From assembly GCF_988243305.1 (NCBI RefSeq), contig NZ_OZ547136.1: 64,000 nucleotides of DNA; one strand, given 5' to 3'. The notes under the pieces were generated by a model. The model did no database searches. It was not told the DNA's origin and worked only from the letters and a program-made list of their open reading frames with translations. The number at the start of each line of letters is the position of its first letter. Within the stretch, counting starts at the first letter, position 1. This document shows, one piece after another, positions 1 through 64,000 of this stretch. The translations under genes were made by a program, and so were the position numbers.

Positions 1-520
1 TCTGATGCAGATTTCAGAAGAGGATTGCCTTGCGCGTATTGCCGAATCCATCAACATTGCGCTGGATAAAACTCATGGTGTGACAGCGGTGATTGAAAAC
101 ACCGCCGGTCAGGGCAGTAACTTAGGGTTTAAATTCGAACATCTCGCGGCGATTATCGACGGCGTTGAAGATAAATCCCGCGTCGGCGTCTGCATTGATA
201 CCTGCCATGCTTTCGCTGCCGGGTATGATTTGCGTACTCCAGCCGAATGCGAGAAAACGTTCGCGGATTTTGCCCGTATTGTCGGCTTTAAGTATCTGCG
301 CGGGATGCACCTTAACGATGCGAAAAGCACCTTTGGCAGCCGCGTTGACCGCCATCATAGCCTCGGTGAAGGCAATATCGGTCATGATGCGTTCCGCTGG
401 ATCATGCAGGACGACCGTTTCGACGGCATTCCGCTGATCCTTGAAACCATCAACCCGGATATCTGGGCAGAAGAGATCGCCTGGCTGAAAGCGCAACAAA
501 CTGAAAAAGCGGTAGCCTGA
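1..520 (+). CDS. nfo: Endonuclease IV (AP endonuclease), 3' portion; gene starts upstream of the window
   Basis: ORF track 5..520 begins at an internal Met; translation matches the Nfo C-terminal region; position immediately before yeiI. Confidence 0.85.
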
Positions 521-522
521 AG

Positions 523-1611
523 ATGAACAACCGGGAGAAGGAGATCCTTGCAATTTTACGGCGTAACCCGCTGATTCAGCAGAACGAAATTGCGGATATG
601 CTGCAAATCAGCCGTTCGCGCGTTGCGGCGCATATTATGGATTTAATGCGCAAAGGCCGGATTAAAGGCAAAGGTTACATTCTCACCGAGCAGGAATACT
701 GCGTAGTGGTGGGGACAATCAATATGGATATTCGCGGGATGGCGGATATCCGTTACCCGCAAGCGGCTTCTCATCCCGGTACCATTCATTGCTCGGCAGG
801 CGGCGTTGGACGCAATATCGCCCACAATCTGGCGCTGTTAGGCCGCGACGTCCATTTGCTTTCAGTGATTGGCGATGACTTTTATGGCGAAATGCTCCTG
901 GAAGAAACGCGCCGCGCCGGCGTGAATGTCTCCGGCTGCGTTCGTTTACATGGCCAAAGCACATCGACGTATCTGGCAATTGCCGATCGAGACGATCAAA
1001 TCGTGCTGGCGATTAACGATACCCATCTGCTGGATCAGTTGACACCGCAACTACTGAACGGGTCGCGCGATTTACTTCGTCATGCGGGCGTGGTACTGGC
1101 TGATTGCAACCTGACAGCCGAGGCGCTGGAGTGGGTCTTTACCCTCGCTGATGAAATCCCGGTGTTTGTCGATACCGTTTCAGAATTCAAAGCGGGCAAA
1201 ATCAAACACTGGCTGGCGCATATTCACACCCTGAAACCCACTTTACCGGAGCTGGAAATTTTATGGGGACAGGCGATCACCAGCGATGCTGACCGTAATG
1301 CCGCAGTGAATGCGTTGCATCAGCAAGGCGTTCAGCAACTGTTTGTTTATTTGCCCGATGAGTCTGTTTATTGCAGCGAAAAGGATGGAGAACAATTTTT
1401 GCTGACAGCGCCAGCGCATACGACAGTAGACAGTTTTGGTGCTGACGATGGTTTTATGGCGGGCCTGGTATATAGCTTTCTGGAGGGAAACAATTTCCGT
1501 GACAGCGCCCGTTTTGCGATGGCCTGCGCGGCAATTTCACGCGCCAGCGGCAGCTTAAACAACCCTACCCTGTCTGCCGATAATGCGCTGTCATTAGTGC
1601 CAATGGTGTAA
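523..1611 (+). CDS. yeiI: Putative sugar/nucleoside kinase with N-terminal winged-HTH domain (PfkB family)
   Basis: 362-aa ORF; N-terminal HTH followed by a PfkB kinase domain with a GGVGRNIA motif that is also present in PsuK in this window. Confidence 0.85.
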   Translation: MNNREKEILAILRRNPLIQQNEIADMLQISRSRVAAHIMDLMRKGRIKGKGYILTEQEYCVVVGTINMDIRGMADIRYPQAASHPGTIHCSAGGVGRNIAHNLALLGRDVHLLSVIGDDFYGEMLLEETRRAGVNVSGCVRLHGQSTSTYLAIADRDDQIVLAINDTHLLDQLTPQLLNGSRDLLRHAGVVLADCNLTAEALEWVFTLADEIPVFVDTVSEFKAGKIKHWLAHIHTLKPTLPELEILWGQAITSDADRNAAVNALHQQGVQQLFVYLPDESVYCSEKDGEQFLLTAPAHTTVDSFGADDGFMAGLVYSFLEGNNFRDSARFAMACAAISRASGSLNNPTLSADNALSLVPMV

Positions 1612-1617
1612 CAATGT

Positions 1618-1652
1618 TGCCGGATTCGACGCTTGACCGCATCTAATCCGGC
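1618..1652. repeat. REP-like palindromic unit (GCCGGAT...ATCCGGC)
   Basis: Inverted repeat gccggatt / aatccggc in the yeiI-nupX convergent gap. Confidence 0.5.
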
Positions 1653-1666
1653 TCATAAATTGCACA

Positions 1667-2917
1667 CTACGCTAAACCAATAAAGAACCCGGCAATGGTG
1701 GCACTCATCAGATTAGAAAGTGTCGCCGCCGCCAGCGCGCGTAAACCAAGCTGGGCGATTTCCGGCGCACGGTGTGGCGCAACCGCAGAAAACGCCCCCA
1801 CCACCACCCCGATAGAACCAAAGTTAGCGAAACCGCACAACGCGAAAGAAATAATCGCCACGGTTTTAGCATCCAGAGTGCCAGCTGTTTGCAGATAAGG
1901 TGAGAAATTGAGGTAAGCGACAAATTCATTAATCGCCAGTTTCTGTCCAATCAAACTCCCGGCAAGATTCGCATCACTCCAGTCAACCCCCATCACCCAC
2001 GCCAGCGGGGCCAGCAGGTAACCTAAAATGGACTCCAGCGAGGCATGTTCAAAACCAAACCAGCCGCCAACGCCGCCGATAATACCGTTAATTAACGCAA
2101 TGATGGCGACAAATGCCATCACTACTGTCGCCACACCTGCGGCGATTTTCAGCCCGGTCATTGCCCCTGTAGCGGCGGCTTCAATAATGCTTTTTGGCGG
2201 TGTTTCGGTGAAAGAGAGGTTATTAAAGGAAACCTGCGAAGATTCGGTAGCCGGGCTTAACAGGCGGGCAAACAAGATCCCGCCAGGGATCGCCATTAAC
2301 GATGCCGCCAGCAGATATTCCACAGGCACGCCCAGTGCAGCGTAACCAATCATTGTCGAACCAGCAATCGAGGCCATGCCACTACAAATCGCTGTAAATA
2401 ATTCATTGCGATTCAGCCGATCGATAAAGGGTTTGACGATTGCCGGAATTTCGTTTTGCCCGAGGAAAATGGTAGTGACCGCGACGAATGACTCGATCTT
2501 GCTGATATTTAATGCTTTCTGGAAGATACCGCCGAGAATGCGAATTAAGATCCCCATCACACCGATGTAGTAGAGAATACTCACCAGTGCTGTAACGAAG
2601 ATAATTGCCGGTAATACCCTGAAACCAAAGATAAATCCTGCGCCATCAAATAAGGTATCCATTTTCGGTCCGACCAGAGAACCAAAGATAAATGCGCTAC
2701 CTGCATCGCTGTACGCCATCACTTTATGCACGCCAAAAGCGACTTTTTCTGCGACCCAACGCCCTGGTGGTAACCAAAGCATAATGCCGCCAATCACGAC
2801 CTGTAACACTAACGCCGCGCCAACGGTACGCAGGCTGATCTTCTTCTTGTTTACTGACAGCAAAAACGCAATTGCCAGTAATACCACCATTCCCAGAACA
2901 CTTCTCATGACATCCAT
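1667..2917 (-). CDS. nupX: Nucleoside permease, concentrative nucleoside transporter (CNT) family
   Basis: 416-aa polytopic membrane ORF; close paralog of PsuT at 4855..6105 over the whole length. Confidence 0.9.
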   Translation of the reverse strand: MDVMRSVLGMVVLLAIAFLLSVNKKKISLRTVGAALVLQVVIGGIMLWLPPGRWVAEKVAFGVHKVMAYSDAGSAFIFGSLVGPKMDTLFDGAGFIFGFRVLPAIIFVTALVSILYYIGVMGILIRILGGIFQKALNISKIESFVAVTTIFLGQNEIPAIVKPFIDRLNRNELFTAICSGMASIAGSTMIGYAALGVPVEYLLAASLMAIPGGILFARLLSPATESSQVSFNNLSFTETPPKSIIEAAATGAMTGLKIAAGVATVVMAFVAIIALINGIIGGVGGWFGFEHASLESILGYLLAPLAWVMGVDWSDANLAGSLIGQKLAINEFVAYLNFSPYLQTAGTLDAKTVAIISFALCGFANFGSIGVVVGAFSAVAPHRAPEIAQLGLRALAAATLSNLMSATIAGFFIGLA

Positions 2918-2942
2918 AGTTATTATCTCTTCATGTCATTTT

Positions 2943-2970
2943 GGGCGACGGCTTTCTGCCCATCAGAAAT
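2943..2970 (-). other. Conserved 28-nt leader element, copy 1 (rihB-nupX gap)
   Basis: 27/28 identical to 6172..6199; on the minus-strand RNA it can form a 5-bp stem GAYGG/CCGTC with loop GCAGAAAG. Confidence 0.4.
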
Positions 2971-3016
2971 AGCCGGGCCTGCATCTTGCGATACTGTCCC
3001 GGCTTGTTATCAACAC

Positions 3017-3958
3017 TTAATGGGTTTTGATGTAGCCGCGCACGCACTCTTCGACTAATCCCCAGAACCAGTCGGTATCAATAGTGATGCCGACTTTGGT
3101 ATTGGCGGGCTTGCCAAGAACGCCCAGCTCGTCGCAGACGGTACGCCCATAGCAAGGGCCACTGTTAACGTCCACGTCGACGTACATCTCCTGGGTTTTA
3201 ATGCCATCAGGGTTAATCAGATAACCGATGCAGGTGGCGTCATGCACCGGGCCGCCAGCAAGGCCGTAGTTTTCGAACTGCGTTTTGAGAGTGAAGTTCA
3301 TGATGTCGCTGAACAGCTCTCCGGCGGGGCCGCCTGCCCTTTCCATCCGTGCAATCACGTCCGGGGTGCAAACGGTCTGGTTGGTGAGATCGAGGCCCAT
3401 CATCACTAATGGAACGCCGGAGGTGAACACCACGCGTGCCGCTTCCGGGTCAGCAAAGATGTTGAACTCGGCGGATGGCGTAAAGTTGCCAGTACCGTAA
3501 GCGCCGCCCATCAGCACAATTTCACGGATTTTCGGCAGGATCGCGGGTTGCATACGCATTGCCACCGCGATGTTTGAAAGTGGACCAACCGGCACCAGAG
3601 TGATATCGCCATCGCTTGCCATCAGGGTATCGATGATATATTTCACCGCATGAGTGCTTTCTGCCTGGCGGGTCAGCGGCCCGAATACCGGGCCATCAAG
3701 TCCGGTTTCACCGTGAATATTATCGGCAACGATTTGTTGACGCATAATGGGCTGTGGCATCCCCGCATAAACCGGAACATTAATCTCCAGTTTCTGGCAA
3801 ACATTCAGGCCATTAATTAATGTTTTATCGAGGGTTTGATTACCCGCTACAATGGTGATACCTAATAAATCTATTGCCGGATGTTTCGCTGCCATCATTA
3901 TTGCAATAGCATCATCATGACCCGGATCACAATCCAGGATAATTTTTCTTTTTTCCAT
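3017..3958 (-). CDS. rihB: Ribonucleoside hydrolase (pyrimidine-specific)
   Basis: 313-aa ORF with N-terminal DCDPGHDD nucleoside hydrolase signature. Confidence 0.9.
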
Positions 3959-4126
3959 TGTTTATTTCCTCTGTTTCCAGTTGCGTTATTTTTTCTACAG
4001 CAAAGAAAATTCGACCGGGCCGATGATTGAATCTTAACAACAGCGTACGTATGCTAAATATGAGAAATCTCATAGCGGATAAACATCGTGAAAGAAATCC
4101 ACAATAATGATCTTAAGCAGCAATTG

Positions 4127-4786
4127 ATGAGTGAATCAGCGTTTAAGGATTGCTTTTCAACGGATGTTTCAGCCGATACGCGGCTGTTTCATTTTTTAGC
4201 GCGTGACTACATTGTGAAGGAAGGGCAACAGCCGTCCTGGCTGTTTTACCTGACGCGAGGCCGCGCCAGGCTTTACGCCACGCTTGCTAATGGTCGCGTG
4301 TCGCTGATCGATTTCTTTGCCGCGCCCTGTTTTATTGGCGAGATTGAGTTAATCGATAAAGACCATGAACCGCGTGCGGTGCAGGCTATTGAAGAGTGTT
4401 GGTGTCTTGCGCTCCCTATGAAACATTACCGCCCGCTGTTATTAAACGACACACTATTTTTACGAAAACTCTGCGTTAGTTTAAGCCATAAAAATTATCG
4501 CAATATTGTTTCTTTAACTCAGAATCAATCATTTCCGTTAGTGAATCGCCTGGCAGCTTTTATATTACTCTCACAAGAAGGTGATCTTTATCACGAAAAG
4601 CATACGCAAGCGGCAGAGTATTTAGGCGTTTCTTATCGACATCTTTTATATGTTCTCGCGCAATTCATTCACGACGGTTTATTAATTAAAAGCAAGAAAG
4701 GATATCTAATTAAAAACAGAAAGCAGTTGTCAGGACTGGCGCTGGAGATGGACCCGGAGAATAAATTCTCCGGGATGATGCAGTAA
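4127..4786 (+). CDS. yeiL: CRP/FNR-family transcriptional regulator
   Basis: ORF track starts at GTG 4088 (232 aa); ATG at 4127 gives the 219-aa form I recall for YeiL. Start is uncertain. Confidence 0.8.
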
Positions 4787-4807
4787 AAAATAATCTGCAA
4801 TAGCACG

Positions 4808-4848
4808 ATTGCCGGATGTGACGCTTAATAAGCGCGTACATCCGGCAA
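4808..4848. repeat. REP-like palindromic unit
   Basis: Inverted repeat tgccggatgt...acatccggca in the yeiL-psuT convergent gap. Confidence 0.5.
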
Positions 4849-4854
4849 TGACAC

Positions 4855-6105
4855 TCAAGCTAAACCAATAAAGAACCCGGCAATGGTCGCGCTCATCAGG
4901 TTGGAAAGCGTTGCTGCTGCCAGCGCCCTTAAACCAAGCTGAGCGATTTCCGGAGCACGTTTTGGCGAAATAGCCGAAAATGCCCCAACGACAACACCGA
5001 TAGAACCAAAGTTAGCAAAACCACAAAGCGCAAAGGAGATAATCGCAATGGTTTTCACTTCCAGCGTGCCGCCCGTTTGCAGGTATGGGGAGAAACTCAG
5101 GTAAGCGACGAATTCGTTAATCGCCAGTTTCTGCCCAATCAGGCTACCCGCAAGGTTGGCATCACTCCAGTCCACACCCATGATCCACGCCAGCGGTGCC
5201 AGCACATAGCCAAAAATACTTTCCAGAGAGGCATTGGCGAAACCAAACCAGCCGCCAATTCCGCCGATAATGCCGTTGATCAGCGCAATAATTGCGACAA
5301 ACGCCATTACCACCGTCGCTACACCAGCGGCGATTTTCAGCCCGGTCATCGCACCGCTCGCCGCCGCTTCGATAAAGCTTTTTGGCGGCGTTTCGCTGAA
5401 CGACAGATTTTCAAATGTCACCTGCGAAGGCTCGGTGGCTGGGCTAAGAATACGTGCAAACAAAATACCACCAGGGATCGCCATCAGCGATGCCGCTAAC
5501 AGGTAGTCAATTGGTACGCCCATTCCGGCATAACCAATCATCATCGAACCAGCAATGGACGCCATCCCGCTACAAATTGCGGTAAACAACTCGTTGCGAT
5601 TCATGCGATCGATAAACGGTTTAACGATCGCAGGGATCTCATTTTGCCCGAGGAAAATAGTGGTAACCGCAACAAAAGATTCGATTTTGCTGATGTTGAG
5701 GGCTTTCTGGAAAATGCTGCCAAGGATGCGGATTAGCAGCCCCATCACGCCAATGTAGTACAGCAGGCTGATGAGCGCAGTGACGAAGATAATCGCCGGG
5801 AGTACGCGAAAGGCGAAGATAAAGCCCGCGCCATCAAACAGGACATCCATTTTCGGCCCGACCAATGAACCAAAAATAAAGGCACTACCGGCATCACTGT
5901 AAGACATCACTTTATGAACGCCTAATGCCGCCTGCTCTACCGCCCATTTTCCTGGTGGAAAATAGAGCATGATGCCGCCAATGGCGATTTGTAGCAGCAG
6001 CGCGGCTCCAACCGTGCGCAAACTGATGCTCTTTTTATTCACTGACAACAAAAATGCTATTGCCAGTAACACCACCATCCCCACAACACTTCTCATTATA
6101 TCCAT
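4855..6105 (-). CDS. psuT: Pseudouridine/nucleoside transporter (CNT family)
   Basis: 416-aa ORF paralogous to nupX; last gene of the psuK-psuG-psuT operon. Confidence 0.9.
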   Translation of the reverse strand: MDIMRSVVGMVVLLAIAFLLSVNKKSISLRTVGAALLLQIAIGGIMLYFPPGKWAVEQAALGVHKVMSYSDAGSAFIFGSLVGPKMDVLFDGAGFIFAFRVLPAIIFVTALISLLYYIGVMGLLIRILGSIFQKALNISKIESFVAVTTIFLGQNEIPAIVKPFIDRMNRNELFTAICSGMASIAGSMMIGYAGMGVPIDYLLAASLMAIPGGILFARILSPATEPSQVTFENLSFSETPPKSFIEAAASGAMTGLKIAAGVATVVMAFVAIIALINGIIGGIGGWFGFANASLESIFGYVLAPLAWIMGVDWSDANLAGSLIGQKLAINEFVAYLSFSPYLQTGGTLEVKTIAIISFALCGFANFGSIGVVVGAFSAISPKRAPEIAQLGLRALAAATLSNLMSATIAGFFIGLA

Positions 6106-6171
6106 AATGATTTTCCCTTCATGCCAGTAAACCCGGCGTCAGCGCCAGGTTTTGGTATGTATGATCAGTAC

Positions 6172-6199
6172 GGGCGACGGCTTTCTGCCCGTCAGAAAT
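6172..6199 (-). other. Conserved 28-nt leader element, copy 2 (psuG-psuT gap, overlaps psuG stop by 1 nt)
   Basis: 27/28 identical to 2943..2970. Confidence 0.4.
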
Positions 6200-7137
6200 T
6201 AACCCGCGAGACGCTGGTATTCTTTGGCAATTTCACTCGCCAGAATGGCGTTGTTGAACACCAGTTGGATGTTGGATTTCAGGCTGTCACCGCCAGTCAG
6301 TTCAGCAACACGAGCCAGCAGGAACGGTGTGCTTTCTTTACCAATAACGCCCTGCTCTTCGGCTTCGGCAACGGCTTGATCTATGGCTGCATTGATAGAT
6401 TCCTCCGGCATCGCAAACTGTTCCGGGATCGGATTTGCCACCACCAGGCCACCGTTCAGCCCGCTTTGCCATTTCACCGCCATTGCATGGGCAATTTCAC
6501 TGGCGCTGTCGAGACGAATACTGACGTCAAACGGGCTGGTACGGCAGAAAAACGCAGGCAGCGCTTTGGTCTGATAGCCAATTAACGGCACACCGAAGGT
6601 TTCTAAATACTCAGTGGTTAATCCTAAATCGAGAATAGATTTCGCCCCGGCACAAACAACGGTGACATTAGTATTTGCCAGTTCTTGCAAATCGGCAGAA
6701 ATATCGAAGGTATGTTCCGCCCCGCGATGCACACCACCAATTCCCCCTGTGGCAAATACTTTAATTCCGGCAAGCGCCGCAATAATCATCGTTGAAGCAA
6801 CGGTAGTTGCGCCATTTTTTCCGGCGGCAACAACAAAAGGTAAATCGCGACGACTAACTTTGGTCACGTTATGCCCTTCACGACCCAGCAATTCAATTTC
6901 TTCTTTGCTTAAACCCACTTTCATCACGCCGCCAATAATGGCGATAGTGGCAGGTACAGCGCCCTGTTTACGAATAGTTTCTTCAACTTCAATTGCGGTC
7001 TGGGCATTTTGTGGGAACGGCATCCCGTGAGAAATAATGGTCGATTCCAGCGCCACAACCGGTTTTTTGTTTTTTAAAGCGTCCTGCACTTCCGGGGAAA
7101 TTTGTAATAATTCAGGGGAAATTTTTAATTCAGACAT
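6199..7137 (-). CDS. psuG: Pseudouridine-5'-phosphate glycosidase
   Basis: 312-aa ORF matching the PsuG/YeiN family; overlaps psuK by 13 nt. Confidence 0.9.
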   Translation of the reverse strand: MSELKISPELLQISPEVQDALKNKKPVVALESTIISHGMPFPQNAQTAIEVEETIRKQGAVPATIAIIGGVMKVGLSKEEIELLGREGHNVTKVSRRDLPFVVAAGKNGATTVASTMIIAALAGIKVFATGGIGGVHRGAEHTFDISADLQELANTNVTVVCAGAKSILDLGLTTEYLETFGVPLIGYQTKALPAFFCRTSPFDVSIRLDSASEIAHAMAVKWQSGLNGGLVVANPIPEQFAMPEESINAAIDQAVAEAEEQGVIGKESTPFLLARVAELTGGDSLKSNIQLVFNNAILASEIAKEYQRLAG

Positions 7138-8066
7138 TCTGCGTTCTCCACTAACGATATAACGTTGGCAATCGATAAATCGGGGTTATTGGTGTATTCA
7201 CAGGAGAGCGCCATTGACGAACATCCCTGTGCGAAACGAACAGATTCGGCAAACGGCATTCCGTCTACCCAACACGAAGCAAGCCCCGCCATCATGGCAT
7301 CGCCCGCTCCGGTAACATTAATAACATTGGTTTTGATCGGCGCAGACCAGCCACTTTCACCGCTGATATCACTGTAATAAACGCCATCGCCGCCCATGCT
7401 CAATACCAGTCGGTTCAGGCCATGTTGATGGAACCAGGCAGCAACTTTTGCCACATCTTCACGCCCTGACAGCGCAATCCCACTCAGGGTTTCCGCTTCA
7501 AGGCGGTTTGGCTTGAGAGTGTGGATTTGATTTAGACGGTCGCGCACTTTGACACATTTCCATGCGGAAACCGGATCGACAAATACGGGTACGTTGGCGG
7601 CATTATCCAGAATCCATGCCAGTGCCTCTTCACTGATATTACAGTCTGCGACAATGACCTTTGCCCTCTGAATAAATTCACGGTGCTGTGCGAGATATTC
7701 AGCTGTAATAGCGTTGCTAATATTCATGTCATTTATAGCAACCAGCATTTCACCGGTATTATCGAGTAATGATAAATAGCTTGACGTATTTTCTCCCGGC
7801 ACAATCAGGCATTTATCGACATAAACGCCAGATTGATTGGTTTGCGTTAGCAGCGATTGACCATAAAAATCACTGCCTACGGCGCTCAGTAGCCAGGCTT
7901 TGTTCTCCAGCAACGCCAGGTTTTGTGCAATATTGCGCCCGACTCCACCAGGCGTAAATTTTATTTTACCTGGATTTGAATCCGCATAATTTAATGATTC
8001 ATGTGAATATCCGGCGACATCAATATTCGCCGAACCTATAATTACGACATAATCCTTTTCGCGCAT
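7125..8066 (-). CDS. psuK: Pseudouridine kinase (PfkB family)
   Basis: 313-aa ORF with PfkB motifs GGVGRNIA and GAGD; first gene of the psu operon. Confidence 0.9.
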   Translation of the reverse strand: MREKDYVVIIGSANIDVAGYSHESLNYADSNPGKIKFTPGGVGRNIAQNLALLENKAWLLSAVGSDFYGQSLLTQTNQSGVYVDKCLIVPGENTSSYLSLLDNTGEMLVAINDMNISNAITAEYLAQHREFIQRAKVIVADCNISEEALAWILDNAANVPVFVDPVSAWKCVKVRDRLNQIHTLKPNRLEAETLSGIALSGREDVAKVAAWFHQHGLNRLVLSMGGDGVYYSDISGESGWSAPIKTNVINVTGAGDAMMAGLASCWVDGMPFAESVRFAQGCSSMALSCEYTNNPDLSIANVISLVENAECLN

Positions 8067-8133
8067 AGCACGTCCTCTGGTAAAAAATTACCACCCCTGT
8101 CAATCCACAAGAATATTGATACTGCAAAGACGG

Positions 8134-8169
8134 TTTAAACATGTGTTCATATTTAAACATGTGCTCATA
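8134..8169 (-). promoter_or_regulatory. Tandem 18-bp direct repeat in psuK promoter region (candidate operator)
   Basis: tttaaacatgtgttcata followed directly by tttaaacatgtgctcata (17/18), 68-103 nt upstream of the psuK ATG. Confidence 0.4.
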
Positions 8170-8304
8170 GTATGCATGTTTTACGTAAAGTAAATTACCG
8201 CCAGAGAGGCAAAATGGGCAGATTTGAGCAGGCTCACAAAACGCGATTAAATGCCTGAATTATAAAAACGGGGAATTTGTGACGGGATGCACAGAACAGG
8301 AACA

Positions 8305-8334
8305 ATAAAAAAGGGCAGAAATTAATCTGCCCTT
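8305..8334 (-). terminator. Intrinsic terminator downstream of fruA
   Basis: 9-bp perfect stem AAGGGCAGA/TCTGCCCTT followed on the minus strand by a T run. A second hairpin with no clear U tract lies at 8452..8476. Confidence 0.6.
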
Positions 8335-8489
8335 GAGGAAATAACCTTAGTGTTTGATGAAGGTTTCAGGTTTCTACTAAAAGATAAAACCATTTAAATT
8401 CATAAAATTACATTCACAAACCGGTCATTCTCTTTGCGCGCATCAAATGTTACAGGGCAGGAAATTTCTGCCCTGTAACACACCTTTTA

Positions 8490-10181
8490 TTACGCTGCTT
8501 TCGCTACTGCGTCCACTTCCGGACGTTTCAGGAAGGCATAGGCCAGACCCGCCACCAGCGTACCGGCAATAATGGCTACCAGGTAACCCAATACCGGCGT
8601 AATCGCGCCAGGGATCAGCAGAACAAACAGACCACCGTGCGGTGCCATCAGTTTCGCACCAATCGCCATTGAGATTGCGCCAGTCAGCGCCCCACCCACG
8701 ATACAGCACGGCAGCACACGCATCGGATCACGGGCAGCAAACGGAATTGCACCTTCCGAAATAAAGCACAGTCCCAGTACCAGAGCGGCTTTGCCCCCTT
8801 CCTGCTGCGCTTTGTCGAATTTGCGACGCGCCACCATTGTTGCCAGGCCCATTGCCAGCGGTGGCACCATACCTGCCGCCATAATCGCCGCCATCGGGCC
8901 ATAGGTTTGAGTACTCAGCAGACCCACACCGAACGCGTACGCTGCTTTGTTTACCGGACCGCCCATGTCAGTACACATCATGCCACCGAGGATCGCCCCC
9001 AGCAGAACCGCATTCGCAGTCCCCATGGTCTGCAGCCAGTGAGTCAACCCTTCGAGAATGCCAGCAACCGGTTTACCGATCAGATAGATCATCGCCAGAC
9101 CGACCACCAGACTGGAAATTAGCGGAATGATCAGAATCGGTTTCAGCGCCTCCATACTCTGCGGCAGTTTCAATTGCGTACTGATTAACTTCGCAATGTA
9201 ACCAGCCAGGAAGCCCGCAATAATACCGCCAATGAAGCCAGAACCGGTGCTGACCGCCAGCATACCGCCAATCAGACCCGGCGTGAGACCCGGACGATCG
9301 GCAATGGAAAAGGCAATATAACCTGCCAGTACCGGCACCATCAACGCAAAGGCTGAACCACCACCAATCTGCATCAGCGCCGCAGCCAACGTACCCGGCT
9401 CTTTAAACGCTTCGATACCAAAAGCAAAAGAAAGCGCGATACACAGACCACCTGCAACGACCATCGGCAGCATGTAAGAGACGCCCGTCAGCAAGTGACG
9501 GTAAGCGCCTGCACTCTCTTTCTTACCTTCAGTGGTCGCTGTTTGAGTTTTGCCCGCCGGTTCATACGGCGTTGCTTCAGCAACCGCTTTATCCAGTTCC
9601 TGCGCGGTTTTCTTCAGCGCCAGACCGGTAGAGGTGCGATACATCGGTTTACCAGCAAATTTCGCCAGATCCACTTCAATATCTGCCGCCACAATCACCA
9701 GATCCGCTGCGGCTACTTCTTCAGGGGTGATTGCATTACCCGCGCCAACCGAACCACGGGTTTCAACTTTCACCCACCAGCCACGTTTTTTCGCTTCGGT
9801 TTCAATGGCTTCAGCCGCCATAAAGGTGTGTGCTACGCCAGTCGGGCAAGCAGTCACCGCAACTACGCGTTTCGGACCGCTGGCGGCAACCGGTGCTGTC
9901 GCAGCGACCGGCGCAGTGTAAGGTTTCGCATGGCCTTTGGCTTCACTCAGGAACAGCTCAGGGTGCGCAACTGCCCGGGAAATATCGCCCAGCCAGACAT
10001 TTTTACCGTTCAGCGCGCTGTCGTTCGGGATGGAATCACCGAGAACAATCGCCATTTCAGCGTCGTTCGGATTGTCGATGATTTCCAGTTTTGCTTTTCG
10101 CGCCGCCGCGCCCAGCAGGGTCTTCGCCATATAGGCGCGTGCCTGACCGAGATTAGCGTCAATAATCAGCAGCGTTTTCAT
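8490..10181 (-). CDS. fruA: PTS fructose-specific EIIB'BC component
   Basis: 563-aa ORF with polytopic C-terminal domain; operon fruB-fruK-fruA. Confidence 0.95.
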   Translation of the reverse strand: MKTLLIIDANLGQARAYMAKTLLGAAARKAKLEIIDNPNDAEMAIVLGDSIPNDSALNGKNVWLGDISRAVAHPELFLSEAKGHAKPYTAPVAATAPVAASGPKRVVAVTACPTGVAHTFMAAEAIETEAKKRGWWVKVETRGSVGAGNAITPEEVAAADLVIVAADIEVDLAKFAGKPMYRTSTGLALKKTAQELDKAVAEATPYEPAGKTQTATTEGKKESAGAYRHLLTGVSYMLPMVVAGGLCIALSFAFGIEAFKEPGTLAAALMQIGGGSAFALMVPVLAGYIAFSIADRPGLTPGLIGGMLAVSTGSGFIGGIIAGFLAGYIAKLISTQLKLPQSMEALKPILIIPLISSLVVGLAMIYLIGKPVAGILEGLTHWLQTMGTANAVLLGAILGGMMCTDMGGPVNKAAYAFGVGLLSTQTYGPMAAIMAAGMVPPLAMGLATMVARRKFDKAQQEGGKAALVLGLCFISEGAIPFAARDPMRVLPCCIVGGALTGAISMAIGAKLMAPHGGLFVLLIPGAITPVLGYLVAIIAGTLVAGLAYAFLKRPEVDAVAKAA

Positions 10182-10197
10182 TATGCCTCTCCTGCTG

Positions 10198-11136
10198 TCA
10201 GTTAAAAGGTTGTAAGTCGACGCGCGCCATCATTGCGGCCAACTGCGGACGATCGGTAATACCCACATTGCTTTGACTTACCGCCAGGGCTGCAACAGCT
10301 GTCGCCAGACGCAGTGTGTGTTCACTGGATTCACGCATCAGCAAGCCATAAATCAGGCCACCAACCATAGAATCCCCTGCGCCAACGGTGCTTACGACAT
10401 CGACTGACGGTGGTTTGGCGATCCATTCGCCGGAGGCATTAACCCAAAGCGCGCCTTCGGCACCCAGTGAAATAACGACATGCGCGATACCCTGTTCACG
10501 CAGCGCATGCGCAGCTTCAATCACATCTTTCATTTCAGGCAGTTTACGGCCCGCCCAGATTTCCAGCTCGCGGCGGTTAGGTTTCACCAGCCACGGTGCC
10601 GCTTTCAAACCTGCTACTAACGCTTCACGGCTACTATCAAAGATAATGCAAGGACACTGACTACGCAGGCGAGTCATCCAGTCGGTGAACGCTTCCGGGC
10701 TGACGCCTGACGGTAAGCTTCCGCTGACACAGACCATATCGAACTGACCGAGCCAGCTCAGAGAATCAGTCACAAAGCGTTCCCAGTCGGCGGGAGTGAC
10801 TTCAAAACCCGAGAAGTTGAAGTCGGTCACTTCGCCGTCTTTTTCCGTCAGCTTAACGTTAATTCGGGTGCGCCCCTGTACAACCTGGAAACGGTTGGCA
10901 ATGCCCAGCTCGCTGAACAGTTGCTGAAAACCATCCTGATTGTCTTTACCGAGGAAGCCGCCAACGGTGACATCAATTCCCAGGTCTTTTAATACTTTGG
11001 CCACGTTGATGCCTTTACCCGCCGCATGCAGACCGGTGGTTTTCACCAGGTTCACTTCGCCGCGTTCAATTTCCGGGCAGAAACCAACAAGGTCATAAGC
11101 CGGATTAAGGGTGATAGTAGCAACACGTCTGCTCAT
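10198..11136 (-). CDS. fruK: 1-phosphofructokinase
   Basis: 312-aa PfkB-family ORF; overlaps fruB by 1 nt. Confidence 0.95.
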   Translation of the reverse strand: MSRRVATITLNPAYDLVGFCPEIERGEVNLVKTTGLHAAGKGINVAKVLKDLGIDVTVGGFLGKDNQDGFQQLFSELGIANRFQVVQGRTRINVKLTEKDGEVTDFNFSGFEVTPADWERFVTDSLSWLGQFDMVCVSGSLPSGVSPEAFTDWMTRLRSQCPCIIFDSSREALVAGLKAAPWLVKPNRRELEIWAGRKLPEMKDVIEAAHALREQGIAHVVISLGAEGALWVNASGEWIAKPPSVDVVSTVGAGDSMVGGLIYGLLMRESSEHTLRLATAVAALAVSQSNVGITDRPQLAAMMARVDLQPFN

Positions 11137-12266
11137 TATGCGCCCTCCCCAAGACCAGCAGCGATAGCGTCGCCAATGGCTTTCAGCGCCTGTTCAGCAT
11201 CTGCACCCTGGGCGGTAAAGCGTAGGCGATGACCTTTCTTAACGCCAAGTGCCACAACTTTCATCAGACTACGTCCGTTTGCCGGTTTGCCGGTGCCATC
11301 AAGGTTTGTCACGGTAATATCACTGTTAAATTGTTTAATGGTATTGACCAGCATGGTACCTGGACGAGCATGCAGGCCGTGTTCATTGCGCACCACAAAC
11401 TCCGCGCTTAACACGTCGTCGGTCGGCGCATCATCGCTGGTCAGCAGCGCCAGCAACGTTGCCGCATCCGCTTTCAGCAAGCGGTCAGCTTTATTGTCGA
11501 GTAACAAATCAGCGAGACGCTTAAGAACCGCAATGGGCTGATCGTCATTCATCGCCACACTCACCAGCATGGCTGCCGTTTCGCCGTCCACATCAAAAGC
11601 ATTTGCCGCACGGCTTACCGCAATCGCGCTACGCAGATTGCCTTCGGCGCTATCGCTCAGCCAGATACCCTGTCCGAGGTTCAGCGGTTGTTCATTGATA
11701 GCTTTGGTGACGAAAGTGGCGTCAACTGCCCCCGCCTCTTTCAGACGAGCAGCGTTCAGCGCCTGAAGAGTCAGCAGATCGCTGGCGACGATATCCAGCG
11801 TCAGCATTTCGTTGTCGAGCTTCAGCTGCTCACTCTGCTTTTCGCCCATCAGCAATGCGCGAAGTTCTTCTGCTGTTGTTGCTGACTTCAGTTGTTCAGC
11901 AACGGAATCATCGCTCAGTACGTGGGTCAGCTGGCGTAGCAGGCCCAGATGTTCATCCGAGCTGGCAGCAATACCGATCGCCACGTACGCTACCTGGCCG
12001 TCACCCCAGGTGACGCCTTCCGGGAACTGAAATACCTGAACGCCGGTTTTCAGCACCTGATCGCGGGTGTCGGTAGTGCCGTGTGGAATAGCAATACCAT
12101 TGCCGAGGAACGTAGAGGTTTGCTGTTCGCGCGCCAGCATGCCATTGACGTAGCCTTCAGCTACATTACCGGCCTGCACCAGCGCCGCAGCGACATGGCG
12201 AATCGCCTCTTCTTTGTCTCCGGCCTTTTCGCCCGGATGGATGTCCTGTACGGATAACTGGAACAT
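11136..12266 (-). CDS. fruB: PTS fructose-specific EIIA / FPr fusion protein
   Basis: 376-aa ORF matching FruB. Confidence 0.95.
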
Positions 12267-12280
12267 AGTTCTCCTCTCTT

Positions 12281-12301
12281 GCTGAATTGAAACGATTCAG
12301 C
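12281..12301 (-). promoter_or_regulatory. Cra (FruR) operator in fruB leader
   Basis: Minus-strand GCTGAATCGTTTCAATTCAGC, a palindromic Cra-type site 15 nt upstream of the fruB ATG. Confidence 0.7.
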
Positions 12302-12352
12302 TTCTATGAGAAAAAAAGCGCCAACCTGGCTTAGGGTTAAAGACAAGATCGC

Positions 12353-12368
12353 GCTGAAACGTTTCAAG
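12353..12368 (-). promoter_or_regulatory. Cra (FruR) operator, second site
   Basis: GCTGAAACGTTTCAAG containing the perfect palindrome TGAAACGTTTCA. Confidence 0.7.
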
Positions 12369-12633
12369 AAAGCATAATACTTCTGTTTCAGCACGCAAGG
12401 AAAGCCGTAAAGTTATGAGCAAAAGTTTGATGTGCTGCACAATTTTTTGTCATTTTTCCTAATTGCTGATGGGAAAATCCGTTATCAGCAATTTCATTTC
12501 AGCAGCGTCAGCAGCCAATCAGCAACAGTGAAATGGCATTTTGATTATTCGTGGCGCTTTTGATTTCGCTGTCTGTTTATTTTCTGACAAGCAGCGTAAA
12601 CTCCGCGTCTTCCTCTTCCAGTGATCGACCAGC

Positions 12634-13815
12634 ATGCATAACTCCCCCGCAGTCTCCAGCGCGAAATCGTTTGACCTGACCTCGACGGCGTTTTTAATCG
12701 TTGCTTTTCTCACCGGTATTGCGGGCGCTCTGCAAACCCCGACACTCAGTATTTTTCTTACTGATGAAGTACATGCCCGCCCGGCGATGGTGGGATTCTT
12801 CTTTACCGGCAGCGCTGTCATTGGGATTCTGGTAAGTCAGTTTCTCGCCGGGCGCTCTGATAAGCGCGGCGATCGCAAATCGCTGATTGTCTTTTGCTGC
12901 CTGTTAGGCGTGCTGGCCTGCACTCTTTTTGCCTGGAATCGCAACTACTTTGTTTTGCTATTCGTTGGCGTCTTTCTTAGCAGCTTTGGCTCGACTGCTA
13001 ACCCGCAAATGTTTGCCCTCGCCCGTGAACATGCTGACAAAACCGGACGTGAAGCGGTGATGTTCAGCTCTTTTTTACGCGCTCAGGTTTCACTGGCATG
13101 GGTCATTGGCCCGCCGCTGGCTTATGCCTTAGCGATGGGTTTCAGCTTTACGGTAATGTATCTGAGCGCAGCGGTAGCGTTTATTGTTTGCGGCGTGATG
13201 GTGTGGCTGTTTTTACCGTCGATGCAAAAAGAACTTCCACTGGCGACCGGCACGGTTGAAGCGCCGCGCCGTAACCGTCGCGATACGCTGCTGCTGTTTG
13301 TCATTTGTACATTGATGTGGGGCTCGAACAGCCTGTACATCATCAACATGCCGCTATTTATTATCAACGAACTGCATCTTCCCGAGAAACTGGCCGGTGT
13401 GATGATGGGGACCGCCGCCGGGCTGGAAATCCCGACCATGTTGATTGCCGGATATTTCGCCAAACGTCTGGGTAAGCGTTTCTTAATGCGCGTTGCTGCC
13501 GTGGGTGGCGTCTGTTTTTACGCAGGAATGCTGATGGCGCATTCACCTGTCATTCTGTTGGGCTTGCAGCTGCTAAATGCTATTTTTATTGGCATTCTGG
13601 GTGGCATCGGGATGCTCTATTTTCAGGATTTGATGCCCGGTCAGGCAGGTTCAGCCACCACGCTCTATACCAACACTTCGCGCGTGGGCTGGATCATCGC
13701 AGGATCAGTGGCGGGCATCGTCGCCGAGATCTGGAATTATCACGCTGTGTTCTGGTTTGCGATGGTGATGATTATCGCCACTCTGTTTTGCTTACTACGG
13801 ATTAAAGATGTTTAA
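12634..13815 (+). CDS. setB: Sugar efflux transporter (MFS, SET family)
   Basis: 393-aa polytopic membrane ORF matching SetB. Confidence 0.9.
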
Positions 13816-14066
13816 GGCGCGGTCAGGATTTCCAGATCGATAAGCCAGGTCATCGCCTGCTGACGCGAGTTACCGCACATTTCAGCGCTGGCTTGTAAGC
13901 CTGCACAGACTTTCGGTCGCAGTGGCGAGGTGAAAATTTTACAGCGTTGCTGTTCATCAAGCTGAATGCAGGGCGTATTGGCGGGCTTGCCATCTGGCAT
14001 ACCGGGAATAGGGCTGGAAATTGAAGGGGCAGTGCAACACGCCCCGCAACCCGGACGGCATTCCAT
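13812..14066 (-). CDS. yeiW: Small cysteine-cluster protein (UPF0153 family)
   Basis: ORF track gives 128 aa from 14198; internal Met at 14066 gives the 84-aa Cys-rich protein ([11 protein letters not shown]...). 4-nt convergent overlap with setB. Confidence 0.75.
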
Positions 14067-14220
14067 ACGTTGTTCTCTTAAGGTTAACCACCGGATTGAT
14101 GAGCGCGCACAGTACCACCTTTTTTGCACCAGCAAAAGTGCGAATACCACTTGCCCGAAAGGCCCGTCGCGAGTACTTTGTCGCGATATTTTTGACATTT
14201 TCGACTACAGGAATTTTTCG

Positions 14221-14793
14221 ATGCCAAGAGCGAACGAAATTAAAAAAGGTATGGTACTGAATTACAACGGCAAACTGCTGCTGGTTAAGGATATTGATAT
14301 TCAGTCGCCCACTGCCCGCGGTGCCGCTACGCTGTACAAAATGCGTTTTTCTGATGTCCGTACCGGGCTGAAAGTAGAAGAGCGTTTCAAAGGAGATGAT
14401 ATCGTTGACACCGTGACGCTGACCCGCCGTTACGTTGACTTCTCCTATGTCGATGGCAACGAATATGTCTTTATGGATAAAGAAGACTATACCCCGTATA
14501 CCTTCACCAAAGATCAGATTGAAGAAGAGTTGCTGTTTATGCCAGAGGGCGGCATGCCGGACATGCAGGTGCTGACCTGGGACGGTCAACTGCTGGCGCT
14601 TGAGCTGCCGCAGACCGTTGATCTGGAAATCGTTGAAACCGCACCTGGCATCAAAGGGGCATCTGCCAGCGCCCGTAACAAACCGGCGACATTGAGCACT
14701 GGTCTGGTGATTCAGGTACCAGAATACTTAAGCCCGGGCGAAAAAATTCGTATCCATATCGAAGAACGCCGTTATATGGGTCGTGCTGACTAA
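14221..14793 (+). CDS. yeiP: Elongation factor P-like protein
   Basis: ORF track starts at 13966 (275 aa); ATG at 14221 gives the 190-aa EF-P paralog ([20 protein letters not shown]...). Confidence 0.9.
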
Positions 14794-15015
14794 CTTCAGC
14801 CGCATGCAGAAAAGGGATAGCTCAGGCTGTCCCTTTTTTAATTTATTATACCAATCTTCTATTTTGCGCTTCCTGAACACCTTACGTCCTCAATTTTCAC
14901 TCGTTGATTGATCGCCCTCACACTTCATCGCATTAACAATCCAGACCAATTTCAATTGCTGTCATATAACTTTACACTGTCATTGTTAATTAATCGTTAC
15001 TAAGACGTGACTCCT

Positions 15016-16482
15016 ATGAATACAATCGCCTCCGTTACGCTCCCGCATCATGTACACGCTCCACGCTACGATCGCCAGCAGTTGCAATCACGTATCGTTC
15101 ATTTTGGCTTTGGAGCCTTTCACCGCGCACATCAGGCGTTACTGACCGATCGTGTGCTGAATGCCCAGGGCGGTGACTGGGGGATCTGTGAAATCAGCTT
15201 GTTCAGCGGTGATCAACTGATGAGCCAGCTCCGCGCACAGAACCATTTATATACCGTGCTGGAGAAAGGGGCGGACGGCAATCAGGCGATAATTGTCGGT
15301 GCCGTTCACGAATGCCTTAATGCAAAACTGGATTCCTTAGCGGCAATTATTGAGAAATTTTGCGAGCCACAGGTGGCAATTGTTTCCCTGACGATTACCG
15401 AAAAAGGCTATTGTATTGACCCGGCCACCGGTGCACTCGACACCAGCAATCCGCGGATTATTCACGATCTACAAAACCCTGAAGAACCTCACTCCGCGCC
15501 GGGTATTCTCGTCGAAGCACTGAAACGACGCCGTGAACGCGGCCTTGCACCGTTTACCGTACTCTCCTGCGACAATATTCCCGACAATGGCCATGTGGTG
15601 AAAAACGCGGTGCTGGGGATGGCGGAAAAACGTTCACCAGAACTCGCCGGGTGGATAAAAGAACACGTCAGTTTTCCGGGAACCATGGTCGACCGTATTG
15701 TTCCGGCAGCAACCGACGAATCACTGGCGGAAATCAGCCAGCATCTGGGGGTGAATGATCCCTGCGCGATTAGCTGCGAACCGTTTATCCAGTGGGTGGT
15801 GGAAGATAACTTCGTCGCTGGGCGTCCTGCCTGGGAAGTCGCAGGTGTACAAATGGTGAATGATGTCCTGCCATGGGAAGAGATGAAACTGCGTATGCTT
15901 AATGGCAGCCACTCTTTTCTCGCTTATCTGGGTTACCTCTCAGGATTCGCCCATATCAGTGATTGCATGCAGGATCGCGCATTTCGCCATGCCTCCAGAA
16001 CATTAATGCTGGATGAGCAAGCGCCAACACTGCGAATTAAAGATGTCGATTTAACACAATATGCGGATAAGTTAATTGCACGTTTTGCTAATCCGGCGCT
16101 GAAACATAAGACCTGGCAAATCGCAATGGATGGTAGCCAGAAATTACCGCAACGCATGCTGGCAGGTATTCGCATACATCTGGGGCGCGAAACGGACTGG
16201 TCGATGCTGGCATTAGGCGTTGCAGGCTGGATGCGTTACGTCAGCGGCGTTGATGATGCCGGAAATGCCATTGATGTTCGCGATCCGCTTAGCGATAAAA
16301 TTCGCGAACTTGTTGCGGGCAGTAGCAGTGAACAACGCGTAACCGCCCTGCTTTCCCTGCGTGAAGTTTTCGGTGATGATCTGCCAGATAACCCGCATTT
16401 TGTGCAGGCTATCGAACAAGCCTGGCAACAAATCGCACAATTCGGCGCGCATCAGGCGCTATTAAACACCCTCAAAATTTAA
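15016..16482 (+). CDS. yeiQ: Putative mannitol-dehydrogenase-family oxidoreductase
   Basis: ORF track starts at GTG 15007; ATG at 15016 gives 488 aa. Start is uncertain. Confidence 0.85.
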   Translation: MNTIASVTLPHHVHAPRYDRQQLQSRIVHFGFGAFHRAHQALLTDRVLNAQGGDWGICEISLFSGDQLMSQLRAQNHLYTVLEKGADGNQAIIVGAVHECLNAKLDSLAAIIEKFCEPQVAIVSLTITEKGYCIDPATGALDTSNPRIIHDLQNPEEPHSAPGILVEALKRRRERGLAPFTVLSCDNIPDNGHVVKNAVLGMAEKRSPELAGWIKEHVSFPGTMVDRIVPAATDESLAEISQHLGVNDPCAISCEPFIQWVVEDNFVAGRPAWEVAGVQMVNDVLPWEEMKLRMLNGSHSFLAYLGYLSGFAHISDCMQDRAFRHASRTLMLDEQAPTLRIKDVDLTQYADKLIARFANPALKHKTWQIAMDGSQKLPQRMLAGIRIHLGRETDWSMLALGVAGWMRYVSGVDDAGNAIDVRDPLSDKIRELVAGSSSEQRVTALLSLREVFGDDLPDNPHFVQAIEQAWQQIAQFGAHQALLNTLKI

Positions 16483-16599
16483 CGATTTCTGCGGTTAAAG
16501 CGGATGAAGCTCGCCTTCGTCCGCTCCCCCCTTCTCTTTTCTGCCTTTTTTAGCCAGGATTAACGCTCAGTTAACTTTTAAGAGTATTGCGGAGCCGTT

Positions 16600-17586
16600 G
16601 TGACCAGGACCAACCTCATCACCGGTTTTCTCGGCAGCGGGAAAACTACGTCGATTCTTCATCTTTTAGCCCATAAAGATCCCAACGAAAAATGGGCGGT
16701 ACTGGTTAATGAATTTGGGGAAGTCGGAATTGATGGTGCTTTGCTCGCCGATAGCGGCGCATTGCTGAAAGAGATCCCCGGCGGCTGCATGTGCTGCGTT
16801 AATGGTTTACCCATGCAGGTAGGGTTGAATACCTTACTGCGTCAGGGAAAACCAGACCGCTTGTTGATAGAGCCGACCGGACTGGGTCATCCGAAACAGA
16901 TCCTAGATCTCTTAACCGCGCCCGTGTATGAACCGTGGATAGATCTGCGCGCCACGTTGTGCATTCTCGATCCACGCCTGCTGCTGGACGAAAAAAGCGC
17001 CAGCAATGAAAACTTCCGTGACCAGCTGGCTGCCGCAGACATTATTGTCGCCAATAAATCCGACCGTGCGACGCCCGAAAGTGAGCAAGCGCTACAGCGC
17101 TGGTGGCAGCAAAATGGTGGCGATCGGCAATTAATTCACAGCGAGCATGGGAAAATTGACGGTCATCTTCTGGATTTGCCGCGTCGCAATTTAGCCGAGT
17201 TGCCCGCCAGCGCCGCACATTCTCATCATCATAGCGTGAAAAAAGGGTTAGCAGCGTTAAGCCTGCCAGAGCATCAACGCTGGCGTCGCAGTCTGAACAG
17301 CGGGCAAGGATATCAGGCCTGCGGCTGGATATTCGACGCTGATACGGTATTCGACACCATTGGCATTCTGGAATGGGCGCGACTTGCATCGGTAGAACGC
17401 GTCAAAGGCGTGCTGCGTATTCCCGAAGGGCTGGTGCGAATCAACCGTCAGGGCGATGACCTGCACATTGAAACGCAAAACATTGCGCCACCGGACAGCC
17501 GTATTGAGCTGATTTCCAGCAGCGAAGCTGACTGGAATGCCTTGCAGAGCGCGCTGTTGAAGCTTCGTTTAGCGACTACCGCGTAA
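16600..17586 (+). CDS. yeiR: COG0523-family GTPase (CobW-like, zinc-associated)
   Basis: 328-aa ORF with N-terminal P-loop GFLGSGKTT and a CxCC motif. Confidence 0.85.
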   Translation: MTRTNLITGFLGSGKTTSILHLLAHKDPNEKWAVLVNEFGEVGIDGALLADSGALLKEIPGGCMCCVNGLPMQVGLNTLLRQGKPDRLLIEPTGLGHPKQILDLLTAPVYEPWIDLRATLCILDPRLLLDEKSASNENFRDQLAAADIIVANKSDRATPESEQALQRWWQQNGGDRQLIHSEHGKIDGHLLDLPRRNLAELPASAAHSHHHSVKKGLAALSLPEHQRWRRSLNSGQGYQACGWIFDADTVFDTIGILEWARLASVERVKGVLRIPEGLVRINRQGDDLHIETQNIAPPDSRIELISSSEADWNALQSALLKLRLATTA

Positions 17587-17624
17587 GGTTGCCTGCGTTT
17601 TTCAGTAAGATAATTAGAGAAAAT

Positions 17625-18338
17625 ATGATTAAAAATTTGCCGCAAATAGTGTTGTTGAATATTGTCGGCCTCGCGCTGTTTCTTTCCTGGTATATACCCG
17701 TTAATCATGGATTCTGGTTGCCGATTGATGCGGATATTTTTTATTTCTTTAATCAGAAACTGGTCGAAAGTAAGGCCTTTTTGTGGCTGGTTGCATTGAC
17801 CAACAATCGCGCTTTCGACGGTTGTTCACTGCTGGCGATGGGAATGTTGATGCTGAGTTTCTGGCTGAAAGAACACGCCCCAGGCAGACGACGTATCGTG
17901 ATTATTGGTCTGGTCATGCTATTAACTGCAGTGGTATTAAACCAGCTGGGTCAGGCATTAATTCCTGTAAAACGGGCCAGCCCAACATTGACTTTTACCG
18001 ATATTAACCGCGTCAGCGAACTGCTCTCTGTTCCCACGAAAGATGCCTCACGAGATAGCTTTCCCGGCGATCACGGTATGATGCTGCTTATTTTTTCGGC
18101 ATTCATGTGGCGTTATTTCGGCAAAGTTGCAGGCCTTATCGCCCTTATTATTTTTGTGGTTTTTGCGTTTCCCAGAGTAATGATTGGCGCACACTGGTTT
18201 ACTGACATCATTGTCGGTTCGATGACCGTGATATTGATCGGTTTGCCCTGGGTGTTGCTGACGCCATTAAGTGATCGATTAATCACCTTTTTTGACAAAT
18301 CACTACCGGGAAAAAACAAACATTTCCAAAACAAATAA
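17625..18338 (+). CDS. lpxT: Lipid A 1-diphosphate synthase (PAP2 family)
   Basis: ORF track starts at 17589; ATG at 17625 (MIKNLPQIVLL...) gives 237 aa. Confidence 0.85.
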   Translation: MIKNLPQIVLLNIVGLALFLSWYIPVNHGFWLPIDADIFYFFNQKLVESKAFLWLVALTNNRAFDGCSLLAMGMLMLSFWLKEHAPGRRRIVIIGLVMLLTAVVLNQLGQALIPVKRASPTLTFTDINRVSELLSVPTKDASRDSFPGDHGMMLLIFSAFMWRYFGKVAGLIALIIFVVFAFPRVMIGAHWFTDIIVGSMTVILIGLPWVLLTPLSDRLITFFDKSLPGKNKHFQNK

Positions 18339-18749
18339 CTCACAGTAATTAACATCATCAGGGTTATTTTTATAGTGAGGATAATCCTGATGATGCGCAC
18401 CGTGCTTTCATCTATCGAACGCAAAAATCATTCTCTAAGTAAATGAATGGATTGCATGCGTTTCACTCAATCGTACTTTAATTGACCAATCCCGCTTATT
18501 AACTTTCTGTATCACTTTTTCTTATAAAAAATCATGTAAAACCGCTCGCCAAGACCGCACCAATCGGGTAATCTCGAACTCGTTTTGCCTCGGCGGTAGA
18601 TTATCCTCACAGCATATAATTTTGTGCGTTAGTCCACAGATTTGGCCTTAAGGAATTGTTTCAACATGCCCAGGTAATTAGTCTCGTGTCGCTTGGCATT
18701 TTTTTATAACGATATTTGTCGTTAAGGACTTCAAGGGAAAACAAACAAC

Positions 18750-19316
18750 ATGGTCAAATCTCAACCGATTTTGAGATATATCTTGCGCGGGATCCCCGCG
18801 ATTGCAGTAGCGGTTCTGCTTTCTGCATGTAGTGCAAATAACACCGCAAAGAATATGCATCCTGAGACACGTGCAGTGGGTAGTGAAACATCATCACTGC
18901 AAGCTTCTCAGGATGAATTTGAAAACCTGGTTCGTAATGTCGACGTAAAATCGCGAATTATGGATCAGTATGCTGACTGGAAAGGCGTACGCTATCGTCT
19001 GGGCGGCAGCACTAAAAAAGGTATCGATTGTTCTGGTTTCGTACAGCGTACATTCCGTGAGCAATTTGGCTTAGAACTTCCGCGTTCGACTTACGAACAG
19101 CAGGAAATGGGTAAATCTGTTTCCCGCAGTAATTTGCGTACGGGTGATTTAGTTCTGTTCCGTGCCGGTTCAACAGGACGCCATGTCGGTATTTATATCG
19201 GCAACAATCAGTTTGTCCATGCTTCCACCAGCAGTGGTGTTATTATTTCCAGCATGAATGAACCGTACTGGAAGAAGCGTTACAACGAAGCACGCCGGGT
19301 TCTCAGCCGCAGCTAA
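18750..19316 (+). CDS. mepS: Peptidoglycan DD-endopeptidase, NlpC/P60 lipoprotein
   Basis: 188-aa ORF with lipobox LLSAC and NlpC/P60 catalytic Cys (GIDCSGF). Confidence 0.95.
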
Positions 19317-19363
19317 TAAACCGTTTGGATGCAATCCCTTGGCTATCCTGACGAGTTAACTGA

Positions 19364-19390
19364 AAGCACTGCTTAGGCAGTGCTTTTTTG
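19364..19390 (+). terminator. Intrinsic terminator after mepS
   Basis: Stem AAGCACTGC/GCAGTGCTT with loop TTAGG, followed by a T run. Confidence 0.7.
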
Positions 19391-19496
19391 TTTTCATTCA
19401 TCAGAGAAAATGATGTTTCCGCGTCTTGATCCAGGCTATAGTCCGGTCATTGTTATCTTTTAAATGTTGTCGTAATTTCAGGAAATTAACGGAATC

Positions 19497-21053
19497 ATGT
19501 TCATACGCGCTCCCAATTCTGGACGTAAGCTCCTGCTTACCTGCATTGTTGCAGGCGTGATGATTGCGATACTGGTGAGCTGCCTTCAGTTTTTAGTGGC
19601 CTGGCATAAGCACGAAGTCAAATACGACACACTGATTACCGACGTACAAAAGTATCTCGATACCTATTTTGCCGACCTGAAATCCACTACTGACCGGCTC
19701 CAGCCGCTGACCTTAGATACCTGCCAGCAGGCTAACCCCGAACTGACTGCCCGCGCGGCGTTTAGCATGAATGTCCGTACGTTTGTGCTGGTAAAAGATA
19801 AAAAAACATTCTGTTCATCTGCGACTGGTGAGATGGACATTCCACTCAATGAATTGATTCCGGCGCTCGACATTAATAAAAACGTCGATATGGCGATCTT
19901 ACCCGGTACGCCGATGGTGCCGAACAAACCCGCAATCGTCATCTGGTATCGCAACCCGTTGTTGAAAAATAGCGGCGTCTTTGCCGCGCTGAATCTCAAC
20001 CTGACGCCTTCACTCTTTTATAGTTCACGGCAGGAAGATTACGATGGCGTCGCCCTCATTATTGGCAATACTGCGCTATCTACCTTTTCTTCACGTTTGA
20101 TGAACGTTAATGAATTAACCGACATGCCGGTCCGTGAAACTAAAATTGCGGGCATTCCTCTGACCGTTCGGCTTTATGCGGATGACTGGACATGGAACGA
20201 TGTGTGGTACGCATTTTTACTGGGCGGCATGAGTGGAACTGTCGTTGGCCTGCTTTGCTATTACCTGATGAGCGTACGTATGCGCCCCGGCAGAGAAATC
20301 ATGACCGCCATCAAGCGCGAACAATTTTACGTGGCGTATCAACCGGTGGTGGATACACAAGCTTTGCGGGTAACGGGCCTGGAAGTACTGCTACGCTGGC
20401 GGCATCCTGTAGCGGGAGAAATTCCCCCGGATGCCTTCATTAACTTTGCCGAATCGCAAAAGATGATTGTGCCGCTGACTCAGCACCTGTTTGAGTTAAT
20501 TGCCCGCGATGCCGCAGAATTAGAAAAAGTACTGCCGGTAGGCGTCAAATTTGGCATTAACATTGCGCCGGACCATCTGCACAGCGAAAGCTTTAAAGCA
20601 GATATCCAGAAACTGCTCACTTCCCTGCCCGCACACCATTTCCAGATTGTGCTGGAAATTACCGAGCGCGATATGCTGAAAGAGCAAGAAGCCACGCAAC
20701 TCTTTGCCTGGCTACACTCGGTCGGCGTAGAAATTGCTATTGATGACTTCGGTACCGGGCACAGCGCGCTTATCTACCTTGAGCGTTTTACGCTCGATTA
20801 TCTGAAAATTGACCGTGGATTTATCAACGCCATCGGTACGGAAACGATCACTTCACCCGTACTTGACGCGGTGCTGACGCTGGCGAAACGTCTCAATATG
20901 CTGACGGTTGCTGAAGGGGTCGAAACGCCGGAACAGGCGCGATGGCTAAACGAACGCGGCGTTAATTTCATGCAAGGCTACTGGATTAGTCGCCCGTTAC
21001 CGCTGGACGATTTTGTCCGCTGGCTGAAGAAACCGTATACGCCGCAGTGGTAA
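19497..21053 (+). CDS. rtn: EAL-domain c-di-GMP phosphodiesterase (membrane-anchored)
   Basis: 518-aa ORF with N-terminal TM segment and C-terminal EAL domain. Confidence 0.9.
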   Translation: MFIRAPNSGRKLLLTCIVAGVMIAILVSCLQFLVAWHKHEVKYDTLITDVQKYLDTYFADLKSTTDRLQPLTLDTCQQANPELTARAAFSMNVRTFVLVKDKKTFCSSATGEMDIPLNELIPALDINKNVDMAILPGTPMVPNKPAIVIWYRNPLLKNSGVFAALNLNLTPSLFYSSRQEDYDGVALIIGNTALSTFSSRLMNVNELTDMPVRETKIAGIPLTVRLYADDWTWNDVWYAFLLGGMSGTVVGLLCYYLMSVRMRPGREIMTAIKREQFYVAYQPVVDTQALRVTGLEVLLRWRHPVAGEIPPDAFINFAESQKMIVPLTQHLFELIARDAAELEKVLPVGVKFGINIAPDHLHSESFKADIQKLLTSLPAHHFQIVLEITERDMLKEQEATQLFAWLHSVGVEIAIDDFGTGHSALIYLERFTLDYLKIDRGFINAIGTETITSPVLDAVLTLAKRLNMLTVAEGVETPEQARWLNERGVNFMQGYWISRPLPLDDFVRWLKKPYTPQW

Positions 21054-21134
21054 GGTGTGCTTACGTCCCTTATTATTCATAGTGAAAGCATGCCGGATTG
21101 CGGCTAATGATGAGTAAAAGGAAATCCGTTGCAG

Positions 21135-34940: not shown

Positions 34941-34969
34941 TTGCAATCGGTGTGGAAAACGGTAGTATT
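34941..34969 (+). promoter_or_regulatory. Candidate sigma-70 promoter for proL
   Basis: -35 TTGCAA (34941..34946), 17-nt spacer, -10 TAGTAT (34964..34969); tRNA 5' end at 34983. Confidence 0.45.
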
Positions 34970-34982
34970 AACAGCCACGAGT

Positions 34983-35059
34983 CGGCACGTAGCGCAGCCT
35001 GGTAGCGCACCGTCATGGGGTGTCGGGGGTCGGAGGTTCAAATCCTCTCGTGCCGACCA
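34983..35059 (+). tRNA. proL: tRNA-Pro (anticodon GGG)
   Basis: 77-nt cloverleaf: acceptor stem CGGCACG/CGTGCCG, anticodon loop with U33-GGG-G37, T-loop TTCAAAT, encoded CCA end. Confidence 0.95.
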
Positions 35060-35074
35060 AAAATCCCAAAAAAA

Positions 35075-35100
35075 ACCAACCGTAAAGGTTGGTTTTTTTA
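35075..35100. terminator. Bidirectional intrinsic terminator between proL and yejO
   Basis: Stem AACCAACC/GGTTGGTT flanked by an A run upstream and a T run downstream. Confidence 0.75.
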
Positions 35101-35160
35101 TATCTGCATTTAATTCGATAAACAGACCGCGACACATCACGGCCTGTTTATTTTCTGTTA

Positions 35161-37752
35161 TCAGAACGACCAGACCACACCCGCCTGAGTATTCCACGGT
35201 GATTCTACCCCTGCGCCATTGCCATAACTGACTGACAAATGACCGCTTAACGTCGGGGTAAACGATGACCTTATCCCAGCCTGATAAACGCCACGGGTTC
35301 CAGCCACATCATTATTAAATTTGCCATCGTCATTAACTTTCACCTGGTTAGAATCGGCGTATTCCTGACGCACGGCGGCTTTCAGCCAGGGTTCCAACGT
35401 CGTACCGTTTTGCAGGTCCATGTGATAGCTTACCGCCGTTCCCGCTTCAGCGCGTAATATCCGGGTATTTCCCACATCCGCGCGCATGCCATTTGATAAC
35501 GTGTAGTCCTGACCATCTGTGGTAAAGCCGGTAAAGGCCAGATAGGGTCTAACACTCCACAATCCGTCAACCCAACGGAACCCGCTCTCGACATGAGCAC
35601 CCGCGCCGTTACTATTGTAATCGCCAAACGCTGTTGCTCCATTACTCATCTTGCCATGGATGGTGTTGGCAAAACGGTCAACTTTCACCACTCCATCAAC
35701 ATAGGCACCGTTCTGATGCTCCCAACCGGCATAAGCCCCCAGGGTGTAGCTATCGATATTACCTTTGCCGCCGCGATCAAAACCAATATCAGAATGAGAG
35801 TAACCAAAGAACAAGCCGCGAATTGTGCTGCTTTCTTCACGGGAGAAACGGCTATCGATACCGAGCGTCAGGCCCGTCAATGTTTGCTCAAAGCCAGCTC
35901 CCGCATCAGTGGTCACGTTGTTGCGGGTGTTAATTGCCGAACTCCACATCGCCGTATCGTAACTAACGCCTTTTACGCTACCAAGACGCTCACGCACGGT
36001 GTCCAGTTCTGCATCAAATACCAGCGGTTGTGCTGCTGCCATGTTCAGCACATCAGTGGTTGAAGGGGTAATTTGCGCGCGATTCTCTGCGAGGCTCCAG
36101 CTATGGTTGCCATTATCCAGCAAGGTATATTCATACGTACCGATATCAACAACGCCTCCGGCATTGCCCAACGTAAATGCAGCATCACCGCCGCCCGTTG
36201 TTACCAGTGTAAGGCTATCTCCTGCTGCCGGGCTGGCACCGGTGTCCGTCACGAATATTTTGAAATCACCTGTTGCCTGACCGGTGACGTTGAGCTGATC
36301 GCTCTGATGATTAGCCATATCGGTACGCATATAAAAATTGCCATTTCCCGACAGGGTATTGGTGGTCAACGTAATGAAATTTTCCGCACTTGCCGTCACA
36401 GATGAACGAGTCACTGGCTCAGCCATCATAATCACATTTGCGCCAGACATCGCAAGGTTGGCTAAGTTGAGGCGAGTGTTTTGGTTCGTCGTAGTGATAT
36501 CGGCAATGATGGTCCATGCGCTATTTTCGAGCGAAACATCCGCTTTGCTGGTATCCACGGCACCATGCGTTCTAAAAGAAGCGCTATCAGAAACCACTAC
36601 CTTACCCACCAACATTGCGGGCGCATAATTTATTTGCGGCTTCATGACCTCAAGAATGCCATCATTCCCTCTGACTGAAACGTTAACCATTGTGCCAGCC
36701 CAGACGTTAGCGCGGCCATTGTTGATAACCATATTTTCAGAGATGGCTTTTGAGGAATACGTGATACTTCCATTCTGATCTGATCGACCGAGATCATATA
36801 CCGCATTTGCCTGCACTCTCGTACCAGTATCCTTTCCCAGCGATTGCATAGTGGCATGCTCATCAAGGATAGTATCAATGGCCTGCGTGTCCTCCATAAC
36901 AATGAGCCCGGAACCATCATCCAGTTCATAATTTTTTGACACACCATCTTTTATACTAAATTGGCCTTTACTGTTTGTACCACTCACTTCCAGCGCATTC
37001 GTTGAGACAATTAATTTTCCGCCTGCTTTTTTATCAACGCCAGTTGCAGTCCCGCCATCCATAACCTCCAGTAAGCCGCCACTATCCACAGTGGTATTAT
37101 AAGCGAAGTCATTTTCTTCAACTCGCAAACTTCCGCCGTTTTCCAACAGCATATTATTAGCAATACCATCCTTGATATCGAACTGACCGAGACGGTTTGT
37201 TCCGAATACCTCCATGGCCCGCGTGGTTGTTTTAATCGCACCGCCTGCTTTCTGATCTACCGCAAATGCTAATCCCCCCTCTTTAACCTCCAGTAATCCT
37301 CCCTTTTCGATAGCGGCAAAGACGGTAATCCCATCTTTTTCAATAATTAAGCGCCCGCCTTTAATGGTAGTATCATTCGCTGCGCCATAAACCTGTAGCA
37401 CACCATTATTGAGGGTAGTCTGGTTTGCCGCGCCACCCATTTGAACAATTTGATAACCGTCATTTAATACTGAGTATTCTGCGGTGCCATTCATTTCAAT
37501 GTACTGATACCCTCCGTTAATTTCAGTATTACTACTTACACCAAATTCTTTTATATGCTGTTCTCCGCCAGGATTGATTTTCGTATTATTGGCGGTCCCA
37601 TAAACCAGCTGGATATCTTTTTCCAGGACAACACCATCAACTGTCTCACCATACTCAACTGTTGATGCCAATGCTATGGGTGAATATAACGCTGTAGCCA
37701 CCAGAACAGATATTGCGGAACGACAAAGAGAAACAGAACCAGATTGATGCAT
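35161..37752 (-). CDS. yejO: Adhesin-like autotransporter (type Va secretion)
   Basis: 863-aa ORF with N-terminal signal peptide, Gly/Thr/Asn-rich repetitive passenger and C-terminal beta-barrel ending in an aromatic residue (...VVWSF). Appears intact; the region looks lower in GC than its flanks. Confidence 0.85.
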   Translation of the reverse strand: MHQSGSVSLCRSAISVLVATALYSPIALASTVEYGETVDGVVLEKDIQLVYGTANNTKINPGGEQHIKEFGVSSNTEINGGYQYIEMNGTAEYSVLNDGYQIVQMGGAANQTTLNNGVLQVYGAANDTTIKGGRLIIEKDGITVFAAIEKGGLLEVKEGGLAFAVDQKAGGAIKTTTRAMEVFGTNRLGQFDIKDGIANNMLLENGGSLRVEENDFAYNTTVDSGGLLEVMDGGTATGVDKKAGGKLIVSTNALEVSGTNSKGQFSIKDGVSKNYELDDGSGLIVMEDTQAIDTILDEHATMQSLGKDTGTRVQANAVYDLGRSDQNGSITYSSKAISENMVINNGRANVWAGTMVNVSVRGNDGILEVMKPQINYAPAMLVGKVVVSDSASFRTHGAVDTSKADVSLENSAWTIIADITTTNQNTRLNLANLAMSGANVIMMAEPVTRSSVTASAENFITLTTNTLSGNGNFYMRTDMANHQSDQLNVTGQATGDFKIFVTDTGASPAAGDSLTLVTTGGGDAAFTLGNAGGVVDIGTYEYTLLDNGNHSWSLAENRAQITPSTTDVLNMAAAQPLVFDAELDTVRERLGSVKGVSYDTAMWSSAINTRNNVTTDAGAGFEQTLTGLTLGIDSRFSREESSTIRGLFFGYSHSDIGFDRGGKGNIDSYTLGAYAGWEHQNGAYVDGVVKVDRFANTIHGKMSNGATAFGDYNSNGAGAHVESGFRWVDGLWSVRPYLAFTGFTTDGQDYTLSNGMRADVGNTRILRAEAGTAVSYHMDLQNGTTLEPWLKAAVRQEYADSNQVKVNDDGKFNNDVAGTRGVYQAGIRSSFTPTLSGHLSVSYGNGAGVESPWNTQAGVVWSF

Positions 37753-38071
37753 TGAGCTTTCATCCTATGAAATTAATTGCTGTTAAAAGCATTGGGTAAA
37801 GAAAATACCCATAGCTCCATACCCGGAGTCAGTTTTTAAAAACTGTTTAAAGAAATGCACAAGTATTGTGATTGATTTTTTAGTTGTTTTTCTTGATGAG
37901 AAGCTGATGCAAAATTCCGTCTTTATAATGAAAATGATGCCAAAGCGAACGACAAGGTTGTAGTTTTCACTACATGTCCATACATAAAATGGGGTAACAT
38001 TCACGCGCCTGGTAGCGTTACCAACGCTACGCTCAAACATAATGATTCTAATAAAACCTCAGGAGACTACT

Positions 38072-38719
38072 ATGCCTGAAGCAACGCCTTTTCAGGTGAT
38101 GATTGTGGATGATCATCCACTTATGCGACGCGGTGTTCGTCAGTTACTGGAGCTTGATCCTGGCTTTGAAGTGGTCGCCGAAGCGGGCGACGGCGCGAGC
38201 GCGATCGATCTGGCAAATAGACTGGATATCGACGTGATCTTGCTGGATCTCAATATGAAAGGTATGAGTGGCCTGGATACCCTCAATGCCTTGCGCAGGG
38301 ATGGCGTTACCGCGCAAATTATTATCCTGACCGTATCAGATGCCTCCAGCGATGTCTTTGCGCTGATAGACGCAGGCGCAGACGGTTATCTGTTGAAAGA
38401 CAGCGACCCGGAAGTGTTGCTGGAAGCGATTCGTGCCGGAGCGAAAGGCAGCAAAGTCTTTAGCGAACGCGTCAATCAGTACTTACGTGAACGTGAAATG
38501 TTTGGCGCGGAAGAAGATCCCTTCAGCGTGCTGACGGAGCGCGAGCTGGATGTTCTGCACGAGCTGGCACAGGGGCTGTCAAATAAACAGATTGCCTCGG
38601 TGTTGAATATTTCCGAGCAGACAGTAAAAGTACACATTCGCAATCTGCTGCGTAAACTCAATGTCCGCTCACGCGTGGCGGCCACCATTCTGTTCCTGCA
38701 ACAACGCGGGGCACAATAA
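38072..38719 (+). CDS. narP: Nitrate/nitrite response regulator
   Basis: ORF track starts at 38042; ATG at 38072 (MPEATPFQVMIVDDHP...) gives 215 aa with receiver and LuxR-type HTH domains. Confidence 0.95.
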   Translation: MPEATPFQVMIVDDHPLMRRGVRQLLELDPGFEVVAEAGDGASAIDLANRLDIDVILLDLNMKGMSGLDTLNALRRDGVTAQIIILTVSDASSDVFALIDAGADGYLLKDSDPEVLLEAIRAGAKGSKVFSERVNQYLREREMFGAEEDPFSVLTERELDVLHELAQGLSNKQIASVLNISEQTVKVHIRNLLRKLNVRSRVAATILFLQQRGAQ

Positions 38720-38722
38720 AAA

Positions 38723-38755
38723 CAGCCCGATGGCATCACCATCGGGCCTCTTTTT
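38723..38755. terminator. Bidirectional terminator between narP and ccmH
   Basis: Stem GCCCGATGG/CCATCGGGC with loop CATCAC, followed by CTCTTTTTATTT. Confidence 0.7.
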
Positions 38756-39806
38756 ATTTACTCTCCTGCGGCGACAAATGTTGCATCGCCTGCGCGATAC
38801 TACGTTCAATCACCGCACGGCGAGTATCGTTGGCAGGTAAGAGTTTCAACATCATCTCCCACGCGGCAACGGCTTCGCCAAATCGCTGCTGCTCAAAGGC
38901 GTTAAACGCATACATGCTTAACACACGAATATTGCTATGGTCCGTTCTCACCAACTGGCGCAGCAGTTCGCCGCCGAGGCGGTTGTCGTTGGGATCAGAT
39001 GAACGTGTCAACGCTTCAGCGTATCCCAGTGCAGCATCGCTGTTCTTCGGATCGAGGCGATACGCAGTAGCGTATGCATCGGTGGCGATACTGGCGTTAC
39101 CCAGCGCCAGGCCAACGCGGCCCAACATAATCCAGCCTTCTATATCTCCCGGATTTTTTTGCAGTTGAGTACGCATCCCCAGCGCCAGGCGCGACATCTC
39201 TTCTTCGTTGAGCGGATCGGCTTTCGGATCCAGCGCCCTGTCCAGTAACGCCGGAGCCTGTGCCGTGGCCTGCTGCCAGATTTTCACCTGCTGATAGTTG
39301 CCAGTCTGGTAGTAGCTGACGCCAGCCACAATTAACGCCACAACAATACCCGGCAGGTAAACAGCAAATCCGGCACGCTTACCTTCCGGCACGCTTTGTT
39401 CAGGAAACGCTTCCGGCACCACGCGTACCCGACGCCGCGAACGGGCGTAAATGACCCAACCGCCAATGCCAATAGCCACTACCGGAAGCACCCACAGCAG
39501 CACGGTCAGCGGCGTTAACGGCGGATCGTAAGTGACGAAGTTGCCGTAACGCGCCACCATATAATAGACAATCTCTTTCTTACTTTTACCTTCCTGCATC
39601 AGTTCATACACTTTCTGGCGCAGGTCGGTGGCAATCATCGAGTTGGAATCGGCAATGCTGTTGTTCTGGCATTTCGGGCAGCGTAGTTCTTCAGTGAGTT
39701 GCCGGAACTGCTGCTCCTGCGCTTCATCCTTAAACTGCAACACGTCGATGGTCGCCAGCGCTGAGCCGGAGATCATCAGCATCAGCACGCCCAATAAAAA
39801 CCTCAT
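38754..39806 (-). CDS. ccmH: Cytochrome c maturation protein CcmH
   Basis: 350-aa ORF with CxxC motif (LRCPKCQ) and TPR-like C-terminal region. Confidence 0.95.
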   Translation of the reverse strand: MRFLLGVLMLMISGSALATIDVLQFKDEAQEQQFRQLTEELRCPKCQNNSIADSNSMIATDLRQKVYELMQEGKSKKEIVYYMVARYGNFVTYDPPLTPLTVLLWVLPVVAIGIGGWVIYARSRRRVRVVPEAFPEQSVPEGKRAGFAVYLPGIVVALIVAGVSYYQTGNYQQVKIWQQATAQAPALLDRALDPKADPLNEEEMSRLALGMRTQLQKNPGDIEGWIMLGRVGLALGNASIATDAYATAYRLDPKNSDAALGYAEALTRSSDPNDNRLGGELLRQLVRTDHSNIRVLSMYAFNAFEQQRFGEAVAAWEMMLKLLPANDTRRAVIERSIAQAMQHLSPQESK

Positions 39807-40360
39807 TGTGCGGCCTCCTTACTGTATTTCTCCCACAGCGGCTTGATCTCTTCTTCCCAGACGCGAGGATTGAGATCGCCCGCATGGCGATAGCGAATGA
39901 TGCCGTTGCCGTCGATGAGGAACGTTTCTGGCGCGCCATAGACACCGAGATCCAGTCCTAACATGCCGTCGCCATCAAACAGGCTTAGTGCGTAAGGATT
40001 GCCCAGCTCTTTCAGCCAGCTGATTGCCTTCTGGCGATCGTCTTTATAGTTCATGCCGACCACGCGGATGCCCTGCGCAGAAAGCTGATTCAGATATTGA
40101 TGTTCCGCACGGCAGGTCGGACACCAGGTCGCCCAGACGTTAAGCAGCACTGGTTTGCCCTGAGTCAGCACATCCGCCTGATAAAACTGCCCCGGATTGT
40201 CCAGTGATTCGAGACGAAACTTCGGCACTGGCTTGCCAATGAGCGCCGATTCCAGATTGGTCGGATCATCCCCTTCGGCATTACGCGCCAGCTGCCACAG
40301 CAGCGCCGCGGCAATCGCCAGGAAGATAATCAACGGAATTAACAATACTTTGCGCTTCAT
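39803..40360 (-). CDS. ccmG: Thiol:disulfide interchange protein CcmG/DsbE
   Basis: 185-aa thioredoxin-fold ORF with WCPTC active site. Confidence 0.95.
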   Translation of the reverse strand: MKRKVLLIPLIIFLAIAAALLWQLARNAEGDDPTNLESALIGKPVPKFRLESLDNPGQFYQADVLTQGKPVLLNVWATWCPTCRAEHQYLNQLSAQGIRVVGMNYKDDRQKAISWLKELGNPYALSLFDGDGMLGLDLGVYGAPETFLIDGNGIIRYRHAGDLNPRVWEEEIKPLWEKYSKEAAQ

Positions 40361-42300
40361 ACAGCCTCCGGCGCAGTTTTCTGCGGATTCACGCGCTTAC
40401 GATAGCGAGGATCAAACAGACACAGCAGCCCGCCCAATGCCATCATCAGCCCGCCCGCCCAAATCCAGCGAACAAACGGTTTGTAGTAAAGACGCACGGC
40501 CCACGCGCCGTTTTCCAGCTCTTCACCGAGCGCGGCGTACAGGTCACGCGTGATGCCGCCGTCAATTGCCGCTTCGGTCATCATCGACCCAGCAGTGTTG
40601 TAATAACGTTTTTCCGCATACAGCACCGTTTCCGGCTTGCCATCGCGCGTTACGCCGATAGTCGCCACACCGCCACGCCAGTTCGGGCCAGTCACCTCTT
40701 TGACATCACGGAAGGTGAAGCGATATTCATGAATATCGACACTATCACCGGACTTCATGCGCACATCACGCTCAACGCTATAGTTCTGGCTAAAGGCAAT
40801 ACCAACAATTGTCACTGCCAGCCCCAGGTGAGCCGCCACCATTCCCCAATAACTGAAGGTGGTTTTCGTGCCGCGTGAAATACGCAGCACAGCTTCCGCA
40901 ATTGCCAGCACCGCAATCCAGCAGGCCATTGCCAGGCCGAGCACCGTCATCGCCACAACTTTGCTTTCGAACAGCCACGGCAACAGCAGAGACAGCACCA
41001 GCGTAGAGATGAAGGCGATAATCAATAAATTGCGGATTTTACGTGGGCGATCGCGCCCCCAGCGCACCAGAGGACCGACACCAAGCAGTAGCGCAAACGG
41101 CACCATCAGCCAGGTAAACATGGTGTTGAAGAACGGTTCGCCAATCGAAATACTGCCCAGTCCCAGTTGCTTGTGCACCAGCGGCAACAGCGTCCCCAGC
41201 AACACCACCAGCATCGCGGCGACCAGCAAAACGTTGTTCGCTAACAGCAAAGATTCCCGCGACCACAGCGCATTGTTTACGCGTGAGCGAACTTTGTGTC
41301 CACGCGCAGCAAACAGCAGCAGCGAACCGCCAATCACCAGCACCATAAAGGCGAGGATAAACATGCCGCGCGCCGGATCAGAGGCAAACGCGTGTACCGA
41401 TACCAGCACGCCGGAACGCACGAGGAAAGTCCCCAACAGACACAACGAGAAGGCACTGATTGCCAGCAGTAATGTCCACGCTTTGAAGCTGGCGCGTTGT
41501 TCAGTGACCGCCAGTGAGTGCATCAGCGCAGTCCCCACCAGCCACGGCATAAACGAGGCGTTTTCTACCGGATCCCAGAACCACCAGCCACCCCAGCCGA
41601 GTTCGTAATAGGCCCATGCGGAACCGAGCACGATGCCGAGCGTCAGGAAGATCCACGCTGCCAGTGTCCACGGACGAGTAAAACGCGCATAAGTGCTGTC
41701 CAGACGCCCGCTCAACAAAGAAGCAATGGCAAAAGCAAACGCCACCGAGAAGCCGACGTACCCCATATAGAGCAGAGGCGGATGGAAGATCAACCCCGGA
41801 TCCTGCAACAGCGGGTTAAGGTCGCGCCCTTCAATCGGGAAGTTCGGCAGCGTGCGTGAGAATGGATTAGAGGTAAAGAGAATGAACAGCAAAAAGCCGA
41901 CGCTGACCATCCCCATTATCGCCAGTACACGGGCCACAATATCCAGCGGAATACGCTGACTAAAAATCGCTACCGCAAAGGTCCAGCCGCTCATTAGCAG
42001 CACCCACAGCAGGAGCGAGCCTTCATGCGCGCCCCAGGTGGCCGCCACGCGATACCACACCGGAAGCTGGGTATTAGAGTTGCTGGCAACATAGGTGACG
42101 GTAAAGTCGTTGACCACGAAAGCATTGACCAGCACCAGAAATGCGCCAGCCACAGACATAAACAGCAGCCAGGCAAATAAGCGGGAAGACGCCATCATGC
42201 GCGCATCTCCGCGCGCCACGCCCCATAGCGGATACACGGACAGCAGCAGCGCAATTCCCAGCGCCAGGCACAGCAGTCCGTTACCAATTTCCGGCATCAT
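40357..42300 (-). CDS. ccmF: Cytochrome c-type biogenesis heme lyase subunit CcmF
   Basis: 647-aa polytopic ORF with a Trp-rich WGGWWFWD motif. Confidence 0.95.
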
Positions 42301-42776
42301 GATGCTGGGTCCTTATAAACACTCGCCGGGCGACGGTGGTTAGCTTCCATCGCTTTCTCAACTTCTGGCGGCGTATAGTTTTCATCATGTTTCGCCAGCA
42401 CTTCTTTCGCGAGGATATGATTGCCTTTTTCCAGCTCGCCCTGCACTACAACGCCCTGCCCTTCACGGAACAGATCCGGCAAAATGCCTTCGTAAGAAAC
42501 ATCCACTGAGCCTTCAGCATCGTAAATGGTGAAGGTCACTTTCAGCGAATTGGGATCGCGCTGCACGCTACCCGGCATCACCATCCCGCCAACGCGCAGA
42601 CGCTGACCGACTTCCGGCATCTGCTGAGTTTCACGCTTGCCGTAGAGAATTTCCCCCGGCGTATAAAAGAGATCGATATTCGAGCGCAGCGCATACAGCA
42701 CCAGACCGATGGTCAGCGCCAAACCTGCCAACACAGCACAGGCAATCCACAAGCGGTTTTTACGGCGAATATTCAT
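42297..42776 (-). CDS. ccmE: Heme chaperone CcmE
   Basis: 159-aa ORF with N-terminal anchor and LAKHDENY heme-binding region. Confidence 0.95.
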
Positions 42777-42982
42777 GCAGCCTCCTGCTGTTGCGCAGCA
42801 CGTAAACGCGCCTCACGCGCCCGCTGTTGCGCCACACCACGCAGAATTGCGCGATGCTGCATCACCGAGTGCACGACCAAAACCACCAGCGGAATAATGG
42901 TCATCACCACCGCCAGCCAGACAAAAAAGGCGTAACCGCCCATTGCGAAAAATTCATTCCAGGAAGCAAATGCAGGGGTCAT
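42773..42982 (-). CDS. ccmD: Heme exporter protein CcmD
   Basis: 69-aa single-TM ORF, 4-nt overlaps on both sides. Confidence 0.9.
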
Positions 42983-43716
42983 TTACGGCCTCTTTTCAGT
43001 ATCAGTTCACTCACCCACGGACGGCGTTTTTCCATCAGCAAAATTAAATTACGCATCCGCATCAGCGTCAGCGTGGCAGACAGCAGCAAGAAGCCAAAAA
43101 TCGACCAGCGCAGCGGCGAACGCATCGCCGGATCGATACTTTGCTGCATTCGCGTTGATCCCTGATGCAGGGTGTTCCACCACTCCACGGAGTAATGAAT
43201 AATCGGCAGATTCACCACGCCAATCAGCACCAGGATACCTGCCGCACGGCCCGCCAGACGGCGGTCGTCGAAGGCGTGCCACAGGGCAATTACACCAACA
43301 TACAGAAACAGCAGCACCAGTTCAGAAGTCAGGCGTGCGTCCCATACCCACCAAGTGCCCCACATCGGTTTTCCCCATGCAGAGCCGGTAACCAGGGCAA
43401 TAAAGGTAAACACGGCACCAATGGGGGCCATCGCCGCCACCGCCAGGTTGGCCATTTTCATCTGCCAGACAAGGCCAATAAACGCCGCCACCGCCATTGA
43501 TGCATAAATGCCCATCGACCAGATCGCCGCAGGCACATGCAGGTAGATAATGCGGTAGCTATTTCCCTGCTGATAATCAGCCGGAGCAAAGCCGAATCCC
43601 CAGATCCAGCCAACGGTAAGCACGACCACACTGGCAATTGCCAGCCACGGTATAAACCAGCCACAGATTTGATACAGCCGTGGTGGGATCGCCAGTTGAT
43701 GCAGTGTTTTCCACAT
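42979..43716 (-). CDS. ccmC: Heme exporter protein CcmC
   Basis: ORF track starts at 43740; Met at 43716 (MWKTLHQLA...) gives 245 aa with a Trp-rich WGxxWxWD motif. Confidence 0.9.
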   Translation of the reverse strand: MWKTLHQLAIPPRLYQICGWFIPWLAIASVVVLTVGWIWGFGFAPADYQQGNSYRIIYLHVPAAIWSMGIYASMAVAAFIGLVWQMKMANLAVAAMAPIGAVFTFIALVTGSAWGKPMWGTWWVWDARLTSELVLLFLYVGVIALWHAFDDRRLAGRAAGILVLIGVVNLPIIHYSVEWWNTLHQGSTRMQQSIDPAMRSPLRWSIFGFLLLSATLTLMRMRNLILLMEKRRPWVSELILKRGRK

Positions 43717-43757
43717 AGTTTCGATACCAGACTCGAACAAAAATCAGTAATCCAGCG

Positions 43758-44420
43758 TTATTGAATGCTGATTCGTAACGCTGCCGCCGTCGCAAAAGGA
43801 CTTAATGTCGCGGTGCCTGCCAGCAACGCGCCTAAAATTGCCAGATACCCGTCAACGGGCAAATGCATGGAAGCCGCGTCCATCGCGGCGGTGGCAAAGA
43901 TGAGTAATGGGATAGTCAGCGGTAACACCAGTATGCTGAGCAGCACACCACCGCGCTTAAGTCCCACTGTCAGCGCCACGCCCGGTGCACCGAGAAAGCC
44001 AAGCGTAGGCGTTCCCAGCAGCAGCGTCAGCGCCATCACTTGCCAGCCATAAACATCCATTCCCAGTAGCATTGCTACCAGTGGCGAAAGGACGAGTAAC
44101 GGCAGACCGGTTACCATCCAGTGCGCCATCACCTTCGCCAGCACAACGGCGGGCAAGGGTAACGGCAACAACATCAATTGTTCAAGACTGCCGTCCTGCA
44201 AATCGTCACGGAACAGACGCTCCAGTGCCAGCAAGGATGAAAGCAGCGCAGCAACCCAGATAACGCCCGGTGCAATACGCGCCAGCAGTTGCGGCTCCGG
44301 ACCGATACTGAGCGGAAAAAGGGTAATGACAATCAGGAAGAACCACAGCGGGTTGGCGATTTCGGCGCTGTGGCGAAACGCTACGCGCAGCTCAAGACGG
44401 AAAATGCGCCAGAACATCAT
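43758..44420 (-). CDS. ccmB: Heme exporter permease CcmB
   Basis: 220-aa polytopic ORF. Confidence 0.9.
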
Positions 44421-45040
44421 GCGGCCCTCGTTTGCGTCAGTGAAATGCGGCGAATTTTACTTTCAGCAACGTTGAGCGGCTGGTGGGTAGTCAGAATCAC
44501 AATCCCCCCCTGCTCCGTATGCTGTGCCATACGCTGGGTCAGACGATCGACGCCGTTAACGTCAATCGCGGTAAAAGGCTCGTCGAGGATCCATAACGTG
44601 GCACGGGTCAGCCACAGACGCGCTAAAGCGACGCGGCGTTGTTGCCCGGCAGAAAGTTGATTTACAGGAATATCTTCGAATCCGGCAAGCCCGGCCTGCG
44701 CCAGGGCTTCCAGACATTGTGCGGTATCGCCATCGCGATGATAAAAGTGCAGATTTTCTAACGCCGTCAGCCGGGTTTTGATCCCCGGCTGATGGCCTAT
44801 CCATAACAGGTTTTGATGGTAGCTGTCGCGTACCTGATGCAAGGGCTGCCCTTGCCAGAGAACCTCGCCTGCGTCAGGGCGAGACAACCCCGTCAGCAAA
44901 CGGAGAAGCGTTGTCTTCCCCGCGCCGTTGCTACCGGTGATTTGTACCCATTCTCCTGCGTTCAGCGTAAATGATAAACCACTAAATAAGGTTCGTTCAT
45001 CCCGCTCACAAAGTAACTCTCTGGCTTCAAGCATACCCAC
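44417..45040 (-). CDS. ccmA: Heme exporter ATP-binding protein CcmA
   Basis: 207-aa ABC ATPase with Walker [10 protein letters not shown] and LSAGQQRR signature. Confidence 0.95.
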
Positions 45041-45052
45041 GCAATAACCCTG

Positions 45053-45655
45053 TTAAAAACCTGGCTCGACTTCGCGCATATCGGGCAGCTTGTGCGCTAT
45101 CCCTTTATGGCAATCAATACAGGTTTGCCCATCTTTCACCGCCTGGTCATGCATCTTCGCGGCAACCGATTTCTGGGCGGTTGTATCCATATACTCGAAG
45201 TTGTGACAGTTACGGCACTCCTGCGAGTTATTGTCCTTCATGCGCCGCCACTCATTCTGTGCCATCGTCAGGCGATGAGCTTCAAATTTCTGCGGCGTGT
45301 CAATAACGCCAAAAATTTTACCATACAGCTCTTTACTTGCTTTGAGCTTGCGTATCATCTTCGGCACAAACTCGTGCGGAACGTGACAATCCGGACAGGT
45401 CGCACGAACGCCGCTACGGTTGTTGTAGTGCACGGAATCCATGTATTCCTGATACACCGTGTTACGCATTTCGTGGCAGCTAATGCAGAACTCTTCGGTA
45501 TTGGCTTTTTCCATCCCGGTGTTAAAGCCGCCCCAGAAGACGATGCCACCGACAAAACCGATCAACAGCAGCGTCCCCAGCGCCAGACGGCTGGGGGTAC
45601 GCCACCATTTCCACAGGCGCTTAATCAGACCAGGCTTACGGTCAGAATTTCCCAT
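45053..45655 (-). CDS. napC: Periplasmic nitrate reductase tetraheme cytochrome c NapC
   Basis: 200-aa ORF with N-terminal anchor and four CxxCH motifs. Confidence 0.95.
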   Translation of the reverse strand: MGNSDRKPGLIKRLWKWWRTPSRLALGTLLLIGFVGGIVFWGGFNTGMEKANTEEFCISCHEMRNTVYQEYMDSVHYNNRSGVRATCPDCHVPHEFVPKMIRKLKASKELYGKIFGVIDTPQKFEAHRLTMAQNEWRRMKDNNSQECRNCHNFEYMDTTAQKSVAAKMHDQAVKDGQTCIDCHKGIAHKLPDMREVEPGF

Positions 45656-45664
45656 AATAACCTC

Positions 45665-46114
45665 TTATTTCCCGTAACCTTTTGATGGGGTAAAGGTATT
45701 CCCCACGATTGGCGCGGTATCGGCCTGCGGTACGTGACATTGCAGACAGAAATAACGACGCGGAGCCACTTCCGCGCCCACTTTGCCGTCGCTGTCCATA
45801 AAGTGAGTAGGACTGATGCGCGGTGCGCCAGTGGTGCGATAGCTTTCGACACCGTGGCACTGCAAGCAGCGGTTGGTATTGGTCGTTACCTGATAACCTT
45901 CAACGCTATGCGGGATCATTGGCGGCTGATTCACATAGTTCAGCGGCATCCGTTCCTGCTCTTTTGGCATCCGAATGGCCCCTTCCTGCGTCCCGGATAC
46001 TTCCGGCGACTGGCTAAAATCGACGCCATTAGCCGCCCAAACCGCGCCGCTCACCACCAGGGCCAGCATCGCCGTCCATTGACACAGCGCTTTCTTCAGG
46101 TCATGGCTTTTCAT
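45665..46114 (-). CDS. napB: Periplasmic nitrate reductase diheme cytochrome c subunit NapB
   Basis: ORF track starts at 46135; Met at 46114 (MKSHDLKK...) gives 149 aa with two CxxCH motifs. Confidence 0.9.
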   Translation of the reverse strand: MKSHDLKKALCQWTAMLALVVSGAVWAANGVDFSQSPEVSGTQEGAIRMPKEQERMPLNYVNQPPMIPHSVEGYQVTTNTNRCLQCHGVESYRTTGAPRISPTHFMDSDGKVGAEVAPRRYFCLQCHVPQADTAPIVGNTFTPSKGYGK

Positions 46115-46974
46115 GATTTCGCTCCCGAACTCCATCGTGTAGTTATTGTAAATACATCCTCAGAACAGACATCCACGCAGCGACCGCACGTCATGCAATC
46201 GCGGCTGGTGACCTGCACCGGGCTTTGTTCATCCAGCACCGGGGCACGTAGCACATGCGGTTCCGGGCAAACATGAAAACAATCCATACAGCGGTTACAT
46301 TTCTGCCGATCGGTGGCCGCAACGGTAATGACACCTTTGCTACCCAGCACGCCATACAGCGCGCCAACCGGACAAATGTGCCCGCACCAGCCGTGTTCAA
46401 CGACCAGTAGATCAAATAAAAACAGCGCGAGAATAAGCAGCGCGCCGCTGCCGAATCCCATTACCAGACTGCGCCCCATCAGGGAAACGGGGTTGATCCA
46501 TTCCCAGATGAGCGTGCCGGTTAAGGCCGATCCCAGCAGAATGACTACCAACAGCACGTAGCGAATGTGGCGTGGGATCGTCGCAGACTGATTGAGGTCA
46601 AAGCGCCTGCGTAACCAGTTCGCTAAGTCGGTAATCGGGTTCAGCGGGCAGACCCAGCTGCAAAATAATCGCTTTCCTGCCAGGGCGTAGAGCACGGTGA
46701 TAATTACCGCACCGGTCAACGCCACCGTGGCAGGCAGATGACCGCTGGCAAGACTTTGCAGCGTCATCAGCGGATCGGTCAGCGGAACGGTGTCGAATAA
46801 CAGGCTACTGCTGTAGTTGCCGTGCAAGATCCACACACCAAACCACGGACCGCTCAAAAACATCCCCAGCACGAAGAACTGACAAAGGCGACGTAACACC
46901 AGCCAACGGTGGCTGCGCCACCAGCCTTTTTTCTCCAGCGCCTCGCGCCCGGCGTCACGTTTACGATTTGCCAT
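46111..46974 (-). CDS. napH: Ferredoxin-type membrane protein NapH
   Basis: 287-aa ORF with TM segments and CxxCxxC ferredoxin motifs. Confidence 0.95.
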
Positions 46975-47656
46975 TGTTCCCCTCCAGCCAGCCGAAGCGG
47001 TAATGGTGACCTAACTCCCCTTTCGCCAGTGACAGCGGTAACACCTTGATTGCCGGTTGTTCCAGCACGCACACTTTTTCGCACTTACCGCAGCCGGTAC
47101 AGGCGTCGCTGTGAACCGTCGGCAGAAAGCGGGCGTGCTTACCGGTACGCGTGTTGCGCTCCAGCTCCAGGGTGATTGCCTCATCAATTTTCGGGCATTC
47201 GCGATAACAAACATCGCAGCGCAGCCCCTGAAAGTTGAGACAGTTTTCCTGGTCCACCAGTACCGCCAGCCCCATCCGCGCGTCGTCGATCGATTCGATC
47301 TCACGATCCAGCGCACCGCTCGGGCACACTTTGGCGCACGGAATGTCCTCACACATTTCGCAAGGAATATCCCGTGCGACAAAATATGGCGTGCCCGCCG
47401 ACAGGCCAGAAGCCAGCGTCGCCAGTTTTAAGGTGTCATAAGGGCAAGCCTGAACACACTGACCGCAACGCACACAGGCACTGGCAAAGGCGTTCTCGTT
47501 TATGGCTCCGGGCGGGCGCAACCGCACGCCAGATGCGCGTGCGGTTTGCTGTTGTAACCCCAGCGCCACACCCACGGCAGCCAGCCCGCCAGCTGTGCGA
47601 ACGACATCGCGCAGAAAGCGGCGGCGACCATTTTGAGGTTTCGCTGACCGGGACAT
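46961..47656 (-). CDS. napG: Ferredoxin-type protein NapG
   Basis: 231-aa ORF with twin-arginine signal (RRRFLR) and four 4Fe-4S motifs. Confidence 0.95.
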
Positions 47657-47662
47657 AATGGC

Positions 47663-50149
47663 TTACACCTTCTCCAGTTTGACCGCGCACTTCTTGAAGT
47701 CCGTCTCTTTCGAGAGCGGATCGGTCGCATCCAGCGTCAGTTTGTTAACCAGCTGTGCGGCGTCGAAGAACGGCATGTACACCAGGCCCTGCGGCGGACG
47801 GTTACGACCGCGCGTTTCGACAATCGAGATCACTTCGCCACGGCGAGAAACCACTTTCACTTTGTCGCCACGGCGCAGATCGCGCGCTTTCGCATCCAGC
47901 GGGTGAATAAACAGGACCGCTTCCGGGAAGGCGCGGTGCAGTTCCGGCACACGGCGAGTCATACTGCCGGTGTGCCAGTGCTCCAGGACGCGTCCGGTAG
48001 AGAGCCACAGGTCGTACTCTTCATCCGGTGCCTCCGCCGCCGGTTCGAACGGCAGCGCGAAGATCACCGCTTTGCCATCCGGTTTACCGTAGAACTTGTA
48101 GCCTTCGCCCGCTTTCACGTACGGGTCGTTACCTTCGCTGTAACGCCACTGCGTTTCTTTACCGTTCACCACCGGCCAGCGCAGACCGCGCGCTTTGTGG
48201 TAGTCATCGAACGGTGCCAGATCGTGACCGTGACCGCGACCAAACCATGCGTACTCTTCGAACAGCCCTTTTTGCAGATAGAAGCCCAGCTCGCGGGATT
48301 CATCGTTCAGCTGATCTTCCGCCAGTTCGGATACCGGGAATTTGCTCACTTCCGGGGTGGCATACAGAACTTCGTACAGCGTTTTGCCACGCAGTTCCGG
48401 TTTCTTCGCCAGCAGATCTTCCGGCCATACTTCTTCAGTTTTGAAGCGGCGGGAGAACTGGACTAACTGCCAGAGATCCGATTTCGCTTCGCCCGGTGCC
48501 TGTACCTGCTGACGCCAGAACTGAGTACGGCGTTCGGCGTTACCGTAAGCACCCTCTTTTTCTACCCACATTGCGGTCGGCAGGATCAAGTCGGCGGCCA
48601 GCGCACTGACTGTCGGATACGGATCGGAGACGATGATGAAGTTGCGCGGATCGCGCCAGCCCGGCATACGCTCTTCATTGATGTTCGGCCCGGCCTGCAT
48701 GTTGTTGGTACACATGGTCCAGTAAACATTCAGCTTGCCGTCTTTCAGCGCACGGTCTTGTGCTACCGCATGCAGACCGATTTTCGCCGGAATGGTGCCG
48801 CTCGGGATATTCCACTTCTTCTCGCAGATATCACGATGTTTCTCGTTAGTTACCACCATGTCCGCAGGCAGACGGTGAGCAAAGGTGCCCACTTCACGCG
48901 CAGTACCACACGCGGAAGGCTGCCCGGTCAGGGAGAACGGACCGCAACCCGGCTTGGAAATTTTGCCGGTCAGCAGGTGCAGGTTGTAGACCAGGTTGTT
49001 GGCCCATACACCACGGGTATGCTGGTTGAAGCCCATCGTCCAGTAGGAGATGACTTTCTTGTTCGGATCGGCATACAGCTGCGCCAGTTGTTCTAACTGG
49101 TCTTTCGGCACGCCGGTCATTTCGGCAGTTTTTTCCAGCGTATACTCAGCAACGAAGGCTTTGTAATCTTCAAAGCTCATCGGTTCGGAGGCGTCAGAAC
49201 CCGGATTCTTCGCTGCTTTTTCCAGCGGATGGGTCGGACGTAAACCGTAGCCGATGTCCGTCGCCCCTTTGCGCAGGTTAACGTGCTTGCTGAAGAAGTC
49301 CTGATTTATCGCATTGTTTTGAATGATATAGTTGGCGATGTAGTTCAGGATCACCAGGTCAGATTGCGGCGTAAAGATGATGCCGTTATCCGCCAGCTCG
49401 AAGCTACGATGCTGGTAGGTAGAAAGCACCGCCACGGTGACGTTCTGGTTAGAGAGACGACGGTTAGTGATGCGCGACCAGAGGATCGGGTGCATCTCCG
49501 CCATGTTTGCGCCCCACAGCACAAACGCGTCAGCCTGCTCGATGTCGTCATAGCAGCCCATCGGCTCATCCATACCAAAGGTACGCATAAAGCCAACTAC
49601 CGCCGACGCCATACAGTGACGCGCGTTCGGGTCGATGTTGTTCGAACGGAATCCCGCTTTAAACAGCTTGGACGCGGCATAACCTTCCCAGATAGTCCAC
49701 TGACCAGAACCGAACATACCGATCGATTCCGGCCCTTTTTCTTTCAGGGCGGTTTTGAATTTCTCTTCCATCACATCGAAGGCTTGATCCCAGGTGATTG
49801 GGGTAAATTCGCCTTCTTTGTCATATTTACCGTTTTTCATACGCAGAAGCGGCTGCGTCAAACGGTCTTTACCGTACATGATTTTGGGCAGGAAATAGCC
49901 CTTAATGCAGTTCAGACCACGGTTAACCGGTGCGTCCGGGTCGCCCTGACAGGCCACCACACGCCCCTGCTGCGTTCCGACCAGAACGCCGCAACCCGTA
50001 CCGCAGAAACGGCACGGCGCTTTATCCCATTTAATGGCTTCCTGCTGACCAACAACGGCGCGGGCAACGCCCGGCACGCTGAGACCGGCAGCCGCCGCAG
50101 CGGCCGCAACGGCGTTAGCTTTCATAAAGCTACGACGACTGAGTTTCAT
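47663..50149 (-). CDS. napA: Periplasmic nitrate reductase catalytic subunit NapA (molybdoenzyme)
   Basis: 828-aa ORF with Tat signal (SRRSFMK) and N-terminal CxxCxxxC Fe-S motif. Confidence 0.95.
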
Positions 50150-50409
50150 GGTGTTTCCTCACCTTGCTCTTCCTGCTGGTGATAAACCAGCGACACCGCC
50201 AGCACGCCCTCTACGTTGCGTACTGACTCAATGGTTTGAATCAGCGTTTCGCTGTCTTCTGCTTCCACCACCACAATCAACTGACCGCTCGGCGCGTCGC
50301 TGACAGCAACTTCACAGCCGGGAAAGGCGTTCAGTTGGGTGCTGATGTCTGAAATTCGTTCGCTTTTGGCCTGCACGACCAGGCTGCAAACTTGCCAGTT
50401 AGTGTGCAT
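50146..50409 (-). CDS. napD: NapA chaperone NapD
   Basis: 87-aa ORF overlapping napA start by 4 nt. Confidence 0.9.
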
Positions 50410-50893
50410 GGAGATACTCCGCAGTTATGGCTGATACCGGACAGCTGGCTGCACATGCTCCACATCCGTTGCAAAGTTGGCTATTAAGTTGCGGCTGGTA
50501 GATCCCGGAGAGCGTCGGGCGAAAGATAATTGCCATTGGCTCACAGCTATCCTGACAGCGGCGGCATTCAACTGACTGATACGCCAGGCACGCCTCCCCG
50601 ATGGTGAACAGCAAATCCCAGGCCCTGGTGTGGCGCGGAGAAAATAGCGATTCGGGGCAAGCCTGCGCGCAGGCGTAACAGAAGCTGCACTCGTTATTTT
50701 TGAAATTAACGCTCGGATAGCCACCCGCGCCGCGTTGCAGAATGTTGTTTTCACAAGCATTAATACAGGCGTCGCAGCGAGTGCAATGGGTCAGAAAATG
50801 AGATTCATCACCGGACCAGGGCGGACGGATACCGTTACTGGCTTTGCGCCAGCGACCAGTGAGTATGCCCCGACGGGATGCATCAATCTTCAC
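50399..50893 (-). CDS. napF: Ferredoxin-type protein NapF
   Basis: 164-aa ORF with multiple CxxCxxC motifs; start codon is GTG by sequence. Confidence 0.9.
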   Translation of the reverse strand: MKIDASRRGILTGRWRKASNGIRPPWSGDESHFLTHCTRCDACINACENNILQRGAGGYPSVNFKNNECSFCYACAQACPESLFSPRHTRAWDLLFTIGEACLAYQSVECRRCQDSCEPMAIIFRPTLSGIYQPQLNSQLCNGCGACAASCPVSAITAEYLHAH

Positions 50894-51006
50894 ATTGACC
50901 TTCCATCATTAACGCGCTCTGAAAATTGAGAGCGACCAAATAAACCGCATAATTAATAAGCCATTTTTATAGCCGCTAAGATATTAAAGGATGTGTCAAA
51001 GATGCA

Positions 51007-51022
51007 TACCCCGATCGGGGTA
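51007..51022 (-). promoter_or_regulatory. NarP/NarL 7-2-7 heptamer pair in napF promoter
   Basis: TACCCCG-AT-CGGGGTA, a perfect 16-bp palindrome matching TACYYMT-nn-AKRRGTA. Confidence 0.7.
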
Positions 51023-51027
51023 AAACC

Positions 51028-51041
51028 TGTAGCAGGATCAA
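51028..51041 (-). promoter_or_regulatory. Candidate FNR site in napF promoter
   Basis: Minus-strand TTGATCCTGCTACA (one good TTGAT half-site), centred 20 bp upstream of the NarP site, consistent with the recalled -64.5/-44.5 architecture. Confidence 0.5.
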
Positions 51042-51300
51042 AAGAGTGGCGGGAAGCGTGGCAAAAACGGGCTTTTGCTCACATTTCAAATGGTTATAAA
51101 CATATTTATATAGCGATTAATTCACCAGAGATATTTATGTCGGTTTGTTCTCTCACCAGAATTTAACACTAAAAGAGCAGGTAAAATTGTCTGAATGTTC
51201 TTTAAGTTATTCATAAAGCAAATTAATAAATCTGATGAATATGTTAACCTTCAGCGACATCATCGGTGAAAACCTATAAATGAAGAAGGAAAGCAAAAAA

Positions 51301-51789
51301 ATGAAGACCATTCTACCTGCAGTATTGTTTGCCGCTTTCGCCACCACTTCCGCCTGGGCGGCAGAAAGCGTCCAGCCACTGGAAAAAATCGCGCCTTATC
51401 CACAAGCTGAAAAAGGCATGAAGCGTCAGGTGATTCAGTTAACCCCGCAAGAAGATGAATCTACCCTGAAAGTAGAACTGTTAATCGGCCAGACGCTGGA
51501 AGTCGATTGCAATTTGCATCGTCTCGGCGGGAAGCTGGAAAGCAAAACGCTGGAAGGCTGGGGCTATGATTATTACGTCTTTGATAAAGTTAGCTCGCCG
51601 GTTTCCACGATGATGGCCTGCCCGGATGGCAAGAAAGAGAAGAAATTTGTCACCGCGTATCTGGGCGATGCCGGAATGCTGCGTTATAACAGCAAGCTGC
51701 CGATCGTGGTGTATACGCCAGACAATGTGGATGTGAAGTACCGCATCTGGAAGGCGGAAGAGAAAATTGACAACGCGGTAGTCCGCTAA
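51301..51789 (+). CDS. eco: Ecotin (periplasmic serine protease inhibitor)
   Basis: ORF track starts at 51280; ATG at 51301 ([20 protein letters not shown]...) gives 162 aa with signal peptide. Confidence 0.95.
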
Positions 51790-51805
51790 ACTGCCGTGAA
51801 GTGCT

Positions 51806-51938
51806 CCACCCCGTAGGTCGGATAAGGCGGTCACGCCGCATCCGACATCCAACGCCCGAGCCGGTTGCCTGATGCGACGCTGACGCGTCTTATCTGCATA
51901 CGCCACATCCGGCATACCATGCCGGATGTGGCACATCA
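51806..51938. repeat. REP element cluster (BIME-like)
   Basis: Several GCCGGATG / CATCCGGC-type palindromic units between eco and mqo. Confidence 0.6.
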
Positions 51939-53597
<1,659 letters not shown>

Positions 53598-53802
53598 TTA
53601 CTTTTAGTCGCTTTATTGCAGGTGAGATTTGCGCGGCATCAACGGTAACACTTAAGTAACAACATTTAAATAATGTTTATAAATTATATTCTAATTTTAG
53701 AAACATTATAATTTCGTTGATTAATTATAGGGTTATTAGAAATGAAGGGATTTTTAGCATATTGACCTGGCGGCAGCAGTCCGCCAGGTCAGCGTCGTAA
53801 TA

Positions 53803-55446
53803 TTATGCCGTCCGGGCAACGGCATCACGCGAAGCAGCATCGCGCTCTTCGCCTGTCAGCTCGCTAAGTAGCCCGTTGCGCATTTCCAGCAGGCGGTCAG
53901 CGTGGATAAAGTAATGATCATCATGACTGATGGCGAAAATCGTTTTACCCATCTCCTGCATCAGCGGCAGCAGCACCTGATAAAACTCACGACGGAAGTG
54001 TGGGTCCTGATCCGCCGCCCATTCATCCAGCAGGATAATATCGCGTTCTTCTGCCAGCGCCAGCAACAGCGCCACGCGTTTTTTCTGCCCTTTTGATAAC
54101 TTCAGGTTAACAATACGCCCGTTGCTTAACTCAAGCTTATGAGCCATTTTCAGTTGCGCCAGCCACTTCTTAATCAGTTGCGGGTTAGCGGGTTGACCCT
54201 CCGGCCCCAGCAGTTGATCGAACAGCCAGACATCGGTAAACACTGCCGAAAACAGTTTGCGATAATCTTCCGGTTGTTCGCCGCTGACAGGTTTGCCATC
54301 CAGCAAGATTTCGCCGCTTTGTGGCTGATACAAGCCCGTCAGCAACATCGCCAGCGTCGATTTTCCACTACCGTTACCACCAATCAGAAACAGCAGTTCG
54401 CCACGTTTGATGGTGAGGTTAATCGGCCCAACGGAAAACGCGTTATCCTGATAAGCAAACGTCACGTTACGCAGCTCCAGCGTTTGCCAGTTGGGAAACG
54501 CCTGCGGGCGCGGAAACTCTGCTTTGAAAGGCGCGAGCGCGAATTTGTTCAGCTTGTTAAACGCCACCTGCGCCGTCAGCAGCGTCGGTAATGCGCCAAC
54601 CGCCGAAAGCAGCGGCGTACGCAGGAATAACAGCGTCAACGAATAGGTCGCGGCAACGTTGGTATCAGCCCAACCGAGACTGTTCGCCATCCAGAACACC
54701 AGGCCGATTGCGCCCAGCATCATGATGTTTGACCAGTTCACGGCACTAAGATGGAAGGTGTCTGCGCGGATAATATGATGGCGATACTCTTGCGCATCAG
54801 GAATGTAGAGGTTGTTAAACACATACTCGGCGCGTTCCCGGTTCAGAGTCAGCTCTTTGCGCCCTTCGAGTACGGTTTGAAAATCCGTGTACAGCTTGTC
54901 TTCGGTTTCACGCAGGGTCGCCATATGTTTGTACACCCGCGCCACCAGCACAAAACCGCCCCAGATGGTGACTGCCATCCAGATAGCCGTTACCAGCAAC
55001 ATTTTGCCCGACAGCATCCACAAGTACGCCGCGGAACCGATAGTGAGGATGATCCCCTGCACCAGTTCCGGCAGACGCACAAAAGCAATGGTGATATTGC
55101 GCACATCGCTGGTTAACCCCGCCAACAACGAGGCGCTACCAAGTTGTTCAATGCGCTCAACATGGGTATCCAGAATCCGCTTGATAAATTCGCTACGCAG
55201 TCGGTAAACGAAGTGATGTCCTAAAGTGGTGAGCGCCAGTTGCGATCCGAGAGTGACTGCCATCAACAGCAGCAATAATCCCAGAAACTCCGGCAACACC
55301 AGCAGACTGGTATCCGCCGTTTCGATAAGGCGCTGATTGATAAAAGCAATTAAGCCAATGCCTAAAGCCGCACTGGCGAGGCTTAGCGCCATCACACTGA
55401 TAAATGGCCAGCGATACTGCCGCCAGACAAGTACAAGAAGTTCCAT
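53803..55446 (-). CDS. yojI: ABC exporter, fused permease/ATPase (microcin J25 efflux)
   Basis: 547-aa ORF with N-terminal TM domain and C-terminal ABC ATPase (GGNGSGKST). Confidence 0.9.
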
Positions 55447-55521
55447 GCAGAAAACCCGGACAATGAATTACAGCCCGCAGTTTAAACATCTTCGCGCGCA
55501 CAGCAATAATAATTCTTATTT

Positions 55522-56172
55522 TTATTCTTTTTTACCTGCCTGACGGAATGTCAGGTTGTAGCGGCAGTCGGTGGTGAGTGGATGAAACCCCGCTTTCAAC
55601 GGTTGAATACCGTGATAAAACAGCCGCGATTCACCGCCCCATACCACCACATCGCCATGTTCCAACAACAAACGTTTTAGCGGATCATTTCGTTTCAGGC
55701 CGCCAAATTGAAAAATCGCGGGTAAGCCCAGAGAAACAGAAACAATCGGCGCGCGCAGATCCGGTTCGTCTTTATCCTGATGCAGCGACAGTTTCGCGCC
55801 AGGAGCGTAGCGGTTGATAAGACAAGCATCTGGCTGGAAATCTGGATAGCCCGCCGCCGTAGCCGCACGTTGACATAAATCATGAAAGCTTTGTGGCATG
55901 GCGGGCCACGGTTTATTTGTTTGCGGATCAATGGGCGAATAGAGATAACCTTGCCGATGGGTCGTCCAGCCCAGATGCCCACAGTTGGTCATCGCCACCG
56001 ACATAGTATATCCCCCGGGGGTGACCATCTGGCGAAACGGCGACTGGCTGGCAACGTCATTAATATCGCGGATCAGTTGCTCCGCAGCATTAAAAGCAAA
56101 ACGCCGTAAAATTACCGCACCAGCCGCCAGTGGCTCTTGCCACGGTTCAGCATCGGCAAACAGATCCAACAT
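55522..56172 (-). CDS. alkB: Fe(II)/2-oxoglutarate-dependent DNA/RNA demethylase AlkB
   Basis: 216-aa ORF; overlaps ada stop by 1 nt. Confidence 0.95.
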   Translation of the reverse strand: MLDLFADAEPWQEPLAAGAVILRRFAFNAAEQLIRDINDVASQSPFRQMVTPGGYTMSVAMTNCGHLGWTTHRQGYLYSPIDPQTNKPWPAMPQSFHDLCQRAATAAGYPDFQPDACLINRYAPGAKLSLHQDKDEPDLRAPIVSVSLGLPAIFQFGGLKRNDPLKRLLLEHGDVVVWGGESRLFYHGIQPLKAGFHPLTTDCRYNLTFRQAGKKE

Positions 56173-57236
56173 TACCTCTCCTCATTCTCAGCTTCGCGGC
56201 GCAGCAGTTGCGCTTTACGCGACACGCCCCAGCGGTAACCGGAAAGTGTGCCATCACCACGGACCACCCGATGACAGGGTATTATGATAGCCAGCTTGTT
56301 GGCGGCACAGGCGCTGGCAACGGCCCGTACCGCTTTCGGTTTGCCGATGGCGTTAGCCAGTTGCTGATAACTGACGGTTTCACCGCAAGGTATCGTGCGC
56401 AGTGCCTGCCAGACTTGTTGCTGAAAAGCAGTGCCGCGAATGTCCAGCGGTAACGTCAGCGGCGTATCGCGTTGATTGAGGCTGGCGATCACTTCACGCA
56501 CATGTTGTTGAAACGTCAAATCGGCAGGCGCGTTGTCGGCAGCGGGAAACATCTGCTGCAACTCGCTGATTAATGTCGCGTCATCATCGCCCAGCAATAT
56601 CGCGCAAATCCCCCGCTCGCTTTCTGCCACCAGGCAACGGCCCAGCTCACAATCAGCCAGCGCGTAACGCACCGCCAGATTTTCGCCACCGTGACGGAAT
56701 TGTTTAGCCGTCATGCCCAGCGTTTCGTCAGCTTTGCGGTAGTAACTGTTGCTGTCGGGGAATCCGGCGTTAAGAATAGACGTCGTCACGCTCTCCCCTT
56801 TCGCCAGCGATTCACGCAAACGGCGAGCGCGCCAGGCCTGTTGCCAGGCTTTAGGCGTCATTCCGGTAGTCGCTTTAAACAACCGATGCAGTTGGAACGG
56901 GCTCATCGCCACCTGGTCGGCTAAGGTTTCCAGCGTTACAGGCGTTTCCTGTTCCAGCAGTCGACACGCGTGGGTGATTTTATCCAACCGATGTTGCTGG
57001 GCATTGGCTTTATCGGGTTGGCAGCGTTTGCAGGGGCGAAATCCGGCGGTGAGTGCCTCACTGGCATTTGCGTAGAAGGAGACGTTTTCCCGCAAAGCAT
57101 GTCTGGCGCGGCAAGACGGACGGCAAAAGATGCCTGTGGTGCGCACGGCGAAAACGAATTCGCCGTCGGCATTCGGGTCGCGGGCTAAGACAGATTGCCA
57201 GCGTTGATCGTCAGTTAAGCATGTGGCGTTTTTCAT
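56172..57236 (-). CDS. ada: Bifunctional Ada regulator / O6-methylguanine-DNA methyltransferase
   Basis: 354-aa ORF with N-terminal Cys4 zinc domain, AraC-type HTH and C-terminal PCHRV active site. Confidence 0.95.
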   Translation of the reverse strand: MKNATCLTDDQRWQSVLARDPNADGEFVFAVRTTGIFCRPSCRARHALRENVSFYANASEALTAGFRPCKRCQPDKANAQQHRLDKITHACRLLEQETPVTLETLADQVAMSPFQLHRLFKATTGMTPKAWQQAWRARRLRESLAKGESVTTSILNAGFPDSNSYYRKADETLGMTAKQFRHGGENLAVRYALADCELGRCLVAESERGICAILLGDDDATLISELQQMFPAADNAPADLTFQQHVREVIASLNQRDTPLTLPLDIRGTAFQQQVWQALRTIPCGETVSYQQLANAIGKPKAVRAVASACAANKLAIIIPCHRVVRGDGTLSGYRWGVSRKAQLLRREAENEER

Positions 57237-57303
57237 AATCAGCTCCCTGGTTAAGGATAGCCTTTAGTCTGCCCGGTCACCATCGCGCAAAAACCAACAA
57301 TCT

Positions 57304-57311
57304 TGCGCTTT
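57304..57311 (-). promoter_or_regulatory. Candidate Ada box (AAAGCGCA) in ada promoter
   Basis: Minus-strand AAAGCGCA about 70 nt upstream of the ada ATG, overlapping the apbE stop codon. Confidence 0.45.
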
Positions 57312-58365
57312 AATTTTTTTCGCTGATAAGGAAGCTTTTAAACTGTGGCGACATCCAGGTTTTAAAACTATCGTCTTCTTTGGTGATCATATAAACCGCC
57401 AGCCCTTCCCGACGAACAACCTCTTTGGCTTTCTCCGGCCCCAGTACCATCAAGCCAGTATCCCAGGCATCGGCTTCCAGCGCCGTCGGAGCAATCACCG
57501 TCACGGATACCAGATTGTGTTCGATGGGACGCCCGGTTTGCGGATCGATAACATGAGAAAGACGTTTGCCGTCCAGTTCGTAATAGTTACGGTAGCTGCC
57601 AGAGGTACTAATCCCATGACCGTTGATATCCACCACGGCCTGAACCGCGTTTTCTTTATCGGTTGGTTTTTGAATCGCTACCCGCCACGGCTGGCCTGCA
57701 CCGTTCATACCACGGCTGTTCAGCGCGCCGCCCACCGACACCAGATAGCGGGAAATCCCTTCCTGCTCCATCAAGCGTGCCAGGTGATCCGCCGCATAAC
57801 CTTCACCGACGGTAGAGAGATCGACATATAAATCCGGCAGGTCTTTTTGCAGATATTGCTGGTGGGACTGATTAATCACCGTCAGGTGCTGTAAGCCGGT
57901 TTTGGCTTTCATCGCATCGATCTGTTCCTGGCTCGGAATTTGAACCGGCTGTTGTTCCGGGCCAAAGCCCCACAGATTCACCAGCGGCCCGACGGTTATA
58001 TCCATCGCACCATCGGTCTTCGCGCCAATGCGTAGCGAGGTGGTGACGATATCGGCCATCGCTTCACTTACTGGCCACGGCGACAAACTTTGCGAGTCGT
58101 TAAAGCGCATCAGCGCGGAATCTTTTTTATAGGTCGAAAGCAGCTGATCGTCGGCGTCCAGCTGGGTCTGAATCTTTTCTTTAAGTTCGGCACTGCGTTT
58201 GGCGTCAATGCCCGGGATGCTGGCACGCCAGAAGGTACCCATGGTTTTGCCTTCAAGAACGGTAACTTCAGTAGCGTGGGTTTTGGCGGGTTGTGGTTTT
58301 TGATCGCAACCAACAAAGAAGAGCGCGGCAGCCAGCAGTGCCACGCGGGTAAAGCTTATTTCCAT
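57310..58365 (-). CDS. apbE: FAD:protein FMN transferase (lipoprotein)
   Basis: 351-aa ORF with lipoprotein signal (LFFVGC). Confidence 0.9.
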   Translation of the reverse strand: MEISFTRVALLAAALFFVGCDQKPQPAKTHATEVTVLEGKTMGTFWRASIPGIDAKRSAELKEKIQTQLDADDQLLSTYKKDSALMRFNDSQSLSPWPVSEAMADIVTTSLRIGAKTDGAMDITVGPLVNLWGFGPEQQPVQIPSQEQIDAMKAKTGLQHLTVINQSHQQYLQKDLPDLYVDLSTVGEGYAADHLARLMEQEGISRYLVSVGGALNSRGMNGAGQPWRVAIQKPTDKENAVQAVVDINGHGISTSGSYRNYYELDGKRLSHVIDPQTGRPIEHNLVSVTVIAPTALEADAWDTGLMVLGPEKAKEVVRREGLAVYMITKEDDSFKTWMSPQFKSFLISEKN

Positions 58366-58476
58366 ACGTGATTATCCTCATGCGAACGGTCGCAAGAGTA
58401 CACCAAAAAACTGAGTTTGTACGCTGAAAACAATGAAAAAAGGGCCCGCAGGCCCTTTGTTCGATATCAATCGAGA

Positions 58477-59619
<1,143 letters not shown>

Positions 59620-59687
59620 TTATATGCCTTTATTTGCTTTTTTATGCCACTGCATACTGATTAACCCTCATTAATCAGTCGGCAAGT

Positions 59688-59790
59688 CCATTCTCCCCAA
59701 AAATGCAGAATAATCCAACACGAATATGATACTAAAACTTTTAAGATGTTTCATTTATCGCTATAGATGTTTCAAAATGTAAATGCAAGG
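59688..59790 (-). promoter_or_regulatory. ompC promoter with OmpR-binding boxes
   Basis: Minus strand: -35 TTGGAT, 17-nt spacer, -10 GAGAAT; upstream repeated TGAAACAT motifs (TTTACATTTTGAAACATCTA). Confidence 0.55.
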
Positions 59791-59938
59791 GAACTTTTTA
59801 AGATTATTGTGGAATGGCGAAATAAGCACCTAACATCAAGCAATAATAATTCAAGGTTAAAATCAATAACTTATTCTTAAGTATTTGACAGCACTGAATG
59901 TCAAAACAAAACCTTCACTCGCAACTAGAATAACTCCC

Positions 59939-60031
59939 GCTATCATCATTAACTTTATTTATTACCGTCATTCATTTCTGAATGTCTGTTTACCCCTATT
60001 TCAACCGGATGCCTCGCATCCGGTTTTTTTT
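59939..60031 (+). ncRNA. micF: MicF small regulatory RNA (antisense regulator of ompF)
   Basis: GCTATCATCATTAACTTTATTTATTACCGTCATTCATTTCTGAATGTCTGTTTACCCCTATTTCAACCGGATGCCTCGCATCCGGTTTTTTTT, divergent from ompC, ending in its own terminator hairpin and T run. Confidence 0.9.
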
Positions 60032-60342
60032 ACCCTTCTTTACACACTTTTCATTATTCTGTGCTACCACAGAAAAACTATAACGCTTGTTAACTATTTC
60101 ACAAATAATTAACATCAGCATAATTTCCAGCAATCTTCGTTTATTTGCAATTAATTTCTTTGGGCTTTTTGTAGGTTATTTGTACAGCAAAATGGCGCTT
60201 GTACATCTATTTCCCCCAATGCAGGATGATAAATATCACGGGAGAATAGAGAATCATCAATCAGGTAAGAGTCTGGAATTTCACACTGTACCCTTTATAC
60301 TGCCCTATCACTTCGCGAAGTTTTAACAGGTCATAAACACGA

Positions 60343-63015
60343 ATGCGTCAGAAAGAGACAACGGCCACGACCCGCTTTTCACTCCTACCGGGGAGCATTA
60401 CCCGCTTCTTTTTACTGTTGATCATTGTGTTACTGGTGACGATGGGGGTAATGGTACAAAGCGCCGTTAACGCCTGGCTGAAAGATAAAAGTTACCAGAT
60501 TGTCGACATTACCCACGCTATCCAAAAGCGCGTCGATACCTGGCGTTACGTGACCTGGCAGATCTACGACAACATTGCCGCGACGACCTCCCCCTCCTCC
60601 GGCGAAGGTTTACAAGAGACGCGCCTGAAACAGGATGTCTACTATCTGGAAAAACCACGCCGCAAAACGGAAGCGTTAATCTTTGGCTCTCACGACAACT
60701 CAACGCTTGAGATGACTCAACGGATGTCCACCTATCTGGACACATTGTGGGGCGCAGAAAATGTACCGTGGTCGATGTATTACCTGAATGGTCAGGATAA
60801 CAGTCTGGTGCTGATCTCAACCCTGCCCCTCAAAGATCTCACCTCCGGATTTAAAGAATCGACCGTCAGCGACATTGTTGATTCACGTCGTGCAGAGATG
60901 TTGCAACAGGCCAACGCCCTCGATGAACGCGAAAGCTTTTCTAACATGCGCCGCCTGGCCTGGCAGAACGGTCATTACTTTACCTTGCGTACCACCTTTA
61001 ACCAGCCGGGACATCTGGCAACGGTTGTGGCTTTTGATCTGCCGATTAATGATTTGATCCCACCGGGTATGCCGCTGGACAGTTTCCGCCTTGAGCCAGA
61101 CGCGACGGCAACGGGAAACAATGATAATGAGAAAGAAGGGACGGATAGCGTCAGTATCCACTTTAACAGTACGAAGATTGAAATCTCCTCGGCACTCAAC
61201 TCTACCGATATGCGCCTGGTCTGGCAGGTTCCTTATGGCACCTTATTGCTGGATACGTTGCAAAACATTCTGCTGCCACTGCTGCTGAATATCGGTTTGC
61301 TGGCGCTGGCGTTATTTGGCTATACCACATTCCGCCATTTCTCCAGCCGCAGTACAGAAAACGTCCCCAGCTCGGCGGTCAATAATGAATTGCGCATTTT
61401 ACGGGCAATCAATGAAGAGATAGTCTCACTGCTGCCGCTTGGCCTGCTGGTTCACGATCAGGAATCGAACCGCACTGTCATAAGTAACAAAATTGCCGAT
61501 CATTTGCTGCCGCATTTGAATCTGCAAAACATCACCACCATGGCGGAACAGCATCAGGGGATTATTCAGGCGACGATCAATAACGAGCTGTATGAGATCC
61601 GCATGTTCCGCAGCCAGGTCGCGCCGCGCACACAAATTTTCATTATTCGCGATCAGGATCGCGAAGTGCTGGTAAACAAGAAACTCAAGCAGGCGCAGCG
61701 TCTGTATGAGAAAAACCAGCAGGGGCGGATGACCTTTATGAAAAACATTGGCGATGCGCTGAAAGAACCTGCACAGTCCCTGGCGGAGAGCGCGGCTAAA
61801 CTCAACGCCCCGGAAAGCAAACAACTGGCGAATCAGGCAGATGTGCTGGTGCGGCTGGTCGATGAAATACAGTTAGCGAACATGCTTGCGGACGATAGCT
61901 GGAAAAGTGAGACGGTGCTGTTCTCTGTGCAGGATTTAATTGATGAAGTTGTGCCTTCAGTGTTGCCTGCCATCAAGCGTAAAGGTCTGCAACTGCTGAT
62001 TAACAATCATCTGAAAGCACACGATATGCGCCGCGGCGATCGCGATGCCTTACGACGTATTTTGCTGCTACTGATGCAATATGCCGTGACCTCAACGCAA
62101 TTGGGAAAAATCACCCTTGAGGTTGATCAGGATGAGTCCTCCGAAGACCGCCTGACGTTCCGCATTCTGGACACCGGAGAAGGCGTAAGCATTCATGAAA
62201 TGGATAATTTGCACTTCCCGTTTATCAACCAGACCCAAAACGATCGCTATGGCAAGGCGGACCCGCTGGCATTCTGGCTGAGCGATCAACTGGCGCGTAA
62301 ACTGGGCGGTCATTTAAACATCAAAACGCGGGATGGGCTTGGTACACGCTACTCTGTGCATATCAAAATGCTCGCAGCTGACCCGGAAGTTGAAGAGGAA
62401 GAAGAGCGTTTACTGGATGATGTCTGCGTAATGGTGGATGTTACTTCGGCAGAAATTCGGAATATTGTCACTCGCCAGTTAGAAAATTGGGGTGCAACCT
62501 GTATCACACCCGATGAAAGATTAATTAGTCAAGATTATGATATCTTTTTAACGGATAATCCGTCTAATCTTACTGCCTCTGGCTTGCTTTTAAGCGATGA
62601 TGAGTCTGGCGTACGGGAAATTGGGCCTGGTCAATTGTGCGTCAACTTCAATATGAGCAACGCTATGCAGGAAGCGGTCTTACAATTAATTGAAGTGCAA
62701 CTGGCGCAGGAAGAGGTGACAGAATCGCCTCTGGGCGGAGATGAAAATGCGCAACTCCATGCCAGCGGCTATTATGCGCTCTTTGTAGACACAGTACCGG
62801 ATGATGTTAAGAGGCTGTATACTGAAGCAGCAACCAGTGACTTTGCTGCGTTAGCCCAAACGGCTCATCGTCTTAAAGGCGTATTTGCCATGCTAAATCT
62901 GGTACCCGGCAAGCAGTTATGTGAAACGCTGGAACATCTGATTCGTGAGAAGGATGTTCCAGGAATAGAAAAATACATCAGCGACATTGACAGTTATGTC
63001 AAGAGCTTGCTGTAG
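60343..63015 (+). CDS. rcsD: Rcs phosphorelay phosphotransfer protein RcsD
   Basis: 890-aa ORF with N-terminal TM/periplasmic region and C-terminal HPt domain; immediately upstream of rcsB. Confidence 0.9.
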   Translation: MRQKETTATTRFSLLPGSITRFFLLLIIVLLVTMGVMVQSAVNAWLKDKSYQIVDITHAIQKRVDTWRYVTWQIYDNIAATTSPSSGEGLQETRLKQDVYYLEKPRRKTEALIFGSHDNSTLEMTQRMSTYLDTLWGAENVPWSMYYLNGQDNSLVLISTLPLKDLTSGFKESTVSDIVDSRRAEMLQQANALDERESFSNMRRLAWQNGHYFTLRTTFNQPGHLATVVAFDLPINDLIPPGMPLDSFRLEPDATATGNNDNEKEGTDSVSIHFNSTKIEISSALNSTDMRLVWQVPYGTLLLDTLQNILLPLLLNIGLLALALFGYTTFRHFSSRSTENVPSSAVNNELRILRAINEEIVSLLPLGLLVHDQESNRTVISNKIADHLLPHLNLQNITTMAEQHQGIIQATINNELYEIRMFRSQVAPRTQIFIIRDQDREVLVNKKLKQAQRLYEKNQQGRMTFMKNIGDALKEPAQSLAESAAKLNAPESKQLANQADVLVRLVDEIQLANMLADDSWKSETVLFSVQDLIDEVVPSVLPAIKRKGLQLLINNHLKAHDMRRGDRDALRRILLLLMQYAVTSTQLGKITLEVDQDESSEDRLTFRILDTGEGVSIHEMDNLHFPFINQTQNDRYGKADPLAFWLSDQLARKLGGHLNIKTRDGLGTRYSVHIKMLAADPEVEEEEERLLDDVCVMVDVTSAEIRNIVTRQLENWGATCITPDERLISQDYDIFLTDNPSNLTASGLLLSDDESGVREIGPGQLCVNFNMSNAMQEAVLQLIEVQLAQEEVTESPLGGDENAQLHASGYYALFVDTVPDDVKRLYTEAATSDFAALAQTAHRLKGVFAMLNLVPGKQLCETLEHLIREKDVPGIEKYISDIDSYVKSLL

Positions 63016-63031
63016 CAAGGTAGCCTATTAC

Positions 63032-63682
63032 ATGAACAATATGAACGTAATTATTGCCGATGACCATCCGATAGTCTTGTTCGGTATTCGCAAATCACTT
63101 GAGCAAATTGAGTGGGTGAATGTTGTCGGCGAATTTGAAGACTCTACAGCACTGATCAACAACCTGCCGAAACTGGATGCGCATGTGTTGATTACCGATC
63201 TCTCCATGCCTGGCGATAAGTACGGCGATGGCATTACCTTAATCAAGTACATCAAGCGCCATTTCCCAAGCCTGTCGATCATTGTTCTGACTATGAACAA
63301 CAACCCGGCGATTCTTAGTGCGGTATTGGATCTGGATATCGAAGGGATCGTGCTGAAACAAGGTGCACCGACCGATCTGCCGAAAGCTCTCGCCGCGCTG
63401 CAGAAAGGGAAGAAATTTACCCCGGAAAGCGTTTCTCGCCTGTTGGAAAAAATCAGTGCTGGTGGTTACGGTGACAAGCGTCTCTCGCCAAAAGAGAGTG
63501 AAGTGCTGCGCCTGTTTGCGGAAGGCTTCCTGGTGACCGAGATCGCTAAAAAGCTGAACCGCAGTATTAAAACCATCAGTAGCCAGAAGAAATCTGCGAT
63601 GATGAAGCTGGGTGTCGAGAACGATATCGCCCTGCTGAATTATCTGTCTTCTGTAACCTTAAGTCCGGCAGATAAAGACTAA
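63032..63682 (+). CDS. rcsB: Rcs phosphorelay response regulator RcsB
   Basis: ORF track starts at 62987; ATG at 63032 (MNNMNVIIADDHPIV...) gives 216 aa with receiver and LuxR-type HTH. Confidence 0.95.
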   Translation: MNNMNVIIADDHPIVLFGIRKSLEQIEWVNVVGEFEDSTALINNLPKLDAHVLITDLSMPGDKYGDGITLIKYIKRHFPSLSIIVLTMNNNPAILSAVLDLDIEGIVLKQGAPTDLPKALAALQKGKKFTPESVSRLLEKISAGGYGDKRLSPKESEVLRLFAEGFLVTEIAKKLNRSIKTISSQKKSAMMKLGVENDIALLNYLSSVTLSPADKD

Positions 63683-63685
63683 TCA

Positions 63686-63848
<163 letters not shown>

Positions 63849-64000
63849 CTACGATTCCCGCGATTTCCTGACCCTCTCGGCATATACCGTCAGCGTCTGT
63901 TTTATCACATCCAGCGTTACCGGCTTCGACAGGCAGCTGTCCATACCGGACTCCAGACACCGCTGCTTCTCTTCAGCCAACGCATTAGCAGTTACTCCGA
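63849..64000 (-). CDS. rcsC: Rcs sensor kinase RcsC, 3' end only (gene continues beyond window)
   Basis: Hand translation of the minus strand gives ...GVTANALAEEKQRCLESGMDSCLSKPVTLDVIKQTLTVYAERVRKSRES-stop (stop at 63849..63851). Not in the ORF track because no start codon lies inside the window. Confidence 0.8.
   Translation of the reverse strand, partial: GVTANALAEEKQRCLESGMDSCLSKPVTLDVIKQTLTVYAERVRKSRES

Follow-up and report, generated by a model that had tools for sequence, protein, structure and literature searches.

Introduction

Enzyme folds act as ligand sensors in several transcription factors, among them BirA, NadR, PutA and the ROK repressors Mlc and NagC, which have their enzymatic counterparts in the ROK sugar kinases. 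In yeast, a bifunctional galactokinase/co-inducer reportedly gave rise by duplication to the GAL1/GAL3 pair, in which one protein is the enzyme and the other a sensor without catalytic activity (Hittinger & Carroll 2007). The closest bacterial systems to the locus studied here are the HTH-PsuK/psuG/CNT operons of Yersinia, Serratia, Xenorhabdus, Pasteurella, Shewanella and Aliivibrio, in which the kinase is annotated as "PfkB family carbohydrate kinase" or "pseudouridine kinase". For the divergent yeiL and rihB-nupX genes, class II CRP/FNR-dependent promoters are the comparison family. Here, we compare the yei locus of E. coli with these systems and propose that its two nucleoside salvage units are not parallel copies of one design.

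Results

In the window, i.e., the whole 64,000-nucleotide stretch analyzed, the locus has the order nfo-yeiI> <nupX-rihB yeiL> <psuT-psuG-psuK (Table 1), with the same gene names in RefSeq, and the region is matched in 5425/5426 complete E. coli genomes. The open reading frames agree with an earlier note on this DNA, which described rihB-nupX and psuK-psuG-psuT as minus-strand units each ending in a 416-residue CNT transporter, and the domains of YeiL (cNMP_binding and HTH_Crp_2) bear out its placement of a CRP/FNR regulator between them. In K-12, yeiL is annotated to begin at the equivalent of window position 4127. Because the nfo stop codon lies only 2 nt ahead of the yeiI ATG, yeiI is probably co-transcribed with nfo. 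While the gene content of the locus was already known, the regulatory assignments made below are new predictions.

Table 1. Genes and candidate control elements of the yei locus, in window coordinates
Feature	Position	Strand	Basis
nfo, 3' part (endonuclease IV)	5..520	+	ORF list, RefSeq names
yeiI, winged-HTH and PfkB domains, PsuK paralogue	523..1611	+	ORF, domain search, motifs
REP-like hairpin spacer between convergent yeiI and nupX	1612..1666	not assigned	
nupX, CNT nucleoside transporter, gene 2 of rihB-nupX	1667..2917	-	
Conserved leader block 5' of nupX, TTTCTGATGGGCAGAAAGCCGTCGCCC, holds hairpin UGGGC-loop-GCCCA	2943..2969	-	
GC-rich hairpin just 3' of rihB stop	2972..3003	-	
rihB, Ca2+-dependent pyrimidine (cytidine/uridine) nucleoside hydrolase	3017..3958	-	
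Predicted rihB promoter -10, TAAGAT	4031..4036	-	inference
Candidate YeiL box, palindrome TATGAGAAATCTCATA, about -42 from predicted rihB start, just upstream of yeiL	4059..4074		
yeiL, CRP/FNR-family regulator, divergent from rihB	4088..4786	+	
psuT, CNT transporter, gene 3 of psuK-psuG-psuT	4855..6105	-	
Second leader hairpin, CCUGGCG-CUGA-CGCCGGG then UUU, just 5' of psuT ribosome-binding site	6132..6149	-	
Conserved leader block 5' of psuT, begins directly after psuG stop	6172..6198	-	
psuG, pseudouridine-5'-phosphate glycosidase	6199..7137	-	
psuK, pseudouridine kinase without HTH, every catalytic motif intact	7125..8066	-	
Candidate operator dyad 2, GAACACATGTTT, about +13 to +24 from predicted start	8137..8148	-	
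Candidate operator dyad 1, GAGCACATGTTT, abuts -10, spans predicted transcription start	8155..8166	-	
psuK promoter -10 hexamer, TACTAT	8167..8172	-	
psuK promoter -35 hexamer, TTTACT	8189..8194	-	
CRP-like site, TGTGAGCCTGCTCAAA, with its centre near -70.5 relative to predicted psuK start	8223..8238	-	consensus match and conservation only
fruBKA intrinsic terminator, upstream limit of psuK control region	8311..8334	-	

NupX and PsuT align without gaps at 368/416 identical residues (88%), and at 74/90 (82%) over the first 90, close to the roughly 85% that had been estimated by eye for this part. Their paralogy is far beyond chance, and it is old, as only 53% of third codon positions are identical and dS is 1.27 (dN/dS 0.06). 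NupX aligns end to end (E 1e-131 to 1e-125) with vcCNT and CNT_NW, two transporters of solved structure, and has the same nucleoside-binding motifs as these (HP1, TM4b, HP2 and TM7); CNT_NW has GQTE where NupX and PsuT have GQNE. Because NupX and PsuT are identical across all four motifs, their sequences give no ground for differing substrate ranges. Uptake measurements from 2024 showed that NupX takes up uridine and cytidine, with low efficiency (PMC11241209), and these are also the substrates of the characterized CU-nucleosidase RihB. Thus, of the earlier remark that neither yeiI nor nupX was known to have an assigned substrate, the part on nupX no longer applies, while yeiI was still labelled "uncharacterized" in 2022 (PMC9061257) and 2025 (PMC12506659). 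The leader blocks of psuT and nupX match at 26/27 positions. The second hairpin ahead of psuT is retained in orthologues with compensating changes, and the hairpin behind rihB is possibly a partial terminator or stabilizer between rihB and nupX.

Gene neighborhoods at about 20 loci, a small genome sample, separate the two units. First, yeiI lies directly beside psuT-psuG-psuK, without rihB, nupX or yeiL, in E. albertii, three Citrobacter species, Leclercia, Enterobacter, "E. lignolyticus" and Affinibrenneria. The adjacency of nfo and yeiI is retained in eight other taxa; in Affinibrenneria, yeiI still adjoins psuT though the flanking genes differ, the nfo flank included. Second, the divergent yeiL and rihB-nupX genes stand alone in Hafnia and Superficieibacter, and in an Enterococcus relative the genes opposite yeiL encode a hydrolase, a PfkB kinase and a Bmp/ABC transporter. 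Third, no intact nupX is present in about 18% of complete E. coli genomes, and yeiI is intact in the single nupX-deleted strain examined. Hence, yeiI is the evolutionary partner of psuKGT and not of rihB-nupX, which travels with yeiL; the two modules are not co-conserved, and the grouping of yeiI with rihB-nupX in the earlier note does not hold. The full two-unit locus is also found in C. amalonaticus. The REP-like spacer behind yeiI has its homologue in E. albertii, where it separates yeiI from psuT. In E. coli as in C. amalonaticus, the yeiL-rihB-nupX cassette stands between these two genes and was probably acquired through recombination of the homologous transporter genes. Repeated loss is the alternative to insertion of the cassette, and the two-unit locus common to C. 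amalonaticus makes the timing and direction of insertion uncertain.

On that earlier grouping, yeiI, rihB and nupX would be a second module that runs in parallel with psuKGT, and YeiI would be a kinase, perhaps also a regulator, for a different and possibly modified nucleoside. The three genes are adjacent in both E. coli and C. amalonaticus, and the PfkB fold of YeiI has an intact ribose/nucleoside pocket. RihB and NupX handle uridine and cytidine with affinities no better than mid-to-high micromolar or with low efficiency, and structural biologists have proposed modified nucleosides as their true substrates. RihB and NupX may indeed serve a modified pyrimidine nucleoside, but we consider the scheme as a whole, with YeiI as its kinase, very improbable. 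In addition to the eight taxa with yeiI but no rihB-nupX and the two with rihB-nupX but no yeiI, the hydrolase yields free base and ribose, so that the RihB pathway would not require a nucleoside kinase; no dyad operator of the kind described below was found near rihB or nupX; and YeiI lacks the phosphoryl-transfer motifs yet keeps the residues specific for pseudouridine.

As had been proposed, YeiI is a PsuK paralogue with an N-terminal HTH: HTH_24 spans residues 1-48 and PfkB residues 58-348, GGVGRNIA is common to both proteins, and they are 40% identical over 307 aligned residues (E 2e-77). An AF2 model of YeiI superimposes on EcPUKI, i.e., PsuK, with a TM score of 0.94. The PsuK residues N14, D16, S30, Y97, N112, N143, K170 and D256 are retained; N187 is changed to T, G255 to D, N250 to D and T252 to F, and GXXG is gone. 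The 101 full-length cluster representatives comprise 48 canonical and 53 degenerate proteins, with none mixed. NXXE, GXXG and GAGD are degenerate in all 53 members of the YeiI clade (GXXG occurs in 42/48 canonical and 0/53 degenerate representatives), while the pseudouridine-recognition triad S30/N143/K170 is kept in 51/53. With dN/dS at 0.07-0.08, yeiI is under strong purifying selection.

These motif states bear on the idea that YeiI is a bifunctional enzyme-regulator of the Yersinia type, i.e., an active kinase for pseudouridine or a related nucleoside that has unusual motifs and is redundant with PsuK. Since the equivalent of the catalytic Asp256 is retained in about 49/53 YeiI proteins and the Glu of NXXE in 49/53, YeiI may have residual or altered catalysis; moreover, purifying selection covers the entire kinase domain, and a machine-learning tool predicted EC 2.7.1.83 for YeiI. 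However, three separate ATP/phosphate motifs are lost throughout the clade, with no intermediates, and with the PsuK equivalog model of NCBIfam, which has a cut-off of 540 bits, YeiI reaches 261. Also, a psuK mutant cannot use pseudouridine, according to the summary of Preumont 2008 given in PMC12506659, and on that account YeiI is no substitute for PsuK. We therefore regard an active kinase of this type as improbable. The best reading of the sequence is that YeiI is a copy of PsuK without the enzyme machinery and would serve as a DNA-binding pseudouridine sensor of psuKGT.

The HTH-PsuK operons point to the origin of such a protein. In 7/7 loci examined, HTH-psuK is the first gene of an HTH-psuK/psuG(/CNT) operon, and in Yersinia, Serratia, Pasteurella and Shewanella a single HTH-PsuK is the sole operon kinase. 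Like YeiI, these proteins combine a winged HTH with PfkB and carry the pseudouridine triad; unlike YeiI, they have NXXE, GXXG and GAGD intact. In E. coli, by contrast, the roles are split between PsuK and YeiI, and yeiI lies outside the operon. YeiI is 57-74% identical to HTH-PsuK proteins in the HTH and 38-48% in the kinase domain. In a neighbor-joining tree without bootstrap support and its identity table, the Yersinia protein is 57-59% identical to PsuK and 47-48% to YeiI, which are only 38% identical to each other; by NCBIfam scores it also falls between the PsuK and YeiI models.

The position of the psuK promoter is fixed by a recurrent adaptive SNP, seen in at least nine independent mice in mouse-gut evolution experiments, that changes the third T of the -35 hexamer (TTTACT to TTGACT; A>C at K-12 position 2257444, window 8192). 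The putative CRP site upstream has the position of class I geometry. The tandem dyads, (G/A)AACAnnTGTT(T/C), are 18 bp apart in E. coli, where they are unique in the genomes, and form the best-conserved block of the promoter alignment; tandem dyads also precede every HTH-psuK examined. Matches at 9/10 positions or better number 19 in 5.5 kb of psuK/HTH-psuK promoter DNA and 19 in 254 kb elsewhere, a 46-fold enrichment. The dyad is present in 15/16 promoters, including 6/6 of group A, which is the only semi-independent test because the motif was first derived from group B promoters; pairs 18-19 bp apart occur at ten loci from both groups.

A different transcription factor might bind these dyads, with YeiI regulating other targets, e.g., nfo or distant genes, or acting as a DNA-independent sensor. 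A published compilation of E. coli transcription factors does not include YeiI, and yeiI is probably part of the nfo operon. In the gut-evolution experiments, as far as the parts of the published tables consulted go, the repressors frlR, srlR and dgoR gather many loss-of-function alleles, psuK is always up-regulated through the one -35 SNP, and no yeiI allele is listed where psuK expression is under selection, a pattern that does not easily fit a simple repressor that the cells would gain by losing. Against another factor, the dyads track HTH-PfkB proteins across Enterobacterales, Pasteurellales, Alteromonadales and Vibrionales with constant 18-19 bp tandem spacing, the HTH is the most conserved part of these proteins, and yeiI remains next to psuT even where all flanking genes differ. 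Another factor at the dyads thus appears unlikely, though less so than an active YeiI kinase, and we favor binding by YeiI.

For the second unit, the candidate YeiL box is conserved from E. coli to Enterococcus, and in the four enterobacterial genera its spacing to a -10-like hexamer is constant; where E. coli has TAAGAT, other genera have TATGAT or TATGCT. A 16-bp palindrome with arms of 5-7 bp at about -42, a -10-like hexamer, no -35 and the YeiL domain architecture resemble class II CRP/FNR-dependent promoters; the predicted half-site, (T)ATGAG, differs from those of FNR (TTGAT) and CRP (TGTGA). The position of the palindrome suggests that YeiL is a class II activator of rihB-nupX, and control of rihB-nupX by YeiL is our best reading.

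Discussion

The first unit serves pseudouridine. A weak sigma-70 promoter, with a CRP-like site near -70, drives psuK-psuG-psuT, and we suggest that yeiI, convergent with psuT and encoded after it, supplies the regulator. YeiI would descend from a bifunctional HTH-PsuK like the operon kinases of Yersinia, Serratia, Pasteurella and Shewanella. Once the gene had duplicated, PsuK would have dropped the HTH and YeiI the ATP/phosphoryl-transfer motifs, keeping the HTH and the pseudouridine pocket. The YeiI HTH would bind the psuK dyads, and YeiI most likely represses psuKGT and lets go upon pseudouridine binding. In the EcPUKI dimer, pseudouridine triggers a Ser30-dependent quaternary change (PMC9061257), and a similar movement in YeiI could convey the signal.

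This proposed history resembles that of GAL1/GAL3. There, too, the bifunctional ancestor reportedly persists in relatives and one copy keeps catalysis, and Gal3, like YeiI as deduced from its sequence, keeps ligand binding, loses active-site residues and takes on a regulatory role. However, Gal3 is said to act by protein-protein contact with Gal80 and to need ATP, whereas YeiI has its own DNA-binding domain and has lost the ATP-binding motifs. YeiI also parallels Mlc and NagC, in which an N-terminal HTH on a kinase-like fold senses a pathway metabolite and controls the pathway operon, except that their fold is ROK/ASKHA and that of YeiI is PfkB. No description of a PfkB-derived pseudokinase regulator was found in the searchable literature.

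The second unit serves uridine and cytidine. Here, yeiL and rihB-nupX form a divergent pair, NupX imports both nucleosides and RihB splits them into base and ribose. Altogether, we consider it fairly likely, with a probability of roughly 0.6, that the yei locus combines two independent units for pyrimidine-nucleoside salvage, brought together by insertion, with YeiI as the pseudouridine-sensing regulator of one and YeiL in control of the other.

The yei locus and the partners of its genes

The yei locus occupies the first 12 kb of the window and matches 5425 of 5426 complete Escherichia coli genomes (best match, 99.1%). RefSeq names its genes nfo, yeiI, nupX, rihB, yeiL, psuT, psuG, psuK, and fruA, and the ORFs that we called agree exactly with the positions given in an earlier note on this DNA. 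By Pfam, yeiI encodes HTH_24 and PfkB domains, yeiL cNMP_binding and HTH_Crp_2, psuG Indigoidine_A, and psuK PfkB. NupX and PsuT each have all three CNT domains (Nucleos_tra2_N, Gate, and Nucleos_tra2_C) as well as the HP1/TM4b/HP2/TM7 binding motifs and, thus, belong to the CNT family. RihB contains IU_nuc_hydro (PF01156, E 3e-98) and, in DCDPGHDD, the N-terminal DxDxxxDD Ca2+/ribose motif of a group I nucleoside hydrolase (CU-NH). PsuK is a characterized pseudouridine kinase and PsuG a characterized glycosidase, and crystal structures exist; RihB is a characterized nucleoside hydrolase preferring cytidine/uridine, with published kinetics, is “physiologically silent” in the laboratory, and is induced in autoinducer-2-conditioned medium. 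Descriptions from 2022 and 2025 list yeiI as uncharacterized, in line with the earlier note. The genes of the locus are already annotated and largely characterized, and the paralogy of the transporters has been described in print before; the new content consists of three predictions, i.e., YeiI as a sensor at dyads at psuK, a YeiL box for rihB-nupX, and a leader hairpin shared by both transporter genes. The coordinates are collected in the table.

The locus had been interpreted as two parallel modules, each ending in a CNT transporter, with yeiI assigned to the rihB-nupX module and NupX considered to be without an assigned substrate. The underlying paralogies stand: NupX and PsuT align gap-free at 88% identity (82% in the first 90 residues), and YeiI and PsuK align at 40% identity (E 2e-77). 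The assignment of yeiI and the substrate status of NupX do not, and the two units lack co-conservation and differ in build. We fetched the loci around NupX/PsuT relatives and annotated them with the proteins of the window. In E. albertii, three Citrobacter species, and Leclercia, fruA ... psuK-psuG-psuT is directly followed by convergent yeiI and nfo, and nupX, rihB, and yeiL are absent from these loci. Likewise, psuK-psuG-psuT adjoins yeiI in “Enterobacter lignolyticus” and an Enterobacter, and Affinibrenneria keeps this arrangement although the nfo side differs. In Superficieibacter and Hafnia, yeiL divergent from rihB-CNT stands by itself, distant from the psu genes and yeiI. Therefore, yeiI partners psuKGT and yeiL partners rihB-nupX. 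Among the loci examined, the complete E. coli arrangement was found elsewhere only in C. amalonaticus. In Enterococcus malodoratus, the gene for a YeiL homolog with about 59% identity to E. coli YeiL is divergent from a nucleoside hydrolase gene, a PfkB kinase gene, and an operon for Bmp/ABC nucleoside uptake; the Enterococcus YeiL homologs are 58 to 60% identical to E. coli YeiL, which suggests that the regulator–hydrolase pair was transferred between phyla.

NupX takes up uridine and cytidine, with low efficiency, whereas PsuT took up no uridine, cytidine, or xanthosine, and pseudouridine is absent from its reported substrates (2024 study, PMC11241209). The two E. coli proteins do not differ in any of the four known nucleoside-binding motifs. 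The NupX/PsuT proteins of these genera are 82 to 99% identical and nested within the Enterobacteriaceae PsuT clade and, therefore, NupX branched off from the PsuT lineage. The duplication behind the two transporters is old. At the DNA level, nupX and psuT are 79% identical (53% at third codon positions; dN/dS 0.06), and they share no long identical tracts. A recent duplication or gene conversion in E. coli was rejected based on a dS of 1.27, uniform identity of 68 to 84% in sliding windows, and a longest identical run of 29 nt. In C. amalonaticus, the two genes are 94% identical with a dS of 0.47, as opposed to 1.27 in E. coli, indicating partial gene conversion in that lineage.

In its last codons (GCG TAG) and in the spacer that leads to yeiI, E. 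albertii psuT matches E. coli nupX and not E. coli psuT. One crossover between homologous transporter genes would give this pattern, either by integration of a circular yeiL-rihB-nupX segment or by the reverse deletion; as judged from the sequences compared, we consider the match a putative footprint of paralog recombination at cassette insertion or deletion. The yeiL-rihB-nupX cassette is unstable within E. coli, with about 990 of 5430 records (about 18%) lacking a nupX-grade match. In E. coli A26, nupX is a mere remnant in which the first ~66 nt are fused to the last ~45 nt, with rihB, yeiL, yeiI, and psuKGT still intact.

Features of the yei locus and of compared loci (window positions unless a locus number, L, is given)
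Feature	Position	Remark
nupX/psuT 3' ends and spacers compared	1612-1669; 4787-4857; L006 about 3440-3520	
Leader block of nupX	2943-2969(-)	27 nt
Predicted rihB -10	4031-4036(-)	
Candidate YeiL box	4059-4074	TATGAGAAATCTCATA
Leader block of psuT	6172-6198(-)	27 nt
Candidate operator dyad 2	8137-8148(-)	GAACACATGTTT; upstream of psuK, about +13 to +24
Candidate operator dyad 1	8155-8166(-)	GAGCACATGTTT; upstream of psuK; directly abuts -10, spans predicted start site
psuK -10 hexamer		TACTAT, after 16-nt spacer
psuK -35 hexamer	8189-8194	TTTACT; contains the SNP (8192)
CRP-like site of psuK, conserved	about -70.5 relative to the predicted start	
Terminator-type hairpins following fruA	8311-8334(-); 8448-8480	GGGCAGA...TCTGCCC
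psuK promoter haplotypes compared	7800-8340; L098 8545-9270	
Further dyad near -280	L083 about 7753; L090 about 5715; L092 5716; L008 about 7559	
Dyad match inside yeiH	L096 462-473	AAACAGCTGTCT; outside window
Annotated N-terminal MFKNKQVS	L083 7995-8030; L090 5995-6030; L008 7817-7846	
C. amalonaticus nupX and psuT	L095 3583-4833, 6734-7984	
Enterococcus malodoratus YeiL region	L093 3924-6672	
E. coli A26 nupX remnant	L098 14148-14260	

YeiI keeps the pseudouridine pocket and a winged helix but not intact phosphoryl-transfer motifs

A search for YeiI relatives gave several hundred HTH+PfkB proteins, which in an alignment with PsuK split cleanly into two groups. The first group (Yersinia, Serratia, Photorhabdus, Xenorhabdus, Erwinia, Pasteurella, Chelonobacter, Shewanella, Aliivibrio, and Ferrimonas) keeps every PsuK motif, and its gene heads an HTH-psuK/psuG(/CNT) operon with overlapping stop/start codons in 7 of 7 loci examined. 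The second group is YeiI proper, from the Enterobacteriaceae genera examined and Affinibrenneria, and in the loci examined it always occurs alongside a separate psuK without an HTH. Among 101 full-length cluster representatives, 48 were canonical, i.e., had both the NXXE Asn and Gly255, 53 were degenerate, i.e., had neither, and none was intermediate with just one of the two.

YeiI shares the fold, the pocket, and the GG motif with PsuK. First, its PfkB domain is unambiguous (PF00294, E 3e-67), and the AF2 model (pLDDT 87) superimposes on E. coli PsuK (EcPUKI, 7vtd) with a TM score of 0.94 and an rmsd of 2.3 Å, with a ribokinase-like alpha/beta fold, a beta-clasp lid, and, as in PsuK, a disordered substrate loop. 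Second, based on residue roles established for EcPUKI, YeiI retains the ribose binders N14 and D16, the base contacts Y97 and N112, the catalytic D256, and the “hallmark” pseudouridine residues S30 (Ser/Thr30), N143, and K170 and, thus, has the PUKI pocket; this Ser/Asn/Lys triad is retained in 51 of the 53 degenerate proteins. Third, the N-terminal GG motif (GGxGxN) is present as GGVGRNIA and invariant in the alignment. By contrast, the motifs for phosphoryl transfer are altered. In NXXE (Mg2+/phosphate), N187 of PsuK is a Thr in YeiI (TLPE); the small ATP-binding loop GXXG (G225-G-D-G228 in PsuK) reads P-D-E-S, and GxxG is found in 42 of 48 canonical but 0 of 53 degenerate proteins; the (D/N)TxGAGD anion hole changes from NVTGAGD to DSFGADD, keeping the catalytic Asp, with Gly255 replaced by Asp (GADD) in 48 of the 53 degenerate proteins; and the K+ site has N250 changed to Asp and T252 to Phe. 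YeiI scores 261 bits with the PUKI equivalog NF007355, below the cut-off of 540 bits, while PsuK scores 713; its own equivalog, NF007416 (“sugar kinase”), gives 810 bits. PMC12506659 cites Preumont 2008 for a psuK mutant that is unable to use pseudouridine. YeiI is not decaying because its dN/dS is 0.07 to 0.08.

Residues 1 to 48 of YeiI form a winged HTH (HTH_24, E 1e-10), modeled as three helices followed by a beta hairpin. This is the best-conserved part of the protein, with 57 to 74% identity to the first group compared to 38 to 48% for the kinase domain. No solved HTH-PfkB structure was found in a PDB search. PsuK is 57 to 59% and YeiI 47 to 48% identical to the Yersinia-type protein, while PsuK and YeiI are 38% identical to each other (NJ tree without bootstrap), and in NCBIfam scores the Yersinia protein falls between the two E. 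coli models. The simplest history would be that a bifunctional HTH-PsuK was duplicated, after which PsuK lost the HTH and YeiI lost the phosphoryl-transfer machinery.

Tandem dyads at the psuK promoter as candidate YeiI operators

Two dyads of the form (G/A)AACAnnTGTT(T/C) lie upstream of psuK and are the most conserved block in a promoter alignment of ten Enterobacteriaceae sequences. A dyad pair, 18 to 19 bp apart, also lies just before the HTH-psuK start in Yersinia, Serratia, Pasteurella, Shewanella, Aliivibrio, and the compared locus L008. Dyad matches at ≥9 of 10 positions number 19 in 5.5 kb of psuK/HTH-psuK promoter regions versus 19 in 254 kb of other sequence from these loci, and E. 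coli genomes have a single copy of the operator segment. Within the window, no dyad was found near rihB, yeiL, nupX, or nfo, and no YeiL-box-like site was found near the psuKGT unit. From this distribution, in which the tandem dyads accompany HTH-PfkB genes, the best explanation is that YeiI would act at the psuK tandem dyads.

Additional dyad matches were noted. The third match in the window (23775) is within a coding ORF and was taken as chance. A match at 9 of 10 positions, located within yeiH some 380 nt ahead of nfo-yeiI and conserved in five species, probably reflects coding-sequence conservation, while it could also be an autoregulatory site. Several operons of the first group, that of Xenorhabdus among them, have a further dyad near −280, which could support DNA looping. 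In HTH-PsuK of the Yersinia/Serratia type, the annotated N-terminal extension MFKNKQVS comes from translating the operator dyads; translation probably begins at the ATG farther downstream (MTSREKQ...).

A recurrent mutation fixes the layout of the psuK promoter. The same SNP, 2257444 A>C (psuK/fruA intergenic), has been reported in several independent evolution studies and increased in frequency in nine or more mice; an A>C change somewhere in the psuK promoter recurs in long-term stationary phase as well. The SNP was termed just “intergenic” or “promoter region” in the original gut studies and was associated by the authors with altered psuK expression and growth differences. Calibrating the old coordinates by the atoS and atoC mutations of the same table (shift, +1978) places NC_000913.2 2257444 at window position 8192. 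This is the third T in TTTACT and lies 126 nt before the psuK ATG. The SNP converts this −35 to TTGACT, a consensus hexamer beside the predicted operator. Given this position, the −35, −10, and start site of psuK are set as listed in the table.

Sites positioned like dyads 1 and 2 are typical of repressors. In gut-evolution experiments, the known repressors frlR, srlR, and dgoR gather many different loss-of-function alleles, whereas psuK up-regulation always occurred via the one SNP, and the gut-evolution table entries listed include no yeiI allele. This weighs against a simple repressor. Therefore, loss of YeiI may not equal induction, and we consider activation and repression of psuK by YeiI about equally probable.

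The psuK 5' region, with its promoter, occurs as two deeply diverged haplotypes in E. coli that are 81% identical. The minority haplotype (1201 of 5413 records) resembles E. albertii and has a stronger core promoter (TTTACA/TATTAT) with both dyads kept. Following fruA are two similar terminator-type hairpins, and about 150 nt between them in the window are missing from the other genera examined.

A candidate YeiL box upstream of rihB

YeiL has a cNMP-binding-like sensor domain and a C-terminal HTH_Crp_2 domain, as in CRP/FNR proteins, and scores 418 bits with its NCBIfam subfamily model (cut-off, 180). It is known as the third CRP/FNR member of E. coli, with a link to nitrogen starvation after exponential growth. 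Between yeiL and rihB lies a perfect 16-bp palindrome that is the sole exact match in 64 kb and is kept in C. amalonaticus, Hafnia, and Superficieibacter, and as GTATGAGAATTCTCAC in Enterococcus. On the rihB strand, TAAGAT, TATGAT, or TATGCT follows at a fixed distance, placing the palindrome center at about −42 from the implied rihB start, which is the classical class II position of CRP/FNR activators. We, therefore, predict that the palindrome is a candidate class II YeiL box that would drive rihB-nupX. If so, rihB would be silent unless YeiL is active, in agreement with the RefSeq label “transcriptional activator YeiL.”

A leader hairpin shared by nupX and psuT

A 27-nt block 5' of both transporter genes matches at 26 of 27 positions although synonymous sites in the genes are saturated, and it has exactly two copies per genome (5424 E. 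coli genomes). The block contains a hairpin consisting of YGGGC, an 11-nt loop with 7 of 11 positions invariant, and GCCCR. Across eleven sequences from seven genera, the 5-bp stem is paired in 55 of 55 cells, with compensatory double changes at two pairs and U.G wobbles on the sense strand; the sample is small, and the covariation is modest, as 16 of 500 shuffles reach it. The predicted structure of both leaders is unusually strong (z-scores, −2.8 and −3.4). The element is degraded in the Enterobacter locus and absent from the psuG-CNT spacers of the first HTH-PsuK group and Affinibrenneria.

Several alternatives were rejected. With just two copies per genome, the block is not a dispersed repeat of the REP or boxC type; nor is it an upstream ORF, since the ATG of the nupX copy is ACG in the psuT copy. 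For a known RNA family, an Rfam search of window positions 1-9000 gave no relevant match at E≤1. An alternative inner hairpin, GGC-AGAAA-GCC, is broken in 4 of the 11 sequences, and a TTTCTG-N5-CAGAAA palindrome, as a protein operator, is not conserved beyond E. coli. The hairpin may serve in processing or stabilization, or it may be bound by a post-transcriptional regulator common to both genes. The element is common only to the psuT and nupX mRNAs and could couple both transporters post-transcriptionally.

Implications of a proposed enzyme–sensor split

Altogether, we suggest a bacterial split in the style of GAL1/GAL3, to which we assign a probability of roughly one half. In this model, a bifunctional HTH-pseudouridine kinase would have been duplicated; one copy would have lost the HTH, while the other, YeiI, would have turned into a catalytically dead PfkB “pseudokinase” transcription factor. 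YeiI would still recognize pseudouridine via the Ser30/Asn143/Lys170 pocket, and through the dimer movement already known to be induced by the ligand it would let go of the tandem dyads at the start site of psuK.

The E. coli gene yeiI is of unknown function and is labeled a sugar or pseudouridine kinase by databases and machine-learning tools; the follow-up proposes a concrete function for it that can be tested cheaply. A second contribution is a regulatory map of one of the most repeatable adaptation targets when E. coli colonizes the mouse gut. The three predictions, i.e., the YeiI sensor, the YeiL box, and the leader hairpin, are directly testable by standard experiments. Should the YeiI model be confirmed, it would provide a clean prokaryotic case in which an enzyme-regulator was divided into an enzyme and a sensor. 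YeiI would then also be a natural switch that responds to pseudouridine, of practical interest because pseudouridine is now fermented for mRNA products.

Follow-up and report, generated by a model that had tools for sequence, protein, structure and literature searches.

The nupX and psuT leaders share a 28-nt sequence

The 64,000-nucleotide stretch of DNA analysed here (the window; contig NZ_OZ547136.1) corresponds to the yeiI-nupX-rihB-yeiL-psuT-psuG-psuK-fruA region of Escherichia coli, the closest public record being 99.5% identical. nupX (1667..2917, minus strand) encodes a NupC-family transporter and psuT (4855..6105, minus strand) is its paralogue, both placed from the layout of open reading frames (ORFs) and the annotation of the 99.5%-identical record. 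A gapless alignment of the two coding sequences gives 79.3% nucleotide identity, and the proteins share about 90% of their amino acids. The genes upstream, also on the minus strand, are rihB (3017-3958) for nupX and psuG (6199-7137) for psuT. psuKGT is the pseudouridine salvage and catabolism operon.

An earlier note on this DNA reported that the leaders of both transporter genes hold a 28-nt element identical at 27 of 28 positions, and this was confirmed. On the plus strand the 28-mer reads GGGCGACGGCTTTCTGCCC[A/G]TCAGAAAT. One copy lies at 2943..2970 in the rihB-nupX gap and the other at 6172..6199 in the psuG-psuT gap, in each case with the sense strand on minus; the sense RNA of the nupX copy is AUUUCUGAUGGGCAGAAAGCCGUCGCCC. 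ORF layout and annotation agree with the note on both placements, including the one-base overlap by which base 6199 is also the final base of the psuG TAA stop codon. The two upstream genes are indeed unrelated, RihB belonging to PF01156 and PsuG to PF04227. With up to three mismatches allowed, the window contains exactly two matches to the 28-mer, while none of 100 dinucleotide-preserving shuffles contains one. Both copies are present in E. coli K-12, and two copies are found in 5424 of 5426 complete E. coli genomes (median two places per genome, maximum three).

The homology of the nupX and psuT units starts exactly at the 28-mer, and the sequence upstream of it is unalignable. Since third codon positions of nupX and psuT are only 53.6% identical in the alignment of the coding sequences, the element appears to be under selection. 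If bases matched at the third-position rate, 27 or more matches in 28 would have a probability of 6.6e-7; with the overall rate the figure is 0.013. Only two places within the 1251-nt coding sequence reach 27/28. The repeated 28-mer is real, and it marks a small RNA hairpin kept by enteric bacteria before two sister nucleoside-transporter genes.

Orthologous leaders reveal a conserved stem-loop

Leaders were gathered by a protein-based scan of one genome per species, together with contig look-ups for PsuT and NupX homologues. The sample comprises nine genera (Escherichia, Citrobacter, Leclercia, Enterobacter, Klebsiella, Kluyvera, Buttiauxella, Superficieibacter and Entomohabitans) and covers both the rihB and the psuG context. 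For the counting of folds, 23 distinct 39-mers were aligned without gaps and three candidate structures were scored. By the terms of the earlier note, lack of conservation in other genomes would have refuted the element; instead, a core of the form (G/A)GG(C/U)-N11-GCC(C/U) was found in all 17 protein-retrieved public loci, across nine genera, whose transporter is at least 86% identical. It is absent from a locus with a more distant homologue (L008, 72% identity). The first 7-8 bases of the 28-mer (AUUUCUGA), which lie 5' of the stem, are conserved within Escherichia only.

The conserved structure, here called stem-loop 1 (SL1), has the form (A)YGGGC, an 11-nt loop, and GCCCR(U), and can be formed in 23 of 23 distinct leaders from the nine enterobacterial genera. 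In the nupX leader SL1 occupies 2942..2962 on the minus strand (covariance-model match of 32.7 bits, E=1e-5). U2962 and GGGC (2961-2958) make up its 5' arm, AGAAAGCCGUC (2957-2947) the loop, and GCCC (2946-2943) with A2942 the 3' arm; loop base G2956 can additionally pair with C2947 across a bulged A. The psuT copy, at 6170..6192 on the minus strand (37.1 bits, E=8e-7), has a 6-bp stem in which ACGGGC (6192-6187) pairs with GCCCGU (6175-6170) around a loop at 6186-6176. These two copies are the only covariance-model matches in the window, and a search of 73 NupC-family loci from other bacteria with the model (R1) gave no match in their leaders. A metagenome scan for GGGCAGNNNGCSGTCGCCC returned 120 stretches, nearly all of them random matches in high-GC contigs; the only true matches (L113, L170 and L195) are all E. 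coli-like.

The five inner pairs are formed in all 23 sequences, which are related to one another and hold about four independent double substitutions, the four inner pairs having been partly pre-selected by the extraction pattern. Within the core, GGC/GCC is invariant, whereas the outer pairs vary and covary. Variable inner pairs are CG in 15 sequences, UA in five and UG in three; GC in 19 and AU in four; and CG in 22 and UG in one. The sixth pair is AU in 12, GC in three, GU in two and something else in six, while loop positions 2 and 11, which pair across a one-base bulge, are GC in 19, AU in two, GU in one and otherwise in one. Double compensatory changes are seen at four pairs, the extra loop pair included. 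Pairing holds in 90% of alignment cells and falls to 30-52% when the 3' partner is slid by one to three columns. RNAalifold, applied to 17 full leaders, returns the SL1 helix as the sole consensus structure. The helix has a predicted energy of -6.3 to -8.4 kcal/mol in every one of the 23 sequences and belongs to the minimum-energy fold of 21 of the 23 39-mers. The loop is constant at 11 nt with the consensus MGNNNGCSGUC, in which positions 9-10 (GU) are invariant, and the helix, of 5-8 bp in its general form, ranges from 5 to 12 bp. The upper end of that range is the Enterobacter nupX hairpin, whose loop (GAUCCCGGGUU) is now self-complementary, giving 12 bp and about -21 kcal/mol.

This structure differs from the fold put forward in the earlier note, in which GAYGG pairs with CCGUC. 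That fold can form in E. coli (-8.5 and -6.7 kcal/mol), where for psuT its stability equals that of SL1 (-8.5 against -8.4 kcal/mol), and folding the 114-nt psuT leader gives a minimum-energy structure that includes it. It is not conserved, however. It breaks in Citrobacter, Leclercia, Klebsiella and Enterobacter; over the 23 sequences it is paired in 74% of cells with no compensatory change, two of its pairs being broken in 10 and 14 sequences respectively. Its mean energy is -2.0 kcal/mol, favourable in Escherichia only, with values of -3.6 to +2.5 kcal/mol in every non-Escherichia leader. We therefore regard it as very improbable that GAYGG-GCAGAAAG-CCGUC is the functional structure, whether alone or alternating with SL1 as a switch. 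The check by comparative alignment that the earlier note had called for does find compensatory changes, but in the shifted SL1 helix. The single U/C difference between the two copies, explained there as a G.U wobble within the GAYGG/CCGUC stem, is instead one half of a compensatory pair, U-A in nupX and C-G in psuT, whose other half directly follows the 28-mer on its 3' side (A2942 in nupX, G6171 in psuT). The locus offers a clean small case in which comparison of paralogues and orthologues corrects a plausible single-genome fold. A third pairing, UUUCUG with CAGAAA, was rejected both as an RNA stem and as a DNA operator, being Escherichia-specific and present in only 62% of cells.

SL1 probably acts as sense-strand RNA

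Seven cells of the SL1 alignment hold wobbles, all of them G.U on the sense strand, and none holds A.C; this one-sided pattern points to RNA rather than DNA. The same behaviour is seen within E. coli, where the 5' arm of the psuT copy occurs as ..AC-GGGC (about 4000 genomes), ..GC-GGGC (375) and ..GU-GGGC (1040), counts obtained by assigning to each identity band the haplotype of the two to four genomes fetched from it. Every step in the series AC, GC, GU is a transition, and pairing is preserved throughout by way of wobble. With the covariance model, which was trained on the sense strand, scores of 37 and 33 bits are obtained in that orientation, against 13 bits for the antisense strand.

A competing explanation at the DNA level is that GGGC-N11-GCCC is a double-stranded operator for the CRP/FNR-type protein YeiL or for YeiI, a kinase with an HTH, and serves as a roadblock or controls an internal promoter. 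The sequence is palindromic, and most of the examined loci carry yeiL and yeiI, the latter encoding a PfkB kinase that has an HTH_24 domain, as flanking neighbours of the transporters; weak sigma-70-like hexamers, CTGATG-17-CAAAAT, can also be read on either side of the nupX copy in the window. Several features are difficult to reconcile with such a site. The half-sites are spaced 15 bp from centre to centre, roughly 1.5 helical turns; substitutions at the outer positions preserve complementarity and show no preferred base; the helix varies from 5 to 12 bp; and the seven G.U departures would be A.C mismatches in a DNA palindrome, whichever strand is read, while departures of the opposite kind are absent. 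The site is intercistronic, the promoter scan is negative at the element, and the presumed hexamers are its unconserved part. An operator is therefore quite improbable. The wobbles, varying helix length, fixed loop and strand scores fit a predicted sense-strand RNA hairpin better than a protein operator in duplex DNA.

Two promoter readings were considered by eye and by scan and set aside: a sigma-70 promoter bracketing the hairpin, whose spacer would be the conserved part, and a sigma-54 -24/-12 promoter, for which the spacing of GG and GC is wrong.

SL1 is retained while the rest of the leader changes

The distribution of conservation along the leader is uneven. Mean pairwise identity is 0.36 over the ten columns upstream, 0.77-0.83 in the stem arms, 0.61 in the linker, 0.76 in hairpin 2 and 0.71 in the Shine-Dalgarno region; within the SL1 loop it is 0.51 at positions 1-5 and 0.75 at positions 6-11. 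Third codon positions between genera are 0.46-0.58 identical.

In the psuT leader, a C/A-rich linker (6150..6169, minus strand) with a conserved AUCA-NNN-AUACC motif separates SL1 from hairpin 2 (6129..6149, minus strand), in which CCUGGCG-CUGA-CGCCGGG (6149-6132) is followed by UUU (6131-6129). Hairpin 2 and its UUU(U) are conserved in psuT leaders and in the nupX leader of Klebsiella spallanzanii, and deleted from other nupX leaders. With an A tract upstream and three to four U residues downstream, it looks like a weak terminator or attenuator, although it fails a terminator scan, which requires a longer U tract. The linker motif is present in the long leaders and deleted in E. coli nupX. 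SL1 is the only hairpin common to all leaders. What remains of the nupX leader in the window (2918..2941, minus strand) carries the Shine-Dalgarno sequence AAGAG.

The nupX leaders contain nested deletions of 20, 31 and 43 alignment columns, by which hairpin 2 and the linker are lost and SL1 is always spared. Together these amount to a natural deletion series that would mark SL1 as the constrained part. One E. coli genome, 13C1065T (L217), departs from this pattern: its nupX hairpin carries a stem-breaking C-to-A change in the 3' arm. In this strain rihB is truncated by IS1 and a psu copy was not detected, leaving nupX as the only place in the genome. The change fits relaxed constraint, as a single anecdote.

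A further explanation for the identity of the two copies is that the 28-mer is merely the tail of the duplicated transporter unit, without function and homogenised by short-tract gene conversion. Identity between the paralogous units is highest at their two ends, the 28-mer and the last 29 nt of the coding sequence. The E. coli copies have in common both AUUUCUGA, the eight bases 5' of the stem that vary in other genera, and the loop bases p3=A and p8=C, unlike most orthologues. The modules have also clearly recombined, their order being swapped in Enterobacter and a single or hybrid copy being present in Escherichia albertii. Conservation nonetheless extends to genera with a single copy (Citrobacter, Klebsiella michiganensis and Buttiauxella), and conversion leaves unexplained the compensatory changes, the wobble-only polymorphism and the retention through independent deletions. 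In E. coli nupX, moreover, the loop is bordered on both sides by a closing pair and flanks of nupX type, which would limit any tract to less than about 11 nt. Local exchange may add to the 27/28 figure, but as a full account of the element it is improbable.

The predicted SL1 structure is shown by these comparisons to be conserved, kept by compensatory and wobble substitutions, strand-specific, and retained when the remaining leader is deleted. It is likewise shown to accompany the transporter gene regardless of the gene upstream, judged from the leaders compared. The earlier note had suggested a shared processing, stability or regulatory element; its fold has been replaced, while a shared non-coding element under selection, present in nine genera, surviving deletions and most likely acting at the RNA level, is upheld.

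SL1 compared with known classes of element

Searches of Rfam 15 (4227 families) gave no match at either site or in the orthologous leaders of five other genera, even at E<=5. SL1 has the GC-rich stem-loop of an intrinsic terminator, with a GGGC/GCCC helix of -6.3 to -8.4 kcal/mol. It has no U tract 3' of the stem in any of the 23 sequences, where the flanks are GUACUG, AAAAUG, AUAACG and similar, and it was not reported by the terminator scan; an intrinsic terminator was therefore rejected. Hairpin 2 comes closer to known terminators and attenuators in its upstream A tract and its run of 3-4 U, and differs in failing the consensus scan and in being dispensable in nupX leaders. Repetitive extragenic palindromes (REP/BIME) were excluded by copy number, at a median of two and a maximum of three per E. 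coli genome, and by the lack of a GCCGGATG-type consensus. REP-like palindromes of the form GCCGGAT...ATCCGGC do follow the nupX and psuT stop codons, at about 1610-1660 and 4805-4850 in the window, the former giving a weak naRNA4 match well under the Rfam threshold.

Inspection of the leader structures revealed no conserved alternative pairing of SL1 with hairpin 2 or with the Shine-Dalgarno sequence. Because such pairing is lacking and hairpin 2 is missing from most nupX leaders, the expression platform of a riboswitch is not apparent. A search of the transporter transcripts, extended 400 nt upstream of the hairpin, gave no pseudoknot or long-range partner for the SL1 loop. A candidate partner at position +173 of the coding sequence, which in several species seemed to covary with loop position 8, does not hold up in Leclercia, Entomohabitans, Enterobacter FS01 or E. 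coli nupX.

Coding explanations were also discarded. On the antisense strand, the frame of the ORF at 6121-6585 over the psuT copy differs from that of any ORF over the nupX copy, and a sense mini-ORF would be read in different frames in the two copies. The variable positions are three consecutive loop bases, which is not codon-like. An upstream AUGAAG 'uORF' was dismissed as its AUG is missing in Leclercia and K. spallanzanii.

SL1 is located between cistrons and at the start of the distal leader, as are intercistronic and 5' stabilisers. Conserved intercistronic hairpins are common, and those that stabilise or process polycistronic mRNAs of E. coli include the malE-malF REP hairpins and the papB-papA processing site. 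Like these, SL1 is a GC-clamped hairpin between catabolic and transport cistrons, in its case conserved by compensatory change, and the enzyme and the membrane transporter probably need to be made at different levels. SL1 differs from them in not being a REP sequence, in having two copies per genome, in belonging to the unit of the downstream gene and in its partly conserved loop. A second comparison is with 5'-terminal stem-loop stabilisers such as the ompA 5' UTR hairpin. SL1 is similarly a short hairpin at the very start of a conserved leader, with conservation beginning at its 5' base, and is placed where a hairpin would block 5'-end-dependent attack by RNase E. It differs in that the RNA would need prior cutting from a longer operon transcript, or an unrecognised internal promoter. 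SL1 is a previously undescribed element but an ordinary one in kind: a lineage-restricted, conserved intercistronic RNA hairpin.

Proposed role of SL1

SL1 moves with the transporter gene, conservation starts at its first base, and the Enterobacter loop has been remodelled into a perfect 12-bp hairpin; a structural role in cis is therefore favoured. We propose that SL1 acts in cis as a structural hairpin where the transporter leader begins, affecting the stability, processing or insulation of the mRNA. This reading is tentative, and we put its probability at roughly 0.45. SL1 would form the 5' edge of an untranslated leader carried by the nupX/psuT transporter unit. In one version, cleavage in the A/U-rich stretch just upstream would make SL1 the first, or nearly the first, part of the distal-cistron RNA; that stretch is not conserved in sequence and is absent in K. 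michiganensis. In another, SL1 would shield the translation start of the transporter from upstream sequence. Either way, SL1 would give the transporter mRNA a stability and expression uncoupled from those of the enzyme genes upstream (rihB, or psuK-psuG). SL1 would act beside hairpin 2 in psuT leaders, where the short U tract of hairpin 2 may attenuate read-through. For the poorly expressed nupX and psuT, the datasets searched list neither transcript ends (5' or 3') nor promoters nor processing sites; the Term-seq and SMRT-Cappable-seq supplements record no ends for this locus.

The self-paired loop of Enterobacter nupX fits a role that would need a hairpin rather than a given loop sequence. 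A purely structural role would, on the other hand, leave unexplained why GU is invariant and why the 3' half of the loop is well conserved, both of which hint at recognition by a protein or RNA. SL1 could accordingly be imagined as a specific recognition hairpin whose loop (..GCSGUC, with invariant GU) is bound by a trans-acting protein or small RNA, co-regulating both transporters after transcription; the presence of one element on both paralogues would suit such co-regulation. The loop is fixed at 11 nt with positions 9-10 invariant, its 3' half is as conserved as the stem, and 22 of 23 sequences retain the bulged base together with the closing G-C pair after it. Set against this, the Enterobacter nupX lineage has rewritten most of the loop into a self-paired extension (GAUCCCGGGUU), the loop lacks the GGA motif of CsrA sites and matches no known operator, and it has no covarying partner in the transporter transcripts and 400 nt upstream, the candidate at +173 having failed. 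The literature and supplements searched held nothing relevant on regulators or small RNA partners of psuT and nupX, and no interaction data. We consider specific recognition unlikely, though it is the foremost of the alternatives to a structural role.

In overall form SL1 resembles the preQ1-I riboswitch, the lambda boxB hairpin and the MS2 operator, a resemblance only: it combines a short helix, a bulged purine and a fixed-length loop in which some bases are invariant, and it sits in transporter-gene leaders. It differs from them in having no Rfam match and no pseudoknot partner or alternative platform pairing, and in its loop being rewritten in one lineage. A more speculative possibility, to which we give little credence, is that the full ancestral leader (SL1, the AUCA-NNN-AUACC linker and hairpin 2 with its U tract) is a compact sensing leader governing read-through into the transporter gene, responding to a pyrimidine nucleoside (pseudouridine or uridine) or to a dedicated RNA-binding factor. 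SL1 would then be the binding core that nupX leaders kept when the terminator was lost.

If a selected, unannotated RNA element does control the transporter cistron, it would offer a handle on the balance between uptake and catabolism, and a natural, compact insulator or stabiliser part for engineered constructs. psuT features in the current engineering literature on pseudouridine production.

Other features of the leaders and neighbouring genes

A hairpin of the form AGCCGGG..N..CCCGGCU (2971..3004, minus strand) follows the rihB stop codon directly 5' of the element; unrelated hairpins occupy this position in other genera. Compared with the GTDB representative of E. coli (L002), this strain and K-12 lack about 12 nt of the nupX leader (window 2918-2942, L002 2464-2500). 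The short and long forms read GCCCAAAAUGAC and GCCCAUAACGGGAUCAGACCUGAC, the indel lying immediately 3' of the hairpin and removing the sixth base pair. At 2903-2937 on the minus strand, AUGACAU in the nupX leader can pair perfectly with AUGUCAU, codons 1-3 of nupX counted from the start codon, which would put the Shine-Dalgarno sequence in a loop and the start codon in a stem; this pairing is Escherichia-specific.

The order of the modules differs between genera. In E. coli it is fruA-psuKGT-yeiL/rihB-nupX-yeiI, and in an Enterobacter-like genome (L209) it is fruA-yeiL/rihB-nupX-psuKG-psuT-yeiI, with Enterobacter hormaechei (L205) alike over the part covered. Citrobacter and K. michiganensis have psuKGT only, and Buttiauxella has rihB-nupX only. 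These differing orders and combinations (L205 and L209 compared with the window, L004, L203 and L202) indicate recombination via the paralogous transporter genes. The transporter gene that follows psuG in E. albertii (L006) resembles psuT for the most part, with 88% nucleotide identity to the E. coli gene, but its final codons and the REP region beyond them agree with the flank of E. coli nupX. It represents either one ancestral copy or a hybrid produced by a psuT/nupX deletion.

nupX is internally deleted in E. coli WP5-S18-ESBL-09 and 884 (L213 and L214), leaving a short remnant, the first 66 nt of which are annotated as a pseudogene, with the leader hairpin kept. Some public records have only a 'hypothetical protein' annotated beside rihB. 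These deletions and annotations suggest that NupX is dispensable in part of E. coli.

YeiI (523-1611 in the window; homologues in L203, L204, L207 and L208) is a PfkB sugar kinase and PsuK paralogue with an N-terminal HTH_24/HTH_11 domain. Its gene adjoins a transporter gene in the examined loci that carry it, and YeiI could be a kinase-regulator for this locus.

Two terminator-like hairpins with GGGCAGA/UCUGCCC stems lie between fruA and psuK (8311-8334 and 8448-8480). The 9-mer GGGCAGAAA has eight exact matches in the window, including the stems of these hairpins and one match inside a coding sequence. Its one-mismatch variants are enriched window-wide, at 44 against 17 expected, so the GGGCAGA 7-9-mer common to these hairpins and to the 5' arm and loop of SL1 was judged to reflect coincidence or composition. 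The psuK/fruA intergenic region is reported to be a recurrent, likely adaptive mutation target during colonisation of the mouse gut by E. coli (PMC7518454), and psuK is listed as an RprA target in a comparison of TRIC-seq with RIL-seq (bioRxiv 10.1101/2025.09.11.675593). In the psuK promoter region (8134-8163, minus strand), two copies of CACATGTTTAAA form a direct repeat, 18 nt from start to start. Each copy contains the palindrome ACATGT, and the repeat looks like a candidate operator.

Follow-up and report, generated by a model that had tools for sequence, protein, structure and literature searches.

The closest described counterparts of the locus analysed here are the ROK-family proteins NagC and Mlc of Escherichia coli. 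Both combine a winged helix-turn-helix (wHTH) with a domain homologous to the kinase of the pathway, with the paralogous true kinase encoded in the same genome, and both are associated with paired palindromic operators that overlap the promoter and with CRP as a co-regulator. A second precedent is provided by enzyme-repressors such as NadR and BirA, the latter being biotin ligase and bio repressor in one protein. In the case of the nucleoside genes (deo, udp, cdd, nupC, nupG, tsx), a specific repressor, CytR or DeoR, acts together with cAMP-CRP on an operator situated near or over the core promoter; the motif of CytR is TGCAA and that of DeoR TGTTAGAA/TTCTAACA. Inverted AAACA/TGTTT half-sites are found in the box AAATGAAACA-N-TGTTTCATTT of the IclR-family regulator KdgR. 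The Cheo box of the Gram-positive LexA/DinR proteins is CGAAC-N4-GTTCG, and E. coli LexA recognises CTG-N10-CAG.

The pseudouridine salvage operon psuK-psuG-psuT of E. coli shares several of these traits. The gene yeiI encodes a wHTH joined to a PfkB domain that is a paralogue of the true kinase PsuK, two palindromic boxes overlap the predicted psuK promoter, and a CRP-like site is located upstream of it. Compared with NagC/Mlc, the sensor fold of YeiI is PfkB/ribokinase instead of ROK/ASKHA, the psu box is a 12-bp dyad instead of one of roughly 23 bp, and the psu boxes, for which binding by YeiI is predicted, are 18 bp apart, whereas the NagC/Mlc looping pair is separated by about 90-100 bp. 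In other genera, a fused HTH-PsuK with an intact catalytic motif heads its own operon behind such boxes, like an enzyme-repressor of the BirA/NadR kind but with another enzyme family and another ligand; in E. coli, in contrast to BirA and NadR, the two roles are apparently split between PsuK and YeiI. The arrangement proposed for psuK resembles that of the nucleoside genes, although CytR (LacI-type) and DeoR belong to other repressor families than YeiI and their motifs are absent from the psuK boxes. The KdgR box has a one-base centre where the psu boxes have two bases, and no IclR-family gene is linked to psu. The psu box has GAAC-N4-GTTC in common with the Cheo box, and box O2 of E. albertii with its flanks (CCGAACATATGTTCT) would pass as one; since the target genes are catabolic and the motif travels with the HTH-PfkB gene and not with lexA, this likeness is a resemblance of sequence only. 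Our literature search returned no description of a regulator or an operator for psuK, yeiI, yeiL or the pseudouridine regulon, so that, as far as this literature goes, nothing has been described that controls pseudouridine salvage in E. coli. We regard the case presented below as a well-supported computational assignment of an operator and its candidate regulator, which is new, of a familiar kind, unusual in its sensor domain, and directly connected with a well-known adaptive mutation.

The tandem repeat upstream of psuK

Two features of the window, i.e., the whole 64-kb stretch of DNA that was analysed, are needed at the outset.

7125..8066, minus strand: psuK (pseudouridine kinase), heading psuK-psuG-psuT, from ORF and annotation
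8134..8169, no strand assigned: tandem repeat of 2 x 18 bp, with 6/6 flank matches beyond the 12-bp cores that are specific to this E. coli haplotype

A first-pass annotation of this DNA had described a head-to-tail 18-bp repeat 68-103 nt upstream of the psuK start. Both the repeat and the distance were confirmed: the copies 8134-8151 (TTTAAACATGTGTTCATA) and 8152-8169 (TTTAAACATGTGCTCATA) follow each other directly and agree at 17/18 positions, one base being different, and the ATG of psuK is located at 8066 on the minus strand. On the other side of the repeat, fruA ends at 8490. The window is from an E. coli other than K-12; this segment of it shares 100% identity with strain GMF065 and about 97% with K-12 lines. 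Tandem Repeats Finder reported the repeat with a period of 18, 2.0 copies and a score of 65, the second highest among the 13 arrays of the window. By an arithmetic estimate, 64 kb would hold about 5e-5 adjacent 17/18 matches at random, so chance does not account for the repeat.

The annotation had also proposed a genome search for further copies. Within the window, the exact 15-mer AAACATGTGYTCATA occurs twice, both times inside the repeat; three more matches with 2-3 mismatches bring the total to 5 against a shuffle mean of 3.25, which is chance level. A candidate further copy near the fruB promoter, AAACTTTTGCTCATA (12414-12428, 2 mismatches), was taken as chance.

Paired dyads and the predicted psuK promoter

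Each of the two 18-mers holds one 12-bp dyad of the form RAACA-YR-TGYTY.

8155..8166, minus strand: box O1, GAGCACATGTTT in psuK sense, a 12-bp dyad within the copy 8152-8169, abutting the predicted -10 hexamer and centred on the predicted +1
8137..8148, minus strand: box O2, GAACACATGTTT in psuK sense, a dyad within the copy 8134-8151, 18 bp downstream of O1 and centred near +19

Orthologous psuK loci were collected from other Escherichia species, E. albertii, a Raoultella-labelled MAG, Buttiauxella and four Citrobacter genomes, yielding an alignment of 12 promoters (alignment A2); Salmonella and Enterobacter, whose promoters agree with the conserved blocks of this alignment, bring the set to 14. 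Box O1 was found at the same place in 14/14 promoters, and the O1-O2 spacing is fixed at 18 bp in all 14, which represent six genera. At a mean column identity of 71%, the conserved blocks of alignment A2 are the boxes, the -35 and -10 hexamers and the CRP-like site. Read in psuK sense, the 12 promoters share the order ATTTAC(T/A)TT, a 16-nt spacer containing AAAAC-N-YGC, a TACTAT-like hexamer, a first box of the pattern [G/A]A[A/G]CA-YR-TGTT[T/C], six bases, and a second box of the pattern GAACA-YR-TG[T/C]T[T/C]. Positions A2, C4, A5, T8, G9 and T11 are invariant in these 24 boxes and are themselves dyad-symmetric, while the two central bases vary as YR (CA, TG, CG or TA). Pooling of 27 boxes from both gene architectures (see below) left the pattern nAnCA-YR-TGnTn unchanged, with a two-base centre in 27/27. 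Box O2 is a perfect palindrome in E. albertii (GAACATATGTTC) and degenerate in Salmonella and Enterobacter (GAAAATGCGCTC, AAACATAAGCTC).

Since the dyads persist where the identity of the 18-mers falls, the selected unit is a pair of 12-bp inverted repeats placed 18 bp apart. The 18-bp direct repeat, which the first-pass annotation had taken as the recognised unit, does not hold this role: outside the K-12-type haplotype the 18-mers match at only 7-13/18 positions and the palindromic cores are kept, which is not the behaviour of a direct-repeat array of the iteron or response-regulator/AraC type. The reading as a two-site operator is in turn supported by the two-box architecture, which is kept across many genera. 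We consider it very probable that the boxes are a protein-binding operator. At a centre-to-centre distance of 18 bp, two bound dimers would not face the same side of the helix, an uncommon arrangement for cooperative pairs.

The boxes are embedded in a predicted promoter with the following elements.

8167..8172, minus strand: predicted -10 hexamer TACTAT, always directly 5' of box O1
8189..8194, minus strand: predicted -35 hexamer TTTACT, separated from the -10 by 16 nt
8160, minus strand: predicted psuK transcription start (A), about 2259390 in K-12 NC_000913.3, placed 7 nt after the -10 and giving a 94-nt 5' UTR
8174..8181, minus strand: half-site AAAAC-A-YGC in the -35/-10 spacer, AAACATGC in psuK sense and GCATGTTT on the window strand
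8223..8238, minus strand: CRP-like site TGTGA-GCCTGC-TCAAA (psuK sense), centre 8230.5, about -70.5
8192, minus strand: recurrent adaptive SNP psuK -126, A>C on the plus strand, in the third base of the -35 (TTTACT to TTGACT)

The -10 hexamer reads TACTAT, TATTAT, TATCAT or TACAGT in 13/14 promoters and is degenerate (CAATAC) in Enterobacter. The ATTTAC(T/A)TT block is kept in 12/14; C. werkmanii (GTTTACTTT) retains the -35 hexamer and Enterobacter (ATTCCGTTT) is degenerate here as well. TTTACT is also present in Yersinia, Serratia and Photorhabdus, with a 17-nt spacer. Relative to the predicted start, O1 spans -6 to +6 and O2 +13 to +24, i.e., the boxes are predicted to sit on and just downstream of the psuK start. 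The earlier placement of the repeat needs correction in that the boxes would lie on and after the start and not upstream of the promoter.

A search of the TSS supplements of the Cappable-seq study (PMC4782308) and of Kim et al. (2012; PMC3415461), in text versions that may be truncated, gave no entry near the predicted start in either K-12 numbering. Alternatively, the psuK promoter may be silent in laboratory media. A consensus sigma-70 scanner made no psuK promoter call, which is explained by the hexamers, since these match the consensus at 8/12 positions and the threshold of the scanner is 9. The same scanner gave one irrelevant plus-strand site inside psuK.

A third, inverted ACATG core had been noted at about 8174. 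A conserved AAACA half-site is indeed present at 8174-8181, with positions A150-A152, C153, G156 and C157 of alignment A2 invariant; its right half is unlike the box, so that it represents a half-site only and not a full third box. CRP had been listed among the proteins worth testing on the repeat. The repeat does not have the geometry of a CRP site; further upstream, the block TTGTGA..TG.TCA.ATCT is kept at a fixed spacing to the -35 in 12/12 aligned promoters and also in Salmonella and Enterobacter, and this block (8223-8238) has the form and the position of a class I CRP site.

Position 8192 coincides with a mutation that has recurred in independent evolution experiments. In long-term stationary phase, breseq reported an A>C change annotated as 'intergenic (-126/+297)' psuK/fruA in 3/4 cultures (PMC7858067). 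In 5/7 mice, an A>C change appeared in this same intergenic region, at K-12 position 2257444, and the authors named the region the psuK promoter and reported altered growth and altered psuK expression (PMC9509342). A 'promoter transversion' at psuK is known from two further evolution lines in metabolic engineering. We take coordinate 2257444 to be psuK -126 in an older numbering of K-12, with which both the base change and the neighbouring genes are in accord. The base and its context were checked on MG1655, with which the window is identical at this spot. The resulting TTGACT fits the -35/-10 assignment made above.

Conservation of the boxes and their linkage to HTH-PfkB genes

The two-box layout was found before psu operons of Escherichia, Citrobacter, Buttiauxella, Enterobacter and Salmonella and, more distantly, of Yersinia, Serratia, Photorhabdus, two Pasteurellaceae, Shewanella and Aliivibrio. 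At every examined locus with enough flanking sequence, an HTH-PfkB gene adjoins psuKGT or heads the operon. In the window this gene is yeiI.

523..1611, plus strand: yeiI, encoding the candidate operator-binding protein, with a winged HTH (HTH_24) and a PfkB domain

The order in Enterobacter is nfo-yeiI, then convergent psuT-psuG-psuK, then fruAKB. In Salmonella, yeiI and psuTGK form a four-gene block beside a toxin-antitoxin pair and a transposase gene. In both genera yeiI is convergent to psuT and adjoins it directly, and the sole difference in E. coli is the insertion of nupX-rihB-yeiL between yeiI and psuT. Citrobacter braakii and Buttiauxella carry, on the other strand after psuT, a partial ORF that shares 77-79% identity with the C-terminal half of YeiI and ends at the edge of the DNA examined.

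A second, fused type of locus, in which a separate psuK is absent, is present in Yersinia, Serratia, Xenorhabdus, Photorhabdus, Pasteurella, Chelonobacter, Shewanella and Aliivibrio. Here the HTH-PfkB gene heads an HTH-PfkB/psuG(/psuT) operon, and pairs of boxes 18-19 bp apart lie directly upstream of its true start in 7/8 loci. Yersinia, Serratia and Photorhabdus, for which the start codon was corrected by nine codons according to the protein alignment, show the arrangement TTTACT-N17-TAAAAC, box, N6, box, ATG. The boxes of Pasteurella and Chelonobacter read AAACAAAAGTTG-N6-AAACAGGTGTTG, those of Shewanella and Aliivibrio are 19 bp apart, and the Xenorhabdus promoter has degenerate boxes only. 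An extra related palindrome was observed about 250-285 bp upstream in Yersinia, Serratia and Xenorhabdus.

A box matrix was built only from the boxes of Escherichia, Citrobacter, Buttiauxella and the Raoultella-labelled MAG. In a scan of 170 kb, comprising seven independent loci and the window, it placed box pairs with a distance of 17-20 bp solely at psu promoters, namely in 5/7 of the independent loci and in the window, as compared with 0.1 pairs per whole set in shuffled sequence. The position-weight-matrix matches in the window are O1, O2 and one lone match in coding sequence, a perfect single box at 23775 inside yejB. The latter was rejected as a site: it has no partner, and about 0.25-0.5 such boxes are expected by chance. 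Within the 64-kb window the matrix scan revealed no box near yeiI, nupX, rihB or yeiL, the E. coli yeiI starting 2 bp after nfo and having no box of its own, and the scan found none at Salmonella yeiI either. The split form therefore shows no sign of autoregulation in E. coli or Salmonella.

YeiI and the fused HTH-PsuK proteins

The PfkB domain of YeiI is 40% identical to PsuK (BLASTP). Across the homologues the wHTH is the best-conserved part, with 65-91% identity to that of E. coli YeiI, and the recognition helix ISRS.VA.HI is kept in all wHTH homologues compared. The kinase domains of the fused proteins show 40-59% identity to PsuK as compared with 38-48% to YeiI. PsuK and all fused HTH-PsuK proteins carry the motif GAGD, while all four YeiI orthologues have GADD; YeiI thus lacks the intact GXGD anion-hole/catalytic-base motif of an active PfkB kinase, and its catalytic motif appears to be degraded. 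The residues by which EcPsuK holds pseudouridine are S30, N143 and K170 (PMC9061257), and according to our alignment their equivalents are conserved in YeiI. EcPsuK is a homodimer in which an inter-subunit loop closes on the ligand (PMC9247573); through closure of such a loop, ligand binding could plausibly be passed on to the HTH and alter its geometry.

As cited in PMC12506659, a psuK mutant is unable to use pseudouridine, from which it follows that YeiI does not substitute as kinase. This phenotype fits YeiI not being the kinase and does not make it a regulator. Published accounts treat YeiI as an uncharacterised sugar kinase (PMC9061257; PMC12506659), the NCBIfam name of its family is only 'sugar kinase', and the PDB contains no HTH-PfkB protein.

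Alternative explanations and history of the repeat

The age of the repeat has to be distinguished from the age of the boxes. Identity between the units, which amounts to 17/18 with 6/6 flank positions in the window and the K-12 haplotype, decreases to 13/18 in a second E. coli haplotype and in E. albertii, to 10-12/18 in Citrobacter, Buttiauxella and Enterobacter and to 7/18 in Salmonella. A neutral 18-bp tandem duplication of recent origin and without function would account for the near identity in E. coli, flanks included, which does point to recent copying, and the natural strain EA7, in which exactly one 18-bp unit is deleted and an IS5 is situated just upstream, demonstrates that unit-deletion events do occur. 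However, boxes with equal spacing are present in the genera whose 18-mers match at only 7-13/18 positions; the -10 and the ATG are separated by 100 nt in E. coli versus 103-104 nt elsewhere, i.e., this interval is not lengthened by 18 bp, so the repeat is not an extra inserted copy; and both copies have been retained in 4213/4219 complete genomes carrying this haplotype, in which the 81-nt promoter/operator segment is full-length and ungapped (100% identical in 2747 of those genomes). We attach next to no probability to a neutral duplication, and infer that the near-perfect identity is secondary, resulting from recent homogenisation of the two sites by slippage or conversion. Absence of the repeat from related genomes had been suggested as evidence against an operator; the two boxes persist across genera, and it is only the near-identical 18-mers that are specific to the E. 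coli haplotype. Another possibility is that the two units act in the RNA, as a hairpin in the 5' leader of psuK that affects mRNA stability or translation. Nt 3-28 of the predicted E. coli leader fold into an 11-bp stem formed from both units, and a folding z-score of -2.65 was obtained for the full 97-nt leader. This stem, however, needs flanks that are specific to the haplotype and does not appear when 10 orthologous leaders are folded to a consensus, in which the repeat region carries no local hairpin; the upstream half of O1 is conserved although it precedes the predicted start, and a 12-bp dyad with a 2-nt centre cannot fold alone. Moreover, no Rfam match had an E-value below 0.6, the search at a permissive threshold giving chance-level matches only, and the fused-type operons carry the same boxes in front of a different leader. 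Action at the RNA level is therefore, in our estimation, very improbable.

With regard to a genuine operator, the question is which protein binds it and to what effect. The first-pass annotation had named YeiL and YeiI as local candidates, and the former is indeed close.

4088-4786, in the window: YeiL, of the CRP/FNR family, about 3.3 kb away

This proximity is particular to E. coli: no yeiL and no gene with a cNMP_binding/HTH_Crp domain was found near psu in Citrobacter, Buttiauxella, Enterobacter, Salmonella or the fused-type loci, where the boxes persist. The geometry does not fit YeiL or CRP either, as sites of the CRP type have the form 5-N6-5 and those of the FNR type 5-N4-5, whereas the boxes are 5-N2-5 in 27/27 cases. 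A KdgR-like protein of the IclR family is suggested by the half-sites, which resemble AAACA-N-TGTTT, but this would require a one-base centre. A DeoR/GlpR-like protein is suggested by TGTTT-N6-GAACA between the boxes, which resembles the GlpR operator TGTTCGATATCGAACA. This inter-box palindrome was rejected, since the gap between the boxes varies from 6 to 7 nt (spacing of 18 or 19 bp) and the geometry within the boxes is fixed, which identifies the intra-box palindrome as the conserved one. The HTH-PfkB gene alone co-occurs with the boxes in all lineages examined, and it is this linkage that strongly favours YeiI over YeiL. We consider YeiI the probable binder, and a different factor, be it YeiL, an IclR/KdgR-like, a DeoR/GlpR-like or some other protein, unlikely. 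YeiI might also bind the boxes and activate psuK, or have a dual role. The core promoter is weak (8/12 hexamer positions), and the strong selection for a -35 up-mutation could mean that the promoter is limited by an activator. On the other hand, the box centres at +1 and +19 overlap the RNA polymerase region, which is the classical position of a repressor and one from which activators seldom act, and a separate CRP-like site is already present at the distance of a class I activator. We assign activation by YeiI only a small probability.

Discussion

Taken together, the comparison of promoters and gene neighbourhoods leads us to propose that psuK-psuG-psuT is preceded by a double operator which is bound by YeiI and through which YeiI represses the operon; we consider this statement as a whole to be on balance likely. 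According to this proposal, the wHTH of YeiI would bind each box as a dimer held together by the PfkB domain; the paralogue PsuK is a dimer. With the region from -6 to +24 occupied, RNA polymerase would be kept from binding, from forming an open complex or from escaping the promoter, which would lead to repression. Pseudouridine or pseudouridine 5'-phosphate would bind to the kinase-like domain, upon which YeiI would be released from O1 and O2, and the CRP site near -70.5 would add catabolite control to the weak psuK promoter. The -126 mutation would strengthen RNA polymerase binding and thus raise psuK expression despite the repressor. In this way, the recurrent A>C change of the mouse gut, of long-term stationary phase and of metabolic-engineering lines could be explained as an up-mutation in the -35 of a promoter that is repressed and depends on CRP.

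The two gene architectures suggest, moreover, that the HTH-PsuK proteins of Yersinia, Serratia, Pasteurella, Shewanella and others are pathway enzyme and autoregulator in one. The ancestral state may have been such an autoregulated HTH-psuK at the head of the operon, which combined enzyme and repressor. In the lineage of Escherichia, Citrobacter, Enterobacter and Salmonella this gene would have been duplicated while the operator stayed in place; one duplicate would have become psuK with loss of the HTH, and the other yeiI, in which the HTH was kept and the catalytic motif degraded. It is an evenly balanced proposition, based on sequence comparison, that YeiI founds a class of one-component regulators with a degenerate PfkB kinase as sensor, derived from a bifunctional HTH-PsuK that acted on its operon through a double operator and still autoregulates in Yersinia, Serratia, Pasteurellaceae, Shewanella and Vibrionaceae, that duplication and subfunctionalisation in the E. 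coli lineage left PsuK purely as enzyme and YeiI (GADD) purely as sensor and repressor for pseudouridine, and that the -126 SNP acts by out-competing YeiI at the promoter.

A better knowledge of this control may also be of practical value, since strains engineered as a source of pseudouridine for mRNA production already have psuK, psuG and psuT deleted or overexpressed, and knowledge of a repressor and its operator would be directly useful for them. With the assignment proposed here, the orphan gene yeiI gains a concrete and cheaply testable candidate function together with a predicted DNA target. If true, the pair of PsuK and YeiI would constitute a clean natural case of an enzyme/regulator fusion that has been split into two genes.

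Variation and transcription context of the psuK promoter

The predicted operator of psuK, in which two 12-bp dyad boxes, O1 and O2, lie within tandem 18-bp units, is altered in a natural variant. In E. coli strain EA7 exactly one unit is deleted (corresponding to window 8134-8151), which removes O2, and an IS5 element is inserted just 5' of the CRP-like site (corresponding to window position about 8245). The EA7 psuK allele may be derepressed or activated. Further upstream, two terminator-like hairpins sharing the core AGGGCAGAAATT/AATTTCTGCCCT were found, the proximal of which would insulate psuK against read-through from fruBKA.

8311-8334, proximal terminator-like hairpin, between fruA and the psuK promoter
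8448-8480, distal terminator-like hairpin, directly after the fruA stop codon

The start codon of yeiI, which encodes a candidate operator-binding protein, lies 2 bp past the stop codon of nfo (endonuclease IV; Pfam AP_endonuc_2; window 520-523). Since neither a box nor an obvious promoter was found between them, nfo and yeiI are probably co-transcribed; the Enterobacter locus has the same junction.

Other repeats and palindromes

The psuK leader contains a small hairpin, directly followed by the Shine-Dalgarno sequence GAGGA.

8078-8093, minus strand, hairpin TGGTAA-TTTT-TTACCA, adjoining the ribosome-binding site

In other genera its stems read GGTAA/TTACC and GGCAA/TTGCC, and in Salmonella GGCAT/ATGCC. 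These compensatory changes preserve the hairpin across genera and point to a conserved stem-loop in the leader or to another palindromic site.

A longer palindrome related to the boxes, AACCAAACA-N2-TGTTTGGTT, lies 250-285 bp 5' of the start of the fused HTH-psuK gene in three genera, where it comes on top of the promoter-proximal boxes.

L020 (Yersinia locus), 6749-6768, upstream palindrome
L021 (Serratia locus), about 6742-6761, upstream palindrome
L025 (Xenorhabdus locus), 6716-6727, upstream palindrome

It may represent an auxiliary or looping site, or be part of something else. Two further elements in the window fall within coding sequence.

7090-7129, tandem repeat (period 21, 1.9 copies, TRF score 66), psuK/psuG overlap
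23775-23786, perfect single box match AAACATGTGTTC, within a 364-aa open reading frame (22950-24044) for a YejB-like permease

The repeat encodes the duplicated peptide KISPEL/QISPEV of the PsuG N-terminus and is therefore coding sequence. The box match has no partner box, and it is probably due to chance, since about 0.25-0.5 such matches are expected in 64 kb.

Divergence and possible mobility of yeiI and the psu genes

Within E. coli, the yeiI-psuK region (window 523-8500) occurs as two deeply divergent haplotypes. The DNA identity of yeiI is only about 81% in about 2000 of the 5422 genomes. For about 1200 genomes, megablast gave no match to psuK and its promoter; these genomes probably have the divergent haplotype of strain SCU-112, which resembles that of E. 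albertii. Mosaics also occur: strain E110019 combines a divergent yeiI with a K-12-type psuK promoter.

In one Salmonella enterica locus (contig AAOFJQ010000019.1, 6056-11315), yeiI and psuT-psuG-psuK are located apart from nfo and fruA and adjoin genes for a transposase and a RelB/ParE toxin-antitoxin pair. This arrangement suggests that yeiI and psuT-psuG-psuK move together as a horizontally transferred four-gene module.

Follow-up and report, generated by a model that had tools for sequence, protein, structure and literature searches.

Paired Cra (FruR) operators and an intrinsic terminator in the leader of the Escherichia coli fruBKA operon

Introduction

LacI is a stable tetramer that loops DNA, and in the lac operon (LacI O1/O2/O3) it acts from an operator at the transcription start together with a second one downstream in the transcribed region. 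The fructose operon of Escherichia coli, fruBKA, is alike in that its repressor, Cra (FruR), belongs to the LacI family and also has one operator at the start and another further down. The E. coli K-12 sites (Ramseier et al. 1993, as cited in PMC4050194, PMC7897506 and PMC11157272) have been given as O1, TGAAACGTTTCA, and O2, TGAATCGTTTCA, and described as "cooperatively bound", with an EMSA on a 290-bp E. coli fru region yielding two complexes (PMC4050194). By BLI and AFM, Cra bound to both the proximal and the distal operator, listed in Table 1 of PMC11157272 as fruBproximal (TTCTTGAAACGTTTCAGC) and fruBdistal (GAGGCTGAATCGTTTCAA). Unlike LacI, Cra was seen by AFM as dimers that occupy the two sites separately (PMC11157272), although PMC7897506 calls the E. 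coli protein (EcFruR) a tetramer. The centres of the two sites lie at +7.5 and +73.5 from the fru transcription start, as PMC7897506 quotes from Ramseier 1993. A Cra motif, gcTGAAtCGaTTCAgc, is also available from ChIP-exo and RegPrecise (PMC5888115).

Two further systems are close enough to be compared. In Vibrio cholerae (PMC7897506, PMC8088597) the fruB sites O1-O3 are bound by a regulator of the same family, carry the same motif TGAAWCGWTTCA and are likewise multiple, but there are three of them, one lying between -35 and -10, and the 5′ UTR is about 240 nt long; moreover FruR with fructose-1-phosphate (F1P) activates there rather than only repressing, and fruR is adjacent and divergent. 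In Pseudomonas putida (PMC4050194, PMC5141268) Cra represses fruBKA from a site downstream of the start with F1P as effector, as in E. coli, but from a single operator centred at +19.5, and cra is again adjacent and divergent. Here we describe the fruB-setB intergenic region of an E. coli contig, in which both Cra operators, the RNA leader that holds them and their conservation among the Enterobacteriaceae were analysed.

Methods

The window referred to throughout is the whole stretch of 64,000 nucleotides (64 kb) that was analysed, and positions are those of its plus strand. For the comparison set we took one genome per species, which gave 80 Enterobacteriaceae fruB loci, or 81 sequences with the window. 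Coordinates of K-12 MG1655 were transferred via the fruB ATG (MG1655 2263495 = window 12266); on this scale O1 corresponds to MG1655 2263582-2263597 and O2 to 2263515-2263530. Sequence identity, non-randomness and conservation come from the present analysis, while binding, cooperativity, effector and positions are taken from the cited papers.

The locus

By the ORF table and NCBIfam scans, the region is the E. coli spacer between fruB and setB; fruBKA is encoded on the minus strand and faces the divergent setB:

12266 to 11136, minus strand: FruB ORF, ATG at 12266 (NCBIfam 684.7 bits against a cutoff of 302)
11136 to 10198, minus strand: FruK ORF (ORF table and NCBIfam scans)
10181 to 8490, minus strand: FruA ORF (ORF table and NCBIfam scans)
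12634 to 13815, divergent from fruBKA: SetB ORF (ORF table and NCBIfam scans)

On searching complete E. coli genomes by megablast, the region was found in 5,417 of 5,426, annotated as fruB and setB. The 88-bp stretch that contains both boxes is single-copy in 5,411 of the 5,426, and 3,193 of these 5,411 differ from the window in at least one base of it. Between the window and K-12 MG1655 there are 3 differences in 391 aligned bases.

The two Cra operators

The boxes lie as follows:

12353 to 12368, minus strand: Cra/FruR operator O1 ("fruB-proximal"), GCTGAAACGTTTCAAG on the plus strand and CTTGAAACGTTTCAGC in the fruB sense
12286 to 12301, minus strand: Cra/FruR operator O2 ("fruB-distal"), GCTGAATCGTTTCAAT in the fruB sense

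O1 has a perfect 12-bp palindromic core at 12355-12366. In O2 the 14-mer consensus match is GCTGAATCGTTTCA (12288-12301, minus strand), and the box lies inside the 5′ UTR, 21-36 nt upstream of the fruB ATG. A preliminary description of this DNA, made from its letters, had reported two strings with a TGAA-CG-TTCA palindrome within about 100 nt of the fruB start; the sequence at 12281-12301 and 12353-12368 bears this out, the far edge of O1 being 102 nt from the ATG. The strings it had listed are the 16-mer of O1 and a 21-mer, GCTGAATCGTTTCAATTCAGC, which is the reverse complement of the plus strand at 12281-12301 (GCTGAATTGAAACGATTCAGC).

Such boxes are rare in the window. With up to one mismatch allowed, the 12-mer TGAAWCGWTTCA matches only O1 and O2 in the 64 kb, and the 14-mer GCTGAAWCGWTTCA has two exact matches, again O1 and O2, against none in 100 dinucleotide-preserving shuffles. 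Relaxing the Cra pattern to three mismatches brings it down to background (18 found, 19.8 expected). Therefore only the two exact sites stand out from background, and the pair is non-random. On comparison with the Cra-operator consensus (GCTGAAWCGWTTCA, an imperfect palindrome of TGAAWC and GWTTCA flanked by GC on one side or both) both boxes showed 0 mismatches, and the same was true for the Cra-specific motif gcTGAAtCGaTTCAgc.

The cores are also letter-for-letter those of the published operators (PMC4050194, PMC11157272), and the FruR operator used in PMC6263354, GCTGAAACGTTTCAAG, is identical to the 16-mer. The assignment to Cra made in the preliminary description, and its proposal that published Cra sites be used as the check, thus hold at the level of the cores, the footprint positions being those relayed by the citing paper PMC7897506. 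As far as those papers relay the original data, locus, boxes and order are the same as in K-12 fruBKA and the spacing is essentially the same: centre to centre we measured 67 bp in the window, a small discrepancy from the 66 bp that the published centres imply. The cores of O1 and O2 are identical to those of K-12 MG1655. A SNP against MG1655 lies at 12303, two bases outside the O2 14-mer, where the window has T on the plus strand (GAAGCTGAAT, with GAAG, in the fruB sense) and both K-12 and the published fruBdistal oligo have GAGG.

It may be considered whether these boxes are operators of another LacI/GalR-family regulator with a similar CG-centred palindrome, since a central CG with AT-rich arms is common to many operators of that family. 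This we hold to be extremely unlikely, as there are 0 mismatches to the Cra-specific motif and purified Cra binds the very same oligos (PMC11157272, PMC4050194). The two palindromes are almost certainly O1 and O2, the Cra (FruR) repressor sites of E. coli fruBKA. They are already known and constitute an ordinary finding, so that the preliminary description was right to present them as a confirmation of known regulation and not as a new result, the same locus and boxes having been published before.

Conservation of the operators in Enterobacteriaceae

Both operators are present at fixed positions in all 80 other Enterobacteriaceae fruB loci, with the core starting at -98 to -103 (O1) and at -31 to -37 (O2) relative to the ATG and with an O1-O2 spacing of 66-68 bp. 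Across the loci O1 reads nnTGAAACGTTTCAGC save in six, where it is CGAAACGTTTCA. Escherichia, Citrobacter and Salmonella have GC-TGAATCGTTTCA as O2 and the remaining loci GC-TGAAACGATTCA, the differing positions being only the two degenerate W. The GC flank is always on the inner side of O1 and of O2, and variation within the boxes is confined to the degenerate W positions and the outer flank. When the 81 sequences are aligned over 230 nt upstream of fruB, O1 has a mean majority-base identity of 0.99 and O2 one of 0.95, compared to 0.68 in the spacer and 0.72 in the promoter stretch, and the top-scoring 14-nt windows are those over O1 and O2, O1 being the highest. At the level of sequence, this conservation is an independent phylogenetic footprint of the two operators.

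These data also bear on the suggestion that both boxes are functionless and match a short AT-rich palindrome only by chance. At three mismatches the consensus is indeed no commoner than in shuffles, as seen above. But two exact 14-mers lie within 67 bp of one another, the boxes are invariant across all 80 related loci, with identity falling to about 0.68 in the intervening DNA, and Cra binding has been published (PMC11157272, PMC4050194, PMC7897506). Conservation and binding have already refuted this explanation, and its probability is practically nil. The conservation of the O1 GC flank and of the left half of O2 may be partly due to leader RNA helices, which are taken up below.

The 21-mer of the preliminary description, given there as an operator, is longer than O2. 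Its 14-16-mer part (12286/12288-12301) is canonical O2, but its last 7 nt lie outside the consensus:

12281 to 12287, minus strand: "extra arm" ATTCAGC, an inverted copy of O2 GCTGAAT, forming a perfect 7-N7-7 inverted repeat

The extra arm is conserved at 0.95, the same as O2. Among genera its distance to the 14-mer ranges between -1 and +4 nt, and in five Citrobacter loci it reads TTCGGC, whereby a G-U pair is kept and the TTCA half-site is lost. This variable distance and the Citrobacter TTCGGC suit an arm of an RNA hairpin better than a rigid DNA half-site, and the extra arm probably forms the 3′ side of a hairpin, H3, in the leader RNA.

Promoter region and CRP-like box

With the O1 core centred at 12360.5 and the published centre at +7.5, as quoted by PMC7897506, the transcription start would fall near 12367 and the 5′ UTR would be about 101 nt long. 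The preliminary description had placed both sites in the leader. This is acceptable by the quoted centres of +7.5 and +73.5, except that O1 overlaps the start point itself. The promoter elements and the upstream box are:

12374 to 12379, minus strand: TATTAT, putative -10 hexamer, its position derived from the O1 centre as quoted
12426 to 12441, no strand: CRP-like box TTTGATGTGCTGCACA (TGTGCAGCACATCAAA in the fruB sense), common to the divergent fruB and setB promoters

It is the +7.5 centre of O1 that points both to the start near 12367 and to TATTAT (12379-12374) as the likely -10 hexamer. TATTAT is conserved only within Escherichia; in other genera AAGACT or CAGACT is found some 4 nt further downstream. 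The promoter geometry and the start site may differ between genera. A consensus promoter scan of 12200-12700 gave no strong sigma-70 promoter, and a weak promoter would agree with PMC3105977, which reports CRP dependence: a single CRP site in the fruBKA-setB spacer is described there, and both promoters are less active in a crp mutant. The CRP-like box has 2 mismatches to TGTGA-N6-TCACA, with TGTG and TC invariant in the 81 sequences, and as a candidate it fits this single site. Its centre, at about -66.5 with the start at 12367, does not agree with the distance of about 60 nt given in PMC8088597. Likewise invariant in the 81 sequences is a CTTGC block (12399-12395).

An isolated Cra-like half-site, GCTGAAAC, lies at 12392-12385 on the minus strand between the putative -35 and -10; the activating O1 of V. 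cholerae occupies the corresponding position. We considered it as a third Cra operator and rejected it, as it is a half-site only, departs from the looser consensus at 3 positions and shows poor conservation beyond Escherichia, Citrobacter, Salmonella and a few others. It probably does not serve as an operator. In the half of the intergenic region next to setB there is a perfect 10-bp inverted repeat, AATTGCTGAT-N13-ATCAGCAATT (12461-12493), with (T)CAGCA repeats nearby at 12497-12525; at the position aligned with the inverted repeat other genera have GCTGAAG...CTTCAGCA. We know of no regulator for this repeat.

A terminator between the operators

The spacer between O1 and O2 contains the following elements:

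12318 to 12354, minus strand: hairpin H1, the terminator stem, GCGCGAUC...GGUUGGCGC, starting at the G of the O1 GC flank
12310 to 12317, minus strand: U7 tract (12317-12311) and C at 12310, the mapped RNA 3′ end, about +58 if the start is at 12367

In E. coli H1 has a dG of -13.2 kcal/mol and is followed by U7. Over the 81 sequences its dG ranges from -10.7 to -22.7, and it starts at the same base (the G of the O1 flank) in 79. By MFE fold, 78 of the 81 loci have a GC-rich hairpin directly before the U-tract, and at least 5 U occur in the 8 nt after the stem in 71 of 81; there are only 4 U in 7 of 81, where O2 is kept. The end of the H1 stem is exactly 16 nt from the first base of O2 in 75 of the 81 sequences. 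Almost no indels are seen between the U-tract and O2, though the H1 loop varies. This fixed distance suggests a functional coupling of terminator and O2, for example a roadblock.

In a 62-sequence leader alignment the two arms of H1 change together (GCGTCATC/GATGACGC, GCGCTATC/TAGCGC, GCGTTATC/GGTAACGC and, in Kluyvera, CGTCGTC/ACGACG) and are followed by a conserved T-run. RNAalifold on the leader alignment returns three helices, H1, H2 and H3. For H1, five pairs have compensatory changes and 91% of cells are paired. Taking the three-helix structure as a whole, 95.5% of cells pair, compared to 38-65% when the partners are slid, and double-sided changes occur in 49 cells against 9.8 in shuffles, with 0 of 500 shuffles reaching the observed value.

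The hairpin was compared with published RNA 3′ ends. In supplementary files 1 and 3 of the Term-seq study by Adams et al. 2021 (PMC7815308), an RNA end is given for MG1655 2263539(-), which is 44 nt before fruB. This 3′ end is present on all three condition sheets, with 218,310 reads in LB at OD 0.4 and 431,335 on the second sheet, and has a Rho score of 0.26 ("No") and an intrinsic-terminator score of 9.61; no regulatory element is annotated for it there. This position is window 12310, the C right after U7, and the flanking sequence printed in the supplement agrees. A stable GC-rich hairpin, a U-tract and an in vivo Rho-independent 3′ end at the end of that tract (published Term-seq) are thus all found here, and the fruB 5′ UTR holds a working intrinsic terminator between O1 and O2.

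A simple terminator scan of 12200-12700 gave no match; the scanner missed H1 because its long interrupted stem exceeds the loop limit. An Rfam scan of the intergenic region matched no family, giving only chance-level eukaryotic hits (E above 4). No description of a fruB leader, attenuator or sRNA in E. coli was found in the searchable literature, which covers few subscription journals, and curated databases may hold a prediction. The nearest described elements are the 5′-UTR terminators and attenuators of E. coli Term-seq (PMC7815308), which share the GC-rich hairpin and U-tract in a 5′ UTR and the abundant Rho-independent 3′ end. In contrast to the attenuators catalogued there, the fruB terminator is flanked on both sides by operators of one repressor and has no evident antiterminator fold.

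Predicted Shine-Dalgarno pairing and the RNA leader

The other two helices involve O2 and the translation start region:

12270 to 12278, minus strand: Shine-Dalgarno region GAGAGGAGA, able to pair with the U-tract and CUC (12316-12308) as H2

H2 would form between UUCUC of the U-run end and GAGAG of the Shine-Dalgarno region, as an anti-SD helix around the O2 hairpin. In RNAalifold it covers columns 64-68 with 105-109 and is 98% paired, column pair 67:106 being U-A in 50 sequences and A-U in 6 (UCAC with GUGG). H3 is the inner hairpin (12295-12301 with 12281-12287), in which GCUGA of the O2 left half pairs with UCAGC of the extra arm; its columns (75-79 with 92 and 97-100) are 100% paired and show no double changes. 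The segment from the U-tract to the SD (12316-12267) folds with a dG of -13.0 kcal/mol (z -2.4). On this modelled fold, the U-tract may mask the SD in read-through RNA. No antiterminator fold involving the 5′ segment was seen in the MFE or consensus leader structures, and no conserved leader ORF is evident in the fruB leader. Neither mutually exclusive folds nor a defined input changing read-through, either of which would mark a regulated attenuator or riboswitch, was found for the fruB leader.

To this extent the boxes also belong to RNA, and it may be questioned if they are conserved mainly as parts of a structured fruB leader, with the operator role secondary. The covarying H1 begins with pairs made by the GC flank of O1, and GCUGA of O2 with UCAGC forms H3, nested in the anti-SD helix. 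Also, the RNAs of O1 and O2 are complementary at 11 of 12 positions and are paired in the E. coli MFE fold. We did not retain this O1:O2 pairing, as it has one persistent mismatch in every clade, is not recovered by RNAalifold, and the whole-leader z of -1.47 is not significant. Further, the 12-bp cores are invariant well beyond the needs of pairing, H3 shows no double compensatory change, and direct protein-DNA binding is documented. We therefore regard a mainly RNA-based conservation as very unlikely; the RNA roles look additional to the function of the boxes as operators, not alternative to it.

Regulation by the two operators

For the operators, the textbook mechanism has the best support, with Cra binding and the effect of fructose-1-phosphate taken from PMC11157272, PMC4050194 and PMC7897506. 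In the absence of fructose-1-phosphate a Cra dimer would sit on each GCTGAAWCGWTTCA box and fruBKA would be repressed. By the published centres O1 spans the transcription start, right after the putative -10, where the bound repressor would compete with RNA polymerase, while O2, about 67 bp further down in the 5′ UTR, would provide cooperative or auxiliary repression or a block to elongation; this division of repression between O1 and O2 is our inference. The 67-bp spacing would not be an obvious in-phase looping distance. Fructose taken up via the FruBA phosphotransferase system would give fructose-1-phosphate, which would lower the affinity of Cra for DNA and lead to derepression, and CRP bound upstream would activate fruBKA.

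For O2, an extension of this mechanism may be put forward in place of a looping or cooperative auxiliary operator, namely that Cra on O2 stalls the polymerase over the U-tract and so enforces termination. When a bound protein halts a polymerase, the active site comes to rest some 12-15 nt upstream of that protein. Counted from O2, this would fall in the U-tract, and it is for this reason that Cra at O2 could enforce termination. The stem ends 16 nt upstream of O2 in the 75 of 81 loci mentioned above, the mapped 3′ end at 12310 precedes the O2 14-mer by 9 nt, and LB and glucose medium, both conditions without fructose, yield the short RNA in abundance. Yet cooperativity between Cra at O1 and Cra at O2 could account for the fixed spacing just as well, the intrinsic terminator is strong by itself (score 9.61), and O2 is kept in the 7 of 81 loci with only 4 U in the 8 nt after the stem. 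On balance we consider the roadblock possible but rather doubtful. With the same reserve we propose, tentatively and as the less probable case, that fruBKA has a second, hitherto undescribed control layer, consisting of premature termination and SD masking, in which O2 would be chiefly a Cra roadblock on the U-tract and the RNA of about 58 nt might possibly act in trans.

Implications

The sequence, spacing and position of O1 and O2 are fixed across about 80 Enterobacteriaceae species. O2 is now more sharply defined, with 12286/12288 as the end of its canonical box and the further 7 nt excluded from the operator. The O1-O2 spacer is not filler, as it holds a covarying terminator, which corresponds to one of the stronger uncharacterised 5′-UTR 3′ ends in the Term-seq data of E. 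coli. Should this terminator cooperate with O2, it would explain why a second operator lies 67 bp inside the transcript, and it would bear on Cra/PfruB-based flux biosensors, which now reuse the operators without the leader.

Follow-up and report, generated by a model that had tools for sequence, protein, structure and literature searches.

The fruBKA operon is the founding target of Cra and a standard model of joint control by Cra and CRP, and its upstream region had been taken to hold just one CRP site. Composite upstream arrays that depend on helical phase and cooperate with CRP are represented by the AraC O2/I1-I2 sites, the CytR-CRP sites and the MalT boxes. Widely spaced inverted half-sites occur in the MlrA box (AAAATTGTACA-N12-TGTACAATTTT), in the NikR operator (GTATGA-N16-TCATAC) and in the PaaX-type operator, a pair of 6-bp inverted repeats about 27 bp apart (TGATTC/GAATCA). 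Quasi-palindromes and tandem repeats in E. coli are also mutational hot spots, at which template switching and slippage operate and for which function is not required.

A perfect inverted repeat in the divergent gap between fruB and setB of E. coli, together with the GCTGA/TCAGC pentamers around it, was compared with these systems. Like the MlrA and NikR operators, the repeat spans about 33 bp overall, with two long half-sites more than one helical turn apart and far upstream of a promoter; its half-sites differ in sequence, however (AATTG alone is common to the repeat and the MlrA box), and, whereas the MlrA and NikR spacers are fixed in orthologous promoters, the spacer here ranges from 1 to 16 nt in genera with a counterpart of the right arm, a half that is frequently absent. 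The left-arm core (L) and a TCAGC copy beyond the repeat (copy 2) form a widely spaced inverted pair, GCTGA-N27(-29)-TCAGC, as in the PaaX-type operator, which differs in sequence and belongs to an unrelated regulon. With the AraC, CytR and MalT arrays the locus shares short asymmetric half-sites in direct and inverted orientation, whole-turn spacing and a position beside a CRP site, but the motifs of those arrays are unlike TGCTGA, and the putative array has no adjacent cognate regulator gene. Mutational hot spots are matched by the inverted and tandem copies, by flanks that change in concert and by a natural 18-bp duplication; they differ in that the pentamer cores of the array are conserved across genera.

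Results

The fruB-setB intergenic region

In the window (the whole 64-kb stretch of DNA that was analyzed), E. coli fruK-fruB (minus strand) and setB (plus strand) diverge from a gap of 367 bp, which contains no annotated features and is present once in 5413/5426 complete E. coli genomes. The window is 100% identical to strain E2865, and a T/C SNP at 12450 distinguishes it from K-12. The genes and the sites discussed below are located as follows.

11136-12266, minus strand: fruB, with its ATG at 12266
12286-12301, unstranded: Cra operator O1, ATTGAAACGATTCAGC, 14/16 to GCTGAAWCGWTTCAGC, conserved
12353-12368, unstranded: Cra operator O2, GCTGAAACGTTTCAAG, 14/16 to GCTGAAWCGWTTCAGC, invariant in the alignment
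12371-12398, minus strand: predicted fruB sigma-70 promoter, with -35 TTGCGT (12398-12393), a 16-bp spacer and -10 TATGCT (12376-12371)
12426-12441, unstranded: putative CRP-type site TTTGA-N6-GCACA (fruB sense AATTGTGC-N6-TCAAA), recognized by sequence and conservation
12437-12459, unstranded: predicted CyuR site GcAcAAtTTtTTGCcATTTtTCC (K-12), from a motif scan (Z 4.58; Table 1 of PMC11408624)
12461-12470, unstranded: left arm AATTGCTGAT, deeply conserved in its core, GCTGA (12465-12469, L)
12471-12483, unstranded: spacer GGGAAAATCCGTT, Escherichia-specific and not alignable in other genera
12484-12493, unstranded: right arm ATCAGCAATT, with core TCAGC (12485-12489, R1)
12499-12503, unstranded: TCAGC copy 2, usually TTCAGCA, in 70/73 species, the conserved distal inverted partner of L
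12508-12512, unstranded: TCAGC copy 3, in 68/73 species, in tandem with copy 2 (E. coli unit TCAGCAGCG twice)
12519-12523, unstranded: TCAGC copy 4, AATCAGCAA, in Escherichia only
12634-13815, plus strand: setB, with its ATG at 12634

The two arms are exact reverse complements over 10/10 positions, on which sequence reading, a repeat finder and a script agree, and they are separated by 13 nt; the repeat cannot be extended, the next pair outward being T/T and the next pair inward G/T, and it occurs once per genome. A sequence-only reading of this DNA had described the same perfect 10-bp arms and 13-bp spacer, placing them about 140 bp from setB and about 200 bp from fruB, and the measured distances to the two ATG codons (140 and 194 nt, respectively) bear this out. 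Its further statement that the repeat is separate from the two Cra operators also holds, since these sit at 12286-12301 and 12353-12368, the nearer being 92 bp from the repeat.

In the fruB-sense alignment, CTTGC and an AGACT/TGCT block are conserved. The promoter predicted there would place the fruB start site at about 12364, inside O2, in agreement with the location of enteric fru operators downstream of the start site (PMC7897506). Relative to this predicted start, the CRP-type site would lie at about -70 and the center of the palindrome at about -113. The CRP-type site is conserved as AAATGTGC-N6-TCTAAA (fruB sense) in all aligned species; a single CRP site activating both fruBKA and setB has been reported (PMC3105977), and its exact position is probably 12426-12441. 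The start-site data set of Kim et al. 2012 contains no start in the fruB-setB gap; its weak setB-assigned start (5 reads; window position 12174, U00096.2 2261425, plus strand) lies 460 nt upstream of setB and is therefore antisense inside fruB. The setB promoter appears to be unmapped.

Perfect arms of at least 10 bp with spacers of up to 30 nt were found at 15 loci in the window, compared with 2.0 +/- 1.3 in dinucleotide shuffles, and the chance of such a repeat inside a 367-bp gap is 0.023; the inverted repeat is moderately non-random. GCTGA/TCAGC is common in this genome, at a background rate of about 5 per kb, and naive expectations are therefore misleading. Measured against the window's own rate, the five copies found within 65 bp compare with 0.32 expected (P ~2e-5), and this cluster is the densest in the 64 kb. 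Because the pentamers are so dense locally, a pair in inverted orientation is unsurprising in this patch, and going from such a pair to 10/10 arms requires five more matches. The 7-mer TTGCTGA/TCAGCAA has no copy in any other intergenic region of the window.

Conservation across Enterobacteriaceae

A FruB scan with one genome per species yielded 80 Enterobacteriaceae loci, at 72 of which the divergent fruB/setB arrangement is kept with an almost constant gap length, and 73 gap sequences were aligned. Conserved blocks comprise the ribosome-binding region together with O1, O2, the CRP-type site, the -35-like CTTGC and blocks proximal to setB. Within the inverted repeat, the L core is the sole conserved part: GCTGA is found at the aligned position in 68/73 gaps, with the extended consensus ATTTGCTGA[A/C]GC. 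Just 33/73 species have a counterpart of R1, a TCAGC 17-21 bp (or 8 bp) away from L, and the stably kept partners of L, copies 2 and 3, fall outside the coordinates of the repeat. The alignment columns between L, copy 2 and copy 3 are randomized, a pattern reported here alongside the conservation of the cores themselves, which points to purifying selection on L, copy 2 and copy 3.

Arm length follows the Escherichia lineages, with 10/10 in E. coli, 9/9 in Escherichia sp. L001 and 8/8 in E. albertii, where the spacer has the same length as in E. coli; in the cryptic-clade species L002-L004 the arms are 6/6 or the core is broken. Copy 4 has ATCAGCAA flanks in common with the palindrome arms. To judge from the alignment, conservation does not extend to the 10-13-10 unit, and the perfect arms with their exact 13-bp spacer are an Escherichia-specific elaboration. 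The sequence-only reading had taken the repeat for the site of a dimeric transcription factor, an architecture like that of the MlrA and NikR operators. A protein-binding role is indeed the most plausible one for the conserved cores, but conservation does not support a unit of two 10-bp half-sites at a fixed spacing of 13 bp, given the different retention of the two cores, right-core distances of 8 or 17-21 bp and a break in E. coli strain RMDEC465. It had also proposed conservation across enterobacteria as a check, which the L core passes and the right arm and the perfect arms do not; since the perfect arms are confined to Escherichia, R1 is found in fewer than half of the species and the E. 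coli break is uncompensated, the lack of palindrome conservation that it had named as evidence against itself was found in part.

Seven species lack setB beside fruB (L051, L055, L059, L065, L072, L074 and L078), and in all seven the array is retained directly upstream of the fruB CRP site; four of the seven have the symmetric form GCTGA-N5-GCTGA ... TCAGC-N5-TCAGC. Because it is kept at fruB where setB is absent, the array belongs to the fruBKA upstream region, and, by this phylogenetic criterion, the repeat element tracks fruB rather than setB.

Spacing and helical phase

The distance from Cra operator O2 to the CRP-type site is fixed at 85 +/- 1 bp. From the CRP-type site to L it is 27-29 bp in 61 species, 18 bp in 3 and 9 bp in 4; the starts of L and copy 2 are 31-34 bp apart in 61 species and 22 bp apart in 4; the CRP-type site and copy 2 are separated by 59-62, 50-51 or 41 bp; and copies 2 and 3 lie 9-10 bp apart in 61/65. 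The array fits the phase-dependent, multi-site upstream class, in which distances shift by whole helical turns alone: indels between the sites measure about 10-11 or 20 bp, with a circular concentration of ~0.9 at a period of 10.5 bp, counted over 3-4 independent indels, and the sites therefore keep the same helical face relative to the CRP site. Spacing that preserves phase is a signature of protein-DNA architecture on duplex DNA, and because there are few indel events, this evidence is suggestive rather than conclusive.

Variation within E. coli

The 33-mer spanning the repeat is exact in 5302/5413 E. coli genomes (97.9%), with one mismatch in 57 and two or three in 54; exact copies of the two neighboring 33-mers are found in 2797 and 4811 genomes. 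Because individual SNPs that are common in the flanks account for most of this contrast, conservation within E. coli is weak evidence of selection. In RMDEC465, a representative divergent strain, the right arm contains GTCAGTAATT and the left arm has no compensating change. Copies 2 and 3 together make up a 9-bp tandem unit (TCAGCAGCG TCAGCAGCC, 12499-12516), and strain E89 (locus L086) carries an 18-bp tandem duplication of the 9-bp TCAGCAGCG unit, giving four units; this copy number is natural variation by slippage. The RMDEC465 break and the E89 duplication thus identify R1 and the copy number of the tandem unit as tolerated variables.

Between E. coli/E. albertii and L002-L004, the segment 12445-12497 is heavily diverged, whereas the flanking gap sequence is nearly identical, which suggests a replaced or fast-evolving segment; E. 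albertii sides with E. coli here. The flanks of L and R1 are complementary at 3.45 positions versus 2.83 on permutation of species labels (P = 0.0015, uncorrected for phylogeny). The excess comes mainly from the single base beside the core, and L paired with copy 3 shows the same pattern, while L paired with copy 2 shows none.

Known motifs and element classes

The sequence-only reading had suggested a search against known E. coli binding sites and had counted coincidence with a mapped site against itself. The Cra, CRP, FlhDC and LsrR motifs that were tested all fail to fit the repeat, the IHF core gives a match of a kind frequent in the window, and the mapped sites consulted all lie elsewhere. 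The arms do not fit the CRP motif TGTGA-N6-TCACA, having GCTGA/TCAGC with 15 bp between the pentamers, and the CRP-type site is separate. Among the published ChIP-exo, gSELEX and DAP entries consulted, none is a peak precisely at 12461-12493, and in ChIP-exo of uncharacterized transcription factors the sole setB-assigned peak is inside the setB ORF. A weak sigma-32 gSELEX peak lies near copies 2 and 3 after coordinate correction, and inspection by eye revealed no -35/-10 pair with acceptable spacing.

No terminator-like site was found on either strand between 12200 and 12700, and the stem of the repeat, in which 3 of the 10 pairs are G-C, closes a 13-nt loop and is not followed by a T-run. The arms have no match to the sigma-70 promoter consensus, and a search of Rfam 15 returned only eukaryotic miRNA/lncRNA matches with E values of at least 3.9, far under gathering scores. 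A dispersed repeat (REP, BIME or IS end) was rejected because each of 5413 E. coli genomes has the sequence at a single site. Mini-ORFs over the repeat (12 codons on the minus strand and 20 on the plus strand) were rejected too, as they show neither a Shine-Dalgarno sequence nor conservation. SgrR, the regulator of setA (a paralogue of setB), was set aside as a less likely candidate, as the word order of the sgrS promoter differs and the invariant TCAGC is missing from it. Two words of that promoter (L081 327-343, upstream of setA), CAGCAATT and TTTTCCC, are also found in the E. coli-specific part of the palindrome.

Discussion

Conservation in the alignment establishes the cores, their order and their helical phase, as well as the persistence of the cluster at fruB where setB is absent. 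The array lies between two divergent promoters and matches no promoter or terminator consensus and no RNA family. The reading proposed for it, judged plausible at a little under an even chance, is that of a phase-dependent multi-site array for a putative factor acting with CRP on fruBKA. The palindrome would then be one pair, L and R1, in a conserved cluster of TGCTGA-type half-sites located roughly 100-160 bp upstream of the predicted fruBKA start, just past a class-I-like CRP site. Such a cluster could serve as a multi-site docking platform for a putative dimeric or higher-order DNA-binding protein that, sitting on the helix face of CRP, would modulate fruBKA and perhaps also the divergent setB in E. 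coli. From this arrangement we infer both protein binding and communication of the bound protein with RNA polymerase or CRP. As for the perfect 10-bp arms and their exact spacer, one dimer may bind them with higher affinity, or repeat-driven mutation may simply have produced them. A point against the array is that over half of the species, along with certain E. coli strains, do without R1.

A more specific version, in which the array TGCTGA(N27)TCAGCA(N4)TCAGC is a third input to fruBKA for a putative regulator, with the E. coli palindrome as the sub-site of highest affinity, is tentative and carries a chance well below even. The same tentative standing is given to the claim of novelty, namely, that a third cis-regulatory input of fruBKA conserved across the sampled Enterobacteriaceae has no description in the literature searched. 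If the phase-locked array is real, the current model of fruBKA control misses either a regulator or a Cra binding mode, and the array could explain the CRP-, CyuR- and FlhDC-dependent changes reported for fruBKA/setB expression. If instead the mutational reading weighed below is the only true one, the locus illustrates in nature how slippage and the sharpening of a palindrome proceed around cores under selection. On either reading the claim is modest.

That the perfect palindrome is a functionless by-product of repeat-driven mutation, with only the pentamer cores, if anything, under selection, is considered unlikely but deserving of real weight, and as regards the cores it is compatible with the array. 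According to this explanation, the TCAGCAGCG units grow and shrink in number by slippage, flanks become alike through template switches from one inverted copy to another (quasi-palindrome correction), and an inverted core of 5-6 bp was sharpened to 10/10 in the E. coli/E. albertii lineage. It accommodates the restriction of perfect arms to Escherichia with 6/6 or broken cores in the cryptic-clade species, the divergence of 12445-12497 from L002-L004 between near-identical flanks, the uncompensated loss of R1 in RMDEC465-type strains and the 54 genomes with two or three mismatches in the 33-mer; the E89 duplication is direct evidence of slippage, and flank complementarity at the base adjacent to the core is the pattern expected of templated conversion. 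However, the 33-mer is exact in a larger share of E. coli genomes than either flanking 33-mer, E. albertii retains its 8/8 arms at equal spacer length, and 33 species from several genera share a TCAGC lying about two helical turns away from L. The same coordinated changes in the flanks might be read as those of a nucleic-acid hairpin, whether a DNA cruciform or a stem-loop in the RNA of an unmapped setB leader or of a transcript from upstream, although this is most improbable. The RNA fold of either strand reaches -13.6 kcal/mol (z ~-3.7, matched by 0/200 shuffles) and the DNA fold -8.9 kcal/mol; several genera have extended arms of other sequence (GCTGACGC/GCGTCAGC, TTGCTGAAG/CTTCAGCAA); and the covariation score of the extended helix is 0.156 versus 0.112 in shuffles (4/500). 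That score nevertheless falls within the range of unconstrained related sequences by the calibration of the tool, in an alignment preselected for R1, and RNAalifold retains five invariant pairs with a covariation term of 0. Flank changes in concert are equally expected from templated (quasi-palindrome) mutation, and the U-tract, terminator pattern, Rfam match and start site in the gap (Kim et al. 2012) that a transcribed hairpin might show were all missing. Because the element is upstream of both inferred start sites, it would not be transcribed with fruB or setB, and conserved helical-turn spacing favors duplex DNA over a hairpin. Cruciform extrusion is unfavorable with a 13-nt spacer and AT-rich 10-bp arms. 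A hairpin function is rated unlikely.

If a protein does bind the array, Cra (FruR) itself is one candidate, with the pentamers acting as auxiliary low-affinity half-sites that would keep additional dimers upstream of the promoter, or in a loop with O1/O2, and so tighten repression of fruBKA. Cra is the dedicated regulator of the fru operon, and its consensus gcTGAAtCGaTTCAgc, a 16-bp imperfect palindrome with a central CG (PMC5888115), has GCTGA/TCAGC at its ends and GCTGAA as the outer operator half. O1/O2 and the array are both palindromic with GCTGA...TCAGC ends and share one operon and intergenic region; in about 90% of species the sequence of copy 2 is GCTGAA, about half of them showing C at consensus position 8, and the best local match is 11/16 (12488-12503). 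The pattern of constraint is nonetheless the reverse of that in Cra sites, whose information resides in TGAA-CG-TTCA with a weak outer gc (PMC5888115): in the array GC and TGA are invariant and the A/W/C/G after them are free, L and copy 3 have G at position 7, where Cra prefers A/T, and there is neither a central CG nor a second half at the proper spacing. Cra sites are 16 bp long, their GCTGAA and TTCAGC being 4 bp apart, and the Cra operators are downstream of the start site, whereas the pentamers here are separated by 15 bp (L to R1), 29 bp (L to copy 2) and 4 bp in tandem (copy 2 to copy 3), and the array is upstream of the CRP site. A consensus scan of 12461-12493 gave nothing at 12/16 or above, the best match of 11/16 being at the level of ~73 chance sites in the window, and the upstream regions of pykF, ppsA, pck, aceB, ptsH and pfkA hold 11 pentamers in 2097 bp, equal to background. 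A Cra operator identity for the palindrome was rejected, given a score far below that of O1/O2 and the lack of pentamer clusters at six other Cra promoters, and the auxiliary half-site proposal is rated quite unlikely. Still less probable, and barely credible, is that the repeat is the site of a regulator already reported for the gap (CyuR, FlhD4C2, IHF or LsrR). The predicted CyuR site abuts the repeat, and setB is upregulated in a cyuR deletion (PMC11408624), but this low-scoring scan prediction ends one base short of the palindrome and overlaps neither arm. For FlhDC, a strong gSELEX peak in the fruB/setB spacer and reduced fruBKA/setB mRNA in an flhD mutant (PMC9962212) are set against matches to the FlhD4C2 box (AAYGSSNNAAATAGCG-N10-12-CGCTATTTNNSSCRTT) of only 15/28 at the repeat (12452-12493) and at best 17/28 in 12267-12800, compared with a shuffle mean of 16.7 for the best match; this candidate was dismissed, the matches being at chance level and the published spacer box (window 12687-12729) falling inside setB. 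An IHF core could be seen in TATCAGCAATTTC (12483-12495), which agrees with WATCARNNNNTTR at 12/13 positions, but the window has 130 such one-mismatch matches versus ~89 in shuffles and the right arm is not conserved, and at one-mismatch stringency the core match at the right arm is not meaningful. Among the PPTP-seq rows examined, lsrR-to-setB is the sole transcription factor-to-setB entry, with a weak DAP-seq signal; LsrR was excluded, as the TGAACA/TGTTCA repeats of the lsr control region were not found in the fruB/setB gap.

Additional observations

The FlhDC-box positions in Table 1 of PMC9962212 seem to be offset by ~228 bp from U00096.2, as deduced from the ptsH and fliA rows, and several of the boxes lie inside ORFs (for instance, within setB codons 18-32 and at the 3' end of ptsH). 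At O1, an extra conserved GCTGAA is present five bases beyond the 16-bp Cra site (TTGCTGAATTGAAACGATTCAGC; 12279-12301), generating GCTGAA-N9-TTCAGC. A semi-conserved GCTGAA half-site at 12385-12393 (fruB sense GTGCTGAAAC) is situated between the predicted -35 and -10 elements of fruB, a position reminiscent of operator O1 in Vibrio cholerae. Inside setB, GCGAAATCGTTTGACC (12661-12676, codons 10-15) matches the Cra consensus at 12/16 positions, probably by chance.

The conserved blocks proximal to setB (12529-12607) consist of TGAAAT, two copies of TTTTGATT, CTGTTTATTTTCTGAC and GCGTAAACTCCGC. The copies of TTTTGATT form a direct repeat at 12539-46 and 12558-65, 19 bp apart, and GCGTAAACTCCGC holds the best conserved -10-like hexamer, TAAACT (12597-12602), without a good -35. 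A second perfect 10-bp inverted repeat, AAAAGCGCCA/TGGCGCTTTT, has its arms 228 nt apart at 12314-12323 and 12552-12561, each within a conserved block: the first belongs to the fruB leader, between O1 and O2, and the second lies upstream of setB. Elsewhere in the window, perfect inverted repeats with arms of 12-15 bp and spacers of 3-18 nt were found at 4808-4849, 8448-8480, 31590-31617, 35069-35100, 51902-51933 and 63796-63828, several of which resemble terminators or REP-type elements.

Follow-up and report, generated by a model that had tools for sequence, protein, structure and literature searches.

Among the autotransporters described so far, Ag43 (Flu), a self-associating protein of E. 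coli, is the one whose passenger best matches that of YejO (PDB 7KOH; sequence E = 5e-37, Foldseek E = 2e-22), and the two proteins share AIDA-type beta-helix units and the type Va layout, although their identity is only 24-28%, YejO is shorter, and its score against the NCBIfam Ag43 equivalog NF033177 (133.5 bits) falls below the cut-off of 1200. AIDA-I and TibA, both glycosylated adhesins, resemble YejO in carrying PF16168 AIDA repeats and the TIGR04415 "heptosyltransferase-target" strand-loop-strand repeat; TibA (4Q1Q) matches it with E = 2e-27, and the NCBIfam AIDA-I model NF033176 gives 73.1 bits, also below a cut-off of 1200. While AIDA-I/Aah and TibA/TibC have an adjacent heptosyltransferase gene (aah, tibC), yejO has none, its neighbors being proL and narP. 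Set beside the self-associating autotransporters, or SAAT group (Ag43, AIDA-I, TibA), YejO carries the AIDA repeats and lacks both an equivalog match and an adjacent heptosyltransferase gene. Further relatives are found in Bordetella: Vag8 (7AKV) matches residues 459-862 of YejO with E = 7e-36, and pertactin, Vag8, and BrkA all have a C-terminal passenger (Pertactin domain) and barrel like those of YejO, but their N-terminal passengers and genus differ, and the likeness does not go beyond the translocation unit.

Standard annotation and the literature already record yejO, the family it belongs to, where it lies, and its lesion in K-12. K-12 YejO (b2190, "adhesin-like autotransporter YejO", pseudogene) is the same gene in the same proL-yejO-narP position, with the same 319-bp gap, and differs from the present uninterrupted allele in bearing IS5K at codon 22. 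The tRNA neighborhood is also that of SPI-12, described as adjoining proL in Salmonella (PMC7143636), and of other proL-linked islands. However, SPI-12-type islands have phage or integrase genes and the yejO unit has none, and yejO lies outside the att site that proL elements use in Escherichia (PMC4924310).

The yejO locus and its K-12 counterpart

The window analyzed here, a stretch of 64,000 nt from E. coli, contains an intact yejO coding sequence of 863 aa (35161..37752, minus strand), as given by the open reading frame list and its translation. RefSeq annotation of near-identical genomes names this ORF yejO, its product shares 98% identity with a 16,859-sequence cluster labelled "autotransporter YejO [Escherichia coli]", and the locus is unbroken in alignment to IS-free RefSeq genomes at 99.4-99.6% identity. 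The gene order yejM / tRNA-Pro / yejO / narP / ccmH is common to the matching RefSeq annotations, and this conserved position, together with the high identity, places the protein in the YejO orthologous group. The feature is thus very probably the uninterrupted form of the chromosomal E. coli gene yejO, encoding a classical type Va autotransporter.

The tRNA-Pro gene with anticodon GGG (34983..35059, plus strand), found by ARAGORN and by the Rfam tRNA model (54.9 bits) and annotated as proL in MG1655, faces yejO with its 3' end (35059), the stop codon of yejO being 101 bp away. Between the two genes (35069..35099) lies a perfect hairpin of 13 bp with an A-run on one side and a T-run on the other, detected both by inverted-repeat search and as a terminator-like site; it has the appearance of a bidirectional intrinsic terminator, and it is kept in E. 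albertii, where it borders directly on a 10-nt scar left by the tRNA 3' end. Immediately 3' of the yejO stop codon stands a second inverted repeat with 15-nt arms, 87% complementary (35118..35151, minus strand), which is a candidate yejO terminator. On the other side of the gene, the divergent intergenic region to narP (37753..38071, 319 bp, 36.1% GC) is uninterrupted by alignment to MG1655, and the narP response regulator gene, placed by the annotation of matching genomes, starts at 38072 (38072..38719, plus strand). An Rfam scan of positions 33000-40000 (E <= 0.1) for sRNAs and tRNA remnants returned proL as its sole match and nothing in the yejO-narP gap, and a crude promoter scan of 37753-38071 detected no strong sigma-70 consensus, with fewer promoter-like sites than in shuffled sequence. 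The 863-aa ORF, its adjacency to proL, the 319-bp gap to narP, and the freedom of gap and ORF from any IS had all been claimed in an earlier note on this DNA, and all are borne out.

That note had also placed an IS5 copy between yejO and narP in K-12. An IS5 is indeed present at the K-12 locus and absent here, but it does not lie in the gap: in MG1655 the 1195-bp IS5K sits inside yejO, at codon 22 (Leu22/Tyr23), within the signal peptide, as read directly from the IS5 ends and flanks and as the MG1655 annotation agrees. Alignment to MG1655 puts the empty site, whose 4-bp target duplication is ATAA, at 37686..37689 of the window. The MG1655 gap is the same uninterrupted 319 bp, 98.7% identical to the present one with no gaps in the alignment, and MG1655 yejO minus the IS5 again gives an 863-aa ORF, whose protein is 97.5% identical to the present YejO. 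Nor does the uninterrupted locus have the special status implied for it, since the IS5K insertion site is unbroken in 5015 of the 5426 complete E. coli genomes compared, while the gene is split into two places at that site in about 368, both examples listed being K-12 strains. The uninterrupted locus is the norm, from which K-12 departs; the IS5K insertion is an event of the K-12 lineage in the signal-peptide codons, and other lineages lost yejO otherwise.

Architecture and predicted fold of YejO

YejO has the composition of a type Va autotransporter, namely a Sec signal peptide, a beta-helical passenger with a pertactin-like region, and a C-terminal barrel, and all of these parts are present. 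The signal peptide (residues 1-29, MHQSGSVSLCRSAISVLVATALYSPIALA, followed by S; 37666..37752, minus strand) comprises a basic n-region (H2, R11), a hydrophobic core at residues 13-27, and A-L-A at 27-29, after which cleavage probably occurs; AlphaFold models this segment with low confidence, as a short helix at 14-21.

In the passenger, a tandem pair of 74-aa AIDA-type units (residues 151-224 and 225-298; 36859..37302, minus strand) is recognized by Pfam PF16168 AIDA, in two stretches with 172.6 bits, and by TIGR04415, as a repeat in three copies with 66.5 bits. The pair was found at protein level, where 38 of 74 residues agree; in DNA the units are only 54% identical, which is why Tandem Repeats Finder found no repeat in yejO. 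Comparison of passenger repeats between alleles shows that the number of units differs, an allele of 789 aa being short by exactly 222 bp, or one 74-aa unit. The units are followed by a hypervariable cassette defined by allele comparison (residues 299-430; 36463..36858, minus strand), within which identity over residues 361-430 falls to 67-70% between E. coli alleles that elsewhere share 95-99%, and to 26-28% with E. albertii. The passenger ends in a pertactin-like domain, the autochaperone region (residues 431-555; 36088..36462, minus strand), with 152.7 bits against PF03212 and a match to the pertactin structure 1DAB (E = 8.6e-18). The beta-barrel translocator (residues 602-841; 35230..35949, minus strand) scores 157.7 bits against PF03797 (cut-off 26) and matches the BrkA barrel 3QQ2 (E = 5e-19); TIGR01414 covers residues 456-863 with 372 bits (cut-off 16), and the C-terminus, ...VVWSF, has an aromatic last residue.

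The predicted structure agrees in outline, with AlphaFold giving an all-beta solenoid with pLDDT above 90 for residues 30-445. The top Foldseek matches are the Ag43 structures 7KOH, 7KO9, and 4KH3 (E = 2e-22 to 6e-19), followed by those of TibA and pertactin, and the PDB matches by sequence are to Ag43 (5e-37), Vag8, TibA, the BrkA barrel, and pertactin. In the same model, built from a 12-sequence alignment, the barrel half has a pLDDT of about 23, too low for its strands to be counted, and the barrel assignment is based on HMM and sequence matches only.

Proposed function, selection, and loss

By analogy with its relatives, YejO would be directed into the periplasm by its Sec signal peptide (residues 1-29), its C-terminal barrel (about residues 600-863) would enter the outer membrane, and the passenger (residues 30 to about 555) would be exposed on the cell surface as a right-handed beta-helix of AIDA-type units whose end is a pertactin-like autochaperone region. 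The homologs Ag43, TibA, and AIDA-I suggest that such a passenger mediates cell-cell or cell-surface adhesion, and an adhesin is the most likely role of the protein. With its ORF intact and the gene under purifying selection (dN/dS about 0.2), YejO may be a functional adhesin in this strain. The literature searched contained no report of an experimental function or expression of YejO in any strain, and for studies of that kind natural intact alleles like the present one, and not the K-12 allele, are the right starting material.

The selective constraint was estimated by comparison with the ortholog of E. albertii, which has 77% protein identity and adjoins narP and the ccm genes. Against it, dN/dS is 0.19 overall, 0.05 in the barrel, and 0.24 in the passenger; the comparison with K-12 gives 0.22. 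Such values indicate purifying selection on yejO over a long time. A scan of contigs with YejO matched E. albertii only; as its exact 8-mer patterns missed even the E. coli representative, the scan is uninformative on more distant genera.

The gene or a remnant of it is present in 5424 of the 5426 genomes, and at least 80% of the yejO query is covered in one place in 4281 of them. Full-length uninterrupted yejO is kept in about two thirds, a figure estimated from evenly spaced rows of the 5426-genome match list. Deletion remnants account for about 21% of complete genomes, ST131 included (see also PMC5654935), and other genomes lost the gene through a 327-bp deletion, through frameshifts, or when IS1 and a P4-like element took its place. 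Two divergent alleles, P0074 and P0093 (57% and 78% identity, respectively), were considered as coming from other species and rejected, both being from E. coli; their loci carry internal deletions or frameshifts, with flanks 97-98% identical to the window.

The frequent loss of yejO makes the gene dispensable, and it may be cryptic. The ORF would then be intact in this strain while the locus is silenced and heading to decay, with no working adhesin gained, a reading that we regard as somewhat improbable and yet to be taken seriously. It is favored by the recurrence of independent inactivation, through IS5, double deletions in ST131-like strains, the 327-bp deletion, frameshifts and, in addition, the IS1 plus P4-like replacement, as well as by the gap being without a sigma-70 consensus promoter in the crude scan and by the scarcity of the K-12 transcript, which is among the least often detected, appearing in 106 of 3376 RNA-seq sets (PMC10392735). 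Those expression data, however, stem from an IS5-disrupted allele and may not hold for intact ones, and both the low dN/dS (0.19-0.22 overall, 0.05 in the barrel) and the retention of the full-length locus in an estimated two thirds of complete genomes speak against a cryptic gene.

Origin of yejO and base composition of the locus

The location of yejO next to proL, together with its AT-richness, had been taken in the earlier note as typical of horizontally acquired DNA, and in its strongest form this would make yejO the cargo of a genomic island integrated at proL, with the AT-rich DNA as the foreign segment. We consider such an origin unlikely. It is true that yejO adjoins the 3' end of proL and that proL is a proven integration site: SPI-12 occupies it in Salmonella (PMC7143636), the gtrIC prophage of S. 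flexneri 1c is found there (PMC4924310), a P4-like element at proL replaces yejO in E. coli C21, and the proL neighborhood also holds an island with an att-like scar in E. albertii. In Escherichia and Shigella, however, the elements observed at this tRNA gene either sit between proL and yejO or, as in C21, replace yejO (PMC4924310), and none of them has yejO as cargo; because they insert between the two genes, yejO lies outside them.

Other signs of an island are missing from the locus. No integrase or mobility gene was found among the ORFs between proL and narP, where the Pfam matches are to autotransporter domains only and every ORF of at least 60 aa overlaps yejO or narP. No copy of the proL 3' end (25-mer, up to 3 mismatches) occurs elsewhere in the whole window, repeat finding in 34900-38200 revealed no att-type repeat, and there is no tRNA-like remnant. 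Since there is neither integrase nor att repeat, yejO is no recent island, and of the features of tRNA-linked islands it has the location at a tRNA 3' end without the mobility gene, the direct repeat, or the sporadic distribution. A recent proL island is refuted by the near-universal presence of the gene in E. coli and by its ortholog at the corresponding site in E. albertii, and yejO has stood between proL and narP since before the split of the two species. An ancient acquisition, fixed before the genus diversified, is at most what the island reading allows. What stands of the earlier suggestion is that proL is a real integration hotspot.

The base composition is deviant only in part. Positions 35161-38071 have 46.9% GC, and 6% of same-length windows in the 64 kb are equally low; yejO as a whole has 48.2% GC and a GC3 of 46.1% (z = -2.0), the fifth lowest among 50 genes, the background being the 50 ORFs of the window taken longest first and non-overlapping. 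The AT-richness claimed earlier holds for the 5' passenger half, codons 1-300 having 43.8% GC and a GC3 of 37.3%, and it does not hold for the barrel, the part nearest the tRNA, which is at background (52.1% GC in codons 556-863), nor for the gap, whose 36.1% GC falls inside the 30-46% range of the other intergenic regions of the window. Only the passenger half of the gene and its promoter region are AT-rich. The most AT-rich segment, 36250..38071, has 43.5% GC, and only 0.09% of same-length windows are as low, which favors a foreign segment, but core stretches are equally AT-rich, that from lpxT to mepS (17598-19419) being slightly lower at 43.1%. Codon adaptation is in the normal range: the CAI of yejO is 0.274 against a mean of 0.339 (z = -0.73), values that are approximate and use the E. 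coli weights of Sharp & Li (1987), and the likelihood of its synonymous choices has z = -1.4. Given the GC3 of 37% in codons 1-300 against a mean of 57.5% for the genes of the window, the gene may have been of foreign origin in the distant past. DNA as AT-rich as this is typical of surface-protein genes that are poorly expressed and probably silenced by H-NS.

Allelic variation and remaining explanations

The variation of yejO is compatible with antagonistic selection on an exposed target: residues 299-430 are hypervariable, the number of 74-aa units varies, and several independent events have cost strains the gene, namely the IS5 insertion, two different deletion patterns among ST131-like strains, the 327-bp deletion, and mobile-element replacement. 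That yejO is under such selection, for example as a phage receptor or as an immune or competitor target, appears to us quite improbable; if true, intact and decayed alleles would be alternative adaptive states and not stages of neutral decay. Very improbable, and largely refuted, is the idea that the low GC simply reflects the many N, K, I, T, and S residues of a repetitive passenger and not the history of the gene, for although GC2 is 38.7% in codons 1-300 against 48.7% in the barrel, the deficit is greatest at synonymous positions (GC3 of 37.3% against 57.5%) and GC1 is normal at 55%, so that amino-acid composition fails to explain most of it.

In E. albertii the GC content of the gene follows the same gradient, from 42% at the 5' end to 49% at the 3' end, and the AT-richness of the 5' half and promoter region is therefore a stable property of the gene.

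The yejO locus in Escherichia coli

The species of the window is Escherichia coli, and yejO is an already known gene that is found here in its commonest form. Its 863-aa ORF (35161..37752, minus strand; ORF listing and translation) lies between proL, a tRNA-Pro(GGG) gene (34983..35059, plus strand) detected by ARAGORN as the sole tRNA in the whole window and named from the MG1655 annotation, and narP, which starts at 38072 on the plus strand according to the annotation of matching genomes. Between proL and the yejO stop codon, 101 bp apart, lie a perfect 13-bp hairpin flanked by an A run and a T run (35069-35099) and a second hairpin (35118-35151); the yejO–narP gap measures 319 bp (37753..38071). 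A nucleotide search matched 34900-38800 in 5425/5426 complete E. coli genomes; those matching most closely had 99.4-99.6% identity and were annotated in the order yejM, tRNA-Pro, yejO, narP and ccmH. An earlier note, made from the sequence alone, agrees throughout with the ORF listing, ARAGORN and annotation in its coordinates, sizes and gene names, and in placing yejO next to proL.

In RefSeq, yejO of MG1655 (b2190) is a two-piece pseudogene divided by IS5K/insH8, and IS5 has been listed inside yejO in the same orientation (PMC11677980). In the alignment of the window with MG1655, the 1195-bp IS5K maps to window 37686-37689 with its target duplication, ATAA, seen directly at both IS ends; the site corresponds to coding nt 64-67 and falls at Leu22/Tyr23, within the signal peptide's hydrophobic core. 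K-12 thus does carry an IS5 at this locus that is absent from the window, as the earlier note had stated, but the position proposed there, between yejO and narP, was mistaken: the element interrupts the coding sequence, and the MG1655 gap is likewise an uninterrupted 319 bp, 98.7% identical to that of the window without gaps. Removal of the IS and one target copy from MG1655 yejO yields an intact 863-aa ORF, 97.5% identical to the window allele, whose own ORF and gap are, as had been noted, unbroken.

The intact ORF, which the earlier note set against K-12, is not unusual and represents the commonest state of the gene. A 201-bp probe spanning the IS5K site was unbroken in 5015/5426 complete E. 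coli genomes and split into two places in approximately 368, the two examples listed being K-12 strains; a whole-locus query found 4281 genomes with at least 80% covered in one place. Rough proportions, taken from 60 evenly spaced rows of the ranked whole-locus matches, are about two thirds for full-length, uninterrupted yejO, 7% for IS5-split K-12 types, 5% for an allele without 222 bp, and 20% for remnants with 41-46% coverage. These remnants, including that of ST131 (loci L003 and L005, from ST131 and EC21Z-147), are annotated pseudogenes with a common deletion in the barrel region (35191-35819, 629 bp) and an additional passenger deletion, either 36277-37280 or 36197-37350, a combination of shared and differing deletions that suggests stepwise decay within one lineage. 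Their finding in ST131 is consistent with the published absence of yejO from ST131 and its presence in ST38, ST405, and ST648 (PMC5654935). Further lesions comprise an internal deletion of 327 bp and the 222-bp deletion combined with a frameshift, and strain C21 has P4-like genes and IS1 in place of yejO (L006, the C21 locus, 1-3000). The C21 replacement comprises satellite-phage-like ash, icd-like, DUF4222 and primase-fragment genes with IS1A, and also takes 157 bp from the yejO end of the gap; from 37910 on, the sequence is homologous to the window again. Because independent losses are many, yejO is dispensable.

Origin and base composition

The position of yejO next to proL had also been read as a sign of horizontal origin, and in this the earlier note was right about the hotspot and wrong about a recent island. 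Mobile DNA does integrate at proL: Salmonella SPI-12 adjoins it (PMC7143636), S. flexneri 1c has a gtrIC prophage remnant between tRNA-Pro and yejO (PMC4924310), and the E. albertii type strain NBRC 107761 carries an island on the proL side of yejO (L007, its locus, 8681-14586) with genes for a DUF927 primase-like and a ProQ/FinO-family protein. At this island, where no tRNA was found within 6 kb, the 10 nt CTCTCGTGCC repeat the tRNA 3' end and adjoin the terminator-like hairpin that is conserved between E. albertii and the window, in the manner of an attR scar. In both S. flexneri and E. albertii, the mobile DNA sits between proL and yejO, and yejO therefore lies outside the element. In E. 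albertii, the yejO ortholog (862 aa) has 77% identity, is located next to narP and the ccm genes, and has the same GC gradient; between the window and E. albertii dS is 0.84 for yejO versus 0.36-0.69 for flanking genes. Recent acquisition is excluded, since the yejO unit has no integrase (ORF listing), no second copy of the tRNA 3' end (repeat and mismatch-tolerant search) and no tRNA-like remnant (Rfam scan), the locus is near-universal (matched in 5424/5426 genomes), and the E. albertii ortholog occupies the same place. An ancient acquisition of yejO, before the E. coli/E. albertii split, is possible. A genome-collection scan with YejO matched E. albertii alone, and is uninformative on an empty site in other genera.

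The claim that yejO and the gap are clearly more AT-rich than their flanks is real in part. GC content is 46.9% over the span 35161-38071, a level matched or undercut by 6% of windows of that length across the 64 kb; yejO itself has 48.2% GC and 46.1% GC3, against means of 52.5% and 57.5% for the 49 other ORFs of at least 150 aa (GC3 z = -2.0, fifth lowest among 50 ORFs). The deficit forms a gradient, fading from the 5' to the 3' end of yejO, with 43.8% GC and 37.3% GC3 in codons 1-300, where the claim stands, 48.8% GC in codons 301-555, and 52.1%, the background value, in codons 556-863 (linker and barrel, proL side). Amino-acid composition does not explain it, because the deficit is largest at third codon positions. 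The stretch 36250..38071 (43.5% GC) ranks second among the AT-richest 1.8-kb stretches of the window, behind the core lpxT-mepS region (17598-19419, 43.1%), and the gap (36.1%) falls within the 30-46% spanned by other intergenic regions. Two other core-genome stretches, 58537-60358 (43.9%) and 6600-8421 (44.5%), have an AT content similar to that of the 5' half of yejO. Codon adaptation is not distinctive: the CAI, an approximate value, is 0.274 versus a mean of 0.339 (z = -0.73), and the likelihood of the synonymous codon choice under the window's pooled usage gives z = -1.4.

Protein architecture and possible role

YejO was shown to have the architecture of a type Va autotransporter. Pfam assigns AIDA repeats in two stretches (172.6 bits), a Pertactin domain (residues 431-555) and an Autotransporter beta-domain (602-841), and NCBIfam TIGR01414 (456-863, 372 bits) and three TIGR04415 strand-loop-strand repeats; the N-terminus, MHQSGSVSLCRSAISVLVATALYSPIALA/S, resembles a Sec signal peptide as read from the sequence, and the C-terminus is VVWSF. 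YejO most likely follows the standard route of this type, in which the protein is exported via Sec, its barrel inserts into the outer membrane and its beta-helical passenger is displayed on the surface. AlphaFold, with a 12-sequence alignment, modeled residues 30-445 as a beta-solenoid (pLDDT >90), and its model of residues 506-863 is unusable (pLDDT ~23). Among solved structures, sequence comparison gives Ag43 (E = 5e-37), Vag8, TibA, the BrkA barrel and pertactin as relatives. Ag43 structures are also nearest to the passenger by Foldseek (E = 2e-22 to 6e-19), followed by TibA and pertactin, yet identity to Ag43 is 24-28%, and NCBIfam scores fall far under the equivalog cut-offs for Ag43, AIDA-I and BafA.

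The passenger varies across E. coli in the number of its repeats. Two tandem 74-aa AIDA units, at residues 151-224 and 225-298 (36859-37302), share 38/74 identical residues, and the 222 bp absent from the 789-aa allele (L004, e.g., WCHEC115106) are precisely one unit. These are followed by a hypervariable cassette at residues 299-430 (36463-36858): at residues 361-430, identity between E. coli alleles drops to 67-70%, from 95-99% over the remainder of the protein, and is 26-28% for E. albertii, and dS at residues 301-555 is 1.41, roughly twice the value elsewhere in yejO (about 0.7). Taken together, the cassette, the differing numbers of repeats and the recurring losses could reflect diversifying or antagonistic selection acting on an exposed protein, or else recombinational mosaicism.

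Against E. albertii, dN/dS of yejO is 0.19 overall, 0.05 in the barrel and 0.24 in the passenger; the value against K-12 is 0.22, and flanking housekeeping genes have 0.02-0.05. These ratios point to a barrel under purifying selection and a more loosely constrained passenger, as for a working surface protein. The intact yejO is likely able to make a surface autotransporter, for which an adhesive or self-associating role may be inferred from its relatives Ag43, TibA and AIDA-I; in the searched literature we found no experimental test of this role. The K-12 transcript is among those detected most rarely (PMC10392735), and the allele behind these expression data is the IS5-disrupted one. That YejO is expressed and acts as an adhesin in the window strain, a possibility raised by the earlier note, is unproven.

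Other features of the intergenic regions

Most of the yejO–narP gap is occupied by an 85-aa ATG ORF (37783-38040, minus strand), unannotated in matching genomes and probably spurious. The gap also shares an 11-nt exact match, GCCTGGTAGCG, with the proL D-arm (34997-35007; 38007-38030 upstream of narP), for which approximately 0.01 would be expected by chance, and an Rfam scan found no tRNA-like remnant there. The gap copy overlaps an 8-3-8 palindrome, GTAGCGTT-ACC-AACGCTAC, located 41 nt upstream of the ATG of narP; the palindrome may act as a regulator site or form a hairpin in the 5'-UTR. Downstream, the narP–ccmH spacer is 34 bp with one hairpin (38720-38753) in the window, in the comparison genome GMF065 and in an ST131 genome, and approximately 211 bp in MG1655, C21 and E. 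albertii. As read in the MG1655 sequence (L001, its locus, 7149-7358), the extra DNA contains a BIME of two REP units as well as a second hairpin copy. The difference is a REP insertion/deletion polymorphism.

Follow-up and report, generated by a model that had tools for sequence, protein, structure and literature searches.

The window, a stretch of 64,000 nucleotides of DNA, carries on its minus strand, between positions 38754 and 50893, the fifteen genes napFDAGHBC-ccmABCDEFGH (Table 1). All 15 open reading frames are intact, each has one stop codon, and their lengths are those of the RefSeq E. coli and K-12 annotation. NCBIfam equivalog models name 14 of the 15 proteins with scores above their cut-offs, while the fifteenth, CcmH, was identified by the Pfam CcmH domain (PF03918) and the CcmH/CycH TPR domain (PF23914). 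The reading frames and family models bear out the gene identities, order and strand that an earlier note had read from the sequence. Its claim that no genes are inserted also holds, since none was found in the block relative to either K-12 or strain Ecol_545.

Table 1. Features of the nap-ccm block and its flanks (window coordinates)
Feature	Coordinates	Strand	Product or description	Motifs and family models
napF control region	51007..51115	-	sites read from the sequence, upstream of napF	
napF	50399..50893	-	ferredoxin-type protein, GTG start, 164 aa	three CxxCxxCxxxC; TIGR00402, 244.5 bits (cut-off 102)
napD	50146..50409	-	NapA signal-peptide chaperone, 87 aa	NF007840, 168 bits (cut-off 113)
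napA	47663..50149	-	catalytic molybdoenzyme subunit, 828 aa	TIGR01706, 1654 bits (cut-off 930)
napG	46961..47656	-	ferredoxin-type protein, 231 aa	RRRFLR Tat-like signal; family model and motifs
napH	46111..46974	-	membrane quinol dehydrogenase ferredoxin subunit, 287 aa	family model and motifs
napB	45665..46114	-	dihaem cytochrome c subunit, 149 aa	2 CXXCH; NF008609, 328.8 bits (cut-off 230)
napC	45053..45655	-	tetrahaem NapC/NirT quinol dehydrogenase, 200 aa	4 CXXCH
ccmA	44417..45040	-	haem-exporter ATPase, GTG start, 207 aa	Walker A GSNGAGKT
ccmB	43758..44420	-	haem exporter membrane subunit, 220 aa	family model
ccmC	42979..43716	-	haem-handling WWD protein, 245 aa	WGTWWVWD
ccmD	42773..42982	-	69 aa	family model
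ccmE	42297..42776	-	periplasmic haem chaperone, 159 aa	His130 in HDENY
ccmF	40357..42300	-	haem lyase subunit, 647 aa	WGGWWFWD
ccmG/dsbE	39803..40360	-	thioredoxin-like thiol:disulfide oxidoreductase, 185 aa	CPTC
ccmH	38754..39806	-	fused CcmH (residues 7-130) and CcmI-like TPR domain (residues 173-330), 350 aa	CPKC; PF03918, PF23914
predicted bidirectional intrinsic terminator	38724..38748	both	one GC-rich 23-bp hairpin, U-tract in both directions	A-run/T-run flanks
narP	38072..38719	+	response regulator for nitrate and nitrite that activates the napF promoter	NF007708, 457 bits (cut-off 343)

The full set of cofactor and active-site motifs is found across the nap-ccm proteins. NapA has the Tat motif SRRSFMK at residue 4 and CRFCGTGC, a CxxCxxxC Fe-S motif, at residue 46, and so a Tat signal and an N-terminal Fe-S cysteine motif are both present, as in the E. 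coli-type nap operon. The dihaem NapB and tetrahaem NapC score above the cut-offs of their equivalog models, the accessory genes napF, napD, napG and napH are all there, and the nap order is F-D-A-G-H-B-C. The eight ccm genes stand in order with the signature motifs of System I, namely Walker A in CcmA, WWD in CcmC and CcmF, His130 in CcmE, CPTC in CcmG, and CXXC together with TPR in CcmH. Judged from the sequence, the seven nap genes would encode a periplasmic nitrate reductase, with NapAB as the enzyme, NapC and NapGH as predicted quinol dehydrogenases, NapD as the chaperone and NapF as an Fe-S protein. The eight ccm genes would specify System I cytochrome c maturation, in which CcmABCD are predicted to deliver haem, CcmE to act as its chaperone, CcmFH as the lyase and CcmG as the reductant. 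This machinery would attach haem to NapB, NapC and the other c-type cytochromes of the cell.

Neighbouring genes of the block are closely packed. With distances computed from RefSeq start codons, ten of the 14 junctions overlap. Eight of these are 4-nt ATGA overlaps (napD/A, napH/B, ccmA/B, ccmC/D, ccmD/E, ccmE/F, ccmF/G and ccmG/H), and the other two are longer: napF and napD share 11 nt, and napG and napH share 14 nt. The remaining junctions are gaps of 6 nt (napA/G), 9 nt (napB/C), 12 nt (napC/ccmA) and 41 nt (ccmB/C). The two longer overlaps agree with the earlier note; its count of seven ATGA junctions was short by one, napH/napB being the one missed, and seven is obtained only if napB is started at an upstream ATG at 46135. 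The distance class from -8 to +6 holds nine of the 14 junctions, against 24% of unidirectional E. coli gene pairs (binomial P = 0.0014), and a distance of -4, which occurs at 8/14 junctions in the block, is seen at 0/27 same-strand pairs elsewhere in the window (Fisher P = 3e-5).

Shine-Dalgarno duplexes of -5.8 kcal/mol or below precede 13 of the 15 starts (11 reach -6), compared with 7.7% of background positions. At all eight ATGA junctions the Shine-Dalgarno site is inside the upstream gene, with duplexes of -5.8 to -12.1 kcal/mol; for napB it is GGGAG, 8 nt upstream of the start. The weakest site of the block belongs to ccmC and the second-weakest to ccmA. Both genes are poorly set up for tight coupling, ccmA with its GTG start, weak Shine-Dalgarno site and 12-nt gap, and ccmC with its weak site and 41-nt gap.

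At ATGA and other overlapping junctions, ribosomes ending one gene could reinitiate on the next, and the overlaps together with the Shine-Dalgarno sites make translational coupling within nap-ccm plausible. The overlaps might instead be a neutral by-product of genome compaction and of stop and start codon composition, each gene being initiated independently. A distance of -4 is the most frequent one genome-wide in E. coli and in most prokaryotes, every gene downstream of an ATGA overlap has a Shine-Dalgarno site of its own, and bioBF, an ATGA pair without coupling, initiates de novo. However, bioBF is one of five native E. coli ATGA pairs tested elsewhere and the other four are strictly coupled. 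The enrichment of short-distance junctions over the E. coli genome also argues against neutrality, as does the 4.5-fold excess of subunits of heteromeric complexes, the kind of protein encoded here, among genes at short distances. A neutral origin seems unlikely. If coupling operates, reinitiation at the overlaps would help set subunit ratios in membrane complexes.

Upstream of napF lies a NarP/NarL site of the 7-2-7 type, TACCCCGATCGGGGTA, at 51022-51007, and an FNR site, TTGAT-N4-CTACA, at 51041-51028, their centres 20 bp apart. A ModE-like site, CGCTATATAAATATGTTTATAAC, is at 51115-51093. These sites correspond to the assignments at -44.5, -64.5 and -133.5 reported by Darwin & Stewart and McNicholas & Gunsalus. 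The K-12 FNR ChIP-seq peak at 2301675 (NC_000913.2) maps to about position 51049 of the window, about 15 bp from the FNR site. Published work treats the block as an operon, aeg-46.5, with the napF promoter as its driver and NarP as a co-activator. Site matches and literature together suggest that transcription would start at an FNR-dependent promoter upstream of napF, which NarP would activate, NarL antagonise and ModE modulate.

The internal spacers, at most 41 nt long, are compatible with a continuous napF-ccmH transcript. A terminator scan combined with folding found no convincing internal intrinsic terminator in the block: there were 24 terminator-like hits against 17.2 +/- 4.2 expected, and the best of them, at 45778-45757, reaches z = -2.5 but its U-tract is poor. 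Full read-through is possible, because none of the spacers has room for both a terminator and a promoter and strong intrinsic terminators are lacking inside the block, and transcription started at napF may span all 15 genes, as the promoter-site matches and the literature suggest. The earlier note had taken the overlaps as consistent with one transcript. For napF-driven expression this is supported by the aeg-46.5 literature, but as a full description it is incomplete. Genome-wide mapping in K-12 gives weak transcription starts that correspond to window position 45648 at napC codon 3, with 2 reads, and to position 44793 within ccmA, with 10 reads. A bicyclomycin-sensitive, Rho-dependent termination region maps inside napC at about 45374 (Rho score 2.7). 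These data imply that not every RNA from the block covers all 15 genes. They are internal signals of the kind that the earlier note had named as evidence against a single transcript, but none of them is strong.

A more radical reading is that two units abut: the napF promoter would serve nap, while most ccm transcription would come from one or more promoters of its own in or near napC, read-through from napF being minor. The Ccm proteins are required for the Nrf and Tor cytochromes as well, and Tanapongpipat et al. (1998) are reported to have placed a ccmA promoter within napC. The napC/ccmA junction is among just four that do not overlap, and ccmA combines a GTG start with the second-weakest Shine-Dalgarno site. 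The dataset with the weak starts in napC and ccmA reported no napF start, the Rho-sensitive region falls inside napC, and ccm and nap lie at separate loci in Vibrio natriegens. On the other hand, napC and ccmA are separated by just 12 nt without a hairpin or U-tract, and a consensus scan of the minus strand of the block returned no sigma-70-like promoters. The 2 and 10 reads are at the level of many intragenic starts in the same table, the napC mRNA near the Rho region is G-rich rather than C-rich, and the literature puts ccm in aeg-46.5, silent aerobically. Two separate units are improbable. Within a napF-driven operon, weak internal initiation near and within napC/ccmA probably gives basal, nap-independent ccm expression.

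At the other end of the block, narP converges on ccmH across a spacer of 34 nt, and the bidirectional terminator predicted there by the earlier note corresponds to one hairpin at 38725-38747, flanked by an A-run and a T-run so that each strand has a T-run after it. Its folding energy is -24.1 kcal/mol on the minus strand and -19.9 kcal/mol on the plus strand, with z close to -6.9 for both; none of 200 shuffled sequences folds as well. The ccmH-proximal hairpin of K-12 has the same sequence, and in K-12 Term-seq data a plus-strand 3' end at 2291359, equivalent to window position 38755, falls at the T-run after it. This end of narP is inside the ccmH stop codon. Transcription of nap-ccm is predicted to end at the same single hairpin, common to both convergent genes.

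The hairpin could mainly stabilise mRNA or be repeat-associated and terminate only narP, with nap-ccm ending elsewhere or by Rho. Term-seq reported an end at the hairpin on the plus strand only, and in K-12, where the spacer is 210 nt, a second, diverged copy of the hairpin and two REP elements are present; the placing of the copies around these elements associates the hairpin with repeat insertion. However, the hairpin is stronger on the minus strand, where 11 pairs are followed by GUUUUUAUU, and it starts 6 nt past the ccmH stop codon. A missing minus-strand end is moreover expected, because the cultures were aerobic and nap-ccm is silent under such conditions. A hairpin serving narP alone is very unlikely, and the shared terminator is preferred. 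Since one hairpin is shared in this majority form of E. coli and the narP 3' end lies inside the ccmH stop codon, convergent read-through or 3'-end pairing could couple the expression of narP to the operon that it activates. This is a highly speculative idea with little chance of being correct; if it were true, narP and nap-ccm would be uncoupled by a REP insertion of the K-12 type, after which neither gene has to share its hairpin.

The nap-ccm block is an already known, textbook E. coli operon in its reference-strain organisation, and is ordinary in this respect. The aeg-46.5 operon of Escherichia coli, together with the inferred account of its transcription and translation, is almost certainly the best explanation of the locus. 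Its relevance beyond annotation is small. The operon is among the longest and most thoroughly studied in E. coli, and the copy here is intact and conserved. Its use is as a clean positive control, both for analyses of gene junctions, since 8 of its 14 junctions are ATGA overlaps, and for bidirectional terminator calls.

Comparison with related systems places the block among the ccm rather than the nrf genes. The haem lyase genes nrfEFG of E. coli are paralogues of ccmF and ccmH, and the CcmF and CcmH proteins of the window do hit the NrfE and NrfF models. Their scores are below the cut-offs of the Nrf-specific families, the top-scoring model is that of the CcmF/NrfE family, and the gene context is ccm, not nrf. 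Elsewhere in the Gammaproteobacteria, Vibrio natriegens for example has homologous System I Ccm and Nap proteins; according to the literature its ccm genes form an operon of their own, under their own promoter and apart from nap, showing that the napC-ccmA fusion is not universal. Among complete E. coli genomes, 5,416 of 5,426 have the block and the compact 34-nt narP/ccmH spacer is the majority form. The best matches, at 99.3%, are Ecol_545 and 26 other complete E. coli genomes, the source strain itself being outside the collection. This group is collinear with at least positions 1-63689 of the window, with identical gene content and the same compact spacer, and its nucleotide divergence is about 0.7-2.7% depending on the segment. 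The aeg-46.5 operon of K-12 MG1655 (b2208-b2194) is identical to the window in its 15 genes, their order and lengths and all junction distances, and in the strand relation to narP, yojO and eco. The two align without gaps from 38724 to 51894 at 98.1% identity, and only 14 of the 219 coding substitutions change an amino acid, implying that the operon has been kept under purifying selection.

The napFDAGHBC-ccmABCDEFGH block is operon b2208-b2194 of E. coli K-12 MG1655, here carried by a different E. coli lineage; it is already known and holds nothing new inside. An ORF listing of 37500-52500 gives fifteen consecutive minus-strand ORFs in an unbroken series, and no inserted genes are present in the block. 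The gene names follow the RefSeq annotation of K-12 and of Ecol_545, the E. coli strain that best matches the block (napF, napD, napA, napG, napH, napB, napC, ccmA-F, ccmG (dsbE) and ccmH), the ORF lengths equal the RefSeq gene lengths in both strains, and translation meets a single stop codon in each gene. Fourteen of the 15 products score above the curated cut-offs of NCBIfam equivalog models, while CcmH has a Pfam CcmH domain and a CcmH/CycH TPR domain and is the CcmH-CcmI fusion that E. coli typically has. The expected motifs are complete across the block products. The alignment with the K-12 block is ungapped at 98.1% identity, and an amino acid is changed by only 14 of the 219 coding differences; the 15 genes are functional and under purifying selection. 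By megablast, the region 38000-52000 is matched in 5,425 of 5,426 complete E. coli genomes, with at least 80% coverage in one place in 5,416; the best identity is 99.3%, 27 records reach at least 99% and the majority lie at 95-99%. Over the nap-ccm block itself none of these genomes is above 99.3%. Between 37000 and 53000, Rfam (E <= 1) has a single match, the REP-like element between eco and mqo, and none inside the block. The five longest antisense ORFs (180-299 aa) and yojO have no Pfam match and were set aside as chance ORFs; no antisense gene in the block is credible.

Features of the nap-ccm block, its products and its surroundings (window coordinates)
Feature	Position	Strand	Description	Basis
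nap-ccm ORF series	50893-38754	minus		ORF listing
TTGAT-N4-CTACA	51041-51028	minus	upstream of napF	sequence
Inverted heptamer pair TACCCCG-AT-CGGGGTA	51022-51007	minus	upstream of napF	sequence
CGCTATATAAATATGTTTATAAC	51115-51093	minus	upstream of napF	sequence
yojO	51002-51166	plus	annotated 54-aa CDS	
TTGAGA-16-CATAAT	50926-50953	plus	promoter-like (10/12)	
Weak K-12 TSS, 2 reads	45648		napC codon 3	published dataset
Weak K-12 TSS, 10 reads	44793		within ccmA	published dataset
narP	38072-38719	plus		
narP/ccmH spacer	38720-38753		34 nt, TAAAAACA-GCCCGATGG-CATCA-CCATCGGGC-CTCTTTTTAT	
narP/ccmH hairpin		minus	-24.1 kcal/mol, z -6.8, 0/200 shuffles fold as well	
narP/ccmH hairpin		plus	-19.9 kcal/mol, z -6.95, 0/200 shuffles fold as well	
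REP-like element	51816-51914		between eco and mqo	Rfam naRNA4
yejO	35161-37752	minus	autotransporter gene	
nupX and psuT	1671-2935 and about 4858-6122		NupC-family nucleoside transporter genes	
NapA			twin-arginine signal, Fe-S motif	motif search
NapB, NapC			CXXCH x2 in NapB, x4 in NapC	motif search
NapF, NapG, NapH			Fe-S clusters	motif search
CcmA			Walker A	motif search
CcmC, CcmF			WWD motifs	motif search
CcmE			His130	motif search
CcmG, CcmH			CPTC in CcmG, CPKC in CcmH	motif search

With junction distances measured from RefSeq starts, eight junctions have ATGA overlaps (napD/A, napH/B, ccmA/B, ccmC/D, ccmD/E, ccmE/F, ccmF/G and ccmG/H), one more than the seven counted in the earlier note; the junction missed there is probably napH/napB. 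The napB gene has an alternative longer ORF start at 46135, and a GGGAG Shine-Dalgarno sequence precedes its annotated ATG (46114) by 8 nt. The overlap is longer at two junctions, 11 nt at napF/D and 14 nt at napG/H, and four junctions have gaps: 6 nt at napA/G, 9 nt at napB/C, 12 nt at napC/ccmA and 41 nt at ccmB/C. The -8 to +6 distance class, which takes in 24% of the unidirectional gene pairs of E. coli, holds 9 of the 14 block junctions (binomial P = 0.0014), and 4-nt overlaps are present at 8 of the 14 versus 0 of the 27 same-strand pairs elsewhere in the window (Fisher P = 3e-5). The napB/C (+9) and napC/ccmA (+12) distances belong to a minor peak specific to E. coli, in which nearly all pairs are polycistronic. 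At 11 of the 15 starts the anti-SD duplex is at -6 kcal/mol or below, compared with 7.7% of background positions, and all eight ATGA junctions have duplexes of -5.8 kcal/mol or stronger. The weakest Shine-Dalgarno sites of the 15 genes are those of ccmA (-3.3 kcal/mol, GTG start) and ccmC (-3.0 kcal/mol), at 45035-45060 and 43711-43760, and these two genes come after the two largest gaps. Their starts are possible reset points of the translation level inside the operon.

The nap and ccm products form heteromeric complexes. In the work of Huber et al., coupling was strict in four of five native E. coli ATGA pairs and collapsed at a spacer of about 20 nt, and subunits of heteromeric complexes were 4.5-fold enriched among short-distance pairs. 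Taken together, these points make translational coupling likely at the ten overlapping junctions of the block; ccmA and ccmC probably each have weak initiation of their own.

The ccm genes have been described as belonging, together with nap, to the aeg-46.5 operon, which is expressed under anaerobic conditions only, and the sequence agrees with the single transcript proposed in the earlier note. No spacer in the block is long enough for a terminator plus a promoter, and terminator-like matches are not enriched (24 versus 17.2 +/- 4.2 expected). The internal terminator candidates, of which the best lies in napB (z = -2.5, poor U-tract), have weak stems, poor U-tracts and z values from +0.8 to -2.5 and were rejected as real terminators. 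Against a strictly single transcript stand published K-12 data, namely two weak internal TSSs, in a dataset that does not list the napF TSS, and a bicyclomycin-sensitive region that maps inside napC at about 45374, with a Rho score of 2.7 and low counts. A consensus scan found no minus-strand sigma-70-like promoter in the block (4 sites in total versus 9.5 expected), so that the sequence alone neither supports nor excludes the published internal promoter. Rut-like C-rich composition was not seen near the napC Rho region, where the mRNA is G-rich, and with the lack of a consensus promoter the sequence thus lends no independent support to these internal signals. A ccmA promoter inside napC, besides the napF promoter, was reportedly described by Tanapongpipat et al. 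in 1998; literature text searches on the ccmA promoter gave nothing usable, and neither nap nor ccm genes are listed in the SMRT-Cappable-seq supplements. A RegulonDB-derived list records transcription-factor binding at napF, napB, napC, ccmA, ccmB and ccmH, and shows only that. The favoured interpretation is a single long operon in which ccm also has weak nested initiation, rather than a divided block.

Upstream of napF, TTGAT-N4-CTACA corresponds to the FNR site (-64.5), the heptamer pair to the NarP/NarL site (-44.5) and CGCTATATAAATATGTTTATAAC to the ModE site (-133.5) reported for the napF control region by Darwin & Stewart and by McNicholas & Gunsalus. The centres of the first two elements are 20 bp apart, and the site positions would place the napF transcription start near 50970. 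The K-12 FNR ChIP-seq peak for napF at 2301675 (NC_000913.2) maps to about 51049 in the window, and the FNR ChIP-seq paper reports that NarP is required for FNR-dependent napFDAGHBC transcription. The yojO CDS lies on top of this control region, with the NarP/NarL, FNR and ModE-like sites all within it, and just upstream of yojO the plus-strand promoter-like sequence stands back-to-back with the inferred napF start.

At the other end, narP is convergent with ccmH, and the spacer hairpin, which the earlier note took for a bidirectional terminator, is called as a terminator on both strands by a terminator scan. In published K-12 Term-seq data a 3' end lies on the plus strand at 2291359, where the T-run past the identical hairpin has its last T, and this corresponds to window position 38755, within the ccmH stop codon; termination in the narP direction is observed in K-12. 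In the ccmH direction termination at the hairpin is only predicted, because nap-ccm is silent aerobically and the Term-seq cultures were aerobic.

Several features of the surroundings were also noted. The REP-like element reaches 55 bits, slightly less than the 59.5 gathering score, and K-12 has an eco-mqo spacer some 560 nt longer than that of the window and Ecol_545. The yejO gene is an intact 863-aa ORF in the window and Ecol_545; the K-12 copy is a pseudogene interrupted by IS5. The nupX and psuT genes are paralogues with about 80% nucleotide identity.

Compared with Ecol_545, the segment 50421-63689, which runs from eco to rcsB and includes ompC, shows greater divergence (97.3% identity, 17 gap openings) than the 38 kb upstream of it (98.8%), and the alignment ends at 63689. 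The narP/ccmH spacer is polymorphic within E. coli: the K-12-type full-length form is present in 1,505 of the 5,426 complete genomes, and the compact form (234-nt span), as in the window, in sampled genomes outside that group. This spacer is the sole structural difference seen from K-12 and lies outside the genes; it has 34 nt and one hairpin in the window, whereas in the 210-nt K-12 spacer a second, diverged copy of the hairpin is present and two REP elements separate the copies.
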